Shown here: positions 1 to 64,000 of the stretch, piece after piece | How positions within the stretch are numbered: position 1 is the stretch's first letter | Layout of the letters: each line of letters begins with the position of its first letter | Made by a program: the position numbers and the translations under genes | From: an uncultured Planctomycetales bacterium | GTDB taxonomy: Bacteria > Omnitrophota > Gorgyraeia > Zapsychrales > JANLHA01 | Assembly: GCA_964489065.1 (NCBI GenBank) | Contig: CAZAXH010000002.1 | Coordinates: 120,099-184,098 of the forward strand | Length of the DNA stretch: 64,000 nucleotides | Direction of reading: 5' to 3' | Notes under the pieces: model-generated | What the model was told of the DNA's origin: nothing | Seen by the model: only the letters and a program-made list of their open reading frames with translations | The model's database searches: none

Positions 1-1
1 G

Positions 2-244
<243 letters not shown>

Positions 245-257
245 GAGGGAGATTCCT

Positions 258-1451
258 ATGAATTATGAAAGTTGGATCAGTTACCGGTATTTATCGCGCC
301 GGAAAGGCGGGTTTCTTTCTTTCCTGACTTTTATTTCTATAGCCGGGGTCGCCCTGGGGGTCCTAGCCTTAATCGTCGTGACCGGGGTGATGACGGGATT
401 TGCCAACAATTTACGGGAAAAAATTATCGGTTCTTCCCCGCATATCGCGGTGGAAAAAGAAACCGGGATTCAGGATTATGCGGAGGTGGCGGGCCAGCTG
501 ACCCGGCTAGAGGGCGTGATGGGCGTTTCGCCGTATGTTCAGGGCAATGTGTTTCTGGACCTGGAAGGCAATGCGCTGGGATTGGTGATCCGGGGCGTTG
601 ATCCTGAAACCGAGGGCCGGGTGACGAAAGTGAAAGAGTTTCTTAAGGAAGGCGATCTTGCCCAACTGGATGAAGAAGGGATCCTGATCGGCCGGGAGTT
701 GGCCCGTTATGCCGGTTACTCTCTGGGGGATCAGGTGACGATCATCGCTCCGGGGTCGGGGATCGCCGGGAAAGGGTGGAAATATACTTTGACTATCCGC
801 GGCATCTTTGACACGGGCATGGTGGATTTTGATATGAACCTGGCCCTCCTTCATATCCAGAAAGCCCGGATCATTTTTAATCTCCCGGAGCAGAAAGTCA
901 GCGGTCTTGGCGTTAAGCTCGACGATCCTCAGCAGGCGAAGGACGTCCAGAAAAAGATTTATGATATTTTGGGGTACAGTTTCCTGGTGAGAACCTGGAT
1001 TGATGTTAACCGGAATCTTTTTGACGCGCTTTTCCTGGAAAAGTGGGGGCTGTTTATCGTGCTCACGATGATGGTGCTGGTCGCGTCTTTTAACATTATC
1101 AGCACGCTTATTGTTACAGTTATGAGCAAAATTCACGATATCGGCATTCTGCAGTCGATAGGCGTGCCGAAACAGTCTATCCGGAATATTTTTACAAAAA
1201 TGGGGATGTATATCGGCAGCACGGGAACCTTGTTGGGGTTGCTGGGCGGATTTGCGGTGAGCTATATTTTAAAGACTTATATTAAAGTCCCCGCGGATAT
1301 TTATTCGATTGATCATGTGCCGGTCGAGATTCAGTTGTTTGATATTTTTGCCATCGTTGTGGCCGCCCTAGTGATCACTTATTGCGCTTCTATTTATCCC
1401 GCGGCCAGGGCCGCACGACTGCAGCCGGTGGAAGCGTTGAGGTATGAGTAG
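258..1451 (+). CDS. lipoprotein-release ABC transporter permease, LolC/LolE (FtsX-like) family
   Basis: 397 aa with an N-terminal TM helix, a large periplasmic domain and a C-terminal 3-TM FtsX-like module. It lies immediately upstream of a LolD-like ATPase. Confidence 0.8.
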   Translation: MNYESWISYRYLSRRKGGFLSFLTFISIAGVALGVLALIVVTGVMTGFANNLREKIIGSSPHIAVEKETGIQDYAEVAGQLTRLEGVMGVSPYVQGNVFLDLEGNALGLVIRGVDPETEGRVTKVKEFLKEGDLAQLDEEGILIGRELARYAGYSLGDQVTIIAPGSGIAGKGWKYTLTIRGIFDTGMVDFDMNLALLHIQKARIIFNLPEQKVSGLGVKLDDPQQAKDVQKKIYDILGYSFLVRTWIDVNRNLFDALFLEKWGLFIVLTMMVLVASFNIISTLIVTVMSKIHDIGILQSIGVPKQSIRNIFTKMGMYIGSTGTLLGLLGGFAVSYILKTYIKVPADIYSIDHVPVEIQLFDIFAIVVAALVITYCASIYPAARAARLQPVEALRYE

Positions 1452-1502
1452 GAATTTTGAAGAATTCACGTAGCAGGGAAAAGGAAAGGCCGGTATAATG
1501 AC

Positions 1503-2243
1503 ATGGTGATTGACGCGCGTCAGCTGACAAAGACTTATATCCAGTCCGCCAGCCGCTTGGATGTCCTTAAAGGGGTGACGTTTCAGGTCCAGGAAGGGGA
1601 ATTCGTCGCCGTGGTCGGCCCTTCCGGGGCCGGGAAATCGACGTTGCTTCATATCATAGGCGGGCTGGATAAACCGAGTTCCGGAAATGTCTTTGTGGAC
1701 GGGGAAGACCTGTACCGTTTAGGGGATAAAGCGCGCGCGAAAGTCCGCAGCCAGAAGATCGGTTTTATTTTTCAGTTTTATCATCTTTTGCCGGAATTCT
1801 CCGCCCTGGAGAATGTTTTCCTACCGGCCATGGTGTGCGGGCAGGAAACGGATATGGCTTCTTTGAAAACCCGCGCCGGGGAGCTCCTTGGTAAGATGGG
1901 CCTCTCGCGCCGTCTGGAACACCGGCCCAGCGAACTTTCCGGGGGGGAACAGCAGCGGGTGGCGATCGCCCGGTCGCTTATGAACGCCCCTAAAATTCTT
2001 CTCTGTGATGAGCCGACGGGTAATCTTGATTCGGGAAGCGGTGCGGAAATTATCGATTTATTAGCGGAACTTAACCGGAACAGGAACCTAACGTTGATTA
2101 TCGTAACTCACGATGCCGGAATTGCCCGGCGGGCGCAGAAAGTCGTCATGATGAAGGACGGAAGGTTCATGGACGGACACAGCCGGGGTGACTATCATAA
2201 TAATAACAATGACGAATTTAAAAATGAGGTGAGCTGCGTATGA
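1503..2243 (+). CDS. lolD: lipoprotein-release ABC transporter ATP-binding protein
   Basis: Walker A GPSGAGKST, ABC signature LSGGEQQRVAIAR and Walker B ILLCDEPT. Sits directly downstream of the Lol permease. Confidence 0.85.
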   Translation: MVIDARQLTKTYIQSASRLDVLKGVTFQVQEGEFVAVVGPSGAGKSTLLHIIGGLDKPSSGNVFVDGEDLYRLGDKARAKVRSQKIGFIFQFYHLLPEFSALENVFLPAMVCGQETDMASLKTRAGELLGKMGLSRRLEHRPSELSGGEQQRVAIARSLMNAPKILLCDEPTGNLDSGSGAEIIDLLAELNRNRNLTLIIVTHDAGIARRAQKVVMMKDGRFMDGHSRGDYHNNNNDEFKNEVSCV

Positions 2244-3103
2244 AAGTTTATATTAACGGCAAGTATGTCAGCAAAGAGGATGCGAATATCTCCGTGTTTG
2301 ACCACGGTTTCCTGTATGGGGACGGCGCCTTTGAAGGGATCCGGTCTTATCGACGGCTGGTCTTCCGCCTGAAGGCCCACGTGGATCGCCTTTATGAAAC
2401 GATGCATACGCTCATGATTGATATCCCGTTGACGAAAGAACAAATGATTCAGGCTATTGTTGACACCCTGAACCAAAACAACCTGGATGATGCTTACATC
2501 CGGGTGATTGTAACCCGAGGCGTGGGCGATTTAGGGCTGGATCCCAAAAAATGTTATGGGACGCCGGGAGTGATTATTATTACGGATAAGATCACTTTAT
2601 ATCCGGATGAACTTTATCGCAACGGGATGGCGATTATGACCGTTTCGACGGTCCGGAATCATCCGGAGGCTTTGAATCCACAACTGAAATCCCTGAATTA
2701 TTTAAATAATATCCTCGCCAAGATCGAGGCCAGCAATGCCGGGTTTAACGAGGCGATTATGATGGATACGCAGGGGTATGTGGCGGAATGCACAGGCGAT
2801 AATATTTTTATTATGAAAAATGGGGTGTTAGTAACGCCTCTCACGGGCCGGTTGAGAGGGATTACCCGGGACGTTGTCCTGGAATTGGCCGAAAAGAACG
2901 GCGTTAAAACCTCCGAAGGGTTCCTGACGCGGCATGAGATTTATAACGCGGATGAATGTTTCCTGACCGGAACAGCGGCGGAGATTATCCCGGTCGTTAA
3001 AGTTGACGGGCGGTTGATCGCGGACGGCAAACCGGGTTGTTTTACGCAAAAATTTATTCAGCAGTTCAAAGAGGTTACCACCCGGGACGGGGTCAAGTAT
3101 TAA
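2240..3103 (+). CDS. ilvE: class IV aminotransferase, probably branched-chain-amino-acid aminotransferase
   Basis: 287 aa with N-terminal FLYGDGAFEGIRSY and a class IV (IlvE/Dat) fold signature. An ATGA overlap with lolD suggests an operon. Confidence 0.6.
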   Translation: MKVYINGKYVSKEDANISVFDHGFLYGDGAFEGIRSYRRLVFRLKAHVDRLYETMHTLMIDIPLTKEQMIQAIVDTLNQNNLDDAYIRVIVTRGVGDLGLDPKKCYGTPGVIIITDKITLYPDELYRNGMAIMTVSTVRNHPEALNPQLKSLNYLNNILAKIEASNAGFNEAIMMDTQGYVAECTGDNIFIMKNGVLVTPLTGRLRGITRDVVLELAEKNGVKTSEGFLTRHEIYNADECFLTGTAAEIIPVVKVDGRLIADGKPGCFTQKFIQQFKEVTTRDGVKY

Positions 3104-3171
3104 AACGGATAATCGGCTCGTCCGTAAAAGAGAGTCCTCCTTGGGGCGGGATTACCAGTTGAGGATAGTTT

Positions 3172-3681
3172 ATGATTTGTGACTTATGTGGAAAAAAGAA
3201 AGCAACGGTTCATTTAACAGAAATCGTCGATGATCAGCTGCTTGAGATGCATCTGTGTGAGGAATGCGCCCGGGAAAAAAGCGTGCAGATGGAACAGCAA
3301 TTCGGTCTTTCTGACCTGCTGGCGGGCCTGGCTGATTTTGGCAAGCAGGTCAAGGATTATGAAAAGGTTAAATCCGTCTGCCCTTCCTGCCAGCTGACGT
3401 ACGAAGATTTCAAGAAGATGGGGCGGCTGGGGTGCAGCGAATGTTACACCGCCTTCCAGGATCAATTAGGCGGGCTGCTCAAAAGGATTCATGGTTCCAA
3501 TCGGCATCACGGCAAAACGCCGGGGATTGTTTCGGCTCAGGCGTTGCCGAAGACCGATTCTTTGGTTGACCTGAAACAGCAGCTGCAGCAGGCTGTTGAG
3601 CAGGAACGGTTTGAACAGGCCGCCGAACTTCGGGACCGTATTCGCGAGCTGGAGAATAAAAAGAAGGAAGAAAAGGCATGA
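3172..3681 (+). CDS. mcsA: McsA-like activator of protein-arginine kinase (zinc-ribbon pairs plus UVR motif)
   Basis: N-terminal CDLCGKK...CEEC and CPSC...CSEC Cys pairs, and a C-terminal UvrB/UvrC-like motif ERFEQAAELRDRIRELE. Directly upstream of mcsB. Confidence 0.7.
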   Translation: MICDLCGKKKATVHLTEIVDDQLLEMHLCEECAREKSVQMEQQFGLSDLLAGLADFGKQVKDYEKVKSVCPSCQLTYEDFKKMGRLGCSECYTAFQDQLGGLLKRIHGSNRHHGKTPGIVSAQALPKTDSLVDLKQQLQQAVEQERFEQAAELRDRIRELENKKKEEKA

Positions 3682-4730
3682 AACTTGATGATTTGATTTA
3701 TCATACCGGTCAGTGGCTCAAAGGGACCGGACCGTATTCCAACATCGTGATGTCCTCCCGCATCCGGCTGGCGCGGAATCTTTTTTCTGTGCCGTTTCCG
3801 AACAAGGCTTCTAAAAAAGATTTGCTGCATGTTCTGGCGACTGTTCAGGAGGCCAAGGATAAAATCGATTATTTCAAGGATGCCACCCTGTTTCAGATGA
3901 GCGAACTGGACAGCATTGACCGCCAGTTTTTGATTGAGCGGCATTTGATGAGCCATGAGCATTCCTCCAATCCCGAAGGGAAAGCGTTGATCGTTTCCCA
4001 GGAGGAAATCCTGTCGGTTATGATTAACGAGGAGGATCATCTGCGGATTCAGGTGATGCAGTCGGGCTTTAATTTGCATGAAACCTGGAAAATTATCGAT
4101 ATGATGGATGATAAACTTTCCAGCATCTTGCAATACGCTTTTTTGAATACCTGGGGGTATTTGACGGCCTGCCCGACCAATACCGGGACCGCGATGCGCG
4201 GTTCGGTCATGCTGCATCTCCCGGCGCTGGTGATGACCAAGCAGATCAACAAGGTCCTGACGGCCATCGCCAAGCTGAGTTTCGCCTCCCGCGGGTTCTA
4301 CGGGGAGGGGACGCAGGCCCGGGGTAACTTTTATCAGATTTCCAACCAGGTTTCCCTCGGGCACAGCGAGGAAGATATTATTCAGAACATCAACGGCCTG
4401 ATCCGTCAGGTGATCGAGCAGGAGGAGCAGGCGCGGCAGGCTTTAATTCTGCAGAATAAACCGATGCTGGAAGACAAAATTTTCCGGTCTTTGGGGGTTA
4501 TCAAGAACGCGCATATTATTTCCAGCCAGGAGACCATTGAGTTGCTGTCGATGGTCCGCTTGGGGATTGACCTCGGGCTGGTTAAGAATATCGACCGCTG
4601 CACGATCAATGAACTGCTGATTCTGATTCAGCCGGCGCACCTTCAGAAGATCGAGGGCAAGAAACTCTCGGCCACGGCCCGGGATATCCGCAGAGCGAGT
4701 TTAATGAGAGAAAAGTTAGGAGGAATGTAG
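3678..4730 (+). CDS. mcsB: protein-arginine kinase (ATP:guanido phosphotransferase family)
   Basis: Phosphagen-kinase active-site motif CPTNTGTAMRGSV. 350 aa; gene order mcsA-mcsB-clpC. Confidence 0.85.
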   Translation: MKLDDLIYHTGQWLKGTGPYSNIVMSSRIRLARNLFSVPFPNKASKKDLLHVLATVQEAKDKIDYFKDATLFQMSELDSIDRQFLIERHLMSHEHSSNPEGKALIVSQEEILSVMINEEDHLRIQVMQSGFNLHETWKIIDMMDDKLSSILQYAFLNTWGYLTACPTNTGTAMRGSVMLHLPALVMTKQINKVLTAIAKLSFASRGFYGEGTQARGNFYQISNQVSLGHSEEDIIQNINGLIRQVIEQEEQARQALILQNKPMLEDKIFRSLGVIKNAHIISSQETIELLSMVRLGIDLGLVKNIDRCTINELLILIQPAHLQKIEGKKLSATARDIRRASLMREKLGGM

Positions 4731-7163
4731 ATGTTTAATAGATTTACTGAAAGAGCGAGGAAAGTGATCGTATATGCCAAGGAGGAGGCCAGGCGTTTTA
4801 ACCATGATTATATCGGCACGGAGCACCTGCTTTTGGGATTGATCCGGGAGGGCGAAGGGGTCGCGGCGGCGGTCCTGCAGAAGCTGGGCCTAGACTTGGA
4901 AACGATCCGTATTGAGGTCGAAAAGCTTGTCCAGCCCGGGCCGCAGACCCAGGTTTTGGGGGATATCCCGTTCACGCCCCGCTCCAAGAAGGCGTTGGAG
5001 CTTTCGGCGGAAGAAGCGCGGGCGCTAGGCCATAATTATATCGGCACGGAACATCTGCTGCTGGGGCTGGTGAAGGAAGGCGAAGGCATGGCTTACCGGG
5101 TTCTTTTGAACCTGGGGCTGGATTTGAGTAAACTGCGCAATGAAATTATGGAGTTGCTCGGCTCCGGGATCCCGGGGTTCAGCGTGCAGGAACAGCAGGG
5201 GAAAGGTGGAAAAACTCCGGCGATTGACGCCTACGGCCGGAATTTGAACCGGCTGGCCAAGGAAGGCAAGCTGGATCCGGTGATCGGACGTTCGGAGGAA
5301 ATTGAGCGGATTGTCCAGATCCTGAGCCGGAGGACTAAGAATAACCCGGTGCTCCTCGGGGAAGCGGGCGTCGGCAAGACCGCTATTGTGGAAGGACTCG
5401 CGCAGTTGATCGTTGCCGGAGATGTCCCGGAGGTGCTGCGGGACAAAAATATCGTGGTCTTGGACCTGGCGCTTATGATTGCGGGGACAAAATATCGCGG
5501 GCAGTTTGAAGAGCGGATCAAGGCGATCATGGATGAAATCAAACGTTCTGGGAAAATTATCCTTTTTGTCGATGAGTTGCATACGCTGGTTGGCGCTGGA
5601 GCGGCGGAGGGCGCTATTGACGCCGCCAATATTTTAAAACCGGCCTTAGCACGGGGAGAAATCCAGTGTATCGGGGCTACCACGCTGGATGAATACCGTA
5701 AACATATCGAGAAAGACGCGGCTCTGGAACGCCGTTTTCAGACGATCCTCGTCAACCCTCCTTCTGTGGATGAAGCGATTCAGATTTTAAAAGGCCTACG
5801 GGACAAGTATGAAGCCCATCACCGGGTCAAATTTTCCGATGAGGCCTTGGGCGCCGCGGTGCGGTTGTCTGACCGTTATATTTCCGGCCGGGCGTTGCCG
5901 GACAAGGCGGTGGATATTTTGGACGAGGCGGGGGCGCGGGCGCGGCTGCACGCCATGGAAGTTCCTCCGGAAATCAAGGATCTGGAGGCGCAGATTGAGC
6001 AGCTGCGCAAGGAAAAGGAAGCGTTTATCAAGAGTCAGGATTTTGAAAAAGCCGCTCATATGAGGGATCAGGAACGGAGCGTGCGCGAAAATCTGGATCG
6101 GGTCCGCGCGGAATGGTCACAGAAACGGGATAACGTAACGATTACCTTGGGAGAGGAAGAAATCGCAAAGGTTATTTCCCAGTGGACCAAGATCCCGCTG
6201 GTTCGGCTTGAGCAGAAGGAAACGGAAAAACTGCTTAGCATGGACAAGCAGCTCAAGAAGACCGTCGTGGGGCAGGAGGAGGCTATTAGCGTGATTTCCC
6301 GGGCGGTTCGACGTTCGCGGGCGGGAATCAAGAATCCCCGTCGGCCGATCGGGTCGTTTGTGTTTTTAGGACCGACCGGGGTGGGGAAGACGCACCTGGC
6401 CCGGGTTTTAACGGAATATATGTTCGGGGACGCCGACGCCCTGATTCAGATCGACATGTCGGAATACATGGACAAGTTCAACGTGTCCCGCCTGATCGGA
6501 GCTCCGCCGGGCTACGTGGGGTATGAAGAAGGGGGGCAGTTGACGGAGAAGGTCCGGCGCAAGCCGTATTCTGTTGTCCTTCTGGATGAGATTGAAAAAG
6601 CGCATCCGGATGTTTTTAACCTCCTTCTTCAGGTGTTTGAGGAGGGCCGGTTGACGGACAGCCTGGGCCGGAAAGTGGATTTTCGCAATACGATTATTAT
6701 TATGACGTCTAATGTCGGGGCGGACATCCTGAGGACCAAAGGCGCCTTAGGTTTCGGCGCCCAGACTGCGGATGCCTCTTATGAGGACATGAAGGCCCGG
6801 CTTCTGGAAGAAGTCAAAAGGGTTTTTAAACCGGAATTTTTGAACCGTATTGACGACATCGTTGTTTTTAGACAATTGACGAAAGAGAACCTAGAGGAAA
6901 TTGTTGATATAGAAATCCGGGAGGTTGCCAAACGATTGCGTGAACAGAATATTTCTCTTGAGTTAAACCGGGAGGCGAAAGATTTCCTCATTGAGAAAGG
7001 TTTTGATCCGGTCTTCGGGGCCCGGCCGTTGAAACGGACGATCCAGCGGTATTTGGAAGACCCCCTTGCGGAAGAAATTATCGCCGGGCAATTTAAAGAA
7101 GGCAGTAAAATTCAAGTTGTTCGTAACAACGATTATCTGCGCTTTGAGTCTTCTGCCTCATAA
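4731..7163 (+). CDS. clpC: ATP-dependent Clp protease ATP-binding subunit ClpC (AAA+ class I)
   Basis: Duplicated Clp N-domain repeats. Two AAA modules ([17 protein letters not shown]) and a UVR-like middle-domain motif. Confidence 0.9.
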
Positions 7164-7294
7164 CCGTGCGCGTTTAGCAGGCAGGAGATGGTGGCCGTCT
7201 GCGCCCCGGGATTATTTTAATATTCCCTCTTGGCTTGTGAGTTTCTGTGTTTTTGTCCTTTATACGGGTGTTGTCGCCGGGGAACAGGTTGTGA

Positions 7295-8187
7295 TGCAGG
7301 GTGAAATAGATTTCATCCAGAAGGCATTAAGGGTTCGATTTATTTCCGAAACAGAACATAAAGCCGTGTTTGAGATCAGTCCAGCTTCCGAAAGGTCTTT
7401 TCAGATTTTTGCGGAACTGGATAACTGGCCGAGCAGGTTTTTTTTTATTTCAGCCGTTCTTGAGGCGTCTTTGGATATCGTTTCAGACGGGGGGAATACG
7501 CCGGAGTATGCCGGGCAGCTGCGCAGCCGCTACGTGTTGCTTAATAATAAGCCGGTAGAGGATATCTCCGCGCGGTTTATATTAAAAGATCGTGCGGTTT
7601 TGCTGGAGCGGGTTTCTCTGGGGAATTGTGTTGCCAGCGGGAGTTGGACAGGGGAACCTCCCTATTCTTTACGGGCGACGGTTGAGTTTTCGGATGTCCC
7701 GTTATATGATATTGTTACTTTGTTCCTGGACGTGCCGCGGGGCGAAGTGGATGGGGCGGCGGCCGGAAAAATCCGTTTAAGCGGGAACGGCTTGGACGTT
7801 ATGTTGCAGGCGGAAGTGTTCCTGACAAACGGCTGTATCGGCGATCTGGAATACCGGCAGCTACGGCTGAAAGGAGAGGGACTTTTTCCGAAGTTCAGAA
7901 TAACAGATTCCTTTATTTCTAAGGAAGATGGATTAAGCTTTAAAGTGTCCGGCATGTTAAATTTGGCCAGGTTCGATAATTTCGCTCAACAGTTACGGGC
8001 TCTTCAGAGACAGCCAGTGGTAAAATCTACGGCGGCGGAAACCGAATGGACATTGAAGCGGCTTGAGGCGGCTGACAAATCCGGGACAACGGAATTAAAA
8101 TATCTTTACCGCCGAAAAGAGAACATTAACACCATGTCGGATGAGGATGTGGATTTGATTGGCGTCGAACAGAAATTGAAATTTTAG
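7295..8187 (+). CDS. hypothetical protein inserted between clpC and radA
   Basis: Long ORF with no recognisable motifs. The ORF-track start at 7066 overlaps the clpC 3' end, so the first ATG (7294) is used here. The true start is uncertain and could be an upstream GTG that would add a hydrophobic N-terminus. Confidence 0.4.
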
Positions 8188-8251
8188 CCGGTGCGGGGTG
8201 GATGGCAGCCCCAGGAAATGGCCCGGGTGTGGCGGCGGAAGCGAGGTGGTT

Positions 8252-9616
<1,365 letters not shown>

Positions 9617-9650
9617 CTGCGGAACTGGTATTTGCCCGGAGGAGGGGTTC

Positions 9651-10658
9651 ATGACACTGTTATTCATTCGGACATTTTTTCTGATTATCAGCACGCTGGT
9701 AGGTTTTTATGTGGGGTCCATATCCTTGTATCCTGTTTTTGGTGTCTGTTTCGGGTTCGGCACGGGGCTGGCGCTGATTTTGTTGGAAATTAGCCTCCGC
9801 CGGGTTTCGGTGCGGGGCTTGTCCAGCATGGTGTTCGGTCTGCTTCTGGGCGTATTTATGGCGAAACTCGTTTCCGACATCCTTTCCTTGCTTCCGCTGG
9901 GTGATTTTGTCCAGTCGGTTTCGCGGGTGGTTTTTACGCTCGTTTTTTCCTACTTGGGGGCGGTGATGGCCCTTCGGGGCAAGGATGAGTTTAACCTTAT
10001 TATTCCTTACGTCCGGTTTAAAAGACAGGATGTGGAGGAACGGCTCGTGCTTCTGGATACCAGCGCGATTATCGACGGTAGGATCCTGGATATTTGTAAG
10101 ACCAATTTTTTTATCGGCCGGATTGTGGTCCCGCGGTTTGTCCTGCAGGAACTTCAGCGGGTTGCGGACTCCCGTGATCCGTTGAAGCGGCAGAGAGGCC
10201 GCCGGGGCTTGGAATTCTTACGCACCCTTCAGAAAGATGCCACCTTCGATTTGCATATCCACGAGGAAGAGTTCCCGCAGGAAGGAGATGTGGACGCCAA
10301 GCTCGTGAGTTTAGCCAAGAGAATCGATGCCCGGATTTGTACGACTGACTTTAACCTGAGCCGCACCGCGGCTATCCAGGGCGTTCAGATCCTGAATTTA
10401 AATGAGCTGGTGAACGCGTTGAAGCCGATGTTTTTTGCCGGGGATGAATTATCGGTTCGCTTGGTCCGGGAAGGCAAAGAGCCGGATCAGGCGGTGGCTT
10501 ACACGGAAGAGGGCGTGATGATTGTCGTCAGTGACGCCAGGAATCTGATCGGGAAAACAGTTCCGGTGCAGGTGGCGTCTGTCCTGCAGACGCAGAGCGG
10601 CCGGATGGTTTTTGCGAAGCTTGTCAACGGAACGGAAGGGCAGCAGAAGCGCGCATGA
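9651..10658 (+). CDS. membrane-anchored PIN plus TRAM domain protein (YacL-like)
   Basis: Three N-terminal TM helices, a PIN-like core (LLDTSAIIDGRI...) and a C-terminal TRAM-like beta domain. Syntenic with radA and ispDF as in Firmicutes yacL. Confidence 0.7.
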   Translation: MTLLFIRTFFLIISTLVGFYVGSISLYPVFGVCFGFGTGLALILLEISLRRVSVRGLSSMVFGLLLGVFMAKLVSDILSLLPLGDFVQSVSRVVFTLVFSYLGAVMALRGKDEFNLIIPYVRFKRQDVEERLVLLDTSAIIDGRILDICKTNFFIGRIVVPRFVLQELQRVADSRDPLKRQRGRRGLEFLRTLQKDATFDLHIHEEEFPQEGDVDAKLVSLAKRIDARICTTDFNLSRTAAIQGVQILNLNELVNALKPMFFAGDELSVRLVREGKEPDQAVAYTEEGVMIVVSDARNLIGKTVPVQVASVLQTQSGRMVFAKLVNGTEGQQKRA

Positions 10659-11371
10659 AAACCCAGGTGATTCTCGCGGCCGCCGGAGACGGCGTACGTT
10701 TAAAAAGCGATGTCCTTAAACCTTTTGTCCGGATTCAGGATAAACCGATGTTGCTTTATTCCCTGGAGGTTTTTGCCCGTTCATCCCTGATCGACAGTGT
10801 TATTATCCTGACCCGGGCCGATTGGGTGGACCGATGCCGGGACATGGTCGAGAAAAGCGGCATTCAGAAGGTGTCGGATGTTTTGCCCGGAGGGAAAACC
10901 CGTTGTGAATCTGTCCGTCAGGGGTTGGCCGCTCTGGATACGGATACGAAATATGTGCTGATCCACGATGCCGCCCGTCCTTTGATCACGCAAAGGTTAG
11001 TTGAAGAATCTTTGAGGGTTTGCTATGATGAACATTCGGTGATTCTGGGGGTGCCGGTGAAACCGACGATCAAGAAAGTCCGGGTGAAAGATAATACCGT
11101 GGAGGCGACCCTGGACCGCAGTCAGTTATGGGAAGCCCAGACCCCGCAGGTTTTCCGCAAGGATATTATCCTGGCGGCTCACGCCAGGGCCGATGATTTA
11201 TGCGCGACGGACGATGCGTTCCTGGTGGAACGTTGCGGGCATAAAGTCAAAGTGCTCCGGGGGGATTATTTTAATATTAAAATCACGTCTCCGGAAGATC
11301 TGGTGTTGGCGGAATTGTTGCTCCAGGGCCAAGGGGATTCCGGTGCGGCACCAGCAGGGAAAAAGCGATGA
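10655..11371 (+). CDS. ispD: 2-C-methyl-D-erythritol 4-phosphate cytidylyltransferase
   Basis: N-terminal VILAAAGDGVRL nucleotide-binding motif and IspD-like length. ATGA overlap into ispF. Confidence 0.85.
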   Translation: MKTQVILAAAGDGVRLKSDVLKPFVRIQDKPMLLYSLEVFARSSLIDSVIILTRADWVDRCRDMVEKSGIQKVSDVLPGGKTRCESVRQGLAALDTDTKYVLIHDAARPLITQRLVEESLRVCYDEHSVILGVPVKPTIKKVRVKDNTVEATLDRSQLWEAQTPQVFRKDIILAAHARADDLCATDDAFLVERCGHKVKVLRGDYFNIKITSPEDLVLAELLLQGQGDSGAAPAGKKR

Positions 11372-11847
11372 AACAGAAGATCGGCTTGGGGTATGATGTT
11401 CACCGTTTTGCGGAAGGGAGAAAGCTGTTCTTGGGGGGGGTGGAAATCCCGTATTCCAGAGGCCTTGAAGGTCATTCTGACGCGGACGCCCTGCTGCACG
11501 CGGTTTGTGACGCCCTGTTGGGCGCGCTGGGGAAGGGGGACATCGGGGAACATTTCCCTAACACCGACAGCCGGTATAAGGATATTTCCAGCGTCCAGCT
11601 CCTGAAAACCGTTTACGCCCTGGTCCGGGAAGAGGGCTTCCGGGTCAATAATATCGATGCCGTGATCATTGCCGAGGAACCACATTTGAAATCCTACAAG
11701 GAGGCCATGCGGGCCAGGATTGCCGCGGTTCTGGACATGACGCCGGAGGATGTTAACATTAAAGCGACAACGCAAGAGGGGATGGGTTTTCTCGGCCGTA
11801 AAGAAGGGGTGGCGGCTTATGCCACCGCGCTTTTAATCCATTCTTAA
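11368..11847 (+). CDS. ispF: 2-C-methyl-D-erythritol 2,4-cyclodiphosphate synthase
   Basis: Conserved IGLGYDVHRF...GHSDADALLHA motif; 159 aa. Confidence 0.9.
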   Translation: MKQKIGLGYDVHRFAEGRKLFLGGVEIPYSRGLEGHSDADALLHAVCDALLGALGKGDIGEHFPNTDSRYKDISSVQLLKTVYALVREEGFRVNNIDAVIIAEEPHLKSYKEAMRARIAAVLDMTPEDVNIKATTQEGMGFLGRKEGVAAYATALLIHS

Positions 11848-11862
11848 AATGAGGGCAAGGCC

Positions 11863-12564
11863 ATGACGTTATTAGCTGTTTTGCTGTTTTTTTGCGTGAT
11901 CTTTCTTTTGATCTCCATATTTTTTTCCGACGAGATCAAAGCCAGTAAAGAACGGGACCCTGCGGCTAAAGGCACGCTGGAGATCCTGCTGCTGTATCCG
12001 GGGCTGCACGCAATTATCCTTTACCGTGTGTCGCGCTGGTTATGGACCAAAGGCATCCCGCTGCTGCCCAGGCTGTTGTCGCAGGTGGCGCGGAGCCTGA
12101 CGGGGATCGAGATCCATCCCGGTGCCAAAATCGGCAAAGGGCTTTTTATCGATCATGGGACAGGAGTGGTGATCGGAGAAACAGCGATCATAGGAAACAA
12201 TGTGACCCTGTATCAGGGCGTGACCCTGGGGGGGACAGGCAAGGAAACCGGCAAGCGCCATCCGACCCTGGGTGACGATATCGTGATCGGGGCGGGGGCC
12301 AAAGTACTGGGGAACATTGAGATCGGTTCCAACGCCTATATCGGCGCCAATGCCGTCGTGGTCAAAGATGTGCCCCCCAACACCACGATTGTCGGTGTCC
12401 CGGGCCGGATCACCAAACAGGACGGCAAAAGAATTGATCGGTCCCTTGATCATATCCATATCCTGGACCCTGTTATGCAGCAGATCAACGAGCTGGAGAA
12501 AAGGTTGGACGCGCTGGAAAAAGACCGCCCGGCACCAAAATCTAAAAAATTAACGGAAGAGTAA
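11863..12564 (+). CDS. cysE: serine O-acetyltransferase
   Basis: SATase N-terminal domain and left-handed beta-helix hexapeptide repeats ([25 protein letters not shown]...). Confidence 0.8.
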
Positions 12565-12593
12565 TATCCTGGGCCCCGGTCAGGCCGGGACGT

Positions 12594-14054
12594 TTGAGCC
12601 TGAGGACAGCGATGAGCTTATTTATTTACAATTCTTTAACTAAAAAGAAGGAGCCGTTTGTCCCTCTCGAGGGGAAGACGGTGACGATGTATTCCTGCGG
12701 GGTGACGGTTTATGATAAGTGCCACATCGGGCACGCGCGCAGCCTTTATATTTTTGACGTGATCCGCCGGTATCTGAAGTACCGAGGGTATGCTGTCACG
12801 TTTGTCCGCAATATCACGGACATTGACGACAAGATCATAAATAAAGCCAGAGAACTTGGTGTTGAAAGCCGGGAGGTTTCGGAGGAAAACAGCCGTTTAT
12901 ATTACCGGGACATGGATTCTTTGGGCGTGGGCAAAGCCGACATCGAGCCCAGGGCGACGGAGAATATCCCGGACATGATCCAGCACATCCAGGGACTTAT
13001 CAAGGCCGGCGTCGCTTATGAAGCCGAAGGCGATGTGTATTTTTCCGTGCGTAAATTTCCTGATTACGGGAAACTGTCCGGGCAAAGCATCGAGAAAATG
13101 CTGGAGGGCGTCCGGATCGAGAGCGGCGAGAAGAAACAGGACCCGCTGGATTTCGCGTTATGGAAGCAGTCCAAAGAAGGCGAGCCGTCGTGGCCCAGCC
13201 CCTGGGGGCCCGGCCGGCCGGGCTGGCATATTGAATGTTCCTGCATGAGTCTGAAACATCTACACTGCGAAACGCTCGATATTCACGCCGGGGGAAGGGA
13301 CCTGATTTTTCCTCATCATGAAAACGAGATTGCGCAGGCCGAAGCCCTGACCCGCAAGATGTTCGCGAAGTACTGGATCCATCACGGGCTGATCACGATC
13401 AACGGCCAGAAAATGTCGAAGTCGCTAGGAAATTTTATCACGGTTGAGGATGCGGTGAAGCGTTTCGGGCCCGACGACCTGAAGCTGTTTTTTCTCACCT
13501 CGCATTATTCCAGCCCGATCGATTTTTCCGAGGAAAAGATTCCGGAAGCGCATAAAGCGCGGCAGCGGTTCGCGGTTTTGGTTCAGGAGGCGGCCCGTCT
13601 GGAGGAAGGGGCGACGGACCGGATTGAGCCGCACGACGGCGCCCGGGCCGTTATTGACCGCGCGCAGGCCGCGTTTATCGAGGCCATGGACGATGATTTC
13701 AACACGCCGAAAGCCCTCGGAGTTTTGTTCGAGCTGGTGACGGATGCGCATAAATATAAGGGGCAGCCGGGTGCGGATTATCTGGTTTGCCAGGCGGCTG
13801 ATATGATTCAGCGGTTATGTGAGGATATTTTCGGGGTGAACGTCTGTTTCCGGCCTGTTTCCAAGGATATTAAGTTCGTGTACAACATCAACGGTCCGGT
13901 TGTCCGGAAAACCATCGATGAGCTCATTCAGGAACGCGAGGCCGCGCGGCGGAACAAGGATTTTAAGCGGTCTGATGAAATCCGCGCTTTATTAAAAGAG
14001 AAGGGGATCATTGTGGAGGACACGCCCCAGGGGCAGCAGTGGAGAAAAGAATGA
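12594..14054 (+). CDS. cysS: cysteinyl-tRNA synthetase
   Basis: Class I HIGH motif (CHIGHARS) and KMSKS motif; 486 aa. An alternative start lies at 12612. Confidence 0.9.
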   Translation: MSLRTAMSLFIYNSLTKKKEPFVPLEGKTVTMYSCGVTVYDKCHIGHARSLYIFDVIRRYLKYRGYAVTFVRNITDIDDKIINKARELGVESREVSEENSRLYYRDMDSLGVGKADIEPRATENIPDMIQHIQGLIKAGVAYEAEGDVYFSVRKFPDYGKLSGQSIEKMLEGVRIESGEKKQDPLDFALWKQSKEGEPSWPSPWGPGRPGWHIECSCMSLKHLHCETLDIHAGGRDLIFPHHENEIAQAEALTRKMFAKYWIHHGLITINGQKMSKSLGNFITVEDAVKRFGPDDLKLFFLTSHYSSPIDFSEEKIPEAHKARQRFAVLVQEAARLEEGATDRIEPHDGARAVIDRAQAAFIEAMDDDFNTPKALGVLFELVTDAHKYKGQPGADYLVCQAADMIQRLCEDIFGVNVCFRPVSKDIKFVYNINGPVVRKTIDELIQEREAARRNKDFKRSDEIRALLKEKGIIVEDTPQGQQWRKE

Positions 14055-14668
14055 AAGGCGTTTTTATCACTTTTGAGGGGTCCGAAGGATCCGGCAAGAG
14101 CACCCAGGCCGCCCTGATATGCAAGTATCTTAAAGACAAAGGCCGTCCGGTCCTTCACCTCCGGGAGCCCGGCGGGGTGAAGATCAGTGAGACCATCCGC
14201 AGGATTTTGCTGGACGTCCGCAACAGCGGGATGACGAAGGAGTGTGAAACATTGCTTTACATGGCCGCCCGCGCCCAGCTCGTTGAGGAGAAAGTCCTGC
14301 CTGCGCTGAAGCAGGGCCAGGTGGTTCTCTGCGACCGTTTTCTGGATTCCACTGTCGCTTATCAGGGGTATGGAAACGGCGTGGAACTTGATTTTATAAA
14401 AGAGATCGGACGGGCGGTCACGCAGGGGCTGGTCCCGGATATTACGTTTTTATTTGATATTGAAACAGAGAAAGGGCTGGAGCGGACCGGCCAGAATAAA
14501 GACCGTATCGAATTACGGTCTTTAAATTACCATAACCGGGTCCGTAAAGGGTATTTGAGATTGGCACAGGAAGAACCAGACCGGATTAAAATTATCAGGG
14601 TTAATAAATCAAAAGAAGACATTCACGCTTTGGTGAAGAAAGCCGTTGATGCCCTCCTGGGATGGTGA
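14039..14668 (+). CDS. tmk: thymidylate kinase
   Basis: P-loop FITFEGSEGSGKST and the DRF/LID region. May instead start at 14051. Confidence 0.85.
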   Translation: MEKRMKGVFITFEGSEGSGKSTQAALICKYLKDKGRPVLHLREPGGVKISETIRRILLDVRNSGMTKECETLLYMAARAQLVEEKVLPALKQGQVVLCDRFLDSTVAYQGYGNGVELDFIKEIGRAVTQGLVPDITFLFDIETEKGLERTGQNKDRIELRSLNYHNRVRKGYLRLAQEEPDRIKIIRVNKSKEDIHALVKKAVDALLGW

Positions 14669-14695
14669 TCCCAGCTTCCCTTAGTTAATTATATT

Positions 14696-15673
14696 ATGAC
14701 TCTTCAGTCGGCGTTTATAAATCAGGACGTGCTCCAGCGGTTCGCACAGCTTGTGGGCCGCGACCGCCTGGCCCATGCGTATCTTTTTGTCGGGCCGCAG
14801 TACGCGGGAAAGACCCAGACCGCTTTGGGCGTGGCCAAACTCCTGAATTGCGACCATCCGCTTCAGGGTGATGCCGGCTTTTGCGGCGTATGCCCGTCCT
14901 GCCGTAAAACCGACTCCGGGAACCATCCGGATGTGACCCTGATTCAAACTGAAAATTCCCGTGTGATCTCAATCGACCAGATCCGCGGTGTGATTACCTG
15001 CTGTCAGTTACGACCGTTTGAGGGAAAAAAGAAAGTGTATATTATTAAAGAAGCCGAGCGTCTCAGCCTGGAAGGCAGTAATGCTGTTTTGAAGACTTTG
15101 GAAGAGCCGGTGAAGGACAGCGTGTTTATTCTCACGACGGCCGTTCCGGAACGCGTTTTAAGCACCATCAAATCCCGATGTCATAGTGTTTGTTTTTTTC
15201 CGTTAGGACAGGATGCCCTGACGCGGGAATTGAAAGATTCCGTCTGCGGGGACGATGCGTCGGCGCATTTTTATTCGTTTTACAGCGAAGGATGCGCAGG
15301 AAAAGCCCAGTTTCTGCGTGAAGCCGGCTTCCTGTCCCGCAAGAATCAGGTCGTTGATCATATCGTGTTTCAAAGGGATAATGAGCCGTACCTTAAAACA
15401 TTGTTGTCGGACCAGGAAACGACGCAGGAAGCGTTGAATATCCTTCTCAGCTGGTTCCGGGATATTGTGCTCATGAAACAGGGGGTCGGCGCGGAACGGG
15501 TGGCCCATCGGGACAGGATTCCGGAGCTCGTCCGGGCTAAACAACAGTATACAACGGAGCAGTTATTTGCTATTATTGATGAAATTGTTCAAACCAAGCG
15601 GATGCTGTATGAGAACCTGAATGTAAAAATCGCCTTTAATATATTGAGGGATAAGATATGGATCAGATCATAG
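14696..15673 (+). CDS. holB: DNA polymerase III delta-prime subunit
   Basis: AAA+-like GPQYAGKT motif and a zinc-module Cys cluster CGVCPSC. Conserved position after tmk. Confidence 0.8.
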   Translation: MTLQSAFINQDVLQRFAQLVGRDRLAHAYLFVGPQYAGKTQTALGVAKLLNCDHPLQGDAGFCGVCPSCRKTDSGNHPDVTLIQTENSRVISIDQIRGVITCCQLRPFEGKKKVYIIKEAERLSLEGSNAVLKTLEEPVKDSVFILTTAVPERVLSTIKSRCHSVCFFPLGQDALTRELKDSVCGDDASAHFYSFYSEGCAGKAQFLREAGFLSRKNQVVDHIVFQRDNEPYLKTLLSDQETTQEALNILLSWFRDIVLMKQGVGAERVAHRDRIPELVRAKQQYTTEQLFAIIDEIVQTKRMLYENLNVKIAFNILRDKIWIRS

Positions 15674-16464
15674 AGGTGTTATTAGGGGATTTTCGTCCCG
15701 TGTTTTATTTTGACCAGAATAATGTTGAATGCCAGAGGGGCGATCTGATTATCGTGGAAGTGGAGCGAGGGACGGAATTTGGCAAAGTAGTCGGCCTGAT
15801 GGACCCGGAGCCGCCGGATAAGAAGGGCCATAAGAGCGAAACAATTTCCGGGAAAATTGTCCGGAAAGTCACGGAAGGGGACCTTAACCAGATCAAGAAT
15901 AACCGGATTAAAGTTAAGGACGCGATGAACGCGTGCCTGCGCAAGATTAACGAGCAGCATCTTGATATGCAATTGGTCAACGCCGAGTATACATTTGACT
16001 GCAGCAAGATTATTTTCTTTTTCACGGCGGAAGGCCGGGTAGATTTCCGCGGGTTGGTGAAGGACCTGGCGAAAATTTTCCGGGTCCGCATTGAGCTGAA
16101 ACAGATCGGAGTGCGGGATCGGGCTAAAATGGTGGCCGGCTACGGGGTGTGTGGCCGGCAGTTGTGCTGTTCGTCCTATATGCGCTGGTTCCATCCGCTG
16201 TCGATCAAGATGGCCAAGGAGCAGGCCCTGCCTTTAAACCCCTCCCGGATTTCCGGGGTGTGCGGCCGCATTAAATGCTGCATGGCGTACGAGTTTGTTG
16301 TCTACCGGGACCTGGTGAAAAGCCTTCCCCATATCGGCGAGAAGGTGAATACCCCTGAAGGTAAAGGAAAGGTGAAGGACATCAATATCCTGAAACGCAC
16401 GGTTTTTGTGGACCTGGGGGAAGGGAAAGTGACTAAACTCGTCTATTCGAATGACCATGAGTAA
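15658..16464 (+). CDS. PSP1 C-terminal domain protein (RicT/YaaT-like)
   Basis: PSP1 domain with a conserved Cys cluster (CGRQLCC...CGRIKCC). Conserved holB-ricT-metG neighbourhood as in Firmicutes. Confidence 0.7.
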   Translation: MDQIIEVLLGDFRPVFYFDQNNVECQRGDLIIVEVERGTEFGKVVGLMDPEPPDKKGHKSETISGKIVRKVTEGDLNQIKNNRIKVKDAMNACLRKINEQHLDMQLVNAEYTFDCSKIIFFFTAEGRVDFRGLVKDLAKIFRVRIELKQIGVRDRAKMVAGYGVCGRQLCCSSYMRWFHPLSIKMAKEQALPLNPSRISGVCGRIKCCMAYEFVVYRDLVKSLPHIGEKVNTPEGKGKVKDINILKRTVFVDLGEGKVTKLVYSNDHE

Positions 16465-17959
16465 ATACTATCTGACAACGCCTATTTATTATGTGAATGA
16501 TAAGCCGCACATCGGGCATGCCTACACAACCATCCTGGCGGATGTGTTGGCGCGTTTTCACCGGGCAGAGGGCCAGGACGTATTTTTTTTGACGGGACTA
16601 GATGAGCATGGTCAGAAAGTCCAGCAGGCGGCGGAAGCCCGCGGCCTGGCGCCGCAGGAGCATTGCGATGATCTGGCGCCGCGGTTTATTCAGTTATGGG
16701 ACAAACTGGAAATATGTTATGACGACTTTATCCGCACGACGGAGGCCAGGCATATCCGTGTTGTCCAGGGTGTGCTGCAAAAGGTTTACGACGCCGGCGA
16801 TATTTATATGGATGAATACGAAGGATGGTATTCCGTTTCCGAAGAGAGGTTTATCACCGAGACGGAAAAAGATTCCGGCGCTTTCCGGGACATCAGAACG
16901 CTGAAGGAACGCAATTGGTTTTTCCGGATGAGTAAGTACCAGTCGAGACTGGTGGATCACATTATGGCCCACCCGGATTTTATCCGGCCGGAATCCCGCC
17001 GGAACGAGATCCTGGGGTTCCTCCGGCAGCCTCTGGGGGACCTGTGCATTTCCCGGCCGAAAACCCGGTTAAGCTGGGGCATCGAACTGCCCTTTGACAA
17101 AGATTACGTGACGTATGTCTGGTTTGACGCGCTTTTGAATTATATCACCGCCCCCGGCTACGGGGAGGACGCATCCGGCCGGTTCCGGTCCTGGTGGCCG
17201 GCGGACCTGCATCTGCTCGGCAAAGATATTATTACCACGCACGCGGTGTACTGGACGACCATGCTGTTTGCCCTCGGCTTGGAGTTGCCCCGGACGATCC
17301 TGGCGCACGGGTGGTGGCTCACCGGCGAGGTCAAAATGAGCAAGTCCCTGGGGAACATCGTGAACCCGTTGGAGCTGGTGGAAACGTACGGGGTTGACGC
17401 GGTGCGGTATTATTTAATGCGGGAAATGGTCTTGGGCCAGGACTCGAATTTTACCGTGGAGTCCTTTATCAAGCGTTATAATAGCGATTTGGCGAATGAT
17501 TTCGGCAATCTCCTTAACCGGGTGAGCGGCCTTTTGGGGAAATATTTTAACCATTGCGTGCCGGCTCCGGGGGCTTTTTCTGCCGAGGACACCGCCGTGC
17601 AGCAGACAGGCGGTGCCCTGCCTGGACGAATCGCGGCTTATGTGGAACAGTTGAGGATTCATGACGCGATCGAAGAGGTCCTGCAACTGGTCCGGCAGGT
17701 TAATAAATATCTGGAATCCTCTGCCCCGTGGAAACTGGCCAAGACCGATTTGGAAAAGGCCGGGACCGTACTTTTCACTGCGACGGAAGCGTTGCGGATC
17801 TGCGCGGTGTTGCTCCAGCCGGTGATGCCGGGTAAATCCGGACAGGTTTTGGATATCCTGGGCGCGCAAGGAAGTGCTCCGGACTGGGGGGGGCTGAAGT
17901 CGGGGACCGAGTTGAAGGCGCATGATGCTTTATTCCCGAGGATAGAGATAAAATCCTAA
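16451..17959 (+). CDS. metG: methionyl-tRNA synthetase (short form, no C-terminal EMAP domain)
   Basis: HIGH motif (PHIGHAYT) and KMSKS; 502 aa. Confidence 0.9.
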   Translation: MTMSKYYLTTPIYYVNDKPHIGHAYTTILADVLARFHRAEGQDVFFLTGLDEHGQKVQQAAEARGLAPQEHCDDLAPRFIQLWDKLEICYDDFIRTTEARHIRVVQGVLQKVYDAGDIYMDEYEGWYSVSEERFITETEKDSGAFRDIRTLKERNWFFRMSKYQSRLVDHIMAHPDFIRPESRRNEILGFLRQPLGDLCISRPKTRLSWGIELPFDKDYVTYVWFDALLNYITAPGYGEDASGRFRSWWPADLHLLGKDIITTHAVYWTTMLFALGLELPRTILAHGWWLTGEVKMSKSLGNIVNPLELVETYGVDAVRYYLMREMVLGQDSNFTVESFIKRYNSDLANDFGNLLNRVSGLLGKYFNHCVPAPGAFSAEDTAVQQTGGALPGRIAAYVEQLRIHDAIEEVLQLVRQVNKYLESSAPWKLAKTDLEKAGTVLFTATEALRICAVLLQPVMPGKSGQVLDILGAQGSAPDWGGLKSGTELKAHDALFPRIEIKS

Positions 17960-17965
17960 TGGCCG

Positions 17966-18060
17966 GGCGGGTCAGGGCGAATAACGTGAATTAGAATCCG
18001 ATTCTTTAATTATTTTATGGAAAATCGGATTTGCTTGAACGGGATTCGCCCTGACCCGTC
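17966..18060. repeat. nested inverted repeat (extended hairpin) in the metG-mtnA intergenic region
   Basis: Outer 15-bp perfect inverted repeat cgggtcagggcgaat / attcgccctgacccg. Inner 9-bp inverted repeat gaatccgatt / aatcggatt around an AT-rich loop. No U-tract follows. Confidence 0.6.
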
Positions 18061-18094
18061 TGGTTGATGTCATATAAAATTAACAGGAATCATT

Positions 18095-19147
18095 ATGGCC
18101 GTCACGACAATCAAATGGATGAAAGACCACATCAAGCTGATCGACCAGACGCGGCTTCCGCAGGAGGTCGTTTATATTGACTGTTATGACCTTAAAACGT
18201 TATGGGACGCGATCCGGCGCTTGAGCGTGCGGGGCGCTCCGGCGCTGGGTGTGGCCGCCGGGTTCGGCGTGATGCTGGGCCTCAAGGGTTTTCAGGGGAC
18301 GCATAAAGATGAATTTGTCCGCCATTTGAAGAAAGTGTGTGATTATATCGCCACGTCACGGCCGACGGCCGTTAATTTGTTCAATGTCCTTGACCGTATG
18401 AAAGCGGTTGTAGAGCATAACCCGGATGCGGGTGTCCCGGAATGGAAGCGGCGGCTGCAGCAGGAAGCGTTCCGGGTCTACGAGGAAGACCGGCAGGTCT
18501 GCCGGTCCATGGGGCGCTGGGGCGCTTCTTTGATCCCGGACGGGCGGAATGTCATGACCATTTGCAACGCCGGGGCTCTGGCCACCGTGGATTACGGGAC
18601 TGCGCTGGGCGTTTTTTATTCGGGCCAGGAACAAGGTAAAAACTTTTCCGTGTACGCGTGCGAAACCCGGCCGCTTTTGCAGGGTGCCCGGTTGACCGCA
18701 TGGGAACTCACAAAGGCCAAAATCGACACCACGCTTATTTGCGATAGCATGGCGGCGACGGTGATGAGGGACAAGCATATCGCGGCGGTTTTTACCGGCG
18801 CGGACCGGATTGCGGCCAATGGGGACACGGCAAACAAGATCGGGACCTACGGCCTAGCGGTCCTGGCGCATCATCATAAAATTCCGTTTTATGTGGTGGC
18901 GCCGCAGTCGACTTTTGATTTGTCTTTGCCCGACGGCCGGCAGATCCCGATCGAAGAACGGGATGCCTCCGAAGTCCGCGGCTTTAACGGCCAGCTTTCG
19001 GCTCCCAGGCACGTGAAGGTTTTCAACCCAGCCTTTGATGTTACCGGGCACCGCTTAATTACCGCCATTATTACCGAGTACGGCATTATCCGGCCGCCTT
19101 TCACGCGCAACATCTCCCGGGTTCTTGGAAAAAAGCCGAAAGGCTGA
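18095..19147 (+). CDS. mtnA: S-methyl-5-thioribose-1-phosphate isomerase (eIF-2B alpha/beta/delta family)
   Basis: 350 aa with family motifs (GAPALGVAAGFG..., TRPLLQGARLTAWEL, GADRIAANGDTANKIGTY). Confidence 0.7.
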   Translation: MAVTTIKWMKDHIKLIDQTRLPQEVVYIDCYDLKTLWDAIRRLSVRGAPALGVAAGFGVMLGLKGFQGTHKDEFVRHLKKVCDYIATSRPTAVNLFNVLDRMKAVVEHNPDAGVPEWKRRLQQEAFRVYEEDRQVCRSMGRWGASLIPDGRNVMTICNAGALATVDYGTALGVFYSGQEQGKNFSVYACETRPLLQGARLTAWELTKAKIDTTLICDSMAATVMRDKHIAAVFTGADRIAANGDTANKIGTYGLAVLAHHHKIPFYVVAPQSTFDLSLPDGRQIPIEERDASEVRGFNGQLSAPRHVKVFNPAFDVTGHRLITAIITEYGIIRPPFTRNISRVLGKKPKG

Positions 19148-19190
19148 CAGGCGTAACCTGGACCGGTTATGAACGGGGAGTTCCTTCCTT

Positions 19191-20102
19191 ATGAAGACCT
19201 TATCAGATATTGGTGAATTTGGCTTTATTGAACGGATTAAACATCGACTGCCGGCGGACACGAGCGTCCTGACTCCGGCCGGGGATGACACGGCTGTCGT
19301 AAAACCCCCTCCCCGGGGACAGCAGCTTTTAATGACCGCGGATATGCTGGTGGAAGGCGTGCATTTTAAGCCCGGGACGTCTCCGGAGTTGATCGGCTGG
19401 AAGGCGTTGGCCTGCAATATCAGTGATATCGCCGCGATGGGGGGAGAGCCGCGCCACGCGCTTGTTTCCGTTGCCATGTCTCCCCGGACAGACGTAGAAG
19501 CGGCGGAACAGCTTTATAAGGGGCTGACCCGATGCGCCAGGGAATTCGGGGTGAATATCGTCGGGGGCGATACCGTCAAAAGCTGCGGGCTGGTCGTTCA
19601 TGTGGCGCTCACCGGAGAGGCCCGCCCGCGGGACGTGGTTCTGCGCAGCGGCGCCGCTGCCGGGGACGTGATTTTTGTGACCGGCCCTTTAGGGCGGGCG
19701 TGGAAGAGCGGCAAGGATTTCCGGTTCCGACCCCGTGTCAGGGAGGCGAGGGCCCTGATTTCAAACGGCCTGAAACCGTCGGCCATGATCGACATATCCG
19801 ACGGCCTGGCCGCGGACCTGGGGCACATCCTGGCCCAGAGCCGCTGCTCTGCCTGTCTGGACGAGTCCCGTATGCCGCTCGCGCGGGGAGCGTCCTTGAA
19901 AGAGGCGCTTTATGACGGGGAAGATTATGAATTGTTGTTTACTTTACCGCAACGGAAAGCGGCCGGGTTACTAAAAATCGACCCCTCCGGCCGGATATAT
20001 TTCCCGGTGGGAAATATCCAGGCCGGGAGACCGGCCGTGTATTTGCAGGACCGTCAAGGCCGGGTCCGCGAAATCGACCGGAAAGGATTTGTTCATTTCT
20101 GA
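19191..20102 (+). CDS. thiL: thiamine-monophosphate kinase
   Basis: AIR-synthase-related fold motifs (GDDTAVV, DMLVEGVHF, GGDT). Confidence 0.8.
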   Translation: MKTLSDIGEFGFIERIKHRLPADTSVLTPAGDDTAVVKPPPRGQQLLMTADMLVEGVHFKPGTSPELIGWKALACNISDIAAMGGEPRHALVSVAMSPRTDVEAAEQLYKGLTRCAREFGVNIVGGDTVKSCGLVVHVALTGEARPRDVVLRSGAAAGDVIFVTGPLGRAWKSGKDFRFRPRVREARALISNGLKPSAMIDISDGLAADLGHILAQSRCSACLDESRMPLARGASLKEALYDGEDYELLFTLPQRKAAGLLKIDPSGRIYFPVGNIQAGRPAVYLQDRQGRVREIDRKGFVHF

Positions 20103-20105
20103 CAT

Positions 20106-20579
20106 ATGGCGTCCTTGACTTTGACAACGCGAACGGCAGAGGAAACCATGGCTTTCGGACAAAAGCTCGGCCGGCGGCTTGTCCCGGGGAACATTGTCTG
20201 TATGTTCGGAGACCTGGGCAGCGGCAAGACCACCTTTGTCCGGGGTGTGGCCAAGGGCCTGGGGGTTAATCCGGATGAGATTCACAGTCCCACATTTGTT
20301 TTGCTCAATGTTTATCGCGGGCGGCTGGCGCTGTATCATTATGATTTTTACCGTCTGGAGAGCCCGGATGAAATCGCCGCGATCGGCTATGACGATTTTC
20401 TTTATGGGAAAGGCGTTTCGTTCATCGAATGGTCGGAACGCTTCGGCCCGCTGATCCCAAAAAATTTTTTGCGCGTCGAGTTTGTTTTTATCGATGAAAT
20501 CCGGCGGCGCATTACGCTTTCTGCGAAAGAGGAAGGGTATGCCCGGCTGATTGAGGATTTAAGGGCGCTGTGTCTATGA
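20106..20579 (+). CDS. tsaE: tRNA t6A37 biosynthesis ATPase TsaE (YjeE)
   Basis: P-loop GDLGSGKTTFVRG; 157 aa. Followed by tsaB. Confidence 0.8.
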   Translation: MASLTLTTRTAEETMAFGQKLGRRLVPGNIVCMFGDLGSGKTTFVRGVAKGLGVNPDEIHSPTFVLLNVYRGRLALYHYDFYRLESPDEIAAIGYDDFLYGKGVSFIEWSERFGPLIPKNFLRVEFVFIDEIRRRITLSAKEEGYARLIEDLRALCL

Positions 20580-21289
20580 ACCATGAATCTTACCTTTTGA
20601 TGGATACCTCGACCAGGAATTTCAGCCTGGCCGTCAGCCGGGCCGGCGCTGTGGTGCGTTTCAGGAATGTCAAGTTGGACAAGGTCTTGTCATCCTCGAT
20701 CATCCCCTGCATAGACCGGCTTCTGAAACAGGCCGGGCTCCGCATGGCGGATATCGGCGGGTTCGGGGTCGGGACAGGGCCGGGGTCGTTCACCAGCCTG
20801 CGGGTCGGGTTAGCCACGGTCAAAGCCTTTTGTTTGGCGTCCGGCAAGCCGGTGGTCGGGGTCCCCAGCCTGGACATTCTGGCGCAAAACGTTTCGGACA
20901 CGGCGGCCCCTTTCATCGCGACTCTGGTTGATGCCCGCCGGGATCTGGTTTACGCGTGCTTGTATCAGGTGCTTCCGGGCGGGCTTAAACGGGTTTGCCC
21001 GTATCTGTTAACAGGGCTGGATGATTTTTTGCCCCAGCTCAAAGGAGAAACCGTTTTTGTGGGCGACGCCCTGCCACTTTATCAGGACCGTATTGAAGCT
21101 TATGCCGGTAAGGGACGCGGCGGCTCGCCGGCGTTGATGTGCCATTGGGCTCCGGAGCGGATGTGGTTCCCCCGGGCCCATAAGATGCTGCCGCTGGTAT
21201 CGGACCGGCTGCTCCGGGGAGAACCGGATGACCCGGACACGCTTGTCCCGTTGTATTTATATCCGGAACATTGTCAAGTGAGGAGGTGA
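20570..21289 (+). CDS. tsaB: tRNA t6A37 biosynthesis protein TsaB (YeaZ, inactive Kae1 paralogue)
   Basis: YeaZ-like N-terminal ASKHA fold (LLMDTSTRNFSLAV, GPGSFTSLRVG). Confidence 0.75.
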   Translation: MSMNHESYLLMDTSTRNFSLAVSRAGAVVRFRNVKLDKVLSSSIIPCIDRLLKQAGLRMADIGGFGVGTGPGSFTSLRVGLATVKAFCLASGKPVVGVPSLDILAQNVSDTAAPFIATLVDARRDLVYACLYQVLPGGLKRVCPYLLTGLDDFLPQLKGETVFVGDALPLYQDRIEAYAGKGRGGSPALMCHWAPERMWFPRAHKMLPLVSDRLLRGEPDDPDTLVPLYLYPEHCQVRR

Positions 21290-21292
21290 GGC

Positions 21293-22474
21293 ATGAGCTC
21301 CCGTAAAATGCACAATTATTTGTCATGGGTGGAAGTGGACTTGAAAGCCATCCGGAATAATTTTAAGCAGATCAGGACGATGGTGCAGGAACGGCAGGTT
21401 GAGCTGCTCCCGTATCCCGTGAAAGGAAGGAAATCCACCCGTTTCCCGGACGTCCTGACGGTCATTAAGGCGGACGCCTACGGCCACGGGATGATTCAGG
21501 TGGCCCAGACGCTGGGCAGGATGAAGGTGAATTTTTTCGCGGTGTCGGATATCCCGGAAGGCGTCCTTTTAAGGAAAAACGGTATCAAGAAAAAGATCTT
21601 GCTTCTGGAAACGTCTCTCCCTTCGCAGGTCAAGGATATCGTGGATTATAATTTGACGCCAACGGTTTGTACGCTGTCTCTGGCGGCGGCTATCAATACT
21701 TACGCCAAGAAAATCGGCCGGACGGTGGATGTGCATATTAAGATCGACACCGGAATGGGCCGCCTCGGGGTCTGGCACCGGGGCGCGGAGGGTTTTATTA
21801 AGGATGTGATGCGGTCTAAGAACCTTGCCGTCAAAGGGCTTTACACTCATTTTCCCCTGGCGGACAGCAATCCGGATTACACAGTCGCGCAAGTGCAGCA
21901 GATGCATGAACTGGTCAAAACTCTTGATCAACAGGGGCTTGTGGTTCCGTATGTTCACGCGGCCAACAGCGCTGGTCTGATTGATTACCAGGCGGTGATT
22001 TTTAACCTTGTCCGTCCCGGGATCATGCTTTACGGGCTTTATTCCGACGCCCGCCTGGCGCGAAAAGTCAAACTGCAGCCGGCGATGAGCGTGAAATCCA
22101 GGATCATTTTCGTGAAAACGATTTTGAAAGGCCAGGGTATCAGTTACGGGCACACGTTTGTCGCTCCGCGCGACCTGGTGGCCGCGGTCCTGCCGATCGG
22201 ATACAGCGACGGGTATTTCCGCAGTTTATCCAATAAATCTTCGGTGCTGGTGGACGGCCTACGCTGCCCCATCCTGGGGAGGGTCACCATGGATCAGATT
22301 GTCGTGGATGTGTCCCAAGTCCCCGGAGTGAAGATCGGTCAGCCGGCGGTGATCCTCGGCAAACAGAAACAGGCGGAGATTACCGCGGATGAACTGGCCG
22401 GGCACGCGGGAACGATCAATTACGAAATTCTCTGCAGCTTAGGCAGCCGGCTCCCGAGGGTGTATAAGCATTAA
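21293..22474 (+). CDS. alr: alanine racemase
   Basis: PLP-lysine motif VIKADAYGHG and a C-terminal beta-domain; 393 aa. Confidence 0.85.
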   Translation: MSSRKMHNYLSWVEVDLKAIRNNFKQIRTMVQERQVELLPYPVKGRKSTRFPDVLTVIKADAYGHGMIQVAQTLGRMKVNFFAVSDIPEGVLLRKNGIKKKILLLETSLPSQVKDIVDYNLTPTVCTLSLAAAINTYAKKIGRTVDVHIKIDTGMGRLGVWHRGAEGFIKDVMRSKNLAVKGLYTHFPLADSNPDYTVAQVQQMHELVKTLDQQGLVVPYVHAANSAGLIDYQAVIFNLVRPGIMLYGLYSDARLARKVKLQPAMSVKSRIIFVKTILKGQGISYGHTFVAPRDLVAAVLPIGYSDGYFRSLSNKSSVLVDGLRCPILGRVTMDQIVVDVSQVPGVKIGQPAVILGKQKQAEITADELAGHAGTINYEILCSLGSRLPRVYKH

Positions 22475-22516
22475 AGGGAGAGGCATCCTGCCGGATCCGA
22501 AGTTATAAAGGATATT

Positions 22517-23629
22517 TTACCGGAATTTGTATTTGATGAGGTACAGGGCGGCGCCGGTAAAGAGTACCGGGGCCAACCAGGCCGCAAGCAGGGGCGGGAA
22601 GATGCCCCCTTTGCCCAAAGCCAGGCCCACCGCATTGGTCACGTAATAAAGGAACCCGATCGCGATGGCGATCCCGAGAGACGAAAAGGTTTGGGCGCGG
22701 CGCCGTCCGGTGCTGAGCGTGAGGGGGAGGCCGACCAGAACAATGATGATGTTGGTCAGCGGGAAAGAATATTTTTGATAAAGGTCCACCTTCAGATTGC
22801 TCAGAGCCCGTTTCGCGCCGCTGTTGGCAAAACGTGCGATATAATCTGTCAACTGCTGGATATTCATGGCGCTCACGGTGAGCCGCTGGTTGAGGAAGTC
22901 TTCCGGGGTTTCCCTGATATCAAGCAGTTTTTCTTCATACACCTTCACCTTGATCGTGCTCTGGGGGTCCTCCGGGAAAAGCGTCACGTGGCACTGAAAG
23001 CATTTCCACGCGATCCCGGTCCAGGCCCCTTTTAAAGCCACCAGTTTTTCCTTAATATTCTGTTGCTGGTCATATTCGATGACCGTCAGCCCCTCCAGGT
23101 TATAGGAGTCAGGATTGGGGTCAAACGTGTCGATAAAATAAAGCCGGTTTTTGAGCCCGTAAAAGGTGAGGTTTTTGATCGCCGCCAGCTTTTTTTTCTT
23201 GCGGTCCACTTCCAGGATGAGGTTCTCGTTTTTAATTTTTTTGGTCTTCTCCTCCGCTTGGGGGATGTACCGTTCGTTGATGAAGAACGTCAGGGCCGCC
23301 ATCACAACGACAAAACCCAGGGCCGGGCGGGTGATCTGCCAGAAATTCATACCGCTGGCCCGCAACACGACCACCTCATTATGGGCGTTCAGGGTTGAAT
23401 ACGTCAGGAGGACCGAAATCAGCAGGGCCATGGGGGTCGTTTGCACCAGCACGACCGGCAGGTAAGCCAGGTAATACTGGAATAAAATTTGGATGGACAC
23501 CTTCTGCCCGATAAATTCATCGAGGTTGCTGGCGGAATCAACAAGCACGAACAGCAGCCCGAACGTGAAGAACGTCACGATGAAGATGAAAATAACAGAT
23601 TTGATGATATAACGGTCAAGAATTTGCAT
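22517..23629 (-). CDS. LPS export permease, LptF/LptG (YjgP/YjgQ) family
   Basis: 370 aa with 6 TM helices and a periplasmic beta-jellyroll region. Paired with a paralogue directly upstream. Confidence 0.7.
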   Translation of the reverse strand: MQILDRYIIKSVIFIFIVTFFTFGLLFVLVDSASNLDEFIGQKVSIQILFQYYLAYLPVVLVQTTPMALLISVLLTYSTLNAHNEVVVLRASGMNFWQITRPALGFVVVMAALTFFINERYIPQAEEKTKKIKNENLILEVDRKKKKLAAIKNLTFYGLKNRLYFIDTFDPNPDSYNLEGLTVIEYDQQQNIKEKLVALKGAWTGIAWKCFQCHVTLFPEDPQSTIKVKVYEEKLLDIRETPEDFLNQRLTVSAMNIQQLTDYIARFANSGAKRALSNLKVDLYQKYSFPLTNIIIVLVGLPLTLSTGRRRAQTFSSLGIAIAIGFLYYVTNAVGLALGKGGIFPPLLAAWLAPVLFTGAALYLIKYKFR

Positions 23630-23680
23630 AATGAATATTTTTTATATTCCGTTTCCCCGTCCCGGGGCTCCGGACGGACG

Positions 23681-24772
23681 TTAAAATCGGGTCAGCCGGT
23701 AGTTTAAAAACAGCGTCGCCGCCCCGCCGATGATATTGGGGACCCACATGATCAGCGCGGCGGGGACGATTTGTTCGATGCTCAGCGCCTCACAGCCCAG
23801 GGTGATCAGATAATAAACCGCGGCGGCGATGATGGCGATAATGACATTGGCGGATTTTTCCCGTTTATTGGTGATAACCGCCAGAGGGAACCCCAGGGTG
23901 ACGAAGACCAGCGGGGAAAACGACCAGGTGATTTTTCGGTAATACTCGGTTTCCAGCCGGGAGGTGTCGACGAGAAGCTGCTGCAGGCGCCGGCCTTCCG
24001 CTTTGAGTTCTTTCAATGTCATGCTTTTGGGCTTTTTGTCGATCTTCTGCTCGGCCTGGGCGGTGTCCAGGGTGATAAACAGCGTGTTGAAGTTCAGTTT
24101 GTAAAAGTTGTTCGGGTTTTTCATGTCTGGCTCATCAGACGTGCCGTTGATTAATTTCAGGATAATCTGTTTCTTCTCGGGAACGCGGGAAAATTCCCCC
24201 CGGCTGGCGATGATCGTCCGGGTCGGTTTGCCGTCGGGTTGGGGCTGGTAGATGGTGATATTGTACATACGGTTGTCTTCAACCCGGTGGATAAAGAGGA
24301 TCTGCCCGTCAAAGGCATGAATAAAAACCCCGGGCTCCAGCAACGCGGTCGGATTCTTGGTGCCTAGGTCTTTCAGGAGTTTGCGCTGTTCGTGATGGGC
24401 GTAAGGAATAACTCGGTCGCTTAAGATGAACATCAGCAGGGAAAGGATGACCCCGACCATGAATAAGGGGGCGAACAGCCGCCGCAAAAGGATCCCGCTG
24501 GCCCGCATGGCCAGGATTTCATTGTCCGAGGATAAACGGCTGAACCCTAGGATCACCGCGACCAGGCAGGCGATCGGCAATGTGTATCCCAGAAGGACGG
24601 GGATATACAGCAGAAAGACCTGGCTGACCGTCACAAGGCTCACCCCTTTGTTGATGACCATGTGCGCCAGTTGAATCAGGTTCCCCAGGAGGAAGACGCA
24701 GGTCAATACCCCCAGTGCCAGGAAAAAGGGGACGACGCATTCTTGCAGGGCGTAATTTCTTAAAATTTTCAT
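23681..24772 (-). CDS. LPS export permease, LptF/LptG (YjgP/YjgQ) family, second paralogue
   Basis: 363 aa with the same architecture. A tandem pair is typical of lptF-lptG. Confidence 0.7.
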   Translation of the reverse strand: MKILRNYALQECVVPFFLALGVLTCVFLLGNLIQLAHMVINKGVSLVTVSQVFLLYIPVLLGYTLPIACLVAVILGFSRLSSDNEILAMRASGILLRRLFAPLFMVGVILSLLMFILSDRVIPYAHHEQRKLLKDLGTKNPTALLEPGVFIHAFDGQILFIHRVEDNRMYNITIYQPQPDGKPTRTIIASRGEFSRVPEKKQIILKLINGTSDEPDMKNPNNFYKLNFNTLFITLDTAQAEQKIDKKPKSMTLKELKAEGRRLQQLLVDTSRLETEYYRKITWSFSPLVFVTLGFPLAVITNKREKSANVIIAIIAAAVYYLITLGCEALSIEQIVPAALIMWVPNIIGGAATLFLNYRLTRF

Positions 24773-25533
24773 GCGGAGGAACTCGTGCTGGGTTGAACAG
24801 CGATGGCCAGCGTCAAGACAACCACCTGTTGTGCCCCGGCCTGTTTGATGACGCGCGCGGCTTCTGAGGTCGTGGCTCCGGTCGTAAACAGGTCGTCGAC
24901 GATTAGTATGTTTTTATGTTTAAAGACAAATGGATATTTTATTGTAAAGGCGCTCTGAATATTTGTCCAGCGTTCTTTTTGTCTTAACGTGGTTTGACTC
25001 TTGGTGTTACGGATGCGAAAGAGCGAGCGGCCCAGGACGGGGCGCCGGGCCGTCCTGCCGAGTTCCTGGGCGAGGAGCGCGGATTGATTGTACCCCCGCT
25101 CCCGTAGCCTGGCGGGGTGAAGCGGGACAGGGACAAGGAAGTCGAACGCTGACAGGGAGATTCCGTACATTTTCAGAAAGGCGGACATCCGGTCCGCGAA
25201 GAAAAGGCGTAACGCGGTTTTTTCCCGGTATTTAAATAAGTGCAGAAGATCTTTCATAACGTCCTGATAGGGGCAGCAGGCCCAGACCCAGTCAAAATGG
25301 TAGGGCGTTCTCTGGCATCGGGGACAGAACGGGCCGGTGTCCGCTGCCACCGGGCAGGAGCATCGCTGACAAAAAGGAGGCCGGTTCAGAATAACACGGC
25401 TTTGGCAGATGCCGCATAATTGAAATGGTCTGCCTGACAGGGAAAGAGGTTTTCGGCAGAGAATGCAAACAGGGGGGAAAAGGAGGTCAAGCAGGGCCGG
25501 GTAAAGGTCCCTGATCATGAAGGATTCTAGCAT
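24769..25533 (-). CDS. ComF family protein (double zinc ribbon plus phosphoribosyltransferase domain)
   Basis: N-terminal CxxC pairs (CILC...CGIC, CQRC...CPRC) and a C-terminal PRTase motif ILIVDDLFTTGATT. Start trimmed to MLESF..., because the track's upstream extension is low-complexity. Confidence 0.7.
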   Translation of the reverse strand: MLESFMIRDLYPALLDLLFPPVCILCRKPLSLSGRPFQLCGICQSRVILNRPPFCQRCSCPVAADTGPFCPRCQRTPYHFDWVWACCPYQDVMKDLLHLFKYREKTALRLFFADRMSAFLKMYGISLSAFDFLVPVPLHPARLRERGYNQSALLAQELGRTARRPVLGRSLFRIRNTKSQTTLRQKERWTNIQSAFTIKYPFVFKHKNILIVDDLFTTGATTSEAARVIKQAGAQQVVVLTLAIAVQPSTSSSA

Positions 25534-25757
25534 GGGGCAGAATGCAATGTCAATGGGGCGTGTTCCCGGGGAGCCCGGCTGAGTTTTGGGCTGTGTTTTT
25601 TTGCGTAGTCTTAGATAAAAATAATAAAAATTGTCTGTGTGTTTTATCTTTGAGGAGTATAAAATGAACTCATTACGATGGGTTTCCTTGGGCCGGCTGC
25701 GCAAGAAATATTTAACATAAGATTTATTTTTAGAACATGTCAAAAGAGGGAGTTCAA

Positions 25758-27680
25758 ATGAGAGTAAAGATTGTTGACAGCATTTTATGCGTTTTTATGC
25801 TGGCTTTGTTTACGATGCCGCCCATGGCACATTCTCAGGAAGATTTGTTGGATTTATCTTTGGAAGAACTCTTAAATGTCGTTGTCGGCACCTCAAAACG
25901 CGAGGAAGCCGTTAAAGATTCCCCGGCCGTCGTGACGGTCATCACTGCAAAAGAGATTAAAGACTTTGGCGCGAACACCTTGTTTGATATCCTGCAGCGG
26001 GCGCCGAGTATTCAAATGCTAAGTTCAAATTTCTGGATTCAAAATCTTACGTCCATGAGAGGAGACCTTGATCAGCATTTAGATACCCGTGTGCTGTTAT
26101 TGATTAACGGGAGGCCGGTACGGGACGGGATGATGGGGGGGATCAATTTCGCTGTTTACACGAATTTTCCGATTGATATTATCGAACGCATTGAGGTGAT
26201 CCGCGGTCCGGGCTCGGTGCTTTACGGGACCAACGCCTTCGACGGCGTTATTAATATTGTGACCAAAAAGGTCAAAGACGGTACCGAGTTTTCCGCCAGC
26301 ACCGGAGTCGGGTCATTTAGCGCGGCCAGAGAAACAGTCAATATGCTGTATGCCCAACATAACATGTCTTTGAATACCGCGCTCATGTATTTCGATGAAA
26401 AAGGCTGGAAGTTTGAAGCCAAAGATCAGACAGGGGCGAGCAATTCAAAAAATTATAGCGAAGAAAACTTCGGGATTTTCGGTAATTATTCCTATGGTTT
26501 TAATGAAGGGAAAACCGATATTATCCTTAACAGCTTTTATAGCGATTATAGTGTTTCACATTTCGGAATTGTGCCGAATTGGACGCACGCAGGGAAAACC
26601 ATCGGCAGAAAATATTTTAATGATCTAGAATTAGCCCACAAGATTTCCGACGACTGGGCCGTACACACAAACTTGACGATGAACGCGAACCCCTGGAGCA
26701 CGTATACCAATATTGAGAATAACGAAAATTTCCTGGACTGGATTTATGAAACGTACGCCCAGGGAACGTTATTTGAAAAAGTTAATTTGATCGCCGGGGG
26801 GTTAGTCGAAGACCGGACGTTACCAAAAGTGGAGAGCGGGTCAAGTTTTTCGGACACGTATTTTCAGCGGAATTATACCGGGTACACCCAGGTGGATTAT
26901 AAGCCTTTTGAAAAATTGAAATTAATTACCGGCACGCAATTTGTAAAACCTTACCGCATTGATGGTAAATTTATCGTCCGTCTTGGCGGGATATACAATT
27001 TTAATAAAAAATTTGGTACTAAACTTTTATATGGCGAAGCTTATCGCGCCCCGTACCCGGCTGAACAATATATGGCCATTTCTTCTTTGGTCGGGAATCC
27101 CAGTTTGAAACCGGAACAAATTGCCACTGTTGATTGGCAATTGTTTTATACCACCCAGAAAATGGACGCCAGCATCACTTTCTTTAGAAGCCGATACACG
27201 GATATCATAACCCGGACCACCGCGACTCCTGCCAGCTATTCCAATGGGGGAGGATATGAGATAGAAGGCGTCGAATTGGAAGGGAAGGTCAATATAGCCG
27301 ATAATTTATATGCTTTAGGCTCATGTATGTATAAGGATGAAAAAGACAATCTTATGTACTCCCCGGATTTGATGGTTAAATTCGGGTTGTCTTATATGAC
27401 AAATTTCGGTTTGAATGTCGGTTTATTTAATTCCATCTTTTCTGAGCCGAGGGCCACAAGCGCGGCGGTCCATAATCCGAGCGCCCATACGGTAGACCTT
27501 GTTGATTTCAATATGACCTATAAATTGCCGGTGAAGATGGACCTCGAATGGAATGTGTACGTTCAGAATTTGTTGGATCAGGAATATGATTTTGTCGAGT
27601 TTAACAAGAAGACCATGATAACGACACTTCCACAGCAGTCAGGCAGGGCCATATATACTAAACTGACCGTAAAATTTTAA
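25758..27680 (+). CDS. TonB-dependent outer-membrane receptor
   Basis: Signal peptide, plug domain (TonB-box-like VVTVITA, IERIEVIRGPGSVLYG) and a long beta-barrel ending in an aromatic C-terminus (...KLTVKF). Confidence 0.75.
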   Translation: MRVKIVDSILCVFMLALFTMPPMAHSQEDLLDLSLEELLNVVVGTSKREEAVKDSPAVVTVITAKEIKDFGANTLFDILQRAPSIQMLSSNFWIQNLTSMRGDLDQHLDTRVLLLINGRPVRDGMMGGINFAVYTNFPIDIIERIEVIRGPGSVLYGTNAFDGVINIVTKKVKDGTEFSASTGVGSFSAARETVNMLYAQHNMSLNTALMYFDEKGWKFEAKDQTGASNSKNYSEENFGIFGNYSYGFNEGKTDIILNSFYSDYSVSHFGIVPNWTHAGKTIGRKYFNDLELAHKISDDWAVHTNLTMNANPWSTYTNIENNENFLDWIYETYAQGTLFEKVNLIAGGLVEDRTLPKVESGSSFSDTYFQRNYTGYTQVDYKPFEKLKLITGTQFVKPYRIDGKFIVRLGGIYNFNKKFGTKLLYGEAYRAPYPAEQYMAISSLVGNPSLKPEQIATVDWQLFYTTQKMDASITFFRSRYTDIITRTTATPASYSNGGGYEIEGVELEGKVNIADNLYALGSCMYKDEKDNLMYSPDLMVKFGLSYMTNFGLNVGLFNSIFSEPRATSAAVHNPSAHTVDLVDFNMTYKLPVKMDLEWNVYVQNLLDQEYDFVEFNKKTMITTLPQQSGRAIYTKLTVKF

Positions 27681-27861
27681 AAAAGCCCGAAATCCGGTGA
27701 GTGAAGATCCGGCCATCAGGCCTCCCCGAGCATTCCTCTTAGGACAACCGTATCGATAGAACGACGTTGGGCTTTCAATTTGAAGGACACCGGGCTTTGG
27801 GCCGTCGGAGGCTTCTCTCCGAAGGGCGCTTTGCCGGTGACGGATATCCTTTAATAAACAC

Positions 27862-27890
27862 TTGACAAAAACGCATGCGTGGCATATTAT
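27862..27890 (+). promoter_or_regulatory. sigma70-like promoter TTGACA-N17-TATTAT immediately upstream of the DUF134 gene
   Basis: Exact -35 hexamer, 17-nt spacer and near-consensus -10. The -10 ends ~6 nt before the ATG at 27897, implying a leaderless or near-leaderless mRNA. Confidence 0.5.
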
Positions 27891-27896
27891 TGGCAT

Positions 27897-28250
27897 ATGC
27901 TAATAAATAAAACAGTCCGCGGCCGGCCTAAAAAATGCCGGTGCGTTCAAAACGAGCCTAAGGTGCGGTCCTTCAGGCCTTGCGGTGTTCCGTCCGGTGC
28001 CATGGGGGAAGCTATTTTAATCACGGTTGATGAATGCCAGGCGTTGTGTTTTGCCGACCGGCAGGGCCTTTATCAGGTTGAGGCGGCCAAGAAAATGAAC
28101 GTGTCCCGGCAGACGTTTGGCAATATTATCAAGTCCGCCCGCAGAAAAGTGGCAGAAGCGATCCTCTGCGGAAAGCCGCTTCGTATAGGCGGAGGGGCCT
28201 ACGCGGTTTCGGGAATGAAAGAAAAACGCACACCTGCGGGGAGAAAATGA
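27897..28250 (+). CDS. DUF134 (UPF0251) family predicted DNA-binding protein
   Basis: N-terminal RGRPKK...RSFRP and a C-terminal sigma70-region-4-like HTH (VDECQALCFADRQGLYQVEAAKKMNVSRQTFGNIIKSARRKVAEAI). The track's GTG start at 27879 overlaps the promoter -10, so the ATG at 27897 is preferred. Confidence 0.65.
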   Translation: MLINKTVRGRPKKCRCVQNEPKVRSFRPCGVPSGAMGEAILITVDECQALCFADRQGLYQVEAAKKMNVSRQTFGNIIKSARRKVAEAILCGKPLRIGGGAYAVSGMKEKRTPAGRK

Positions 28251-28277
28251 ATCTTTTAATTTTCTGCAAAGGAGGAG

Positions 28278-30788
28278 ATGGGGATGATTGATACACTTAT
28301 TGCCTTTGCCCTTAGAAAGCCCAAGATCATTTTTGCCGTAACCGTTTTGGCGGTCGTGGCGTCTTTGGCGGCGTTCTTCCGGGTTAAGGTGGACACAGAC
28401 CCGGAGAATATGCTCCCGGAGAATGAGTTTGTCCGTGTTTTTAACCACGAGGTAAAAAAAGAATTCACGATCTATGATTATGTCGTCCTGGGGGTCGTCA
28501 ATGAGAAGGATCCGGACGGGGTTTTTAACCCGGCTACTTTAGAGAAGATCTACCGGATTACGGAGGAGATCAAGACTATTGACGGGGTTATCGCCTATGA
28601 GCTGATGAGCCTGGCTAATAAGGATGATATCGAACAGGCCGGCCCGGGGACCCTCAGTTTCCGCTGGCTGATGGGGCCGCCTCCCTACACGGCGGCGGAG
28701 TCTCAACGCATTAAAACGCGCGCCTTGGAAAATCCGATGTTTTACGACACGCTCATTTCGCGCGACGGCAAGGCCCTGTGTATTTATGTCCCTATTCAAG
28801 AGAAGAACATGAGTTACCGCGTCGCCAAGGCCATCCAGAAAATTATTCAAGGGTATCCCGGAGTGGAGCAATATCACCTGACGGGACTACCGCTGGCGGA
28901 GGACGCGTTCGGCGTTGAAATGTTCTGGCAGATGGGGATCTCCGCGCCGCTGGCGGTTTTGGTTATTTTCCTGCTGATGTGGTGGTTTTTCAAACATGTC
29001 ATTCTGGTCCTGATGCCGCTTGTGATGGCCGTTGTCGTGGTCCTGATCACCATGGGGCTTTTGGTCGGTCTGGGTTTCCCGATCCATATTATGAGTTCGA
29101 TGATCCCTATTTTCCTTTTGCCGATTTCCGTGCTGGATTCCATTCACATTTTGAATGAATTCTTTGAGAAGTACCGCACCTTTAAAGACAAGAAAAAAAC
29201 GATTTCCTATGTGCTGCATGAGCTCTACCGCCCGAATCTCTTCACCTCGTTAACGACGGTAGCCGGTTTTTTTTCCCTGTCTTTTGCCCCTATCCCGCCG
29301 GTCCAGGTCTTCGGGATTGCGGTGGCTTTTGGAGTCGCTCTGGCCTGGGTTTTGACTGTTTTGTTGATACCGGCTTATATCGCTCTTCTTGATGAGAGCA
29401 AACTCGGGGATTTTGGCGTGCATGAGGATGATCTTAAGCAAGGCGCATTGAGCCGCGCCCTCGCCGCCTGGGGGAGATTTACAGTCAAACACTGGAAAGA
29501 GGTTTTATCCGGATCGGTGGCCGTTGTGGCCCTGTCCCTTTACGGGATAATGCATATTGAAATCAACGATAATCCGACCAAATGGTTTAATAAGAAGCAT
29601 CCTATCCGGGTCGCGGATAAAGTGCTTAACGACCATTTCGGCGGTGTTTACAGCGTGTACCTGGTCATGGAAGCCAAAGATAAAGAGGCCCAGGTTTTCC
29701 AGGAGCCGGCGATGTTGCGTTATATCGAAGGGCTGCAGCAGTCCCTGCAGGAGAAAGGGACGGTCGGGAAATCAACTTCGCTGGCGGATGTCACGAAAAA
29801 AGTCTATTATGAACTTCTGGGGGGCGATAAAAAGAACAATATAATCCCTCCGACAGCCCCGGCCGTGGCGCAGACGCTTATTTCATTCGAGAATTCGCAT
29901 AAACCCGATGACCTCTGGCATTTTGTCGTCCCCGACTATTCCAAGGCCAACGTGTGGCTTCAGCTGACGTCCGGCGACAATAAACAAATGGCGGCCGTGG
30001 TGAAGCAGGTGGGCGAATACGTCCAGGCGCATCCGGTCCCGTTTGAGGTGACGTACCACTGGGCCGGGCTGACGTATATCAATATGGTCTGGCAGGACAA
30101 AATGGTGGTGGGGATGCTGGTGAATTTCCTGGGAAGTTTTTTAATCGTCCTTTTTATGATGATTGTGCTTTTCAAGTCTCCGGTCACGGGGCTGGTGTCG
30201 ATGCTCCCTCTGACGATCACCATTCTTTTCATTTACAGTTTGCTCGGCTTCACGGGAAAGGAGTATGACATGCCGGTGGCCGTGCTGTCGGCGTTGACGT
30301 TGGGGTTGGCCGTTGATTTTGCCATTCATTTTATTGAGCGCGCCCGCGCCTTTTACGCGGAGAATAAAAACTGGCCCAAAACGGTTGAAGGCATGTTTGG
30401 CGCCCCGGCTAGGGCGTTGATTAAAAACGCGCTGGTGATCTCGATCGGCTTTTTGCCTCTTTTTGCTTCGCCGCTGGTTCCTTATAATACGGTAGGGTTT
30501 TTTATGTTTATGATCATGCTGGTTGCCAGCATCGTTACGCTGATGACCTTGCCGGCGCTTATAACCGGTTTCCCATGGCTTGTGTTTGAAGAAAAGAAGA
30601 CAAAGGCCATCTGTTCGTGCCGGAATTGTGTTTTGATGTCGGGCATTATCGCGGCTACAATAGCATACGTCCTGTTGGGCTACGATCTGGCCCGGCTCAA
30701 TGTCACGACGATTATTTGCGTGACTGTCGTCGTGGTTTTGTCCGGCGTGTGTTCCTTTGTGTCGCGGCAGAAGATGTGCCCAAAATGA
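28278..30788 (+). CDS. MMPL/RND-superfamily exporter (HpnN-like)
   Basis: 836 aa with two 6-TM bundles, each preceded by a large periplasmic loop. RND/MMPL-type TM motifs. Confidence 0.8.
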   Translation: MGMIDTLIAFALRKPKIIFAVTVLAVVASLAAFFRVKVDTDPENMLPENEFVRVFNHEVKKEFTIYDYVVLGVVNEKDPDGVFNPATLEKIYRITEEIKTIDGVIAYELMSLANKDDIEQAGPGTLSFRWLMGPPPYTAAESQRIKTRALENPMFYDTLISRDGKALCIYVPIQEKNMSYRVAKAIQKIIQGYPGVEQYHLTGLPLAEDAFGVEMFWQMGISAPLAVLVIFLLMWWFFKHVILVLMPLVMAVVVVLITMGLLVGLGFPIHIMSSMIPIFLLPISVLDSIHILNEFFEKYRTFKDKKKTISYVLHELYRPNLFTSLTTVAGFFSLSFAPIPPVQVFGIAVAFGVALAWVLTVLLIPAYIALLDESKLGDFGVHEDDLKQGALSRALAAWGRFTVKHWKEVLSGSVAVVALSLYGIMHIEINDNPTKWFNKKHPIRVADKVLNDHFGGVYSVYLVMEAKDKEAQVFQEPAMLRYIEGLQQSLQEKGTVGKSTSLADVTKKVYYELLGGDKKNNIIPPTAPAVAQTLISFENSHKPDDLWHFVVPDYSKANVWLQLTSGDNKQMAAVVKQVGEYVQAHPVPFEVTYHWAGLTYINMVWQDKMVVGMLVNFLGSFLIVLFMMIVLFKSPVTGLVSMLPLTITILFIYSLLGFTGKEYDMPVAVLSALTLGLAVDFAIHFIERARAFYAENKNWPKTVEGMFGAPARALIKNALVISIGFLPLFASPLVPYNTVGFFMFMIMLVASIVTLMTLPALITGFPWLVFEEKKTKAICSCRNCVLMSGIIAATIAYVLLGYDLARLNVTTIICVTVVVVLSGVCSFVSRQKMCPK

Positions 30789-30881
30789 TCCCCGGCCCAT
30801 GGGCCGGAAAGATTCTAGGCGAGGAGTCTGATAAAAATTTCACGAAAGATGTGTGTCGTTGAAAACGGGAAAGGAGGAGAT

Positions 30882-31667
30882 ATGAAAAAGTTTTTTGTCC
30901 TGTTGGTTCTGTGTTTGGTTGCGGGTACCGTGTGGGGCCAGGAACTGACCGTTGATGAGATCATCACCCGGGCGAATAACCGTTCGTATTATCAGGGAAA
31001 GGACGGCAAGTCCAAGGCCATGATGGTGGTCACGGATGCCCAGGGCCGCACCCGCCAGCGTCAGTTGACGATTTTGAAGCTGAATATCCAGGAGGGCGGC
31101 GACCAGAAGTATTTTGTTTATTTCCACAAGCCCAATGACGTTAAAGGCATGAGCTATATCGTCTGGAAACATGCCGGTCAGGATGACGACCGCTGGCTCT
31201 ATCTGCCGGCCATGGACCTGGTGCGCCGGATCGCCGCTTCCGACAAGCGTTCGAGTTTTGCCGGAACGACGTTTTTGTATGAGGACATTTCCGGTCGGGC
31301 CATTGATCTGGACACCCATGAACTGGCCGCCGGCGACACCGAGAATTATGTCATCAAGAATGTGCCCAAGGACGCCGCGGCTGTTGAGTTTTCATATTAT
31401 ATGCTGAAAGTGGACAAAAACACCTTTGTCCCCATGATGGCCGAGTATTACGACAAATCCGGCAAGCTCTACCGCACGATCGAGGCCCTGGAGGTCAAAG
31501 ACATTCAGGATTACCCGACGATCACAAAGATGAAAGCCACGGACTTGAATGCGAATTCCCACACGGTTACGGAATTCAGCGAGGTGACGTACGACGTGGG
31601 GTTAACGGACGATATCTTCACCGAACGGTTCCTGCGCAACCCGCCGCCGCAGTGGCTGAAGGAGTAG
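30882..31667 (+). CDS. LolA-like outer-membrane lipoprotein-sorting family protein
   Basis: Signal peptide, ~260 aa and a beta-rich sequence. Co-located with an MMPL transporter, as is typical for this family. RBS AGGAGG lies before the ATG at 30882. Confidence 0.55.
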   Translation: MKKFFVLLVLCLVAGTVWGQELTVDEIITRANNRSYYQGKDGKSKAMMVVTDAQGRTRQRQLTILKLNIQEGGDQKYFVYFHKPNDVKGMSYIVWKHAGQDDDRWLYLPAMDLVRRIAASDKRSSFAGTTFLYEDISGRAIDLDTHELAAGDTENYVIKNVPKDAAAVEFSYYMLKVDKNTFVPMMAEYYDKSGKLYRTIEALEVKDIQDYPTITKMKATDLNANSHTVTEFSEVTYDVGLTDDIFTERFLRNPPPQWLKE

Positions 31668-31671
31668 CGGG

Positions 31672-32949
31672 ATGCGGCGCGCGGTTTTTATCGGCTTATT
31701 TTTTTTAATTTCCGCCGCCTGCGCGCAGGCGGCGGATCTCCCCGAATGGCACGGGTTCGTCGAGCAGGCATACGGGGGCAGGCTGAGCGATGATTCGCTG
31801 ACCAAGCACGGGGGGTATAACATGCTTGAGCAGCGTCTGCAGTTGAAAACCCGTTACTATATTACCGGGGACAACGCGCTGTCCCGCTGGAACAGCGTGG
31901 TGACGTACAAAGGCGATTTCCTCGTGGATGAGTATTTCGGGGGCAGCGGTTCTTATGAGGTGCGCGAATGCCATTTCGCGTTCCGCCCGGCCAGCCTGAT
32001 CGACGTCAAGGCGGGCCGGCAGGTCTTGACGTGGGGCACGGGGGATTACCTTTTTATCAACGATTTGTTCCCCAAAGATTACGTTTCCTTTTATATCGGC
32101 AGGGATGACGAATATTTAAAGAAACCTTCCGACGCCCTGCGCATATCCGCGTATCCGGCCCTGGCCAATATTGATTTTGTGGTCATCCCCCATTTTACGC
32201 CCAACACCATGCCGGAGGGAGACCGGCTTTCTTTTTTCGACAGTTTTCAGGGAGGAATCGCGGGCCGGGCAAGCGACCGTAACGCCGTCAAACCGGCTTT
32301 TCAGGCGGAGAATACGCAATACGCGCTGCGTGTTTACCGGACCTTCGGCAGCCTGGAAGGCGCGTTGTATTATTACCGCGGCTTTGACCCTTCGCCGCGC
32401 AGTTACCTGGACGAGGCCAACCGGCAGCTTTTTTATGAGCGGCTGGACGCGTACGGTGCGAGCGTCCGGACGCCCTGGGCCGGGGGGATAGGCAGCATGG
32501 AGGTGGGGTATTACCGTTCGCGCCAGGACCCGGACGGGACGAACCGCCTTATCGAGAATTCCATGTTCAAGGGAATGGCCGGATATGAAAAAGATCTGGG
32601 GAATGATCTTAAAATCGGGGGGCAATATCTATATGAGCAAAAGCTCGATTACTCCGCGTATAAGGCCGCGCTTCTTCCCTACGACTATTTTTGGGATGAA
32701 CGCCGGCATCTCCTGACCCAGCGGGTGATCAAATTTTATAAGAACCAGACCGTGATGCTGGGGCTTTTTAATTTTTGGTCGCCGTCGGACAGAGACGGGT
32801 ATGTCCGGGTGTCATGCGCTTATGACATATCCGATCAATGGAAGCTGGTGGCCGGGGTCAATATCCCGTGGGGGGAGGATAGGATCACGGATTTCGGCAT
32901 GATGGAAAAAAATAAGAACGCGTTTGTGCGGGTGCGCTATAGTTTTTAA
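31672..32949 (+). CDS. putative outer-membrane beta-barrel protein (DUF1302-like)
   Basis: Signal peptide (AACAQA), alternating beta-strand pattern and a C-terminal aromatic residue (...VRYSF). Its gene neighbourhood is with the MMPL and LolA-like genes. Confidence 0.4.
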   Translation: MRRAVFIGLFFLISAACAQAADLPEWHGFVEQAYGGRLSDDSLTKHGGYNMLEQRLQLKTRYYITGDNALSRWNSVVTYKGDFLVDEYFGGSGSYEVRECHFAFRPASLIDVKAGRQVLTWGTGDYLFINDLFPKDYVSFYIGRDDEYLKKPSDALRISAYPALANIDFVVIPHFTPNTMPEGDRLSFFDSFQGGIAGRASDRNAVKPAFQAENTQYALRVYRTFGSLEGALYYYRGFDPSPRSYLDEANRQLFYERLDAYGASVRTPWAGGIGSMEVGYYRSRQDPDGTNRLIENSMFKGMAGYEKDLGNDLKIGGQYLYEQKLDYSAYKAALLPYDYFWDERRHLLTQRVIKFYKNQTVMLGLFNFWSPSDRDGYVRVSCAYDISDQWKLVAGVNIPWGEDRITDFGMMEKNKNAFVRVRYSF

Positions 32950-32953
32950 TCTC

Positions 32954-32980
32954 CGCGGGAATTTCCCGCCTTTATTTAAG
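32954..32980 (+). terminator. rho-independent terminator after the outer-membrane protein gene
   Basis: GC stem GCGGG/CCCGC with a short loop, followed by CTTTATTT. Confidence 0.5.
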
Positions 32981-33139
32981 GCGGGGATGAGAGCCGGATC
33001 CGGAAATGGAATTCTGGGACAACGATTAGCCCTGCAGGGCTTGAGACAGCAAGTTCCGCTCCTGTGAAGGCGTGGAAATCGGATGCCGTCGGATTGTTGA
33101 GTTCGGGCGGTGTTTTCTGTGAGGAGAGGAGATGATATT

Positions 33140-33322
33140 ATGGAAAGAGCATTGAGGGGGATCGCCGGTTTTGCTGTTATGTTAAGCGTGCTTCTCGCGC
33201 ATTATGTTGACGAACGCTGGCTGTGGTTCACCGTTTTTGTGGGACTTAATCTTTTTCAGTCGGCGTTTACGAACTGGTGCCCGATGATGGTGATTTTTAG
33301 GAAATGCGGTATGAAAAAATAA
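33140..33322 (+). CDS. DUF2892 (YgaP-like) small membrane protein
   Basis: Two TM helices and a conserved NWCP motif. Confidence 0.55.
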   Translation: MERALRGIAGFAVMLSVLLAHYVDERWLWFTVFVGLNLFQSAFTNWCPMMVIFRKCGMKK

Positions 33323-33481
33323 AGAAGGGCGCTCGCGGATAACCTTCTTCTGCCGCTATGTTTCATCCTTCGGCGTAGCTTCTTCCGTTTAAGATATCTT
33401 TAAAAAAGTTGTTTTATCAGGCAACCGGTGAGAAAATAGGAAAAAACGACGGGGCTGTTTTTGTGCGGGAGGGGAATATCC

Positions 33482-33829
33482 ATGAAAAAGATTGTATCGG
33501 GGTTAAAGATGTGGGCAGGGGCCGGGTTTTTGGCCACGATGCTGATCCTGGGAAATTCAAGCGCGGCCTTGGCGCAGGGGTTTTTATATTCTGTCCCGAT
33601 TCTTGACCAGGAGGCGGTTCAGTCTCTGTCGGATGAGAAGCTACTGGAAATTTACGTGGATGTCCTCGTTGATCTGGAGGCCAGCACGACCTTCAGCCGG
33701 ACGGCGGGGTTCAATAAGAATGAATATATAAAGTTTAAAGAGCTCATCTATTTCCGAGTCAGATTATTTAACGAAATCAAGCGGCGCCGGCTTGAAGTTC
33801 CCCAGACCGGTTCGCCCTGTTATTCTTAG
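33482..33829 (+). CDS. hypothetical secreted protein
   Basis: RBS GGGAGGGG upstream and a signal peptide (...SSAALAQG). Confidence 0.4.
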   Translation: MKKIVSGLKMWAGAGFLATMLILGNSSAALAQGFLYSVPILDQEAVQSLSDEKLLEIYVDVLVDLEASTTFSRTAGFNKNEYIKFKELIYFRVRLFNEIKRRRLEVPQTGSPCYS

Positions 33830-33856
33830 GCCATTGGAACGAAAGGATTTCTTACC

Positions 33857-34423
33857 GTGGGGTATTCCGCAGACAATCAGGACAAGGAGAAGCTTTTTTC
33901 TATTCTCAAACAGCAGGCTTTTTTCCGGGAGAAGATTATTTTATCATCCGGCAAAGAAAGCGATTATTATATCGACGCCAGAAGGGTCACGCTCCTTTCG
34001 GAAGGGGTTTACCATGCCGCGCGGGTCATATGGGATTTCGCCCGGCAGCAGCGTTTTGACGCCATCGGCGGCCCCACGTTAGGAGCCGATCCGCTGTTGG
34101 GGGCACTGAACGTTTTGGCTCACCAGGACAACCGTTCCTTAAAAACTTTTATTATCCGCAAAGCCCCCAAGGCGCACGGGAAGCAGCAGCAGATAGAAGG
34201 GCCGTTGCTCCCGCCAGGGGCGGACTGCCTGTTGGTGGATGACGTGGCAACGACCGGAAAAGCTTTCTTGCAGTCGCTGGATGTCCTCGGCCAGGCCGGA
34301 TTTAAATCCCGCGCGGCGATTTGCCTTGTCGACCGGCAGGAAGGGGCGAAAGAGGCGCTGGCGGCCCGGGGCTGTCAGCTGATTTCTCTTTTTACAGCCG
34401 CTGATTTCTTGCGGGACAGGTAA
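33857..34423 (+). CDS. pyrE: orotate phosphoribosyltransferase
   Basis: PRTase motif LLVDDVATTGKA; 188 aa. Confidence 0.8.
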   Translation: MGYSADNQDKEKLFSILKQQAFFREKIILSSGKESDYYIDARRVTLLSEGVYHAARVIWDFARQQRFDAIGGPTLGADPLLGALNVLAHQDNRSLKTFIIRKAPKAHGKQQQIEGPLLPPGADCLLVDDVATTGKAFLQSLDVLGQAGFKSRAAICLVDRQEGAKEALAARGCQLISLFTAADFLRDR

Positions 34424-34441
34424 TCCGCCGATATTGATCAC

Positions 34442-35029
34442 ATGAAAGCGCATCCTAAAATCATTTTAGCCTCCGCATCACAGCGGCGGGAAAAACTTCT
34501 GCGGGAAGCCGGATTGACGTTTGACGTTGTTCCCAGCCGGGCGGAGGAACAACATCACCTGACATCATCCTGCCCGGCCCTGGTCAAGCACAACGCCCTT
34601 TTAAAGGCGAACGATGTCGCCGTACGGTTGAAAGAGGGAATCGTGATCGCCGCCGATACCCTTGTGTTTGATGGAGAAAAAAACGTGGTGGGCAAGCCGC
34701 GTCACGCCAGGGAAGCGGCCGCGGTTCTTGAGCGGCTCTGCCGTTTACCGCACTGGGTTTACACCGGAGTCGCGGTGGCGGATATTTCCGGGGGGCGGCG
34801 GATCGTGGACTACGAAAAGACAAAAGTTTTCATGCAGCCTTTATCGGCGGAAGAAATTGGCCGGTATCATCAAAAGGTTTCGCCTCTGGATAAAGCCGGC
34901 GGTTATAACATTGAAGAATGGGGCGGTTTGTTTATTGACCGTATCGAAGGGTGTTACACAAATGTCATGGGGTTGCCCATGGCCAAACTTCGGATCATGC
35001 TCAAACAATGCGGGGTGTTTTTACTATGA
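34442..35029 (+). CDS. maf: Maf-like nucleoside triphosphate pyrophosphatase
   Basis: N-terminal ILASASQRR and conserved Maf motifs (IAADTLV, YTGVAV). Confidence 0.85.
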   Translation: MKAHPKIILASASQRREKLLREAGLTFDVVPSRAEEQHHLTSSCPALVKHNALLKANDVAVRLKEGIVIAADTLVFDGEKNVVGKPRHAREAAAVLERLCRLPHWVYTGVAVADISGGRRIVDYEKTKVFMQPLSAEEIGRYHQKVSPLDKAGGYNIEEWGGLFIDRIEGCYTNVMGLPMAKLRIMLKQCGVFLL

Positions 35030-35817
35030 ACCGGAAAATAGCCTGGATGATTTCCCTATGGGCCTGTGTTGGAGCGGTTGGAGGCTGCGCTTCGGAATAT
35101 AATCTCGCTACAGGCCGGGAAGAGCGTCTCTTGTACGGGACGGAGAAAGAAGTCAGCATCGGGGACGCTGTCGCCCGTCAGGTCGAACAGAATTATCCGA
35201 TCAGCCGGGATGTGGACCTGAACCAGCGGATGGAAACGATCCTGGACCGCCTGGTTCCGGTGGTTGACCGGAAAGACCTGGTTTACACGATCCGGGTGAT
35301 TGATGAGGACACGGTCAACGCCGTGAGCCTCCCCGGTGGATATGTTTATGTTTTCAGGGGCTTGATTGATAAGGCGCAAACAGATGACCAGCTCGCCGGT
35401 GTCGTGGCGCATGAACTGGGGCACATCACAGCCCGGCATGGAATCAAGCGGATGCAGACTCTATACGGATACGCGCTGCTGCAGGGGCTGGCCATCGCCT
35501 CCCAGGATGCGGACGCGGTTGTGGGAGTCAACGCGATTTATACCAGTGTTTTTCTGGCGTATTCCCGGCAGGATGAGTTTGAAGCCGACCGTTTGGCTGT
35601 GAAATATATGAAGAAGGCCGGGTATGATCCTGAAGAAATGATCAAAGTCCTGGAGATCCTGAAAAAAGAGGAAGAGCGGGCGCCCGCCCGCCCGGTCAGC
35701 TATTTCCGGACTCACCCTTATCTTGCTGAAAGAATGGGGGTCGTGCATCAGGCGATCACCGGAGAACTGCGGTTTAAGGATTATTTGAATTTAACGGGGA
35801 GTGAAGTTCGATTATGA
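35026..35817 (+). CDS. M48 family zinc metalloprotease lipoprotein (HtpX/BepA-like)
   Basis: Lipoprotein-type signal (GGCAS) and zinc motif HELGHITARH with a downstream E. ATGA overlap with maf. Confidence 0.8.
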   Translation: MNRKIAWMISLWACVGAVGGCASEYNLATGREERLLYGTEKEVSIGDAVARQVEQNYPISRDVDLNQRMETILDRLVPVVDRKDLVYTIRVIDEDTVNAVSLPGGYVYVFRGLIDKAQTDDQLAGVVAHELGHITARHGIKRMQTLYGYALLQGLAIASQDADAVVGVNAIYTSVFLAYSRQDEFEADRLAVKYMKKAGYDPEEMIKVLEILKKEEERAPARPVSYFRTHPYLAERMGVVHQAITGELRFKDYLNLTGSEVRL

Positions 35818-36302
35818 GGGGAGACCTGATTCCAAGACGGTGGGCGTTTGTTTGTGTGCTGACGCTTCCGCTGCTTTTTTCCTGCCGGATGGCGGAGCCC
35901 AGGGACCAGGTGTGCTTCCCCGGCGCCTGCTATGATGTGGAGTTGGCGTTAACGCCGGAAACCCGCCAGCGGGGGCTGCAGCGCCGGGTCCAGATGCCTA
36001 CGGACCACGGCATGCTCTTTGTTTTTCCGAAGAGTTCCGCATACGGGTTCTGGATGAAAGAAACCCTTATCCCCCTGGATATGATTTGGATGGACCACAA
36101 CCGCCGTATTGTCCACATTGAAGAGCATGTCCCTCCCTGTGAAACAACAGCTCAAGATTGTCCGGTTTATACCCCGCCGCAGCCGGCTTTGTACGTTTTG
36201 GAATTAAACGCGGGACAGGCGGCGGAAAAATGTTTAAAGGCCGGCCTGACAGCCGAGTTTCATCTGGCCCCTCAACCTCCGGCAGATAAAACGGCCCAAT
36301 AG
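35814..36302 (+). CDS. DUF192 domain protein
   Basis: DUF192 pattern (MLFVFP...GFWMKETLIPLDMIWMD) preceded by a signal-like N-terminus. Confidence 0.6.
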   Translation: MRGDLIPRRWAFVCVLTLPLLFSCRMAEPRDQVCFPGACYDVELALTPETRQRGLQRRVQMPTDHGMLFVFPKSSAYGFWMKETLIPLDMIWMDHNRRIVHIEEHVPPCETTAQDCPVYTPPQPALYVLELNAGQAAEKCLKAGLTAEFHLAPQPPADKTAQ

Positions 36303-36519
36303 AAAGCCGGGATTGAATTTCACGAATTATTTTTTACCCGCGTGTGTTCCTTTCCTTAAATCTTTGAAAGTAATAAAGTTAATTCTAATCCAAATCTTGC
36401 TCTTATTCATAAGGTATGATATATTTAATTTACCCTTTCAAATCACCCTGTCCCAAGATTTTTGACAAATCTTGTCTTATCTCATTCTATAATTTTTTAA
36501 AAGCGGGAGGAAAACCCAG

Positions 36520-39500
36520 ATGATGAGTTATTTCCGGAATTGCCGTAACCAGTGGTCTTACAAACTTCTTGTGTCATTTGTCAGTTATTCTTTTGTGGCG
36601 GGACTGATCCTGCCTCCTGTGACGCTTTTGGCCGCTGAACCTCAAAAAGGGATTCTCGGCCTGCCGATGCCCGGGTCAATGGTGCTGAAAAGCGACGTTT
36701 ACACCCCGGCATGCCTGAAAGGCATTAAGATTGACCCGCAGAATCCTTTGAAATTTGATTTTATTATTGATTCCGGCAAAGACGAGTTGACAGGGCAGGC
36801 CCTGGAAGAAGAGGCTAGCAAGCTGATTAAATATTTTTTGGCGACCCTGACGATTCCCGAAGAAGACCTGTGGGTGAACCTTTCCCCATATGAAAGCGAC
36901 CGGATCATCCCTGAAGGCTTTGGCCTTACGGAGATGGGCCGGGACCTTCTGTCCCAGGATTACATGCTCAAACAGCTTGTGGCGTCTTTGATTTATCCGG
37001 AACAGGATTTGGGGCAGGAATTCTGGCAAAGAGTGTATGACCGCGCGGCCAAGGAGTACGGCACAACCAATATCCCGATCAACACGTTCAATAAAGTGTG
37101 GATCATTCCGGAGGACGCTTTGGTCGTCGAGCATAACGGCAGCGCTTTTGTCGTGGACAGCCATTTGAAGGTGATGCTGGAAGAAGACTATCTCGCTTTG
37201 GAAAAGAATCTGGCCAATCAGAAACTCGGCACGACCAAGATCACCGAGGATTACGTGAAAACGTTAAGCAAGGTCTCTTCGGATGTGGTCCGGGAAATCC
37301 TTCTCCCGGAGATTGAAAAAGAAGTGAACGAGGGGAAAAATTTCGCCAAGCTCCGGCAGATCTATAATTCCATGATTTTGGCCACCTGGTATAAACAGAA
37401 CCTGCGGGCGACTCTCCTGGGCCAGGTGTATGTGAATAAAGGGAAAATCAAAGGGGTGGATGTTGATGACCGGGAGATAAAACAAAAGATTTATGAGCAG
37501 TATCTGGAAGCCTTCCGGAAAGGTGTTTATAACTATATCCGGGAAGATTATGACCTGGCGTCGAAACAGGTCATCCCCCGGAAATATTTTTCCGGCGGTT
37601 TTGACGCGTCTGCCATGTCCAGCGCGGTCCGGGCCGTGGATCTTCAGGATATCCCGCTGTCGTCTCCTTTGCGGGCGAGGGTGGATCAGGGCTTGAACAT
37701 TTCCAGCCCTGTGGTTCAGGTATCGGCGATTCTGGCGGAAAACCCTTCAGAAACCTTGGCGGCAAAGGGGGTTGTTACGGCAGAGGACATTACAACCCCG
37801 GTTGTGGTGGCTTCACCGGTCGTGGTTTCCCCGGAAATTTTGAAATTGTACCAGGGTGATATTGAGGAGTTGCAGCGTGTCGCTTTTGATTACGGCGACA
37901 GATCTTTTATCGCGGATGAGAACCGGGCGGTTGCCAAGAGTGAACTGGCCCGGGAGAGAAGAATTCAAGGACTGCTTCTTTTGGCTAGCCGGAACGCTTT
38001 GCCGTTTGAGATCGCGGAAAAGACCGGGACCCATTTGACGGATCTGGTGAATGTGGCGAATGAAATAGTCTCCGAGGGGTATAGTGAGCGGTTATCCCAG
38101 GCGTTGACCGAGGCCGAAAATGCACTTTTGCAAAATTTGAACGAAACGGAACTTACTGTTTTGTACCAGGCGGCTTTATCATCTCCGATCGCGGCAGGCA
38201 CAAGCCGGTTTCAGGATCTTAGTCCCTTCGGCCAGCAGTACGCGGAGTTGCGGGTTCGTCATTACCTCGGGTATGTGGTGGGGTCGCAGGGAAGAGGCGG
38301 GGTGACTGAGGCGCAGGCTGCGGCATTCCTGTCAAGGCTCAATGCGGATATATCACGCATGGTTCAGGCAGGTCGCACTTTAAAAGAAATCGGCGAGCAC
38401 TATTTCCCAGAATTGAGCGACGAAACCCGGGCCTTTGTTGAACATTCCCGGACCCAATATGAATTGAACAGAAAATCCAACGCCAGAGTCATGGCCGATG
38501 TCCTGATCGCGTCTTTGTCGGCTTCCGAAACGGACCGCTATGACAGGGCGACGATAAAAGCGGAACCGATAACTTTTCCTTCACGCTGGCCGCAACTGGA
38601 TGTTTTCAACGCTTTGGAAAGAATCGTGCGGGAGCGGGGCCAGGTGCTCGTCAGCCCTTCGTCGCCGGTTTCGCAGCAGTTTGCGCAGCTGTCGACTGAT
38701 GAAGTTGTGGGGGACCTAGCACGCAATTTCGGGCAATCATATGACACGATGATTTCTTTGGTGCCTTTTTTGGCAGAGACCACGGGGGTGTCGGAAGAGA
38801 GGATCCTGCGGGAGCTCAATGATGACACGTACAAGGTTTTTGCCAATCAGTTGTCCCAGATCTCGGAGATGGTCAAAGCCCGGGAGATTTTCCCGGAACA
38901 GGTGACTGTGCGGGTTTCTATGGAAGAGCCGGAGCAGGCGCCGATACAACTGGCGGGAGAGAGGACGGTCCCGAATGTCTTGTTCTGGCCCATGAAAGGC
39001 GACCCGTGGCAGTCCGGGCACATCTGGATGATCTTGGAAGCGATCATCAAGAACAAGATCGATAAGGTTGTGATCATGATCGACAACAGCGATCCGACCC
39101 GGAAACCGGATTTAAGTTCGTTGACGATCCGGGAGGCGTTTTCCCGGGTGATTTTTGACAAGTATTTAAAGCCGTTCGTCCAGTACACCACGCTCCCTAA
39201 AGAGATGCTGGAATTGTTTTCCGCGGATGGCGAAACGGTGATTTTTTATTTCGCGGAACTTAACGCGAACCAGCCCATGAACCTGTTTTACGGCGCGGGG
39301 TCGGACCACGCGAATTTGTATGCCCTGAAGAAGTCGGTAATTACGTCAGGCGATTTTACGAGCACGATCGCGGGGATCGAAAACGCGGCGGAGCGCCAGC
39401 GGATTCAGCAGATGTTTGCCAACGCGGGCTATATTGATGAACAAGGGCGGCCGATAACACAGGCGTTTGATTTCCTGGTCGAACGGTTGAAAGAACGGGG

Positions 39501-42500
39501 ATACCTGGATGAGAAAGGCAAACCGGTGAGCGGGAAGTTTACCGCCTATTATGAGGAAGGCAGGCCGGAAGAACTGTTGTTGAGCGATCTGCAAGATACA
39601 GGTTTGGAAACGGAAGACGCCCGGAGGATCGTGTATCAGGCGCTGTTCGCCCCGGATGTCCCGCGGAAGATTTATAACAAAATGACGGCCGGAGAACAGG
39701 GCTTAAGAGGGTTCCAGACCCGAAAAGATATCCAGAAGATGAACATTGTTTTCAGTCAGCGTCCGGGGGAAGGAATTGATGAGAAACTCCTTAAAGCGTA
39801 TGAGGAGAAGCTGGCGGTGGAGTTAAACGCGCGGGGATTGCCAAGGCTGGGCTTGTCAACCATTTTCCAGCCGATAGACGCGTCATCCACCGATGTGCGC
39901 AAGCGCGGGCAGTTCTGGAAGGTGCCATGGGTATCGCTGCAGGTGGCGAACGCGTTTAAGATGTGGGGGTATGAAATGGATGGGAACAGTTCCCAACAGG
40001 AAGGGCGGGCGGCGAATTTGAGGCAAATCGCGTCCCGAGTCCTGGCCGGTGACCTTAGCGAGGAAGCGCGGAGAGCCGCTTTGGATCAGATCCGGATGGC
40101 TGTGAGCGCGTTAAATGGGTTGGGTTTGGACGCTTTTGACAAATATGTCATGGGCGAGATTATAAAGGTAGAGGCTGCCTTAAGGACGCCGGCCGGCGAG
40201 CAGGAAATGGCGCGGTTGGAAGTTGTCGATGCCTGGCTGAAACAAGTACGGGGACTGATTTTCGCGCAGGCACAAACCCTGGCGGAGCAGGCCATGGATA
40301 ACCCTCTCCCCATCCGGCGGCAAGACCAGCAAAGGATGAGGGATTTACTGGTGGGCGGGCGGGTGGTGCCTCCTGCGGTGGTGAGGGAGTATTATCAGAC
40401 CCGTAGCCAGCGGGGCCTGTCGCTTGAGCCGGAGGCGATGGCCGTCGAGTTGGGGGTGACCCCGGCTCTCATCAGGGCCACTATGTCCTCTCCGGTCGTT
40501 AAAAAGATCCTTGTCGTGGATGACACGGAAGAAGTGAGGGATTTGAACAGGGATATTTTTAGTACCATCTTCTCCGGGGCGGAAGTTATCACGGCCGTGA
40601 ACGGCGAAGAAGGGTTGAGGACGTTCCGGGAGAATCCGGATATAGATCTCGTGGTTACCGATCTTGAAATGCCGGTGATGAACGGGGAGCAGATGGCCCG
40701 AACGATCCATTCCGAGCGTGGTGGTGTGCCGGTGGTCCTGGTTTCCGGGAATAACACAGAAGTGCAGCGGCTGTCCAAAGTGGATGAGGCCTCGGGATTG
40801 AAAAGCGGTCTTTTCACCGAAGTGATTCAGAAACCGTATCAGCTTAAGGCGATTATTGATTTAAAAGCCAGGTTGTCTTCTTCCCCTATTGTTAATAAGA
40901 TTTTGGTCGTGGATGATGTTGCCGGTATTAGAATGCTGTTGCAGGATGAATTGGGCGATATCTTTACCGAGGCTGAAATCATTACCGCTGCCAACGGGGA
41001 AGAAGGGTTGAAGATGTTCCGGGAGAACCCGGATATAGGCCTGGTTGTGACCGACCTGCAAATGCCGGTGATGAACGGGGAAGAGATGGCCAAAACGATC
41101 CGTTCTGAGCGTGATGTGCCGGTCGTTCTGATGACAGCCAACAGCCAGGAGATGACGCGGTTATCCGTCGTTGATGAGACATCGGGATTGAAGAGCGGGC
41201 TTTTTATGGATGTGATTGAAAAGCCTTACAGCTCTGACGCGATCACGGCTTTAAAAGATCAATTGTCCGTGTCGTCTCCGATTCAAAATAAAATTACCCT
41301 TACCGCGGAAGATATGGACGTCATCGGGAATATCCTGGATATTGACCGGGAAGTTTACGGGGATCAGGACGCCTGGGCTTATGCGGCGATCCGGGTTTTG
41401 CTGGCCAATCAGCTTCAGTATCCGGAGGCCATGCCGCCGTTAAGGCAGTCGGCCAGAATTTTAGGCATCAAATGGCAGGATGGAGCTTATCCGATAGAAG
41501 ACGCCATGTTCAGGCTGCTTCCGGCCAGTTTGGCGGTCGGTTATAATCTGCGGGATGTCAATGCGTACCGGACATTAAAAGAAGCCATTGATCTGGAACG
41601 GGCCGGTCAATTCGGCGATGCGGAGAATAAACTGGCCGAAATCGAAGGGGTTGATAATCAGAAGGCGGATCAGATATTGAAAATGGCGGCGGCGGTCTTT
41701 AATAATTCCGTCGCGTTATCCATTGACAATGACCTTGATCTGCAGATGACCATGCTGGGGGCCGGACGGGCGGAAAGAATGCCCCTCGTGGACTTCGTCG
41801 CCATTTCCCGCACGGCTCCGTTGCAGCTGACGGCGGAGAATAAAGAGAGGCTGAATGTCCTTCTCAACGAGGCCGAAACGGTTCTGCAGCGGGTGGAGAT
41901 TGAAACGGTTGAAGACCGTGTCGTCCTGGAGCAAATCCGTAAGGACGTGACGGGTATTTTAGAAGAAGCCGGCGCGATCTTTTCAACGTTCGCGCTTGAG
42001 GAGGAATTGAGAAAATCCACTCCGGCCGAGGAAGCGGTGCGGTTGCAGCAGGTCATAACTACGATGGCGGAGATTGAAGCCAAGCTGGGGCCTTCTCCGG
42101 CGGCGGATCTGGCCTCGGAGGAAGAGGTCTCTTCTCCGGTCCAGGTGGTGGAAAAAACAATGGATAAATTCCGGCTGCAGAACCGCGCCACCAGGGAGTT
42201 ATTAGACGGATTTGTCAACGGCTCGATTGAGAGAAACACCGCTGGCCGGGAGCTCAACCGGCTGCTTCGGACGGAAAGACAGGCTCGGGGCGTTTCCTCG
42301 GGAGGGGTGCTCAATTTCGCGCAGCGGTTGAATGGCCAATTAGAAGCGCAATCATCGCCCCTCGGCGGTATCAACCTGAACCCGGCTTTGTTAAACTTGC
42401 AGATCAAACGGGACAATAACGGCGTGCCGCTGCCTTTGCCGCAGCAGCCTGTCGGGGATATGAATATTGACGGATTTGTGCCGGTCATCATCAATATTAC

Positions 42501-42678
42501 GCCTATCCCGAATCTGCCGATGCTGCTGGGCAGAAACCTGGGGGACGCCCCGGCGCAGGGTGTTCCGGCTGCGGAGAAAGAAGGCCATAAGCAGGGACCG
42601 TCTCAACCATCGGAAAAAACAGGCGTCCAGTTTTTCTTTGATGATAAAGATCAGTTGAGCTTGTTGAATTACAATTAA
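36520..42678 (+). CDS. giant multidomain protein: signal/anchor, helical regions, divergent HxGH-type nucleotidyltransferase-like segment and tandem REC receiver domains
   Basis: Uninterrupted 2052-codon ORF with RBS GGGAGG 7 nt upstream. Hydrophobic N-terminus. Central FWPMKGDPWQSGH...TSTIAG resembles the cytidylyltransferase/NadD motifs (FDPxHxGH, ISSTxIR). Two REC domains carry canonical DD, D, S/T and K positions (ILVVDD...VVTDLEMPVMNG...VLVSG...QKPY). Confidence 0.85.
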   Translation: MMSYFRNCRNQWSYKLLVSFVSYSFVAGLILPPVTLLAAEPQKGILGLPMPGSMVLKSDVYTPACLKGIKIDPQNPLKFDFIIDSGKDELTGQALEEEASKLIKYFLATLTIPEEDLWVNLSPYESDRIIPEGFGLTEMGRDLLSQDYMLKQLVASLIYPEQDLGQEFWQRVYDRAAKEYGTTNIPINTFNKVWIIPEDALVVEHNGSAFVVDSHLKVMLEEDYLALEKNLANQKLGTTKITEDYVKTLSKVSSDVVREILLPEIEKEVNEGKNFAKLRQIYNSMILATWYKQNLRATLLGQVYVNKGKIKGVDVDDREIKQKIYEQYLEAFRKGVYNYIREDYDLASKQVIPRKYFSGGFDASAMSSAVRAVDLQDIPLSSPLRARVDQGLNISSPVVQVSAILAENPSETLAAKGVVTAEDITTPVVVASPVVVSPEILKLYQGDIEELQRVAFDYGDRSFIADENRAVAKSELARERRIQGLLLLASRNALPFEIAEKTGTHLTDLVNVANEIVSEGYSERLSQALTEAENALLQNLNETELTVLYQAALSSPIAAGTSRFQDLSPFGQQYAELRVRHYLGYVVGSQGRGGVTEAQAAAFLSRLNADISRMVQAGRTLKEIGEHYFPELSDETRAFVEHSRTQYELNRKSNARVMADVLIASLSASETDRYDRATIKAEPITFPSRWPQLDVFNALERIVRERGQVLVSPSSPVSQQFAQLSTDEVVGDLARNFGQSYDTMISLVPFLAETTGVSEERILRELNDDTYKVFANQLSQISEMVKAREIFPEQVTVRVSMEEPEQAPIQLAGERTVPNVLFWPMKGDPWQSGHIWMILEAIIKNKIDKVVIMIDNSDPTRKPDLSSLTIREAFSRVIFDKYLKPFVQYTTLPKEMLELFSADGETVIFYFAELNANQPMNLFYGAGSDHANLYALKKSVITSGDFTSTIAGIENAAERQRIQQMFANAGYIDEQGRPITQAFDFLVERLKERGYLDEKGKPVSGKFTAYYEEGRPEELLLSDLQDTGLETEDARRIVYQALFAPDVPRKIYNKMTAGEQGLRGFQTRKDIQKMNIVFSQRPGEGIDEKLLKAYEEKLAVELNARGLPRLGLSTIFQPIDASSTDVRKRGQFWKVPWVSLQVANAFKMWGYEMDGNSSQQEGRAANLRQIASRVLAGDLSEEARRAALDQIRMAVSALNGLGLDAFDKYVMGEIIKVEAALRTPAGEQEMARLEVVDAWLKQVRGLIFAQAQTLAEQAMDNPLPIRRQDQQRMRDLLVGGRVVPPAVVREYYQTRSQRGLSLEPEAMAVELGVTPALIRATMSSPVVKKILVVDDTEEVRDLNRDIFSTIFSGAEVITAVNGEEGLRTFRENPDIDLVVTDLEMPVMNGEQMARTIHSERGGVPVVLVSGNNTEVQRLSKVDEASGLKSGLFTEVIQKPYQLKAIIDLKARLSSSPIVNKILVVDDVAGIRMLLQDELGDIFTEAEIITAANGEEGLKMFRENPDIGLVVTDLQMPVMNGEEMAKTIRSERDVPVVLMTANSQEMTRLSVVDETSGLKSGLFMDVIEKPYSSDAITALKDQLSVSSPIQNKITLTAEDMDVIGNILDIDREVYGDQDAWAYAAIRVLLANQLQYPEAMPPLRQSARILGIKWQDGAYPIEDAMFRLLPASLAVGYNLRDVNAYRTLKEAIDLERAGQFGDAENKLAEIEGVDNQKADQILKMAAAVFNNSVALSIDNDLDLQMTMLGAGRAERMPLVDFVAISRTAPLQLTAENKERLNVLLNEAETVLQRVEIETVEDRVVLEQIRKDVTGILEEAGAIFSTFALEEELRKSTPAEEAVRLQQVITTMAEIEAKLGPSPAADLASEEEVSSPVQVVEKTMDKFRLQNRATRELLDGFVNGSIERNTAGRELNRLLRTERQARGVSSGGVLNFAQRLNGQLEAQSSPLGGINLNPALLNLQIKRDNNGVPLPLPQQPVGDMNIDGFVPVIINITPIPNLPMLLGRNLGDAPAQGVPAAEKEGHKQGPSQPSEKTGVQFFFDDKDQLSLLNYN
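40498..41280 (+). repeat. tandem in-frame duplication (~390 bp unit) encoding the two REC domains of the giant ORF
   Basis: Two consecutive units translate to near-identical receiver domains (KKILVVDDTEEV... vs NKILVVDDVAGI...). The mirrored spurious antisense ORFs at 40395..40817 and 40839..41141 reflect the DNA-level repeat. Confidence 0.7.
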
Positions 42679-42702
42679 GTTCATGGCTTTTTCATGAATT
42701 AG

Positions 42703-42775
42703 AGTATAAAAACCCCTTTGGGCGGTTAGGTATCGAAGATGATGCTGAAACCCCAAGGGGGTTTTCTTTGTATAA
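42703..42775 (+). terminator. putative terminator hairpin after the giant ORF
   Basis: CCCCTTTGGG ... CCCCAAGGGGG inverted repeat with a large loop, followed by TTTTCTTT. Confidence 0.35.
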
Positions 42776-42895
42776 ATTAAGAATGTCCTTCCCCATTGAT
42801 GGCGGGGCTTGTATAATTTTTGATTAAGAAAGAGCGCCGGCTTCAACTTTTAATATTTAACCCTACAATGAAACAACGCGCCTGACCTGACTTTT

Positions 42896-44335
42896 ATGCT
42901 TTTTAATTCTTTAGAATTCGTGGTTTTTTTTCCCGTTGTGGTCGCGGTTTATTTCCTCCTGCCGTTTCGTTTCCGCTGGGCGTGGCTGCTTTTGTGCAGT
43001 TACGCGTTTTATATGGTCTGGAATGTCCCGTATGTGCTGTTATTGCTGGCGTCGACGGCTGTTGATTATTGGGCCGGCCTTAATGTGGCCCCGTCCAAGG
43101 GGAGAGGAGCGTTCAGGCGTAAAATGTTTTTATTGTTAAGCCTGGTCGCTAATTTTGGGATTCTGGGGGTTTTTAAATATTTTAATTTTTTCTCCGCAAG
43201 CCTGAACCGCTTGTTGGAAACCGCAGGCGTGAATTATGTCATCCCGCATCTGGATGTTTTGCTCCCGTTGGGCATCTCCTTTTACACGTTTCAGACTTTG
43301 AGTTACACCCTTGATGTCTACCGGGGGAAGATGGCGCCGCAGAAACATCTGGGTGTGTTCGCCCTGTACGTGGCATTTTTCCCACAACTGGTCGCTGGGC
43401 CTATTGAGAGGGCCACGCATCTTCTGCCGCAGTTTTTTAAAAAACATGAGTTTGACTACGAACGGGCGTGTGACGGCTTCAAGCTGATGCTGTGGGGCTT
43501 TTTTCAAAAGATCGTGATTGCCGACCGGCTGGCGTATTTTGTGAATCTTGTTTACGGGGACCCGCAGGGCTGGAGGGGCTTGCCGGTTTACCTGGCTACC
43601 AATTTTTTTGCGTTTCAGATATATTGCGATTTCGCCGGTTACTCGGATATCGCCATCGGCGCGGCCAAAGTGATGGGCTTTGATATTATGGAAAATTTCC
43701 GGAGGCCTTACTTCGCGTCGTCTATCGCCGATTTTTGGCGGCGTTGGCATATTTCCCTCTCGACCTGGTTCCGGGACTATTTATACATTCCGCTGGGGGG
43801 GAACCGGGTTTCTGTCCGGCGGTGGCATTTCAACCTCATGGTGGTGTTCGTGGTCAGCGGGCTGTGGCACGGCGCGAACTGGACGTTTGTCGTCTGGGGG
43901 GCTTTGCACGGGCTGTATATGCTGGGGGCTATCTGGACGGAAGATATGCGGGGCCGGGTGAAGAGGATGCTCCGGCTGGACCTCCATCCCGGCGTCCTCC
44001 GCTTTCTGCAGGCCGCGGTGACCTATCATCTTGTTTTATTGGCCTGGGTGTGCTTCCGGGCCCGGACCCTGGGCGAGGCGGGTGTTCTGGTCAGGAACAT
44101 GCTGACGTTCGATATCGGCACGCGGTTTCCTTATAAAAATTTTGATTTTATCGTGTCATTGGGGTGCATCGGGCTCTTGTTGCTCGTTCATGGGCTGCAA
44201 ACCCGATGGCGGCTGCGGGATTTGATTGCGGGATGGCCCAAGGCTCTGCGCTGGAGTTTTTATTATTTTGTTTTTTTAGTGATTATATTCTTGGGTAAAT
44301 TTGAAGGGGTCGAATTTATTTATTTCCAATTTTAA
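42896..44335 (+). CDS. MBOAT family membrane-bound O-acyltransferase (AlgI/DltB-like)
   Basis: Multi-TM protein with the conserved MBOAT His region WRRWHISLSTWFRDYLYIPLGGNR. Confidence 0.85.
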   Translation: MLFNSLEFVVFFPVVVAVYFLLPFRFRWAWLLLCSYAFYMVWNVPYVLLLLASTAVDYWAGLNVAPSKGRGAFRRKMFLLLSLVANFGILGVFKYFNFFSASLNRLLETAGVNYVIPHLDVLLPLGISFYTFQTLSYTLDVYRGKMAPQKHLGVFALYVAFFPQLVAGPIERATHLLPQFFKKHEFDYERACDGFKLMLWGFFQKIVIADRLAYFVNLVYGDPQGWRGLPVYLATNFFAFQIYCDFAGYSDIAIGAAKVMGFDIMENFRRPYFASSIADFWRRWHISLSTWFRDYLYIPLGGNRVSVRRWHFNLMVVFVVSGLWHGANWTFVVWGALHGLYMLGAIWTEDMRGRVKRMLRLDLHPGVLRFLQAAVTYHLVLLAWVCFRARTLGEAGVLVRNMLTFDIGTRFPYKNFDFIVSLGCIGLLLLVHGLQTRWRLRDLIAGWPKALRWSFYYFVFLVIIFLGKFEGVEFIYFQF

Positions 44336-44338
44336 GCC

Positions 44339-45322
44339 ATGAGATACGCCCTTAAAGAGATGACCGCATTTGTGTTGATTTTTCTGGCTCTATCCGTGGC
44401 CGTGCATTCCTATCTTATGGAGGGGTTAAAGGCGCGGACAACCGGGGACTTCGGCGACTGGAACAGGATTGTCAACGGCCGGATCAACGCGGATATCCTG
44501 GTGACCGGAGCGTCCCGGGCGCAATGCGGAGTGGATGTCCTTACTCTCGAATACTATTTTAAAAAGAAATGTTTTAACCTGGCGATGAAAGGCAATTCTT
44601 TGACCCTGCAATTAGCCCGGCTTAAAGTGTATTTGAAACACAATAAGGCTCCGGAGGTCATTATCCAGGTGGTTGGCCGCAACGCTCTGCGAAAGCCCCG
44701 GGCGTATAATCCGGGGCAGTTTGTCCCTTATCTGAACGAAGAGGAGCTTTTCCGGCCCCTGACCGGGATTTCCCGGCATTTTATTTTTGCCCGGTATATC
44801 CCGCTGTACAGCTTTGCGTTGCAGAGCCCGTCTTTCACGGTGGACGCCTGGCAGGGGTTGACCGGGCAGGAAGACCCGCCGCAATGCAATAGCGGCTATT
44901 GTCCGGTTGATATGGTGTGGGATAGAAAGAGCGACCTCGCCACCGTAAAAAAACTTTATCCCAACGGGATCATTGACCAGATCACCCAGGAGGGGAAGGC
45001 TGCTTTTGTGGAGTTGGTCCGGCTCTGCCGGGAGAAACACATCCGGTTGATCCTGGTTTACGCGCCGGGGTATTATGAGTTTAATGACTTTGTCGTTAAT
45101 TATGAAGAGGGTAAAGCTTTGTATCATCAATACGCCGGGCAATACGGGTTGGACCTGCTGGATTATTCCTCTGCCGACATAAGCCGGCAGGAAGACATGT
45201 TCTTGAATTCCCAGCATTTGAATTATAAAGGCGCCACGCGTTTTTCAGAAGAGCTCGCGCGGGACCTCGGCCCTTTATTCAATGAGCATTTAATTTACAC
45301 GACCCAAGGGAGTGTAAATTAG
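44339..45322 (+). CDS. hypothetical MBOAT-partner protein (possibly DltD/AlgJ-like)
   Basis: N-terminal TM anchor; lies 4 nt after the MBOAT gene. MBOAT acyltransferases usually pair with an extracytoplasmic SGNH-like transferase, but no clear motif was seen. Confidence 0.4.
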   Translation: MRYALKEMTAFVLIFLALSVAVHSYLMEGLKARTTGDFGDWNRIVNGRINADILVTGASRAQCGVDVLTLEYYFKKKCFNLAMKGNSLTLQLARLKVYLKHNKAPEVIIQVVGRNALRKPRAYNPGQFVPYLNEEELFRPLTGISRHFIFARYIPLYSFALQSPSFTVDAWQGLTGQEDPPQCNSGYCPVDMVWDRKSDLATVKKLYPNGIIDQITQEGKAAFVELVRLCREKHIRLILVYAPGYYEFNDFVVNYEEGKALYHQYAGQYGLDLLDYSSADISRQEDMFLNSQHLNYKGATRFSEELARDLGPLFNEHLIYTTQGSVN

Positions 45323-45747
45323 AAATGCGAATTGATCCTGAGCGAGTGAGCCAAGCGAACGCGTCGAAGGATATGGTTTAATACCCCGGCACTTGCTGCG
45401 GTTAATTGCGTCCAGAGCTTTCATGTCTTTGATTAAGGCAGGAAGGGGCAGGGAAGTGAAATTTTAGAAGGGAAGTATTTTTCCTGCTTGACAAAAGCGG
45501 AAGATGAAAGGGACAGTCCCCGAAAAGTTATGCCCCGGGGACAGGGCACCTCCCGTGTGTTTCCCCTTTGTATTTTCGAGCCCTGCTGGCCTGCCGGCGT
45601 TCAAGCGAACCCGTTTCCCGGATCATAATTGAGGAATCGGGTACTAATTCACGCCGCCAGCCCAGCAGGGCTCTTTTGAGGTTGAAGGTGCAGATTCGAC
45701 TCGTCCCCGGAACTCCCAAAGTTTTTGGGTTTTCAGAAGGGAAAATA

Positions 45748-45776
45748 TTGACAGAATCGCCGTGAACCGCTATACT
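45748..45776 (+). promoter_or_regulatory. sigma70-like promoter TTGACA-N17-TATACT upstream of tRNA-Leu
   Basis: Exact -35 hexamer, 17-nt spacer and good -10, located ~60 nt upstream of the tRNA 5' end. Confidence 0.5.
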
Positions 45777-45836
45777 TTGAGCTACGATTCATCGGATTCT
45801 GCGCATAAAATTTTCAGATCAATATAGAAAATTTTT

Positions 45837-45919
45837 GCCGAAGTGGCGAAATTGGTAGACGCGCACGTTTCAGGGGCGTGTGGCCTTCGGCCATGTGGGT
45901 TCGAGTCCCACCTTCGGCA
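45837..45919 (+). tRNA. tRNA-Leu (anticodon CAG), class II with long variable arm
   Basis: 7-bp acceptor stem GCCGAAG/CTTCGGC, 3-bp D-stem with GG in the loop, anticodon stem CACGT/GCGTG with loop TTCAGGG and T-arm GTGGG-TTCGAGT-CCCAC. CCA is not encoded. Confidence 0.85.
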
Positions 45920-45982
45920 CTAATATAGTATTCAGGGGCTTGCCAAAGCCCCTTTTTGCTGAAAACAGGAAGGGGGCCAGGC

Positions 45983-47410
45983 ATGGAATCATTAAAAACC
46001 CAACTCCTCGTTATCGGCGCCGGGCCGGGAGGCTACGCGGCCGCCTTTCACGCCGCCGACTTGGGGCTTGAAGTCACCTGTGTTGACCTTGAAAAAAATC
46101 CTGGAGGCGTCTGCCTCTACCGGGGCTGTATCCCGTCTAAAACTCTCCTGCATGTGGCCCGTATTATTTCCGAAACAAAAGAAGCCAGGGAATTCGGCGT
46201 TGAATTCGGAGAACCCCGTATAGATGTCGCGGGTGTCCGGCAGTGGAAAGACAAAGTCGTTTCCAAGCTGACCGGCGGCCTGGGGCAATTGACCAGGCAA
46301 AGGAAGATCCGTTTTATCCAGGGACACGCTTCTTTTTTAAACTCGCAGTCCGTGACGGTGGCGGCCGCTGATAGCTCTGCCGTGACCATAGAATTTGAAC
46401 GCGCGATCATCGCGACCGGGTCCGTGCCCATCACCCTTCCTTTTGCCCCGGCATCCCCGCGCATCCTGGATTCCACCTCCGCGCTGGCTTTGCCGGACAT
46501 CCCGAAAAAATTTTTAGTGATCGGCGGAGGGTATATCGGGCTTGAACTGGGCACGGTTTACGCCCAGCTGGGAAGCGCCGTGTCCGTGGTGGAAATGACG
46601 GCCGGGCTTCTTCCGGGCGCGGACGAGGATTTAAGCGCTCTGCTTAAGAAAAAACTTACGTCCCAATTCGAAGCCATCAAACTGAACACCAGAGTCACCG
46701 GGATTAAAGACACGGGCGGGGCGGTTGAGGTGTCTTTTGAAGACAGGGAGGGCCGGGCGTCCTCTGAAGTTTATGACAAGGTCTTGATTGCCATCGGCCG
46801 CAAGCCGGACGCTTCCGGCCTGGGGCTGGAACGCACGCAGGTTCAGCTCACCGACAGAGGTTTTATCGCTGTTCAGGCCGCCGGGCAGACGCATGACCCG
46901 GCCATTTACGCGATCGGGGACATGGCCGGCAACCCTATGCTGGCCCATAAGGCCTCGCATGAAGGCCGGGCCGCGGCCGCGACGGTTGCCGGGCAGCCCA
47001 CGGCTTTGCCGCCCAAGGCCATTCCCGCCGTTGTTTTCACCGACCCGGAGATCGCCTGGTGCGGCATCACCGAAAGCCAGGCCGTTGAGCAGGGGGTGCC
47101 GATCAGGGTCCTGAAGTTCCCCTGGGCCGCTTCCGGGCGGGCGGTCACGCTTAACCGGACAGACGGTTTGACGAAACTGATCGCTGATGATAAAACCGGC
47201 CGCTTGCTGGGGATGGCTATCGCGGGCGTGGGCGCGGGGGAAATGATCGCGGAAGGGGTTTTAGCGATTGAAATGGGCGCGGCCGCCGCAGACCTGAAAG
47301 ATAGCATTCATCCTCATCCCACCCTGTCTGAAACCGTCATGGAAGCGGCGGAGACTTTTTTCGGGCCGGGCACGCATATTTACAAGCCGCCCCGCAGGCA
47401 TCCGGGCTGA
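45983..47410 (+). CDS. lpdA: dihydrolipoyl dehydrogenase (pyridine nucleotide-disulfide oxidoreductase)
   Basis: FAD motif VIGAGPGGYAAA, redox-active disulfide GGVCLYRGCIPSK, NAD site GGGYIGLE and a C-terminal dimerisation domain with HPHPTLSE. Confidence 0.8.
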   Translation: MESLKTQLLVIGAGPGGYAAAFHAADLGLEVTCVDLEKNPGGVCLYRGCIPSKTLLHVARIISETKEAREFGVEFGEPRIDVAGVRQWKDKVVSKLTGGLGQLTRQRKIRFIQGHASFLNSQSVTVAAADSSAVTIEFERAIIATGSVPITLPFAPASPRILDSTSALALPDIPKKFLVIGGGYIGLELGTVYAQLGSAVSVVEMTAGLLPGADEDLSALLKKKLTSQFEAIKLNTRVTGIKDTGGAVEVSFEDREGRASSEVYDKVLIAIGRKPDASGLGLERTQVQLTDRGFIAVQAAGQTHDPAIYAIGDMAGNPMLAHKASHEGRAAAATVAGQPTALPPKAIPAVVFTDPEIAWCGITESQAVEQGVPIRVLKFPWAASGRAVTLNRTDGLTKLIADDKTGRLLGMAIAGVGAGEMIAEGVLAIEMGAAAADLKDSIHPHPTLSETVMEAAETFFGPGTHIYKPPRRHPG

Positions 47411-47504
47411 CGCCCGGCTTTCTCCCTTTGGGCGTTTGAGGCCCGGGGAATCCGCCGCAATAATCTTTTGCTCATTAAGGCCGAACTTGTTATAATCCTT
47501 TACC

Positions 47505-48461
47505 ATGTTAATAGAAACATTTCAGGCGACGTTGATCGCGACGGTTCAAATCCTTTTGATGGCCGGGGTGGGGTTTGCCCTGGTCAAAACATCCCTCCTG
47601 GATGATCCCGGGCTGGATATGCTGTCCAATCTGCTGGTGAAGGTGTTCCTGCCGCAGATGATTTTTTATCACCTGACGCAGCATTTTCATTTCAGCGATT
47701 ACACGTACTGGTGGGGGTACCCGCTTTTGAGCGTCGGGATCGTGCTGGCAGGGGCCGGTGTGAGCCGGGTGCTCCTCATGTTTCACCGGGGGTGCCGGAA
47801 CCGGAGCCATTTCACCGCTTTGCTGGCGTTCGCGAATTACGGGTATATCCCGCTCATGCTGGTGGCGTCTTTGTTCGATGGAGAGCGGGCGGAGTCCCTG
47901 ACCGTCACGATTTTTTTGATGATCATGGGCTTTGACTTCGCGGTCTGGTCCCTGGGGGTGTGGCTTTTGACCAGCCATAAAGACAAAACCATTTACTGGG
48001 GGCGGGTGCTGAATCCGCCGTTTGTCACCACCGTGGCCAGCCTGCTGTTGATCATGCTGGGATGGCATCGCTGGGTGCCGCCGGCGGTGATCAAGCCCGT
48101 GAAGATGTTTTCCGACTGCGCCCTGCCGTTGTCCATGATCGTGACCGGCGGCAACCTGGCCAAGACCAACCTTCAGGCGGTCGATAAGACGGATATGCGG
48201 TATTTGATTTTCGGGAAGCTGATCCTGTTGCCGGCGCTGGCTTTGGCGGCGGTGAAGGCGTTGTCGCTCCCGTATGTCCCCGGGCTTATGGTGGTCATGC
48301 AGGCCGCGGTGCCCAGCGCGGTGTCCCTGTCGATGATGATCCGTTATTATAAAGTCGATTCGGAACTCATCAACCAGGGGATTTTCTGGGATTCCTTGAT
48401 CAGCGTTTTGACGATCCCCGTCGTGTTAACCATTTATAATTTTATCACGAATTCTTATTGA
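47505..48461 (+). CDS. AEC (auxin efflux carrier) family membrane transporter
   Basis: 318 aa arranged as 5+5 TM inverted halves, typical of AEC transporters. Confidence 0.75.
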   Translation: MLIETFQATLIATVQILLMAGVGFALVKTSLLDDPGLDMLSNLLVKVFLPQMIFYHLTQHFHFSDYTYWWGYPLLSVGIVLAGAGVSRVLLMFHRGCRNRSHFTALLAFANYGYIPLMLVASLFDGERAESLTVTIFLMIMGFDFAVWSLGVWLLTSHKDKTIYWGRVLNPPFVTTVASLLLIMLGWHRWVPPAVIKPVKMFSDCALPLSMIVTGGNLAKTNLQAVDKTDMRYLIFGKLILLPALALAAVKALSLPYVPGLMVVMQAAVPSAVSLSMMIRYYKVDSELINQGIFWDSLISVLTIPVVLTIYNFITNSY

Positions 48462-48922
48462 TCATGTCCAAACCGGTCGCCACGAATAAAAAAGCGTATC
48501 ACAATTATTTTTTAAGCCAGAACTGGGAGTGCGGGATTGAGCTTAAAGGCGGGGAAGTGAAGTCTGTGCGCGCGGGGCTAGTGAATTTCAAGGACAGCTT
48601 CGCGAAGATCGAAGACGGAGAGGTGTTTTTATACAACCTGCACATCAACCCTTATAAGGAAGCCAGTTACATGAATGAGGACCCGGACCGGGCGAGAAAA
48701 CTGCTCATGCACAAGAAGGAGATCCGCAAGATCGTTTCTGAAGTGGCGGAGCGGGGCAAGGTGCTGGTGCCGACAAAGATTTATTTGAACAATCGCGGTT
48801 TAGTTAAAATTGAACTCGCGCTGGGAACCGGGAAGAAGCTGTATGATAAAAGGGAGTCGATGAAGAAGCGCGATATCGAGCGGTCTTTAAGGCAGTCGTT
48901 GCGGGTGGGGAAACGCAGATAG
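48458..48922 (+). CDS. smpB: SsrA-binding protein
   Basis: Conserved SmpB sequence (NKKAYHNYFL...GIELKGGEVKS...LLMHKKEI) with a basic C-terminal tail. Confidence 0.9.
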   Translation: MIMSKPVATNKKAYHNYFLSQNWECGIELKGGEVKSVRAGLVNFKDSFAKIEDGEVFLYNLHINPYKEASYMNEDPDRARKLLMHKKEIRKIVSEVAERGKVLVPTKIYLNNRGLVKIELALGTGKKLYDKRESMKKRDIERSLRQSLRVGKRR

Positions 48923-48942
48923 CGGTTAGGGGCGGCGGGCAG

Positions 48943-48971
48943 TTGCAGTTGGGCGCGTTTGGGTATATAAT
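48943..48971 (+). promoter_or_regulatory. sigma70-like promoter TTGCAG-N17-TATAAT for ssrA
   Basis: Consensus -10 with a 17-nt spacer, ~30 nt upstream of the mature tmRNA 5' end. Confidence 0.5.
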
Positions 48972-49003
48972 TTGAATAGCTTTTTGCCGGAAAGATTTTA
49001 TAT

Positions 49004-49391
49004 GGGGGTGATTGGTCTCGACTTAAGTTGAGAGACCATAGGTGGCATGCCGAGGACGCCAGGTTGGCCTCGTTAATCATCCGGGCACAAAACAAATGGC
49101 ACTTACAGTGTTGTTGCCGAGGCCGAGGCTATTTTAGCCGAAGCCCAACCAGCCCTTGTTTAATTAAAAAACAAGGCCCTCTTATGAGCCAGGCCTGTGG
49201 GCTTATAAGAGGACATTCAGCAGGCTAGCCGCGGCCAGCGCCTTCGGGGCGGCGGCGAAACTTAAGGAGGATGGCCTGACACAGCCCTGTTTGCCGGGTG
49301 GTTGCAGGTGACACTTAAAGACAAACTACGCATGTAGAGGCTTATGGGAAGCAACTGAAGGACCGGGGTTCGATTCCCCGCACCTCCACCA
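49004..49391 (+). ncRNA. ssrA: tmRNA (ssrA, transfer-messenger RNA)
   Basis: 5' GGGGGUGAUUGG...GGUGGCAUGCCGAGG...GGCCUCG aligns with the E. coli tmRNA 5' region. 3' ...GGACCGGGGUUCGAUUCCCCGCACCUCCACCA forms the T-arm and acceptor with encoded CCA. Internal stop-containing hairpin CCCTTGTTT-AATTAA-AAACAAGGG. Sits directly 3' of smpB. Confidence 0.85.
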
Positions 49392-49399
49392 AAATTTTA

Positions 49400-49450
49400 A
49401 GGACTCGTTACTTATTGAGCTTCAATACGTGGCGAGTCCTTTGCTGTTTT
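49400..49450 (+). terminator. rho-independent terminator of ssrA
   Basis: 8-bp stem AGGACTCG/CGAGTCCT with a long loop, followed by TTTGCTGTTTT. Confidence 0.6.
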
Positions 49451-49703
49451 CAGGTGTGGCGGGGCCCGATCAGTGTCCATTTTTTATGACTTAATGCAGG
49501 AACTGAACAAAAAATCCTTGATATACGACGTTCCGGATAAGTGATATTACATGGCAAATGGATACCATTTTATAAAAAACAGGGCTATAATAATGAAAAA
49601 TCGGGGTAAAAATTGAATTATTCAAGAGGTAAAAAACAACGCCAACCAGCAAATGGATAAGTCGTATAATAATTGTTATGTGTAAAAATAAAAAAGGGGA
49701 AAT

Positions 49704-50228
49704 ATGGAAATAGCTATTGTTATCCTATTCATTGTAGGGGGGACAGCTTGTCCTTTATGGTTTTACCTTTTTAAGCATCTTTTTAATTTAAGACACAAAC
49801 TCAGCACTAATATTCGCGAAGAAGTTTATCCGGATATACATAAAACAGTGAATTTGTTGATTTCTCTATCTTCTGCCGCAATTGTATTGACATTTTCGAT
49901 CCTGCAATTTTTAAACCAGCATCCGATAAAATGTAAATATTTTATAATTACATCATGGCTTAGCTTTACATTAGTAGTTATATTTGGAATGGTAATATTA
50001 ACATTTTTATATATTTTTCGTGCACAGTATAAAGTTATGCTCCAGTGCATTAAGAAGGCGAAAGATGACCCTACTAGTGAAACTGCGGAAGATGCCATAA
50101 CAAGTATTAATAGTGTAATGGACAAGGATATTTCCCTTCATGTATTACTCTATATGCAATCTATATCTTTTGTCAGTGGAATTATTTTTTTGATGATTTT
50201 TGCAATTATAAACATAGGAAGCACATAA
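49704..50228 (+). CDS. small 4-TM membrane protein, unknown function (AT-rich islet)
   Basis: 174 aa with four predicted TM helices, a strongly AT-rich codon composition unlike the backbone, and RBS AGGGGA upstream. Confidence 0.5.
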   Translation: MEIAIVILFIVGGTACPLWFYLFKHLFNLRHKLSTNIREEVYPDIHKTVNLLISLSSAAIVLTFSILQFLNQHPIKCKYFIITSWLSFTLVVIFGMVILTFLYIFRAQYKVMLQCIKKAKDDPTSETAEDAITSINSVMDKDISLHVLLYMQSISFVSGIIFLMIFAIINIGST

Positions 50229-50333
50229 CAACCTACTGCAGCGGATGCCGCTCGGCACCTTCGGCAGCCTCGCGACACCGCTGAGTACGGTGCGTTAGCC
50301 GCTAGTCTGCAAATAGAAAGCAAAGGAAAATAT

Positions 50334-51560
50334 ATGCACCCATTCAGAGAAGGAGATACATTTGCTACTTTTAGAAATATGGTTGACACCATAGTTTCTG
50401 AAATCAATTCTCTTGAAAATAATTATGTATTGAAAGCCTCCCAATCTGAATTGGAAGAGCATTTTGTGGGCAAGGTTCTTATTGACCCGTTAGTTCTTTA
50501 TCCAGAGAAAAGATATATCAAAAATCAATCGGGAACTAAAATTGATGTAAGTCGAGACTTCAGAAGGGGACTTTTTCCTGATGAGAGAGCAATAGTACAA
50601 GGAACAAAAGTTGACATTGCCATTCCATTTGAGGGCGACCCAATGCTATGGAGAATCAGGGCTTCTACTTTTAGTTTAAGCGGTTATCCTGAAATTGAAG
50701 TTCGGAACAATGAAATTGTTTTTAGCGTAAGTTTCCCTGACGACTCTGCACAATCAAGCCAACTTCTAGCCGAGATTGACCGCAACACAAAATCACTTTC
50801 AGATGCAGTGGGCTACCTAAAAAGTGATGTCACCAATCACAACAACTCTGCACCAAATACCATCAAGCAGGCTTTGACGAGAAAACGGACGCTTGCTCAG
50901 TCAACAACTGGCGCTATTGCCGCTTTAGGTATTCCTGTAAAACGAGTTGGCGAAGAACCAACTTTTACTATTCCCACAAAAAGAAGAACCAGACCTGCCA
51001 CGCTACCTACTGTTGCAACGGGGAAATATGAACCTGAACCTGTTCTGGATGAGAAGGAATATCAACATATTTTGGAGATATTAAGAAGCATGTCTCTAGT
51101 AATAGAGCGAAACCCATCGTCTTTTGCATCTCTTGATGAAGAAGCAATAAGAGACCATTTTTTGTTACAACTCAATGGTCATTATGAAGGCGGAGCGACA
51201 GGCGAAACTTTCAACGCATCTGGCAAAACTGACATCCTAATCAGAGAAGGCAATAAAAATGTTTTCATAGCCGAATGTAAATTTTGGCGCGGGCAAAAGG
51301 TTTTTACGGAAGCGGTTAACCAATTACTTGGTTATCTTACTTGGAGAGATTCAAAGTGCGCTTTGCTTATTTTCAATAAAACTAAAGACTCAAGTGCTGT
51401 CCGACAAAAAATGCACGAAACTATGGAAGCATTGCCAGAATACAGGAAAACAGAATTTCATCAACCAAATGGAGATTCTCGTTACATTTTGGTCAAAGCG
51501 TCAGAGCCTGGAAAAGAAATTGTCGTTACAACTCAACTCTACGATATACCAGTTGTATAA
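50334..51560 (+). CDS. uncharacterised protein with C-terminal PD-(D/E)xK nuclease-like motif (AT-rich islet)
   Basis: 408 aa. C-terminal GKTDILIREGNKNVFIAECKFWRG gives a D-x14-E-C-K restriction-endonuclease-fold signature. The N-terminal ~290 aa have no recognisable motif. Composition is AT-rich and foreign. Confidence 0.5.
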   Translation: MHPFREGDTFATFRNMVDTIVSEINSLENNYVLKASQSELEEHFVGKVLIDPLVLYPEKRYIKNQSGTKIDVSRDFRRGLFPDERAIVQGTKVDIAIPFEGDPMLWRIRASTFSLSGYPEIEVRNNEIVFSVSFPDDSAQSSQLLAEIDRNTKSLSDAVGYLKSDVTNHNNSAPNTIKQALTRKRTLAQSTTGAIAALGIPVKRVGEEPTFTIPTKRRTRPATLPTVATGKYEPEPVLDEKEYQHILEILRSMSLVIERNPSSFASLDEEAIRDHFLLQLNGHYEGGATGETFNASGKTDILIREGNKNVFIAECKFWRGQKVFTEAVNQLLGYLTWRDSKCALLIFNKTKDSSAVRQKMHETMEALPEYRKTEFHQPNGDSRYILVKASEPGKEIVVTTQLYDIPVV

Positions 51561-51727
51561 TGGCAAAAAAGCGGCTAACAACCAAATGCACTTGACCGCC
51601 TTCGGCGCGGGTACGCGAGCTTCTATGAGCAAGCCATCTCTTGAATTTTTGAAAGAGACCGTGCTAGAATCGGCGGCAAGTGATTTGGAGCGTTGGGCGC
51701 ACTTAATAAGAGGAAGACGATAATTGC

Positions 51728-51811
51728 ATGAAAAAAAGGATTCTTGCCTCGATTAAAGCAACGATAGATAATGGGCGTCGCTTAATTGAAGATGCGGATA
51801 TGTGTGCATGA
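51728..51811 (+). pseudogene. 27-codon ORF (MKKRILASIKATIDNGRRLIEDADMCA), possibly the N-terminal remnant of a truncated gene
   Basis: Lies at an abrupt AT-rich to GC-rich composition junction. The helix-like N-terminus terminates after 27 codons. Confidence 0.25.
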
Positions 51812-51842
51812 GGCGTCTTTGCGTTGTTTTGGAGGTATTGGC

Positions 51843-53039
51843 ATGGGAAGAATCTGGACGTCAGAAACGGTCTGTCCGCTGACAGCGCATGTGGTCGGCG
51901 TCTTCCTTGTTTTCGTCATCTTGAGTTGCGTGCCTGTGAGCCAGGACGCGAGAGCAGAAGTACCCCAGCCCCAATTCAATGTCGGCTATCAGGTTCTTGA
52001 TCTCAAGTACCGGAAGGACGGGCAAGAGCAAGCCTTGACCGTGGCCGTCTGGTATCCGACTGCGGTGCAGCCAGAATCGTATAACTACGGGGGGCCCACA
52101 AGCGGCAATGTTGCCGTCGACGCCGCGCCCTGTGCCGACGGTGGTCCTTATCCTTTTTTGGCCTTTTCGCACGGGTACGGGGGTAGTGGACTCGGCGCAT
52201 TGTTCTTCACCGAAGCCCTCGCCGCTCGGGGTTGGATCGTGGCCTGCCCGGACCATCAAGACAAACATTCGGCCGTCCGCATACGGACCGGCCAAGAGCA
52301 GGGCTTCGACCGCCTTGGTTTGCTGCGGCACGCCAAAGAGATAGCCGCTTCCGGCCCCGGGAACCGGAGCAACTACCTGTACCGACTCGATGAGTTGAGA
52401 CTCGTGTTGGACGGCATGTTGACTTCCGATCCTTTTGGGAAACTCATTGACAGAGATCGCATCGCTGTCGGTGGGCACTCTTTTGGAGGATTCACTGCCT
52501 TGGGTCTTTGCGGGACCATCAAGGAACGCCATGATCCCCGCATTAAGGCCGTATTGTTATTTTCGACGGGGGCCGGTGGTTATCTGTTCACGGAGGACGA
52601 GCTTGCCGCCGTGCGGATTCCATCGATGCTGTTCATGGGAGAGCGGGAAGAAGACCAACGTCGCGGCTTCGAAACGATGTCGGGGCTTTCGGCCAAGATA
52701 TACCGAAACGTATCGTCGCCGAAGTACTTCCTTGAGGTTAAGGGCGCCAGCCATTTTTCGTTCAACAATCGCTTCGCGGACAACCGCAGGACAAAGCTGT
52801 TGAGCGGCACGGAGGAACAGTTCGAGGTTATCCGGCGGTACGCGATTGCTTTCTTGGAGAAGCACGTCGCAGGAAAGAGAGGCGATGGTCAGGTGCTGGA
52901 GCGGAGTAATCCACGGCTCACACGCTATGTCAGGGAACCAAACCCGGTCGCATCCAAACAAGACGTGGATGCGCCGGAGGAGAGGATGCGACGCGCCGGC
53001 CCACGCCCTCCAGCGGACGCGGATAAGCCGCGCCGCTGA
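51843..53039 (+). CDS. secreted alpha/beta hydrolase, PAF-acetylhydrolase/lipase-like
   Basis: Signal peptide, nucleophile elbow GHSFGG as in PAF-AH-like and chlorophyllase-like esterases, and a His near the C-terminus. GC-rich relative to its flanks. Start chosen at MGRIW; the track starts at 51786. Confidence 0.7.
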   Translation: MGRIWTSETVCPLTAHVVGVFLVFVILSCVPVSQDARAEVPQPQFNVGYQVLDLKYRKDGQEQALTVAVWYPTAVQPESYNYGGPTSGNVAVDAAPCADGGPYPFLAFSHGYGGSGLGALFFTEALAARGWIVACPDHQDKHSAVRIRTGQEQGFDRLGLLRHAKEIAASGPGNRSNYLYRLDELRLVLDGMLTSDPFGKLIDRDRIAVGGHSFGGFTALGLCGTIKERHDPRIKAVLLFSTGAGGYLFTEDELAAVRIPSMLFMGEREEDQRRGFETMSGLSAKIYRNVSSPKYFLEVKGASHFSFNNRFADNRRTKLLSGTEEQFEVIRRYAIAFLEKHVAGKRGDGQVLERSNPRLTRYVREPNPVASKQDVDAPEERMRRAGPRPPADADKPRR

Positions 53040-53070
53040 ACCCAAGCGTTATACTACAAGGAGGTTCGGA

Positions 53071-53385
53071 ATGACGTTCCCTTACAAAATAAACTTCGAT
53101 CAAATTGATTGGGATTCGCCAATGGCCGGATTAAGGCATAAATATATTGATCACGGCGGTCAGCGCATCCGGCTTGTGGAGTACTCACGGGACTTGCCCC
53201 CGCATTGGTGCGAAAAGGGGCATTGCGGTTATTTGATCAGCGGAAAAATGGAAATCGAATATCCTGACCGGACGATAATATATAATCAGGGCGATGGCAT
53301 ATTTATTCCAGATGGCCCGGCGCATAAGCACAAGGGCCGGGTGCTGTCAGAGCAGGCTTTGGTATTTTTCATCGAGAAAGCGTAA
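53071..53385 (+). CDS. small cupin-fold protein
   Basis: ~104 aa with a two-motif cupin-like His/Glu pattern (HWCEKGHCGYLISGKMEIEY...GDGIFIPDGPAHKH). Confidence 0.5.
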   Translation: MTFPYKINFDQIDWDSPMAGLRHKYIDHGGQRIRLVEYSRDLPPHWCEKGHCGYLISGKMEIEYPDRTIIYNQGDGIFIPDGPAHKHKGRVLSEQALVFFIEKA

Positions 53386-53534
53386 CCTTCGGCTGTAGCG
53401 GGCCGTGATAGAATAAAAAGGAGAAAGCGTGAAGGGGCCGGTCCCCAAAAGGGGACAGGTCATCCGCACCTAACGGTGCTACATCAGGCCCCAGTGATTT
53501 CAGCAGTTAGAGGAATAATTTCAAAGGTGTATAG

Positions 53535-54032
53535 ATGAACACAGAAAATATTATTTTTCATCCGATTGGCATAATCCGTTCTCCACACCAGAAACTTTCG
53601 GATATTCCAATACAGCCAGTTTTTTCTGACGACATTAAAGGCTCGGTCGTGGTTGATCCTGAATTTGCCGAAGGCTTAATGGACCTGTGTGAGTTTTCCC
53701 ATATCTACCTGTTTTATTATTTCCACCAGTGTCAGGAAACATGTCTGCATGTAAAGCCGTATCTTTCAGACCAAGAGCATGGTGTTTTCGCGACACGCGC
53801 CCCGCATCGGCCCAATAAGCTGGGGATGAGTTTAGTCCGGTTGACAGAAGTGGAAGGGAATATCCTTCATATAAAAGACATAGATATACTGGATGGGACA
53901 CCCTTGATTGATATAAAGCCGTATATACAACGGTTTGATTCAAGAGAAAAGGTCCGGTCAGGATGGCAGGATCTTGTGTCTGACAACACCGCGGCCATCC
54001 GGGGATTAAGGAATTATAAGAAACAAAAATAG
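53535..54032 (+). CDS. TsaA/TrmO-like SAM-dependent tRNA methyltransferase (YaeB/UPF0066 family)
   Basis: Family-typical N-terminus IGIIRSPHQ, ...VDPEFAEGL...SHIYLFYYFH and a C-terminal GTPLIDIKPY motif. Confidence 0.75.
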   Translation: MNTENIIFHPIGIIRSPHQKLSDIPIQPVFSDDIKGSVVVDPEFAEGLMDLCEFSHIYLFYYFHQCQETCLHVKPYLSDQEHGVFATRAPHRPNKLGMSLVRLTEVEGNILHIKDIDILDGTPLIDIKPYIQRFDSREKVRSGWQDLVSDNTAAIRGLRNYKKQK

Positions 54033-54104
54033 GCCCGCCAACACCGCTCTGGGCACAGCCTGTGACATAAAGAAATTACCAGATAATGGGATGGGGTTAT
54101 CGAT

Positions 54105-54803
54105 ATGAGCAAAAAATTTATATTATTGACTGTGATAATATGTGTTTCCTGGGCGGGGTTCCTGATAGCAGCCGCCGGCCGCTTAAAAGCTACATCGGCC
54201 AACGCCCCTTACCTTGAACCCCTCGCGGATACGGAATACGAAGCCATGATTGCCAAAACAGTGCATGAACAAATAAATGGCAAGCCTGTCCCGATTTATT
54301 ATCTCTGGTTTACGGAGGATAAACATCCGGGCCCTTTAAAATTATTGCGTTTTCTTGCCGCAAAACAAAAGGTGATCGTGCAGCCCCTCGCCGGGTCCAG
54401 CCGTTCTTCAAAACCAGGAATATATAAGGGGTGGATCGGAAGGGACGATATGGATGAATTGGTTAAATATGCGGAATCGAATCAGCCGGCCGCCGCCTTT
54501 GTGTCAGGCTTAACTCCCTTCGCCCCTAAATCCACGGTGGGGAAAGAAGCTGTCCTCATGATAGAGGCGTATCGCGCGAGGCCTTATCCTGTCGGTTCGG
54601 GGGACAGTTTTCCCCTCAATGTTCTCGGCAGGAACGCGTTTTTTAAAGAAACAAGCCAGGAAGACCGCGCTCGGGAAATTCTGGAATGGTGGGGCATAGA
54701 AAAGAACAAAGCCGGGGAAAAGGCCTTTTCTGTCGAATTGGAAACAACCCCTGATAGCCATCCCGGCGAGGATGATTCAAACGCGGCTATGGGGTGGGAT
54801 TGA
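54105..54803 (+). CDS. hypothetical secreted protein
   Basis: Signal peptide; 232 aa; no motifs recognised. Confidence 0.45.
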   Translation: MSKKFILLTVIICVSWAGFLIAAAGRLKATSANAPYLEPLADTEYEAMIAKTVHEQINGKPVPIYYLWFTEDKHPGPLKLLRFLAAKQKVIVQPLAGSSRSSKPGIYKGWIGRDDMDELVKYAESNQPAAAFVSGLTPFAPKSTVGKEAVLMIEAYRARPYPVGSGDSFPLNVLGRNAFFKETSQEDRAREILEWWGIEKNKAGEKAFSVELETTPDSHPGEDDSNAAMGWD

Positions 54804-54921
54804 TTGAGATTATTCAAGATTATATTCGTAAAATCAAACGATAATCGATTTTATTCCTGCCACTTTATTCCCGCCACCACTCAAAAGGACTGATAGATTC
54901 TTGTTTCTTGCCCAAAACACC

Positions 54922-54929
54922 TGTATAAT
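54922..54929 (+). promoter_or_regulatory. extended -10 element TGTATAAT just upstream of the transglutaminase-like gene
   Basis: TGnTATAAT lies 9 nt before the ATG at 54938 with no intervening RBS, suggesting a leaderless-type start. Confidence 0.35.
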
Positions 54930-54937
54930 TGACTATT

Positions 54938-56866
54938 ATGAAAAAATTCTCCCGCCTGTGTTCTGCCGCTTTCTTGGTCGGTCTTGTGTTCTGTACACTC
55001 TCTTCCGCGGAGAATGATTCCCCCTTCCGGGACTATACTCACCCGGAGAAAATGCCGATCCTTGTCTGGGCCGAGATTGTCGAAGACCTCCCGTATTATT
55101 TCCTGGAAGAGACCCGGGAGGCAGAGCTGAACGACGATTGGTCGATCGAGGAGCGGCTGCACTACCGTCTGAAAATCCAAAAAGAGTTGGCCAAGGAGCA
55201 GGGCGAACAAAGGCTTTATTATAATAACAGCCGGGAGGAGATCACGGATATCCAGGCGTTTGTGGAAACCCCGGATGGGAAGAAATACCCGTTTACCAGC
55301 ATCCAGGATCTGGATGTTGTTCAGGAAACGCCCATGTATTCAGACCTGAAGGTCAAGGTGATCACACTCCCGCAGGTGAATATCGGCAGTGTTATTGACG
55401 TGACGGTGACGTCCCGCATGAGCCGGGACGCGATCCCGGACCAGTTTTCCCGTATTGAAACATATCCGGAGATCCCGCATCAGGTATATAAAGCGACGTA
55501 CACCTGGTCTAAGGATAAAAATATCCTCGTCAAACCTTATCGGACTACGTTAAGCCCGGTAAATTCGGAAAAGGACGGAAAAATAAGCTATACATTTGAA
55601 TATAAACGGACGTTTCCTATTCAGGGGACAGAGCCGTTCCTGCCGCCGTACAATGAGGTTTTTGGTTTTTTCTCCATTTCCTCGCTTAAGGATTGGCAAT
55701 CCGTGGCGGATTGGTACCGGGACCTCATTCAGAAGAATATCCGGGACGACGAAAATATACGTCGGAAAGTTAATGAATTGTGTGCCGGGAAAGCCTCCCA
55801 GGCCCGGAAGGCCAGAGCGGTCCTGGAGTTCTTGCAGGACAACATGCGTTATGTGTCCATGTCTTTTGGGGAGCATACGGTTGAGCCGCACCCCACGGAC
55901 GAAATTTTTAACAACATGTATGGGGATTGTAAGGACTGGTCTCTTTTAGCCAAGCAGATGTTGAATATCGCCGGGATTAAGGCCGACCTCTGTTTGTTCA
56001 ATGATGAACTCGCCGGAGACCCCCAGTGGGGCTTGCCGTCGGTTTCTTTGTTTGACCATGTGATCCTGGAGGTGGAGCTGGACGGCAAGAAGTTTTTTGT
56101 GGACCCGCAGCTTAAGAATTTCGATTGGGGCCAGTACCCGCAGGAGTATAATAACGCCTATCTCTTGGTCATTCAGGACGAGGGGTATCGTTTTGCCAAC
56201 ATCCCGGTGGCCTCGGTGAAAGAGACAAAGAACCTTTATAAGATCCTGTGCCGCCTGAACGTCGCCGGGGCGGCTTCTTATGATGTGATTGCGCGGCTGA
56301 ACACGGAGGTGTCGAATTATATCCGGCTCCTGTGGCGCAATATCCCCCAAGAAAGCAAAGGCAGATTTTTTGAGGATATTGAAGCCCAATTCGCCAGGGG
56401 CGGGCAATTGACCAATCCCAAATTAGACGGCGTTGATGCCCGCTATGGTCCGGTGCTCTTGAAGTTTAACGTCCGCGCCCCGCACGCGTATCAGAAGACA
56501 AATGAGATGATCATCTTGAGCGAGCCGGTCGCGCAGTATTTCCCGAACCCCTTTTCCTCCCGGGACCGGATTTACCCGGTGTTTATCCCCGGTGAAGAAA
56601 TCCACCGTATCCTGGTTGTGTATTCCATCCCCGAGGGGTATGCTGTGGACTATGTCCCCAAGGATTTCAACCTGGAGAATGAGGTTTTTAGGTTAAGCCG
56701 TAAAACGGCCGTCAGTGGTTCACGCATCGATGTGAATTATCTCTTCCGGACGAAACGGGCCCGTGTCTCCCGGGAGCGTTATCCGGAAATGCTGAAAGTC
56801 TGGCGTGTTTATGGCAGGGAAATCCGCAACGCGATTATTTTAAAGGCCAAAAATAGGGGGCGGTGA
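54938..56866 (+). CDS. DUF3857-like plus transglutaminase-like cysteine-protease-fold protein, secreted
   Basis: Signal peptide. Transglutaminase core Cys motif MYGDCKDWSLLAKQMLNIAGIKADL with downstream H and D. The N-terminal beta-rich domain is typical of DUF3857-transglutaminase proteins. Start chosen at ATG 54938; the track used TTG 54929. Confidence 0.7.
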   Translation: MKKFSRLCSAAFLVGLVFCTLSSAENDSPFRDYTHPEKMPILVWAEIVEDLPYYFLEETREAELNDDWSIEERLHYRLKIQKELAKEQGEQRLYYNNSREEITDIQAFVETPDGKKYPFTSIQDLDVVQETPMYSDLKVKVITLPQVNIGSVIDVTVTSRMSRDAIPDQFSRIETYPEIPHQVYKATYTWSKDKNILVKPYRTTLSPVNSEKDGKISYTFEYKRTFPIQGTEPFLPPYNEVFGFFSISSLKDWQSVADWYRDLIQKNIRDDENIRRKVNELCAGKASQARKARAVLEFLQDNMRYVSMSFGEHTVEPHPTDEIFNNMYGDCKDWSLLAKQMLNIAGIKADLCLFNDELAGDPQWGLPSVSLFDHVILEVELDGKKFFVDPQLKNFDWGQYPQEYNNAYLLVIQDEGYRFANIPVASVKETKNLYKILCRLNVAGAASYDVIARLNTEVSNYIRLLWRNIPQESKGRFFEDIEAQFARGGQLTNPKLDGVDARYGPVLLKFNVRAPHAYQKTNEMIILSEPVAQYFPNPFSSRDRIYPVFIPGEEIHRILVVYSIPEGYAVDYVPKDFNLENEVFRLSRKTAVSGSRIDVNYLFRTKRARVSRERYPEMLKVWRVYGREIRNAIILKAKNRGR

Positions 56867-57633
56867 TGACGATAAAAAAATACTCCATTGGACTTGCCGG
56901 ACCGGGGTGGATGATAGCGTCTTTGATTTTAGCGGCCGTGGCCTATGCGGACAGAGTGACATTAAAAAGCGGGCGCGTTATCGAGGGAGATATTGTCGCG
57001 CGCGGCGCGGACTTTGTGACGCTCCAGAGCGACGATACCTTTTTCAAAGTCCGTTACAGCCAGATGAGCGAAGAATCTGAAGCGCTGCTTAAAGGAGAGG
57101 GCGTGTCCGTTAAGGAGGTGATTTCCGCGGAAGAGGTTTTGGAGAAGCTGGCGATGGAACTGGGGAAGGACGAGTGGGGGAAGCGGGTGACGGTTTATAA
57201 AGATTATTTTAGCCAGGTGAGAGAGATGCAGGTCCAGTTTGTTCTGATCATGCTGCAGTCAGCCGTGAGAATCAACCAATCCCTGAACAGAAAGAATGTC
57301 CGGATCGGGGAAAAGATCGCCCAGGAAACATATCAGCAAGTGCTTCATCTCAAGGGCCGGATGGAAGAATTGGCGCCCTTGGAGGAACTGCGCCCCTTTC
57401 ATGAAAAAGTGATTAACACGTTCGTGCTGACGCTCAAGTCGATTGACGCCTGGTCCCTGGGGGACAGCAATATTTATCATAGCTATAACAAGAAGGCCGT
57501 GGAGGCCATGATCGCGTCCATGGAGGAGTATTCGCTGTTTATTGAACTTCTGGGCAGTTCTCCGGAGGAAATCCAGGGCGCGCGTGCGGCCACCGCCCAG
57601 ATGAAGGCGCAGTTGGAGCAGATGTATTATTGA
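56863..57633 (+). CDS. hypothetical lipoprotein/secreted protein
   Basis: GTGA overlap with the upstream gene. N-terminal hydrophobic segment; the remainder is helical. Confidence 0.45.
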   Translation: MMTIKKYSIGLAGPGWMIASLILAAVAYADRVTLKSGRVIEGDIVARGADFVTLQSDDTFFKVRYSQMSEESEALLKGEGVSVKEVISAEEVLEKLAMELGKDEWGKRVTVYKDYFSQVREMQVQFVLIMLQSAVRINQSLNRKNVRIGEKIAQETYQQVLHLKGRMEELAPLEELRPFHEKVINTFVLTLKSIDAWSLGDSNIYHSYNKKAVEAMIASMEEYSLFIELLGSSPEEIQGARAATAQMKAQLEQMYY

Positions 57634-57738
57634 TGAGTTGTTTCTTAACATGCTGTGCCGTCGCGGACTATTAAATAATATGCGTTATAAAATTGCTAAA
57701 GAAGTTTAATATTATTTTTAGAAAGGAGAAGGAGAGGA

Positions 57739-58263
57739 ATGTTCAGATTAATTATTTTAGTTTTAGTGGCCGGGATCCTGGCCGGCGGCGCGGCTTTCGC
57801 GCAGGGGGGGGCCGGGGCGCCCGATGTCAACCTGGCCGCGGAGGCGTTTTATAATAAAATTGACACAACCACGGAATGGGGGAAATGGATGGTGGGCGTT
57901 TTTAAGCCGTATGCCGATAAGTTAACGGCAGAGGCCCTCGTCACGATTTTCCCGGTGACACAGATTGACCCGGCCGGGTTATCCCGGGAGGAACTCATGA
58001 GAAAGGTCACGGCCGGTTATGCGGATTATTATAATGCGCTGCAAAAGATCGCCCCGCCTGAAGAGCTGAAAGCCTATCACAGCAAAGTATCGGAAGTCTA
58101 TGCTGTGATATCAAAAAATATTCCCGCGACTCCCGAGCAGTCCCTTGATATGGAAATAACAATAAAGAAGTTATATGATGAAGCCATGCAGGAAATCGTG
58201 AACGTGTTAAAAAGCCGGGGAGTCCCTCCGGACGTTATCGAGGAATTTACAAAGACGCTGTAG
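57739..58263 (+). CDS. hypothetical secreted protein
   Basis: RBS AAGGAG and a signal peptide (...GGAAFAQG). Confidence 0.45.
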   Translation: MFRLIILVLVAGILAGGAAFAQGGAGAPDVNLAAEAFYNKIDTTTEWGKWMVGVFKPYADKLTAEALVTIFPVTQIDPAGLSREELMRKVTAGYADYYNALQKIAPPEELKAYHSKVSEVYAVISKNIPATPEQSLDMEITIKKLYDEAMQEIVNVLKSRGVPPDVIEEFTKTL

Positions 58264-58299
58264 GCCTGAAAGGATACGGGGCGCGGGATAAAGAGAGCC

Positions 58300-58345
58300 G
58301 CAAGTTATTTTAAAATGATAATTTGCGGCTTTTGTTTTTATGCTA
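58300..58345 (+). terminator. rho-independent terminator
   Basis: AGCCGCAAGTT...AATTTGCGGCT hairpin followed by TTTTGTTTTT. Confidence 0.55.
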
Positions 58346-58517
58346 AATTAATAAGGTGTTTCCTTTTTGGACGAAGATTTTTCAGGGGATACCCGTTGGC
58401 CGGGGAAAGCAGAATAAGAAGGGGATATTGGTCGAATACCCTGTAGCTTGGTGCTACGGTTCATTCAGTCCAGAGCTTGCTTTGGGGTTTATCCATTTGA
58501 TTTAAAAGGAGCGTGTC

Positions 58518-58940
58518 ATGGAAGTATCTAAAAAAGGTCTCCCGGGAGAGGGATGGGTGATCGCGAGCCATTTAAGCGTTCCCGCTTCGTTTTTTCTGCC
58601 AATCCCGTTTGCTTTCTTCCCCTTATTTATATGGGCGATCAAGAAAAAAGCCCCTTTTGTCCGGGAACAGGTAAAGCAAACGTTTAATTTCCAGATGACA
58701 CTTATCCTGTATCTCCTTGTATTTTTCGGCGTAGCTTTTTTGATCTGTTATTATTCCCGGGACCCTAACCTGTTCGCCGTAGGGTGGATTTTCCCTATGA
58801 TATTTTATTTTGTGGAGTTCTTGTTCTCCGGCATTGCCGTTCTTATGAAGATCGCAAATTTAGAGACCTTCGATTATCCCTGGACCATCGAGTTTATAAA
58901 AGAGAAAAACTGGCGGTTGTTGAAGGCGGATGGATTGTAG
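58518..58940 (+). CDS. DUF4870-like small membrane protein
   Basis: 140 aa with 3-4 TM helices and a conserved N-terminal region (ASHLS.P.S.F...P...IW...KK.PFV). Confidence 0.5.
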   Translation: MEVSKKGLPGEGWVIASHLSVPASFFLPIPFAFFPLFIWAIKKKAPFVREQVKQTFNFQMTLILYLLVFFGVAFLICYYSRDPNLFAVGWIFPMIFYFVEFLFSGIAVLMKIANLETFDYPWTIEFIKEKNWRLLKADGL

Positions 58941-58982
58941 GGATAAACAGCGGTTTGTCATAATTCAACCCAGGAGGTTTTT

Positions 58983-61900
58983 ATGGAGGCTGTCAGCGTC
59001 AATAAACCCATGAGGATGTTGGCCGTGACCGGGTTCTTTTTTGCCTGTCTTGTTTTTTACTTTGTCAATTCCATGTCCTCCGATGGTAATTATTTCGTCC
59101 AGCCCGATAACCGGGCCGGGCTGCTGGCCGTGGGAATAGTTTTTATGATTATAAACTCCACGGTGCATACCGGTTTCTGGAGAGGGGAAAGGTGGGGGTT
59201 TTATTTTTATAGCTTTTTTTGGGTGCTTTTGACTTCCATCCTGGGGGACACGGAAGACCTGGGTTCCCGGCCCGACGCGTATGTGCAATGGTTCCCCGTT
59301 TTATTCCTGATTGCCGGAGGCTTTATTGTTCTGCCCTGGCACCCCGCTTTCCGGCTTAAGTTTTTCCCTGACAGGTCGTGGCCCCAGTTCGTCGTTAGCT
59401 ATATGGTGTTATTCTGTTATTGGATGGTTGCGCTGCTGGGAGTCGTCGGCCTTTTCATGATGGGGATGTTAATTTTTTATAAGATTCTTGGAGCCCCTGT
59501 GCTTTCCTGGCAGATTCTTCTCGTGGGGGGAATGTTGGGGGGCATCTCTGTTCTGTTCTGGCTTCTGGCGAGAGGGCTCTCCCGGCGTAAACGTTGGGCG
59601 TATGTCGTTGTCGTTGTATACCTTGTGGGGTTGTTATTCTCTATATACTCCGACGATATGAAATGTTTTTCTTTCTCTTTCTGGCAATACTATTTCCCGT
59701 CGTTGCTGTTCATGGCTTTCGTGGGTGGATTCCTGGGCCTTTTCTTGGGCACTCCTGTCCGCGACCTGTTTTTTAAGCGGCTGCAACCGGACAGCCCGTC
59801 CGCCGGTACCGCTTCTCTCCCGAAGGAGGATGCCACCGGGACAAAGCCGAATATTAAAAGGATTTTTACGATCGCAGGCATGCTTTTCTTGGCGGCCGGC
59901 TTGGCCATCACGGCGATTTTTTTATGGAAAAAGGACGAAATAGCTGTCTTTTCCCAAGAGCTTTTTCCTTGGCTGGGCCTGGAACAAAAGTTCGAGAAAA
60001 CAGGAGTGCCTGAATTCCCGCGAGTCTTGTCGGTGGACAAGAAGAATGAAACCGTGAAAGTGAATATCGGCCAGGATTGGGGGCTTAAGCCCGGGGATGT
60101 GTTGAAAATTTACAGAGGGGAGGATTATAAGGGCGAGATGACGGTCAGCGAGGTCTTGCCGCAGGGTTCTTGGGCCAGGCCTGTTTTGCCGTTAACGGCT
60201 AAGGACATCCGGGCCAGGGATAATATTGTGTGTGAAACCCCGTTATTTTATTACAAACGCGGTGATATTTATTTGTCTTTGCGCCAGAACAGCGCGGCCC
60301 GGGAGGATTATGAAAAAGTGGCCCAACTGGAGGCCAGGTCGCCGTTGCACGCTTTAGGGTTGGGCAAACTCGCTTATGCCAGCCAGCAATATTCCCAGGC
60401 GCTCTCTTTTTTGGATAAAGCCATCGCCGCTGACTCCGGGCTCGCCGAAGCCTATTATCAGCGCGCTTTGGTTTTTTATGCCATGCAGGACCTGGCGCAG
60501 CCTTTGGCCGACCTTTCAAAGGCTATAGAGCTGAAGCCGGACTTTGTCGAGGCCTACAGGCTGCGGCTGGAGATCAATATCAAGGCGAGCCGGTTTGAGG
60601 AATGCAAGGCGGACATCAGTCGGTTGGAGGAACTGCGCGCTGCGGTCGATCCGTCCATCCTTCAGCAGCTAGAGACCGATTCCGGCAAATTGCGCGTGAC
60701 CCAAAGCCCAGCGGGCTCTCGAACGGCCAAACCTCAAACGATTATCTTGCCGGAAGGCCGTGCTTTTCCGTGGCAAGATCCGGCCGGCTGGCGGCGGGTT
60801 TCTTTTAGCGAGGCGACGACAGGGCAGCTCGTCCCCATCAATCTTGAGTTTATTGTTCCGGATAGCTATGTTTCCGCATCGGGGGACTCCTGGTCTTTGT
60901 GGGGGGATCCTAATGATATAAAAAGAATCTCGAAAGACATGCAAGACCCCAGTTCTTTGTTTTATGCTGACAAGCCGTTATTTGATTTTTTTTATTCCAT
61001 GACTGTCGCATATTTCGAGGATACTGGCAGGTTCAATATTGAGCAAAACAAAGGAAGCTCAAAAGCATCGGCGGGTTCAAAATGGCAAAGGACATCCATC
61101 GGCGGGTATCCGGCCTTGATTTCGATGGATGATTACAATGGCCGGACTTTGTATAGCTGCCATATCGCCACAATGATGGCGACCAATGTCGTGACGTTTT
61201 CCGTGGTTTCGGGGAAGTCTTCCTCCCCGGAAGACAATGAATCGACGTGGATGACTTTCCTGAAAGGGATCCGGAGGCCGCGGTTCAAGGCGCCGTCCCT
61301 GGAAGGGGAAGACGCCGCGGAAACCTTACAAAGAGTGAGGGCCGCATTAATTCCCGAAGGGCGGAAAGCAAAAATCGGGATTGCGTTAAAAATCATGGCC
61401 GGTCCGGAAAGCGCCGCTGAACGTCCGGTCTTTGCGCAGGATATCCTGTTGACCCAGGGGGAACAGGGATTCGAACAGATGGACATCCAAGGCAGGGTTT
61501 CCGGTGAGGCCATCGTTACCCGGGAAGGGAATATTTCTAATATTGAAGCTTGGGAATTCCCTGTCCCCAAGATTGACGAAGAGAAAATTATCCGTGAAGG
61601 GGATCGGGTTAAGGTAGAAGTTACCAATGACGGCCAGAGCTTTTCCAGTGAAGTCCCTTTCCAGGAATTCGGAAAATATTCTCCGGCCTTGGCCTTGCTG
61701 GGCGGCCAGCCTTTTGCCGCGACGCAGAAGGAACTCGTTGAGGATTTGCTGGATATGTATGATTTTAAACAAACGGAATCCGGTGATAAAATTATTTTAC
61801 ACGGTGTCGGTAATAAGGACCGTTTGAAAAGAAAGATGCCGGAAGGGACCTCCCGGGACCTCCCCGAATTTTATCATGACGTGGATTTGGCGGAGGAAGC

Positions 61901-62030
61901 TCTGCGGAATCACGGGAAGATCACGGTCACAATTAACCGGGAAACGTATGCCGTAGAGGAGTGCCTTATTGACGGCGAGCTGATCATGCAACCCATACAA
62001 ACCATAATTCGTTTTCAGACAGAAAAATAA
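58983..62030 (+). CDS. large polytopic membrane protein with extracytoplasmic TPR-repeat region
   Basis: 1015 aa with ~8 N-terminal TM helices, then TPR-like repeats (AYYQRALVFYAMQDLAQPLADLSKAIELKPDFVEAYRLRLEIN) and a long C-terminal soluble region. Confidence 0.6.
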   Translation: MEAVSVNKPMRMLAVTGFFFACLVFYFVNSMSSDGNYFVQPDNRAGLLAVGIVFMIINSTVHTGFWRGERWGFYFYSFFWVLLTSILGDTEDLGSRPDAYVQWFPVLFLIAGGFIVLPWHPAFRLKFFPDRSWPQFVVSYMVLFCYWMVALLGVVGLFMMGMLIFYKILGAPVLSWQILLVGGMLGGISVLFWLLARGLSRRKRWAYVVVVVYLVGLLFSIYSDDMKCFSFSFWQYYFPSLLFMAFVGGFLGLFLGTPVRDLFFKRLQPDSPSAGTASLPKEDATGTKPNIKRIFTIAGMLFLAAGLAITAIFLWKKDEIAVFSQELFPWLGLEQKFEKTGVPEFPRVLSVDKKNETVKVNIGQDWGLKPGDVLKIYRGEDYKGEMTVSEVLPQGSWARPVLPLTAKDIRARDNIVCETPLFYYKRGDIYLSLRQNSAAREDYEKVAQLEARSPLHALGLGKLAYASQQYSQALSFLDKAIAADSGLAEAYYQRALVFYAMQDLAQPLADLSKAIELKPDFVEAYRLRLEINIKASRFEECKADISRLEELRAAVDPSILQQLETDSGKLRVTQSPAGSRTAKPQTIILPEGRAFPWQDPAGWRRVSFSEATTGQLVPINLEFIVPDSYVSASGDSWSLWGDPNDIKRISKDMQDPSSLFYADKPLFDFFYSMTVAYFEDTGRFNIEQNKGSSKASAGSKWQRTSIGGYPALISMDDYNGRTLYSCHIATMMATNVVTFSVVSGKSSSPEDNESTWMTFLKGIRRPRFKAPSLEGEDAAETLQRVRAALIPEGRKAKIGIALKIMAGPESAAERPVFAQDILLTQGEQGFEQMDIQGRVSGEAIVTREGNISNIEAWEFPVPKIDEEKIIREGDRVKVEVTNDGQSFSSEVPFQEFGKYSPALALLGGQPFAATQKELVEDLLDMYDFKQTESGDKIILHGVGNKDRLKRKMPEGTSRDLPEFYHDVDLAEEALRNHGKITVTINRETYAVEECLIDGELIMQPIQTIIRFQTEK

Positions 62031-63679
62031 TGAAAAGAAAGATTCCGCCGGTGTTGACCTTGTCTTTGATTTTATCCGCGCTTGAGATAGTGGCCTATCC
62101 GTATCCGGGGATCCTGTCTTGGCTGGCCTCCCGGTGCTGGCTGGCGCATGGCGCGTTTTATTTCTTCAGCAGTATCGCGTTTATTTATAAAACCCTGCGG
62201 CAGGATGTCCGGGAAAAAAATTTCCGCGGGCTGGTAATTTTCTTCCTGTTTGGCTGGATGATTTTGAATATCGCGGGGTCCCGGGGGATCGTCATTAACC
62301 ATGAAAGCACGCAACAGGTGGCTGATGGATGCGCCTTTTTCAAGCTGCCTGATTTTAATTACACGCAGACAGGGTTTTTTGGGTATCCCGCGCGGCAGTA
62401 TCTTGTCGTCGCCCTGCCGTCTTTGCTTTTGGGAAGAAGTCTTCTGGCACTCCGGTTAGGGTACGCCGGGGTTTTCCTGCTTGGGATTATGTTGTTTTAT
62501 TGCGGCCTGAACCGGTGCTTTTCTGAAAGCAAAACCGGGAGAACCCTGATCGCTCCGGTTATAACGCTGTCGCTCCTGTGTTTCCCCGTCGTTGTCAACA
62601 TCATGGCGGCCTGTGAACAGACCGTTTTGCCTATATCATTCACGCTTCAGGCGGCGGGGTGGTTTTTGTTATGCCTTAAAGCCGCCACGCCCGGGCGGCT
62701 GATCAGTTTAGCTTATGTCGGAGGGTTGCTGGCGACATCATACACTCCGGGGCTCGCCCCGTGGCTTTTACTGATCGTTTTGATGGGCTTGCGCGTGAAA
62801 CAGGACTTGCGGTTGAAACAGTTCGATCGCATGGCCCTGTGGTTGAGCGGAGCGGTGTTTGTCGCCGCTATCGGCGGCGCGTCATTCTTTACCCGGATAG
62901 ATATGCTTGCCCGGCAAAGCGGAGTCTGGGTCCCCGCTTCCGTGCGGTGGCCATATCTGGTGGCCGCCCTAAGAGAGATTTTTATCCCTTTGTTTTATGC
63001 ATTTTTGCCTTTGCCTGTCGTAATTTATGTCCTGTTGTCCTTGCTGAAAATGTTTCGCCCCCGGGATTTCTGGATATCCCTTTGGGCGGTGGTGACGATT
63101 TTCTTGGCGACCCAACTCGGCGGACTCGCAAGCCCGGCCCCTCCGTACAGTTTACACAGGGCGTTGGTGATTATCCCGCCGCTTTTGATATCGTTGGCTT
63201 TAACCATTGAGCCGTGGCTGGCTGGGCAGGGGAAGATATCCCCTAAGATCCTGTTGTTGGCTTTGGTTTTCGGGCTATTGATCCCGGCGAAGAATTTACG
63301 TGAAGGACTGAACCTGTGCAGGAGCGGGATCCGGGATAAGGTCGTTTATGACACCTTGGATGTGGTGCATACGTATGGGATTGACCCCAACGGTCCGTTA
63401 CGGTTTATCGTCGTCCCGGAGAATGTTGAATATTCCGGTCTGCATGATTGTTTCAGGTATTTTTATCCTAAATTTGAATTTTTATGGCGACAGGATATTG
63501 TCCTCAGGATGGGAATAGCCGATGTTCCGACTTTGGTTTATCTTGATGCGGAGAGTCCGATTGTCAGCGTTATGGAAATGCTTTGGACGCGGCGCGCGGA
63601 CTTGGCGGTGGTTCAGTTTTCTTTCCAGGAACAGAAGGTGCGATTTCTCCGGGGGGTTTATATTCCGGCTAAGAAATAA
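62030..63679 (+). CDS. polytopic membrane protein, possibly GT-C-fold glycosyltransferase-like
   Basis: 549 aa with >10 TM helices. Start overlaps the stop of the upstream gene (TAATG). No catalytic motif confidently recognised. Confidence 0.45.
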   Translation: MKRKIPPVLTLSLILSALEIVAYPYPGILSWLASRCWLAHGAFYFFSSIAFIYKTLRQDVREKNFRGLVIFFLFGWMILNIAGSRGIVINHESTQQVADGCAFFKLPDFNYTQTGFFGYPARQYLVVALPSLLLGRSLLALRLGYAGVFLLGIMLFYCGLNRCFSESKTGRTLIAPVITLSLLCFPVVVNIMAACEQTVLPISFTLQAAGWFLLCLKAATPGRLISLAYVGGLLATSYTPGLAPWLLLIVLMGLRVKQDLRLKQFDRMALWLSGAVFVAAIGGASFFTRIDMLARQSGVWVPASVRWPYLVAALREIFIPLFYAFLPLPVVIYVLLSLLKMFRPRDFWISLWAVVTIFLATQLGGLASPAPPYSLHRALVIIPPLLISLALTIEPWLAGQGKISPKILLLALVFGLLIPAKNLREGLNLCRSGIRDKVVYDTLDVVHTYGIDPNGPLRFIVVPENVEYSGLHDCFRYFYPKFEFLWRQDIVLRMGIADVPTLVYLDAESPIVSVMEMLWTRRADLAVVQFSFQEQKVRFLRGVYIPAKK

Positions 63680-63717
63680 AAGTTGCCGGATTTAACTGAA
63701 TAAGCGACAATATTTTT

Positions 63718-64000
63718 ATGATTCGATTTTTCATCAGTTTTCAGATGTTCCAGGGCATTTTTCTCGGGGTGCTTTTATCTTTGTTGTGCTGCCTGAAGCA
63801 CACGTGTGCTGTCCGGACACATCGGATTAAGACGGTTCTTTGCGCCGGCCTGGCTTATTTTGCTCTCCCTTCGGTGTTGTTTTGTTTTTCCTTGCCTTTG
63901 CCCCTTTTGCAACGTGTCGCGCTCTGCGCGCTGGTGACGTATTGTTTTCTTAACGCGGTTAAAAGAGTGAAAAAGAGCGAAACCCTGATACGTTCGGACC
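63718..64000 (+). CDS. membrane protein, N-terminal fragment (continues beyond the window)
   Basis: ATG followed by 94 stop-free codons to the window edge. Hydrophobic TM-like segments. Confidence 0.35.
   Translation, partial: MIRFFISFQMFQGIFLGVLLSLLCCLKHTCAVRTHRIKTVLCAGLAYFALPSVLFCFSLPLPLLQRVALCALVTYCFLNAVKRVKKSETLIRSD

Follow-up and report, generated by a model that had tools for sequence, protein, structure and literature searches.

The window, by which we mean the whole 64-kb stretch analysed of a 361-kb contig, comes from an uncultured environmental bacterium of activated sludge, probably a member of the Omnitrophota. It contains an intact ssrA (tmRNA) gene followed by AT-rich DNA that encodes a four-transmembrane (4-TM) protein of 174 aa and a protein of 408 aa. 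In 300-nt windows the G+C fraction falls from 0.50-0.54 to 0.31-0.45 across positions ~49400-51800, with flanks of 0.50-0.68. Third-position G+C is 0.28 in the 4-TM ORF and 0.31 in the 408-aa ORF, as compared to 0.67-0.68 in the smpB, lpdA-like and hydrolase genes. A preliminary description had reported the sharp drop downstream of ssrA and both ORFs (49704-50228 and 50334-51560) and had taken the DNA to be foreign. All of this holds, and the foreign origin is supported by composition and by comparison with a close relative, L094 (97% for SmpB, ~92% at the nucleotide level). The figure of one-third G+C given there fits the 4-TM ORF (0.31 over the whole gene) but not the 408-aa ORF (0.40), and the drop does follow the ssrA hairpin and T-run but starts ~90 nt past ssrA. 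Neither edge of the proposed 49392-51811 islet was retained: judged against L094, the foreign segment spans 49680-53428, with its right edge past 51811. The features of the segment and its left flank, all on the plus strand, are as follows.

49004..49391, plus strand: ssrA (tmRNA), intact (ARAGORN; Rfam RF00023, 177.7 bits, full length)
49399..49450, plus strand: probable ssrA terminator from reading of the sequence, hairpin AAGGACTCG...CGAGTCCTT followed by a T-run, kept in L094
49631..49679, plus strand: left border with R''-like CGCCAAC, ending G↓TTAT; the alignment of the window with L094 runs to ...AATTGTTAT and is lost from 49680 on
49676..50293, plus strand: cassette 1, orphan 174-aa 4-TM protein (ORF 49704-50228)
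50219..50304, plus strand: attC1, R'' ACATAAC at 50223-50229 and R' GTTAGCC at 50294-50300 (covariance models, hairpin)
50294..51689, plus strand: cassette 2, PDC-S54 gene with a 40-nt leader (ORF 50334-51560, 408 aa)
51569..51702, plus strand: attC2, R'' GGCTAAC at 51573-51579 and R' GTTGGGC at 51690-51696 (covariance models, fold)
51690..53054, plus strand: probable cassette 3, secreted alpha/beta-hydrolase-like gene 51843-53039 (attC3; absent from L094)
52994-53058, plus strand: attC3, R' GTTATAC at 53048-53054, R'' without AAC (R2 22.9 bits, E=0.002; R1 15 bits, E=0.18)
53048..53428, plus strand: probable cassette 4, cupin gene 53071-53385 with its stop within GCG-TAA-C (L094 synteny, junction alignment)

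To search for attC sites we used two covariance models, A4/R1 and A8/R2, seeded solely from sites outside the window; the seeds were picked beside homologues of the 408-aa protein, and the E-values are rough. In the seed alignment 77% of the cells pair, versus 24-46% after the partners are shifted against each other, and compensatory changes are seen at 10 pairs. The three best plus-strand matches in the 64-kb window were 51569-51702 (E=3e-7), 50219-50304 (E=1e-5) and 52994-53058 (E=0.002), placing the three sites 1.35-1.4 kb apart. The top match of the whole window with both models is attC2 (36.5 bits, E=1e-6 with R1; 38.3 bits, E=3.3e-7 with R2), which has a fold z of -4.4 and an L box GCACTTG-A-CCGCC / GGCGGCAAGTG with a bulged A. 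The scores of attC1 were 32.1 bits (R2, E=1.1e-5) and 16.4 bits (R1, E=0.084); its L box, CTACTGCAGCGG / CCGCTGAGTA, has one bulged base, and the TAA stop of the 4-TM ORF sits within its R'' core, ACA-TAA-C. These two sites show the paired R''/R' cores and the imperfect L-box stem with an extrahelical base that characterize attC. The hydrolase gene of cassette 3 has faint Pfam matches to PETase/PAF-AH. Support for the fourth cassette is weak: its attC, which gave no covariance-model match, appears decayed (GTGATAGA versus GTTAGAT in L094). This cassette forms the right end of the segment that L094 lacks. At the left border the crossover is inferred at 49675/49676. The sequence at 49631..49679 has no fold stronger than shuffled sequences and no covariance-model match, and the absence of a hairpin suggests an attI-like site or a decayed attC.

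Comparisons with other genomes placed the borders at the same positions. Nucleotide homology to three independent copies of the gene (L087, L088 and L001) spans 50293/4-51581, beginning at the R' of attC1, the homology breakpoint, and ending 2 nt past the R'' of attC2. In different hosts the gene keeps this R'' core, while the remaining attC is locus-specific. A contig from a sibling strain (L084) departs from the window exactly at 51689 and has another attC there (31.7 bits), with the same R' at its end. In L094, the place of 49680-53428 is taken by one other cassette, which has an attC of its own (E=2e-5), and the junctions are those of the window: the left one at G↓TTAT, the right one behind R'. 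The same genes in a conserved context were not seen in this relative, which has other cassette content between the same junctions. The cassette behaves as a unit of mobility in that homology between copies ends at its borders and content varies at a fixed site. As defined by IntegronFinder, a CALIN comprises at least 2 co-oriented attC sites within 4 kb with no integron integrase nearby; the sites found here have this spacing, and no IntI/Xer-like gene was found in the 64-kb window of the 361-kb contig with a probe that did detect recombinases in homologue loci. The absence of an integrase noted earlier is accordingly borne out within the window. The region from 49676 to ~53411 is thus very probably a CALIN, a short integron cassette array without a nearby integrase, located in the intergenic DNA downstream of ssrA. 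The array would consist of four cassettes, for the orphan 4-TM protein, PDC-S54, the hydrolase and the cupin, with an attC after each ORF, the fourth decayed.

The adjacency to ssrA had led to the suggestion of an island remnant at a tmRNA integration site, in other words a decayed genomic island inserted at the ssrA 3' end by a tyrosine integrase, with the attC-like hairpins being incidental. This site is in use in the lineage, as two relatives (L094 and L096) carry insertions of 1.4-1.5 kb at precisely the 3' end of ssrA, with this end repeated behind the inserted DNA. No such insertion is present in the window, where ssrA is the left neighbour of the array and lies outside it, separated from the start of the foreign DNA at 49680 by its own hairpin and 290 nt kept in L094. 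The L094 genome has the ssrA insertion and the cassette slot at two distinct sites, 300 nt from each other. A search for att-type direct repeats did not find the 3' end of ssrA duplicated at the right border, and no integrase was found in the window. The marks of a tmRNA-targeting island (insertion at the ssrA 3' end, a direct repeat and an adjacent integrase) are thus lacking, and the foreign-DNA borders are instead G↓TT crossover sites with attC structure, which makes this origin highly improbable. The other suggestion was that the 4-TM protein, as a membrane effector or anchor, forms a two-gene abortive-infection module with the nuclease. The two ORFs are neighbouring, co-oriented and AT-rich, and the validated Epona protein joins an Mrr-type nuclease to a 2-TM holin-like domain, so that a membrane-plus-nuclease logic exists (Darracq et al.). 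The 174-aa protein does have four hydrophobic segments by hydropathy (residues 1-24, 48-71, 77-109 and 143-174), and its frame exceeds chance, as only 1 of 5000 shuffles reached its length. Among 5.8 billion proteins it matched only itself, and it belongs to no Pfam, NCBIfam, PADLOC or PHROG family. No conserved neighbour of the nuclease was found in 84 loci, the biggest neighbour cluster comprising 4 loci; the DNA common to other copies leaves out the 4-TM ORF; and PADLOC treats PDC-S54 as a single-gene system. Since attC1 (E=1e-5) lies between them, the 4-TM ORF and the nuclease are separately mobile units. The two-gene module is therefore largely refuted and deserves very little credence; a partnership is not supported, and the 4-TM protein is best described as an unrelated orphan cassette. 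An ORF of the same length upstream of the L001 homologue was compared with it and found to be unrelated.

A few further observations concern the ssrA flank. The ssrA hairpin is missing from the list produced by the terminator scan because its loop exceeds 8 nt, and sites in the promoter and terminator scans were no more numerous than in shuffled sequence. Rfam gave no match in the region besides the tmRNA. An exact-match search of metagenomes with the ssrA terminator sequence found nothing, while a search with an SmpB probe succeeded. An assembly break lies at 49582-49636.

The 408-aa protein matched the PADLOC profile PDLC05036 (PDC-S54) over its full length (E=1.6e-133, 444 bits; residues 3-406, profile positions 7-407 of 410). 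With this match, the same single-gene organisation and no difference at the sequence level, it is a member of PDC-S54, and the idea of a previously undescribed system falls away. What is new here for PDC-S54 is its cassette-borne state, the fold assignment, the division into two subfamilies and the domain limits, which are listed below.

50334..50924, plus strand: N-terminal domain, aa 1-197 (AF2 model)
50925..51041, plus strand: linker, aa 198-236, with motifs LGIPxKR, PTFxIPxKRR and YxPEP (predicted disorder, pLDDT <50)
51042..51560, plus strand: C-terminal PD-(D/E)xK nuclease domain, aa 237-408
51231-51233, 51273-51275 and 51279-51281, plus strand: catalytic residues D300, E314 and K316, with Q330/Y334 on the next helix

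A first AF2 model, built on an alignment composed wholly of sequences >70% identical, left residues 199-315 unmodelled; adding a 37%-identical subfamily resolved the nuclease domain, and the linker and residues 292-297 are modelled with low confidence. The N-terminal domain (pLDDT mostly 85-95) is modelled as three helices, a four-stranded sheet and a 57-residue helix (141-197), and is a putative sensor and oligomerisation part. As had been said of this region, it is unrecognisable: no convincing structural neighbour was found, and weak matches to nucleotidyltransferase and chaperone-like structures were set aside due to poor rmsd or short stretches. In the linker, L198, G199, I200, P201, P209, P225, E235 and P236 are invariant among 68 homologues. 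The C-terminal PD-(D/E)xK domain proposed earlier was supported by the invariance of D300, E314 and K316 in the 68 homologues, which cover two subfamilies, and by the location of these residues on modelled strands 301-305 and 308-317 of an alpha-beta-beta-beta-alpha-beta core, with the acidic residue on beta2 and (D/E)xK on beta3 as in the PD-(D/E)xK superfamily. The modelled core resembles that of restriction endonucleases of the BamHI/Mrr fold class. Foldseek searches against PDB and BFVD gave no match at E<=0.001, and sequence searches of solved structures, with the single protein or the 68-sequence profile, gave spurious matches only. Pfam yielded no match at E<=1 for the 408-aa protein, including Mrr_cat (PF04471), which matched 1 of the 68 family members at E=0.022, short of the gathering score. 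Judging from the conserved residues and the modelled fold, PDC-S54 is probably an active nuclease.

To place the gene in a broader context we examined its distribution. Homologues occur sporadically, in 460 of ~185,000 species genomes, as well as on 22 plasmids, in 2 phage records and in conjugative and integrative elements. The N-terminal domain is 70-90% identical across phyla, and Ka/Ks is ~0.05, synonymous sites being saturated between copies that share 70-78% of their amino acids; this ratio supports functional maintenance. Nonsynonymous change in the N-terminal domain is 1.3-3.6 times that of the C-terminal domain, and in some relatives unrelated N-termini, belonging to no Pfam family, replace it on the same nuclease. 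The downstream ORF pairs at L089 and L090 are unrelated, no obligatory partner is apparent, and PDC-S54 is very likely a single-gene unit. Copies are also cassette-borne in other phyla. In subfamily 1, core sites were found at 10 of 39 upstream and 10 of 38 downstream gene borders, versus a background of 2%; in subfamily 2 an association with attC is rare. Arrays of 3-6 attC sites flank the homologue at four loci (L021, L015, L032 and L078), and one cassette (L016) is adjoined by an intI remnant (TIGR02249, E=2.6e-12). Recombinases near L032 and L037 were rejected as IntI, being generic or IS91-associated, as was an XerC-like recombinase fragment at L013.

The array resembles the cassettes encoding anti-phage systems (BRiCs) and the CALINs described elsewhere (Kieffer et al. 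2025; Darracq et al. 2025; Getz et al. 2025; Cury et al. 2016, IntegronFinder; Loot et al., attG) in its compact single ORFs, in the attC behind each of them, with R''/R' cores and an L box that has a bulge, and in forming a co-oriented array with content varying between close strains and no integrase within reach. Many CALINs contain two cassettes, and the array here is similarly small. It differs in its host, which is neither a Vibrio nor the bearer of a clinical plasmid, in its left border, a conserved non-hairpin site near ssrA, and in being known from sequence, with the R'' core kept and the rest of the attC locus-specific. The nuclease shares 9-12% sequence identity with type II/IV endonucleases of the BamHI/BglII/BstYI/OkrAI and Mrr fold classes, and it has an extra N-terminal region of 236 residues compared to the BamHI/Mrr-class enzymes. 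Like Shedu (SduA, DUF4263), which is frequent in integron cassettes (Darracq et al.), PDC-S54 combines in one protein a variable regulatory domain at the N-terminus and a conserved PD-(D/E)xK nuclease at the C-terminus, and by analogy the two may work similarly. A likeness to Shedu/Card1 proteins had been noted earlier; membership was not upheld, as neither DUF4263 in Pfam nor the Shedu profiles of PADLOC matched at E<=1. Epona and Divona, validated cassettes of the Vibrio cholerae superintegron, are likewise single proteins that join a domain of less known role (a 2-TM holin-like domain in Epona, DUF4365 plus a crr6 domain in Divona) to an Mrr/RecB-like nuclease; in the Pfam search PDC-S54 matched none of these families. 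The likeness to CBASS/CRISPR-type nucleases such as NucC, Cap4 and Can2 is confined to the nuclease fold: no cyclic-nucleotide synthase or CRISPR module is a conserved neighbour of PDC-S54 in the 84 loci, and searches for the ligand-binding SAVED and CARF profiles gave no match to the 408-aa protein.

PDC-S54 is one of 145 untested candidates identified by 'guilt by embedding', and its definition goes back to genes located within BREX, DISARM or type I RM loci (Payne et al., bioRxiv 10.1101/2024.01.29.577857); in the literature searched, the name appears in no paper's main text. Genes near its copies include RmrA, SIR2, PbeA, RM methyltransferases, GajB, HamA, AbiEii and DRT, and a qualitative PADLOC comparison of neighbouring with distant genes, made without a genome-wide background, found defence genes in both sets. 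At L001 the homologue is 3 kb from Gabija-like genes, and next to a copy on a Thauera plasmid are the S subunit of a type I RM system, a RelE/HigA pair and a restriction endonuclease. It is well established that integron cassettes harbour defence systems, among them single proteins in which an unknown domain is fused to an Mrr-like nuclease (Darracq et al.). By these associations the defence role that had been envisaged is plausible, and a function against phages or other mobile elements is somewhat favoured. Taken as a whole, the best explanation of the locus is a cassette array that carries a lone PDC-S54 defence nuclease, for which we estimate a probability of about 0.7. The 408-aa protein would act alone. 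Its N-terminal domain, which evolves faster and is swapped in some relatives, is connected through a long helix and a conserved basic linker to a constant nuclease of the BamHI/Mrr fold class. The N-terminal domain and the linker would keep the nuclease inactive until a feature of the invading nucleic acid is met, candidates being modified DNA, DNA ends or a replication intermediate, whereupon the oligomerised nuclease would cut DNA. The outcome would be a methyltransferase-independent 'plug-and-play' protection that tolerates transfer across phyla.

Such direct restriction gated by a DNA feature is put forward tentatively, and two other roles for the same gene seem less probable. The N-terminal domain might respond to a phage protein or to a disturbance in the host, with indiscriminate degradation of host and phage DNA leading to abortive infection, by analogy to the NucC, Cap4 or HamA effectors minus a separate signal generator. 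We consider this unlikely, as 70-90% identity of the domain across phyla is more in keeping with recognition of a conserved nucleic-acid feature than with an arms race against phage proteins, and no partner that makes a second messenger was found in the 84 loci. PDC-S54 could also lack an immune role, being either a selfish, addictive toxin-like stabiliser of the array or a horizontally spread enzyme of DNA repair or recombination. The defence role rests on association, toxin-antitoxin and other selfish genes abound in integron arrays (Darracq et al.), copies reside in conjugative and integrative elements, and the unusually invariant nuclease core could reflect a conserved cellular partner. 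Against this, neither the 84 loci nor the unrelated pairs at L089 and L090 show an antitoxin or immunity gene as a conserved neighbour, the family came to light through members lying within BREX, DISARM or type I RM loci, defence genes recur near its copies, and its presence in so few species genomes is unlike that of a housekeeping repair enzyme. A non-immune function is thus also rather improbable.

Returning to the lone defence nuclease, it is conceivable that PDC-S54 represents a new class of autonomous immune protein, in which a structurally novel N-terminal sensor gates a near-invariant BamHI/Mrr-fold nuclease. It might then have spread across phyla, and also to archaeal plasmids and phages, largely as an integron cassette, and the high identity under strong purifying selection would arise because the protein must work unaided in any host. 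Travel as a cassette would account for the combination of high conservation and patchy distribution across phyla. Within this reading the ssrA-adjacent site could perhaps be an active site of cassette acquisition, served by an integrase encoded elsewhere.

With these results a 'hypothetical protein' becomes a concrete and cheap test case, consisting of a single 1.2-kb gene whose catalytic triad is clear, and the swapped N-terminal domains provide natural variants for the study of PDC-S54. The embedding-derived candidates of PADLOC are tied to the cassette metagenome, and the idea of integrons as defence biobanks reaches uncultured environmental phyla, beyond Vibrio and clinical plasmids. The locus offers a clear natural case of near-identical strains that differ through cassette turnover where no integrase is at hand, and as such it bears on whether small CALINs originate by integron decay or by cassette insertion at genomic sites.

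An intact tmRNA gene (ssrA) was identified at 49004-49391 with both ARAGORN and Rfam. The G+C content is 0.31-0.45 at about 49400-51800 versus 0.50-0.68 in the flanks, and the GC3 values of the two ORFs in this region are 0.28 (174 aa, 49704-50228) and 0.31 (408 aa, 50334-51560), compared to 0.67-0.68 in neighbouring native genes. The 174-aa ORF encodes four hydrophobic segments and an open frame of its length arose in only 1 of 5000 shuffles, and the motif D300...E314-C-K316 of the 408-aa protein is invariant across 68 homologues. The preliminary description was thereby confirmed with regard to the AT-rich islet 3' of the tmRNA and to its contents, a four-TM protein and a protein with an Asp, Glu-x-Lys signature. 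The 408-aa protein matched no family in Pfam or NCBIfam, but was matched end to end by the PADLOC candidate model PDC-S54 (E=1.6e-133), so the nuclease belongs to a known candidate family rather than to a previously undescribed defence system, as had been proposed. Candidates of this type number 145 and derive from genes that lie inside BREX, DISARM or type I RM loci (Payne et al., bioRxiv 10.1101/2024.01.29.577857), and our literature search found the name PDC-S54 in the main text of no paper.

Independent copies of the PDC-S54 gene with 82-96% nucleotide identity (loci L087, L088 and L001/L002) have DNA in common with the window only at 50293/4-51581. The edges of this segment read GTTAGCC and GGCTAAC, which are the R' and R'' cores of attC sites, the recombination sites of integron cassettes; the core consensus sequences are GTTRRRY for R' and RYYYAAC for R''. 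In a long imperfect hairpin 3' of the gene, R'' is paired with GTTGGGC further downstream (z=-4.4). Nine attC sites located beside homologues in other organisms, and no window sequence, served as seeds for a covariance model; 77% of cells pair in these seeds versus 24-46% with slid partners, and 10 pairs show compensatory changes. Searched against the whole window with filters off, the model had its best match at 51569-51702 (36.5 bits, E=1e-6), and 50219-50304 ranked third. A second model, based on 19 attC sites, none of them taken from the window, identified three sites spaced 1.35-1.4 kb:

50219-50304, + strand, attC1 (second covariance model, 32.1 bits, E=1e-5)
51569-51702, + strand, attC2 (second covariance model, 38.3 bits, E=3e-7)
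52994-53058, + strand, attC3 (second covariance model, 22.9 bits, E=0.002)

The next-best match of the second model in the window scored 16 bits. The stop codon of the four-TM ORF falls within the R'' of its own attC, which is typical of cassettes. A weak attC-like match far from the array, at 29942-30032 (16.2 bits, E ~0.09), probably arose by chance. At window 51571-51581, the DNA shared with the copies in L087 and L088 stops 2 nt past R'', the remainder of the attC being locus-specific. The sequence ACATAACAAC...CAGCGGA(T/C)GCC is common to attC1 and the attC of the close relative L094, a possible sign of attC types specific to the lineage or of homogenisation. A 27-codon ORF (MKKRILASIKATIDNGRRLIEDADMCA) is located at 51729-51812, in the leader of the third cassette between attC2 and the start of the hydrolase gene.

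Cargo in related genomes was compared, as the preliminary description had envisaged. L094 follows the window through ssrA up to 49679 and rejoins it at 53429, and in place of the window's cassettes it holds a single different one, consisting of a 148-aa ORF and an attC (29.1 bits, E=2e-5). At the left junction, ...AATTGTTAT is common to both before they diverge, in line with a crossover at G|TT (49675|49676). The right junction reads GTTAGAT in L094 versus a decayed GTGATAGA 3' of the cupin gene in the window, and the stop codon of the cupin gene lies within GCG-TAA-C. From the comparison with close relatives, the array therefore extends over about 49676-53411 and contains four cassettes, for the four-TM protein, PDC-S54, a hydrolase and a cupin. 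The latter two behave as cassettes 3 and 4, since both are absent from L094 and attC3 is located 3' of the hydrolase gene. The hydrolase (51843-53039; GC3 0.67) is PETase/PAF-AH-like with an N-terminal hydrophobic segment and has a cluster representative from a Candidatus Omnitrophota MAG; the cupin (53071-53385; GC3 0.55) is small. Both are near native in composition, unlike cassettes 1 and 2.

From 51689 rightward, the contig L084 of a sibling strain matches the window at 99.8% identity; to the left of this position it has a different attC (31.7 bits) with the same R' at its end. SmpB is 97% identical to that of the window in three activated-sludge contigs, L094 among them. No IntI/Xer-like gene was found within the 64-kb window with a probe validated by matches in the compared loci, in agreement with the initial observation that an integrase is missing, and the array is therefore a CALIN, an attC cluster without integrase. 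New here is that the locus is a CALIN of four cassettes whose content turns over between strains. According to Loot et al. (bioRxiv 10.1101/2022.09.11.507474), 1,362 of 2,961 CALINs hold two cassettes, and genomic 5'-GWT-3' sites are targets for cassette insertion by IntI. Insertion by IntI at a genomic site is a plausible origin of the window array, as is integron decay, and we prefer neither.

Further differences were seen around the array. Just to its right is a second indel, at window 53527-54008: L094 lacks the TrmO_N gene (53535-54032), with AAGG microhomology at the breakpoints and no attC. In two independent public assemblies a contig ends at 49582, and another contig begins at 49636, inside the conserved left flank; this break may represent a strain polymorphism. 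A MamF_MmsF-family (magnetosome membrane protein) gene is located at about 58518-58940 (L003 8883-9305). Together with the source of the hydrolase's cluster representative, it suggests that the host may belong to the Omnitrophota and is possibly magnetotactic.

The islet had been interpreted as an island remnant at the tmRNA 3' end. We reject this, since no duplication of the ssrA 3' end was found at the far border of the islet and between ssrA and the foreign DNA lie about 290 nt of native sequence that L094 also has. A separate insertion of 1.4-1.5 kb is located exactly at the ssrA 3' end (window 49391) in the close relatives L094 (6869-8356) and L096 (4164-5570), and after it the last 18-26 nt of ssrA are repeated. 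Its two products are a 68-aa AlpA/excisionase-like protein and a PEP-CTERM protein of 228 aa; no integrase is encoded. The insertion is a decayed islet of the tmRNA-targeting kind and is absent from the window; the envisaged event thus occurs in the lineage, not in the window, where the tmRNA adjacency of the array is incidental.

PDC-S54 homologues gave 3,543 matches in a 90%-clustered database. Clustering at 50% identity left 4,484 clusters, almost all of 405-420 aa and matched over the full length. Homologues were found in 460 species-level genomes, on 22 plasmids (some of them from haloarchaea, Spiroplasma and Streptomyces) and in 2 phage records, the plasmid and phage copies being annotated as 'hypothetical protein' or not at all. 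Identities are 70-91% among Planctomycetota, Nitrosomonas, Desulfobacterota, Acidobacteriota and Marinobacter. A second subfamily, made up of 414-aa proteins, shares 37% identity overall, with residues 253-348 almost unchanged. Given a Ka/Ks of about 0.05 and the saturation of synonymous sites at 70-78% protein identity, the conservation reflects selection and not only recent transfer. In subfamily 1, attC core sites were present at 10/39 upstream and 10/38 downstream gene borders (background 2%), versus 0/38 and 1/40 in subfamily 2. Homologues lie within arrays of 3-6 attC sites in L021, L015, L032 and L078, and directly upstream of the L016 cassette is an intI remnant (TIGR02249 E=2.6e-12 versus about 1e-4 for Xer models). 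The recognition of PDC-S54 as a gene of integron cassettes is also new here.

The proposed two-gene module with a membrane partner did not hold. The only match to the four-TM protein among 5.8 billion proteins was itself, and it matched nothing in any family library searched. When all ORFs within 5 kb of a homologue were clustered for 84 loci, no conserved neighbour was obtained, no family occurring in more than 4 of the 84. In L089 and L090, two similar-looking pairs of ORFs downstream of the homologue proved to be unrelated to each other. PDC-S54 is thus organised as a single gene.

An AlphaFold2 model from an alignment of both subfamilies (mean pLDDT 77) contains an N-terminal alpha/beta domain (residues 1-197) that is modelled with confidence and includes a helix of 57 residues, a linker (residues 198-236) that is of low confidence and nevertheless carries invariant motifs, and an alpha-beta-beta-beta-alpha-beta C-terminal domain. 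The nuclease is of the BamHI/Mrr fold class, placed behind a swappable N-terminal domain that gave no convincing structural neighbour and in which nonsynonymous change is 1.3-3.6x that of the C-terminal domain. The linker (window 50925-51041) is predicted to be disordered, with LGIPxKR, PTFxIPxKRR and YxPEP invariant in both subfamilies, and may serve in regulation, DNA binding or docking.

The catalytic motif of PDC-S54 is intact and invariant within a predicted nuclease fold, the protein is under strong purifying selection, and its gene is carried by cassettes, plasmids, ICEs and phages. Integron cassettes are an established reservoir of anti-phage systems, and among these are many single proteins in which unknown domains are joined to Mrr-like nucleases (Kieffer et al.; Darracq et al.). 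Defence genes recurring near PDC-S54 are RmrA, SIR2, PbeA, RM, GajB, HamA, AbiEii and DRT; a Gabija-like AAA_15/AAA_21 and UvrD-helicase pair (L001 14620-17743) is located 3 kb from a homologue, and the Thauera pTX1 copy has a type I RM S subunit, RelE/HigA and a restriction endonuclease nearby. The L087 homologue (1129-2354) is frameshifted into 161 + 250 aa, with a HicB-like antitoxin gene about 750 nt upstream.

We tentatively favour, with a probability of roughly 0.4, that PDC-S54 senses a feature of DNA: the N-terminal domain and linker would gate the nuclease upon meeting such a feature in invading DNA, with no need for a methyltransferase. Abortive infection triggered by a phage protein seems unlikely to us by comparison, because the putative sensor is highly conserved across phyla. 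A role outside immunity seems similarly unlikely. For this family and its host locus, the cassette state, the CALIN turnover and the fold class of the nuclease are modest but useful additions.

Follow-up and report, generated by a model that had tools for sequence, protein, structure and literature searches.

Two GT-C-fold membrane protein families absent from Pfam in a gene row of Candidatus Omnitrophota, with a proposed role in periplasmic glycosylation

The last part of the window, i.e. of the 64,000-nucleotide stretch of DNA analysed here, carries a row of approximately 10 kb with eight genes for exported and membrane proteins, which raises the question of what these proteins are and whether they act together. 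The source chromosome belongs to Candidatus Omnitrophota, a phylum without cultivated members whose cells are very small and probably host-dependent; the organism is diderm and has LptF/LptG as well as a TonB-dependent receptor. All eight open reading frames were found on the plus strand at the positions given in the initial annotation, together with its two overlapping junctions (GTGA at 56863 and TAATG at 62030), and its domain calls were confirmed by Pfam (DUF3857 and Transglut_core in g2, DUF4870 in g5, TPR in g6). According to the reading that we favour, and that as a whole we consider probable rather than certain, the region consists of two adjacent units. Unit A (g1-g4) would be a variable set of Sec-exported proteins ending at a conserved intrinsic terminator, and unit B (g5-g8) a periplasmic-face glycosylation module using polyprenyl-phosphate sugars. 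The features are as follows:

g1, 54105..54803, plus strand: ORF for a 232-aa exported or membrane-anchored hypothetical protein
TGTATAAT, 54922..54929, plus strand: extended -10-like octamer, 8 nt 5' of the g2 ATG at 54938
g2, 54938..56866, plus strand: 642-aa secreted protein with DUF3857 and a transglutaminase-like cysteine-protease fold
g3, 56863..57633, plus strand: ORF for a 256-aa exported protein
g4, 57739..58263, plus strand: ORF for a 174-aa exported protein, the last of unit A
Hairpin, 58293..58333, plus strand: intrinsic-terminator-like, 17 pairs followed by a T-run, inside the g4-g5 gap
g5, 58518..58940, plus strand: 140-aa small membrane protein of the DUF4870 (MamF_MmsF) family, the first of unit B
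g6, 58983..62030, plus strand: ORF for a 1015-aa membrane protein with TPR repeats
g7, 62030..63679, plus strand: 549-aa GT-C-fold membrane protein of a family absent from Pfam
g8, 63718..64000, plus strand: start (94 codons) of the gene for a 534-aa GT-C-fold membrane protein of a second family absent from Pfam, truncated where the window ends

For comparison, we used a relative that is about 94% identical (L009), a species at about 70% identity (L007) and a third other Omnitrophota species (L002). The full length of g8 was read from L001, whose overlap with the window is identical in 1970 of 1971 nt.

The GT-C fold of g7 and g8

Enzymes of the GT-C class transfer sugars from lipid carriers to targets beyond the cytoplasm. 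They make or modify essential parts of the envelope, among them lipid A, arabinogalactan and both O- and N-glycoproteins, and are difficult to spot by sequence. The 549-aa protein described initially as GT-C-like (g7) and the membrane protein running off the window (g8) are both polytopic, and the overall fold of each matches solved GT-C enzymes. Both proteins can be assigned to the GT-C fold with confidence, so that the early suggestion for g7 holds and extends to its neighbour. Neither protein had a Pfam or NCBIfam hit (PF13231 and PF02366 included; E<=0.1-1), the search against PDB profiles was negative, and no sequence-level link to any described GT-C family was obtained. The PMT_2 and PMT models matched none of 81 g8-family members, and alignment by hhalign to the local PMT_2 genes was non-significant (10% probability for g7; 61% over 37 columns for g8). 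Paralogy between g7 and g8 was not detected either. They are previously uncatalogued GT-C members from two families not in Pfam or NCBIfam. The g7 family has a sparse distribution that takes in Omnitrophota, Acidobacteriota, Clostridia, Patescibacteria and some of the Gammaproteobacteria. In a set of 1.84 billion proteins, the g8 family has only 89 representatives after clustering at 50%.

All 11 g7 sequences have E or D at position 92, and D108 is kept in at least 90%, as is D127 of g8 among 81 sequences. These acids sit in a long loop that the positive-inside rule predicts to be periplasmic. This fits the published position of the GT-C catalytic Asp, which follows a TM helix where the first periplasmic domain begins (PMC11127046), and makes them candidate catalytic residues. 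ArnT and other PMT_2 proteins (PF13231; CAZy GT83, GT39-like) share with g7 and g8 the GT-C fold, the polytopic inner-membrane character, a size of approximately 500-580 aa and the long first periplasmic loop with conserved acids, and g7 also has a small C-terminal soluble domain. Moreover, genuine PMT_2 genes lie directly downstream of g7-g8 in relatives. In contrast to these enzymes, g7 and g8 match neither PF13231, PF02366 nor any other Pfam or NCBIfam model, and they appear to carry additional N-terminal TM helices ahead of the canonical TM1 and its periplasmic loop; according to our reading of AlphaFold helices and loop charges, g7 has two of these and g8 three.

PIG-U and GAB1, both GPI transamidase subunits, are models for a GT-C fold that is non-catalytic. 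It is conceivable that g7 and/or g8 likewise have the fold without being glycosyltransferases, serving as non-catalytic subunits or lipid-binding scaffolds, or that they are diphospholipid-donor polymerases or ligases of the Wzy, WaaL or SEDS type. Their sequences place them in no catalytic family, and the glycosyltransferase families acting on sugar-diphospholipids are also large polytopic enzymes that were overlooked by earlier classifications (PMC10920833). Nevertheless, we regard this explanation as unlikely, given that the best fold matches of both proteins are catalytic polyprenyl-phosphate-sugar enzymes with Z clearly higher than for PIG-U or GAB1, that the loop acids are strongly conserved where GT-C enzymes place the catalytic base, and that genuine PMT_2, GT2 and UbiA genes occur as neighbours.

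In four Omnitrophota species (window included) the two genes are inherited together and always lie side by side, and a natural 1201-aa protein was found in which a g8-like domain is fused to a second polytopic domain. Both features are reminiscent of the pairs Pmt1-Pmt2 and EmbA-EmbB. However, g7 and g8 differ from such pairs in lacking detectable paralogy and in that g7 relatives in other phyla occur without g8. New CAZy families are still founded on single characterised members, for example GT136 in 2024 (PMC11127046). The present assignment adds two further sequence families to the GT-C fold, each with conserved candidate catalytic residues; its value lies mainly in annotation and hypothesis generation, and nothing known is overturned.

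Unit B and its possible role in glycosylation

Of the remaining proteins of unit B, g5 matches DUF4870 as initially annotated (Pfam E 3.5e-16) and is 87-90% identical in L007 and L009. For g6, a membrane part of about eight TM helices joined to TPR repeats had been described. The repeats were recovered by Pfam (TPR_1, TPR_2, TPR_11 and TPR_8 over their cut-offs), and we counted nine hydrophobic segments (aa 1-315), followed by a small beta-domain (~340-410), the TPR region (~421-550; nt 60243-60632) and a C-terminal domain of ~430 aa. The TM and C-terminal parts had no Pfam hit, and no profile linked the TM domain to GT-C families. The even loops together hold 16 lysine and arginine residues, compared with 4 for the odd loops, and this charge bias predicts that the protein past TM9, including the TPR region, is periplasmic. 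Full-length relatives of g6 were found in Omnitrophota only (75-86% identity in L007 and L009). The overlap at TAATG indicates that g7 is translationally coupled to g6, but g6 is absent from L002, which keeps g7-g8, and the partnership is therefore not obligatory.

In ArnT, Pmt, Aft and ALG enzymes, the sugar is supplied by a polyprenyl-phosphate carrier. As we infer it, a sugar on such a carrier would be flipped across the inner membrane into its outer leaflet, taken by g7 or g8 and transferred to an extracytoplasmic acceptor with the aid of the acid conserved in their first long loop on the periplasmic side. The TPR repeats and the ~430-aa domain of g6, situated in the periplasm, would most likely recruit or hold the acceptor, and g5 may be a small membrane accessory.

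Unit B is conserved in two other species of Omnitrophota, and a third keeps the g7-g8 pair. In relatives the unit runs on into three PMT/PMT_2 genes, and such genes come after g7-g8 in L005, L006, L007 and L009. The pair is surrounded in L002 by genes for UbiA, two GT2 proteins, a FAD oxidase, an SDR epimerase, a weak PMT_2 hit and DUF2298, with a PF09685 gene at the left edge of the cluster. Among 103 neighbours of g7 relatives outside the Omnitrophota, PMT_2 was most recurrent (6), besides methyltransferase domains (5 members each), GT4/GT1 (4), PMT (4) and UbiA (3); DUF2298 and sugar epimerases recur as well. Given the GT-C fold of g8 and the continuation of the row into three PMT/PMT_2 genes, g5-g8 can fairly be called an envelope or surface glycoconjugate module. 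The initial proposal of an envelope-remodelling or surface-polymer module is supported to that extent, but not for g1-g8 as one unit.

Several known systems can be compared with unit B. TMTC1-4 are eukaryotic O-mannosyltransferases of the GT-C/PMT clan with TPR (PMC7801869), and TfpW of P. aeruginosa is a GT-C enzyme with TPR that glycosylates pilin with D-Araf (bioRxiv 10.1101/2020.04.19.049825). As in these proteins, whose combination of GT-C and TPR goes with protein acceptors, a GT-C enzyme is associated here with an extracytoplasmic TPR region, the TPR-bearing g6 being coupled to g7. In contrast, the repeats are not fused to the enzyme in one polypeptide but lie on the separate g6, whose 9-TM domain has no GT-C relationship detectable by sequence or profile and which carries the additional ~430-aa domain and is missing in one species with g7-g8. 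A second comparison concerns three-component systems such as GtrA/B/C and the GT136 pentofuranose system of Citrobacter youngae, in which a GT-C enzyme performs the final step (PMC11127046). The final GT-C enzyme is unlike earlier GT families in both cases, and in L002 g7-g8 lie beside redox and epimerase genes and UbiA- and GT2-type candidate polyprenyl-phosphate-sugar synthases. However, the complete set of synthase, flippase and GT-C enzyme was not found: candidate synthases were seen only in L002, neither the window nor the 10 kb downstream in L009 contains a gene for a GT2 or UbiA synthase or a flippase, the cluster of close relatives likewise has no synthase or flippase, no flippase of the MATE or GtrA type turned up, and two to five GT-C genes are present instead of one.

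Given the diderm host with its LptF/LptG and TonB-dependent receptor, unit B might alternatively carry out an ArnT-like modification of lipid A or the LPS core that alters the charge of the outer membrane. We consider this quite unlikely, because the g7 family also occurs in Clostridia, which are monoderm, and in Patescibacteria, both without LPS, and no genes of the ArnA/B/C/D type are located nearby. In addition, a periplasmic TPR partner and several PMT-family neighbours would seem to fit protein or glycan acceptors better. A conserved block in which up to five GT-C genes are combined with a periplasmic TPR protein suggests that Omnitrophota bear an elaborate surface glycoconjugate, which could matter in host attachment. 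It is tempting, but speculative and of low probability, to assume that g6, g7 and g8 form a three-protein machine for periplasmic protein glycosylation that is restricted to a single Omnitrophota lineage. In it, a heteromeric GT-C pair resembling Pmt1-Pmt2 or EmbA-EmbB would be served by a 9-TM/TPR subunit delivering exported proteins, the product would decorate the surface of these ultra-small, host-dependent cells, and the unit A proteins would be substrates or surface effectors.

Unit A and the boundary between the units

The junctions of the row had been described as short or overlapping. While this applies to the two overlaps, g4 and g5 are separated by a gap of 254 nt holding the terminator-like hairpin of 17 pairs. 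Its predicted RNA fold has -26 kcal/mol with a z of -6.7, and none of 200 shuffles folded equally well. The hairpin and approximately 30 nt 3' of it are near-invariant in L007, in which identity of the proteins on either side is only ~70%; Rfam gave no match. We therefore regard it as a strong putative terminator separating unit A from unit B, and the row would probably give rise to two transcripts.

The N-terminus of g1 has a hydrophobic segment (residues 5-23); the protein matches nothing in Pfam or NCBIfam and is 84% (L009) and 75% (L007) identical in relatives. The secreted 645-aa protein with a transglutaminase-like Cys-His-Asp core, as initially described, corresponds to g2, which has this length if started from the TTG at 54929. 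Pfam placed DUF3857 (E 7e-19; 68.9 bits, cut-off 24.6) and Transglut_core (E 4e-5; 24.3 bits, cut-off 23) above the gathering score, as well as DUF553 (E 2e-4) over its cut-off. The triad is intact, with the Cys in GDCKDW at 329, the His in FDHV at 372 and the Asp in FVDPQ at 387, and g2 accordingly belongs to the DUF3857/transglutaminase-like proteins. It shares with them the domain order, the canonical Cys-His-Asp order and the N-terminal export signal but differs in that no C-terminal DUF3858 was detected; a sequence search found no PDB relative. The protein is 96% identical in L009. To judge from the GTGA overlap, g3 is translationally coupled to g2, and in its C-terminal part it shows weak paralogy to g4 (pairwise BLASTP, E 9e-5). 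One protein had been called lipoprotein-like, but a lipobox ([LVI][ASTVI][GAS]C) near the signal-peptide end is lacking in g1-g8, and the first 40 residues of g3 do not include a Cys. In g4, the hydrophobic N-terminal segment ends AFA|QG; identity is 93% in L009 and 71% in L007/L008. With respect to anti-phage defence, no PADLOC model matched g1-g7.

Synteny had been named in the initial annotation as the test that could refute its reading. It is kept for g1 and g4-g8 at ~70% identity (L007) and for g7-g8 in a third species, and g7 and g8 are neighbours in each of the three other species of Omnitrophota found. Both g2 and g3 are absent from L007, where, as in L008, an unrelated 780-aa gene without Pfam hit takes their place and g4-g8 stay; L007 is thus a natural example of a gene content without g2-g3. 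In L009, an SGNH gene is inserted. That g1-g8 form one operon building or remodelling a surface polymer, with secreted g2 processing or cross-linking what the membrane proteins make, is very unlikely: the common strand, the two overlapping junctions, the kept order of g1 and g4-g8 and the intact triad of g2 would suit it, but they are opposed by the gap with its strong hairpin conserved across species, the replacement of g2-g3 with g4-g8 unmoved, the lack of any g1-g4 homologue within 10 kb upstream of g7-g8 in L002, and g7 relatives in other phyla that never have g1-g6 homologues nearby. A single operon, understood as a row without internal terminator whose members are all co-inherited, is therefore not supported, nor is the initially suggested processing or cross-linking by the transglutaminase-like protein.

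An extended -10 element had been assigned to the first gene of the row; TGTATAAT in fact precedes the second one, g2, and the accompanying remark that a Shine-Dalgarno sequence is missing before the start applies to g2. The octamer occurs three times in the window against 0.88 expected, which is not significant alone, as 10 of 100 shuffles reach this number. It is conserved in L009, although this relative is in any case ~94% identical. A leaderless or near-leaderless start of g2 is possible.

Gene content and the hairpin between g4 and g5

Eight genes lie on the + strand between positions 54105 and 64000 of the window:

g1, 54105-54803, + strand, ORF of 232 aa
g2, 54929/54938-56866, + strand, ORF of 645 or 642 aa
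g3, 56863-57633, + strand, ORF of 256 aa
g4, 57739-58263, + strand, ORF of 174 aa
g5, 58518-58940, + strand, ORF of 140 aa
g6, 58983-62030, + strand, ORF of 1015 aa
g7, 62030-63679, + strand, ORF of 549 aa
g8, 63718 to the window end (cut), + strand, full length of 534 aa taken from contig L001

The full length of g8 is based on an overlap in which L001 and the window are identical at 1970 of 1971 nt. Pfam recognized DUF3857 (E 7e-19), Transglut_core and DUF553 in g2, DUF4870 in g5, and TPR repeats at residues ~421-550 of g6; no significant match was obtained for g1, g3, g4 and g7, and none for g8, and an NCBIfam search yielded nothing beyond the Pfam calls. The transglutaminase-like Cys-His-Asp core attributed to g2 in the initial annotation is complete (GDCKDW, FDHV and FVDPQ). 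A product described there as lipoprotein-like found no counterpart, given that none of the proteins carries a lipobox and that the first 40 residues of g3 are free of cysteine. Weak paralogy (pairwise BLASTP E 9e-5) links g4 with the C-terminal part of g3 (56863-58263); both have the motifs 'EWGK' and 'AP.EEL..H.KV'. A reading of g1-g7 as a defence system was ruled out, with zero PADLOC matches.

The extended -10 element TGTATAAT, previously assigned to the first gene, is actually located at 54922-54929, 8 nt 5' of the ATG (54938) of g2, the second gene. It occurs three times in the window versus 0.88 expected copies, a number that is not significant (three or more in 10 of 100 shuffles). The absence of a ribosome binding site at this start was correctly noted: unlike g3-g6, which are preceded by clear Shine-Dalgarno sequences, g2 is devoid of one, and a leaderless start is therefore possible.

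The overlaps GTGA at 56863 and TAATG at 62030 are both present, and the latter suggests that g6 and g7 are co-translated. While these two junctions fit the earlier description as short or overlapping, g4 and g5 are separated by a gap of 254 nt, and no other terminator-like hairpin of the region is as strong as the one in this gap. This hairpin (58293-58333) comprises 17 pairs followed by a T-run, with a fold of -26 kcal/mol (z = -6.7) that none of 200 shuffles matched in stability. The hairpin and ~30 nt 3' of it are near-invariant between the window and L007, a contig of a second species, despite an identity of only ~70% between the flanking proteins. Such high conservation argues for a function of the hairpin; an Rfam search of the conserved g4-g5 spacer gave no match to a known RNA element. 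We infer that g1-g4 (unit A) and the genes from g5 onwards (unit B) are separate units, or at least parted by an attenuator. The conservation at 58293-58365 exceeds the need of a plain terminator, and the stretch may serve g5-g8 as a regulatory element.

Two GT-C-fold proteins, g7 and g8

Relatives of g7 are rare, with only 12 clusters in a word-indexed search of 5.8 billion proteins, and a pattern scan of GTDB genomes revealed 26 loci in Omnitrophota, Acidobacteriota, Clostridia, Patescibacteria and a few Gammaproteobacteria. No link of g7 to any described family could be established by sequence using Pfam, NCBIfam and a profile search against solved structures. Its AlphaFold model, built on an 11-sequence alignment, is confident (pLDDT 81.8, pTM 0.87), and Foldseek placed ArnT at the top (E 2e-5), followed by STT3, EmbA/B/C, PglB and Pmt1-Pmt2. 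According to this model, g7 has the GT-C fold, the fold of the glycosyltransferase class that uses lipid-carried sugars outside the cytoplasm. The residues conserved in the family (N90-x-[E/D]92, D108 and Y119-P-x-R-Q-Y124) are situated in a 54-residue loop past the third transmembrane helix, which is periplasmic as judged by loop charges. This loop would be the equivalent of the loop that comes first on the extracytoplasmic side in canonical GT-C enzymes and holds their catalytic acid (PMC11127046).

The second protein, g8, likewise has the GT-C fold and is different from g7. A word-indexed search retrieved four clusters, every one in Omnitrophota and adjoining g7, and an exhaustive HMMER scan of 1.84 billion proteins extended the family to 89 representatives at E <= 1e-3 and 21 at E <= 1e-30. 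None of 81 aligned members had a relevant Pfam match (two isolated spurious ones at E ~ 2e-3), and the g8 profile gave nothing meaningful against the sequences of solved structures. Conserved motifs are DW.KHN, LVYY.A.YLP..GK, H.EWW..QYSS..L.WVP.Q and NDL.MRASIPAL; D127, conserved in at least 90% of the members, lies within a 47-residue loop that is periplasmic by loop charges. Compared by hhalign with an alignment of PMT_2 genes from related loci, g7 reached a non-significant 10% probability, though the right regions were aligned, and the g8 alignment was positionally sensible and also non-significant. Paralogy of g7 and g8 was not detected by BLASTP and hhalign (7.7% probability), though their acidic loops align together. 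The contig of P0052, a distant g8 relative, is too short for informative gene context. A protein from the HMMER scan, P0062 (1201 aa), is a natural fusion in which a g8-like domain (residues 37-533) is followed by another polytopic membrane domain and, at the C-terminus, a soluble part; its second half could be assigned neither to g7 or PMT_2 nor to any Pfam family.

Outside Omnitrophota, 103 ORFs were scanned within ~4.5 kb of 19 g7 relatives. The commonest Pfam family among these neighbours was PMT_2 (6 members), followed by several methyltransferase-domain families (5 each), GT4/GT1 (4), PMT (4), UbiA (3), and DUF2298, GDP-mannose dehydratase and epimerases (2 each). The g7 family is thus found in the company of glycoconjugate biosynthesis genes, and g8, g6, g5, g4 and g1 accompany it in Omnitrophota only. 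Two distant relatives (31-33% identity; L003:1748-20890 and L004:5407-20788) are solitary genes flanked, in the same arrangement, by a polyamine block (deoxyhypusine-synthase-like, agmatinase, arginine decarboxylase) on one side and a bacterial microcompartment locus on the other.

Conserved core and exchangeable genes in related genomes

The order g1-g8 is kept in the strain-level relatives L009, L010 and L011 (91-94% nucleotide identity), which carry an additional 285-aa SGNH/DUF4886 gene between g3 and g4. The continuation downstream of the window is taken from these relatives: PMT/PMT_2 (476 aa, minus strand), PMT_2 (523 aa, minus strand), GDSL-like and AHSA1 genes, then a 76-aa ORF, PMT_2 (504 aa) and a 333-aa ORF. 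The second species (L007, L008, L012) retains g1 (75%), g4 (71%), g5 (87%), g6 (75%), g7 (66%) and g8 (81%), with PMT_2 genes after g8 and an unrelated 780-aa protein without Pfam match at the position of g2-g3. In L006, g6-g7-g8 are kept and followed by two PMT_2 genes. The third species (L002 and L013; complete 3.36-Mb chromosome) has kept g7 (56%) and g8 (70%) only, in the order DUF4870, 246 aa, UbiA, GT2, GDSL-like, GT2, FAD amine-oxidase-type, 553 aa, 578 aa (weak PMT_2), g7, g8, SDR epimerase (minus strand) and DUF2298. Synteny across the three species groups therefore defines g7-g8 as the conserved core, which widens to g4-g8 plus g1 in the lineage of the window and one sister species, and g2-g3 is a replaceable cassette. 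The larger cluster around g7-g8 in the third species (L002:1259-16652) includes two membrane proteins of ~550-580 aa, one of them the weak PMT_2 match, and its UbiA, oxidase and SDR genes recall polyprenyl-phospho-pentofuranose donor pathways.

The genes g2 and g3 (54929-57633 versus L009:2029-4730) are 96-98% identical, their neighbours g1, g4, g5 and g6 84-92%. This higher identity, together with the replacement by the 780-aa orphan in L007, suggests a recent exchange of the cassette. A TrmO-like gene just 5' of g1 (53535-54032) is missing in L009, leaving a gap of ~480 bp in an otherwise 94% identical alignment, and L007 has retained no more than its last 33 codons, which marks the left cluster border as an indel hotspot.

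A putative periplasmic glycosylation module and its genomic setting

Full-length relatives of g6 are confined to the same Omnitrophota lineage. The protein has nine hydrophobic segments, and the bias of K/R residues (16 in even-numbered versus 4 in odd-numbered loops) implies an N-in topology with the ~700 residues past TM9, namely a small beta-domain, the TPRs and a further domain of ~430 aa, in the periplasm. Its membrane and C-terminal parts had no match in Pfam (TPR alone in a sub-domain search), in PDB sequences or among GT-C profiles, and single-sequence searches of g2 and of the g6 C-terminal domain against solved structures gave nothing meaningful. No relationship of the g6 membrane domain to GT-C profiles or g5 was found, nor paralogy of g6 with g7/g8 (BLASTP, hhalign). 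The product of g5 is a typical small DUF4870 membrane protein and the best-conserved small gene product of the block (87% in L007); the L002 cluster likewise has a PF09685 gene at its left edge. Pfam now names DUF4870 'MamF_MmsF', and magnetotaxis occurs in some Omnitrophota. A magnetosome role for g5 was dropped, with no other magnetosome-type gene in the window or related loci.

We consider it rather probable that unit B is a glycosylation module of the periplasmic face. The observations behind this reading are two GT-C folds whose acidic, predicted periplasmic loops are conserved, genuine PMT_2 genes beside them in relatives, a TPR protein (g6) that is coupled to g7 and predicted to expose its repeats to the periplasm, and a conserved terminator 5' of g5. 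In such a module, g7 and g8 would move a sugar from a polyprenyl-phosphate carrier onto a periplasmic acceptor, which g6 may bind or present, and the sugar donor would be synthesized elsewhere in the genome. A protein acceptor is somewhat favoured by the TPR in g6, in analogy to TMTC (PMC7801869) and TfpW (bioRxiv 10.1101/2020.04.19.049825), while g7 relatives occur in monoderms and Patescibacteria, which speaks against an acceptor specific to lipid A. The exported proteins of unit A would form a set of their own that evolves fast, with the transglutaminase-like g2 probably being a secreted cysteine protease or transamidase.

By fold, g7 and g8 resemble ArnT, Pmt, Aft and ALG-type enzymes, but by sequence neither matches PMT_2/PMT or any other Pfam/NCBIfam model. 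Unlike TMTC-type fusions, the module carries its TPR on another polypeptide (g6), and the lack of a synthase or flippase in the cluster sets it apart, in this genome, from self-contained three-component systems; neither a sugar-activating gene nor a GT2 or UbiA synthase nor a flippase was found within the window. A literature search retrieved no description of either family. The known GT-C class is the best place for g7 and g8, each as a new family, a result that is useful to the glycobiologist and not startling.

Proteins (near-)identical to g7 in its clusters are annotated as Candidatus Omnitrophota bacterium, and the GTDB loci point to the same phylum. Samples in which these genomes occur come from anaerobic digesters, for example JGI 3300010353 and 3300027914. 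Otherwise, the window consists of ordinary housekeeping chromosome with ClpC/McsB, RadA, IspD/IspF, CysS, MetG, Tmk, HolB, SmpB and tmRNA; the additional presence of LptF/LptG and a TonB-dependent receptor indicates a diderm. SmpB (48458-48922) is followed by the tmRNA gene (49004-49391) and, 3' of it, by a low-GC stretch (0.42) with a 174-aa membrane ORF and a 408-aa ORF (region 48458-51560). The latter has no Pfam match and is matched by the PADLOC candidate defence family PDC-S54 (E 1.6e-133); the stretch looks like a small defence islet inserted beside ssrA. An ORF of 2052 aa (36520-42678) contains a response-regulator receiver (residues 1461-1576) as its sole recognizable domain, and the possession of very long proteins has been reported as a trait of Omnitrophota (bioRxiv 10.64898/2026.06.07.730766). 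Approximately 10 kb 5' of the cluster (42896-45322), an MBOAT-family membrane O-acyltransferase (479 aa) precedes a 327-aa protein without Pfam match, possibly forming a pair for O-acylation of a polysaccharide or teichoic-type polymer.
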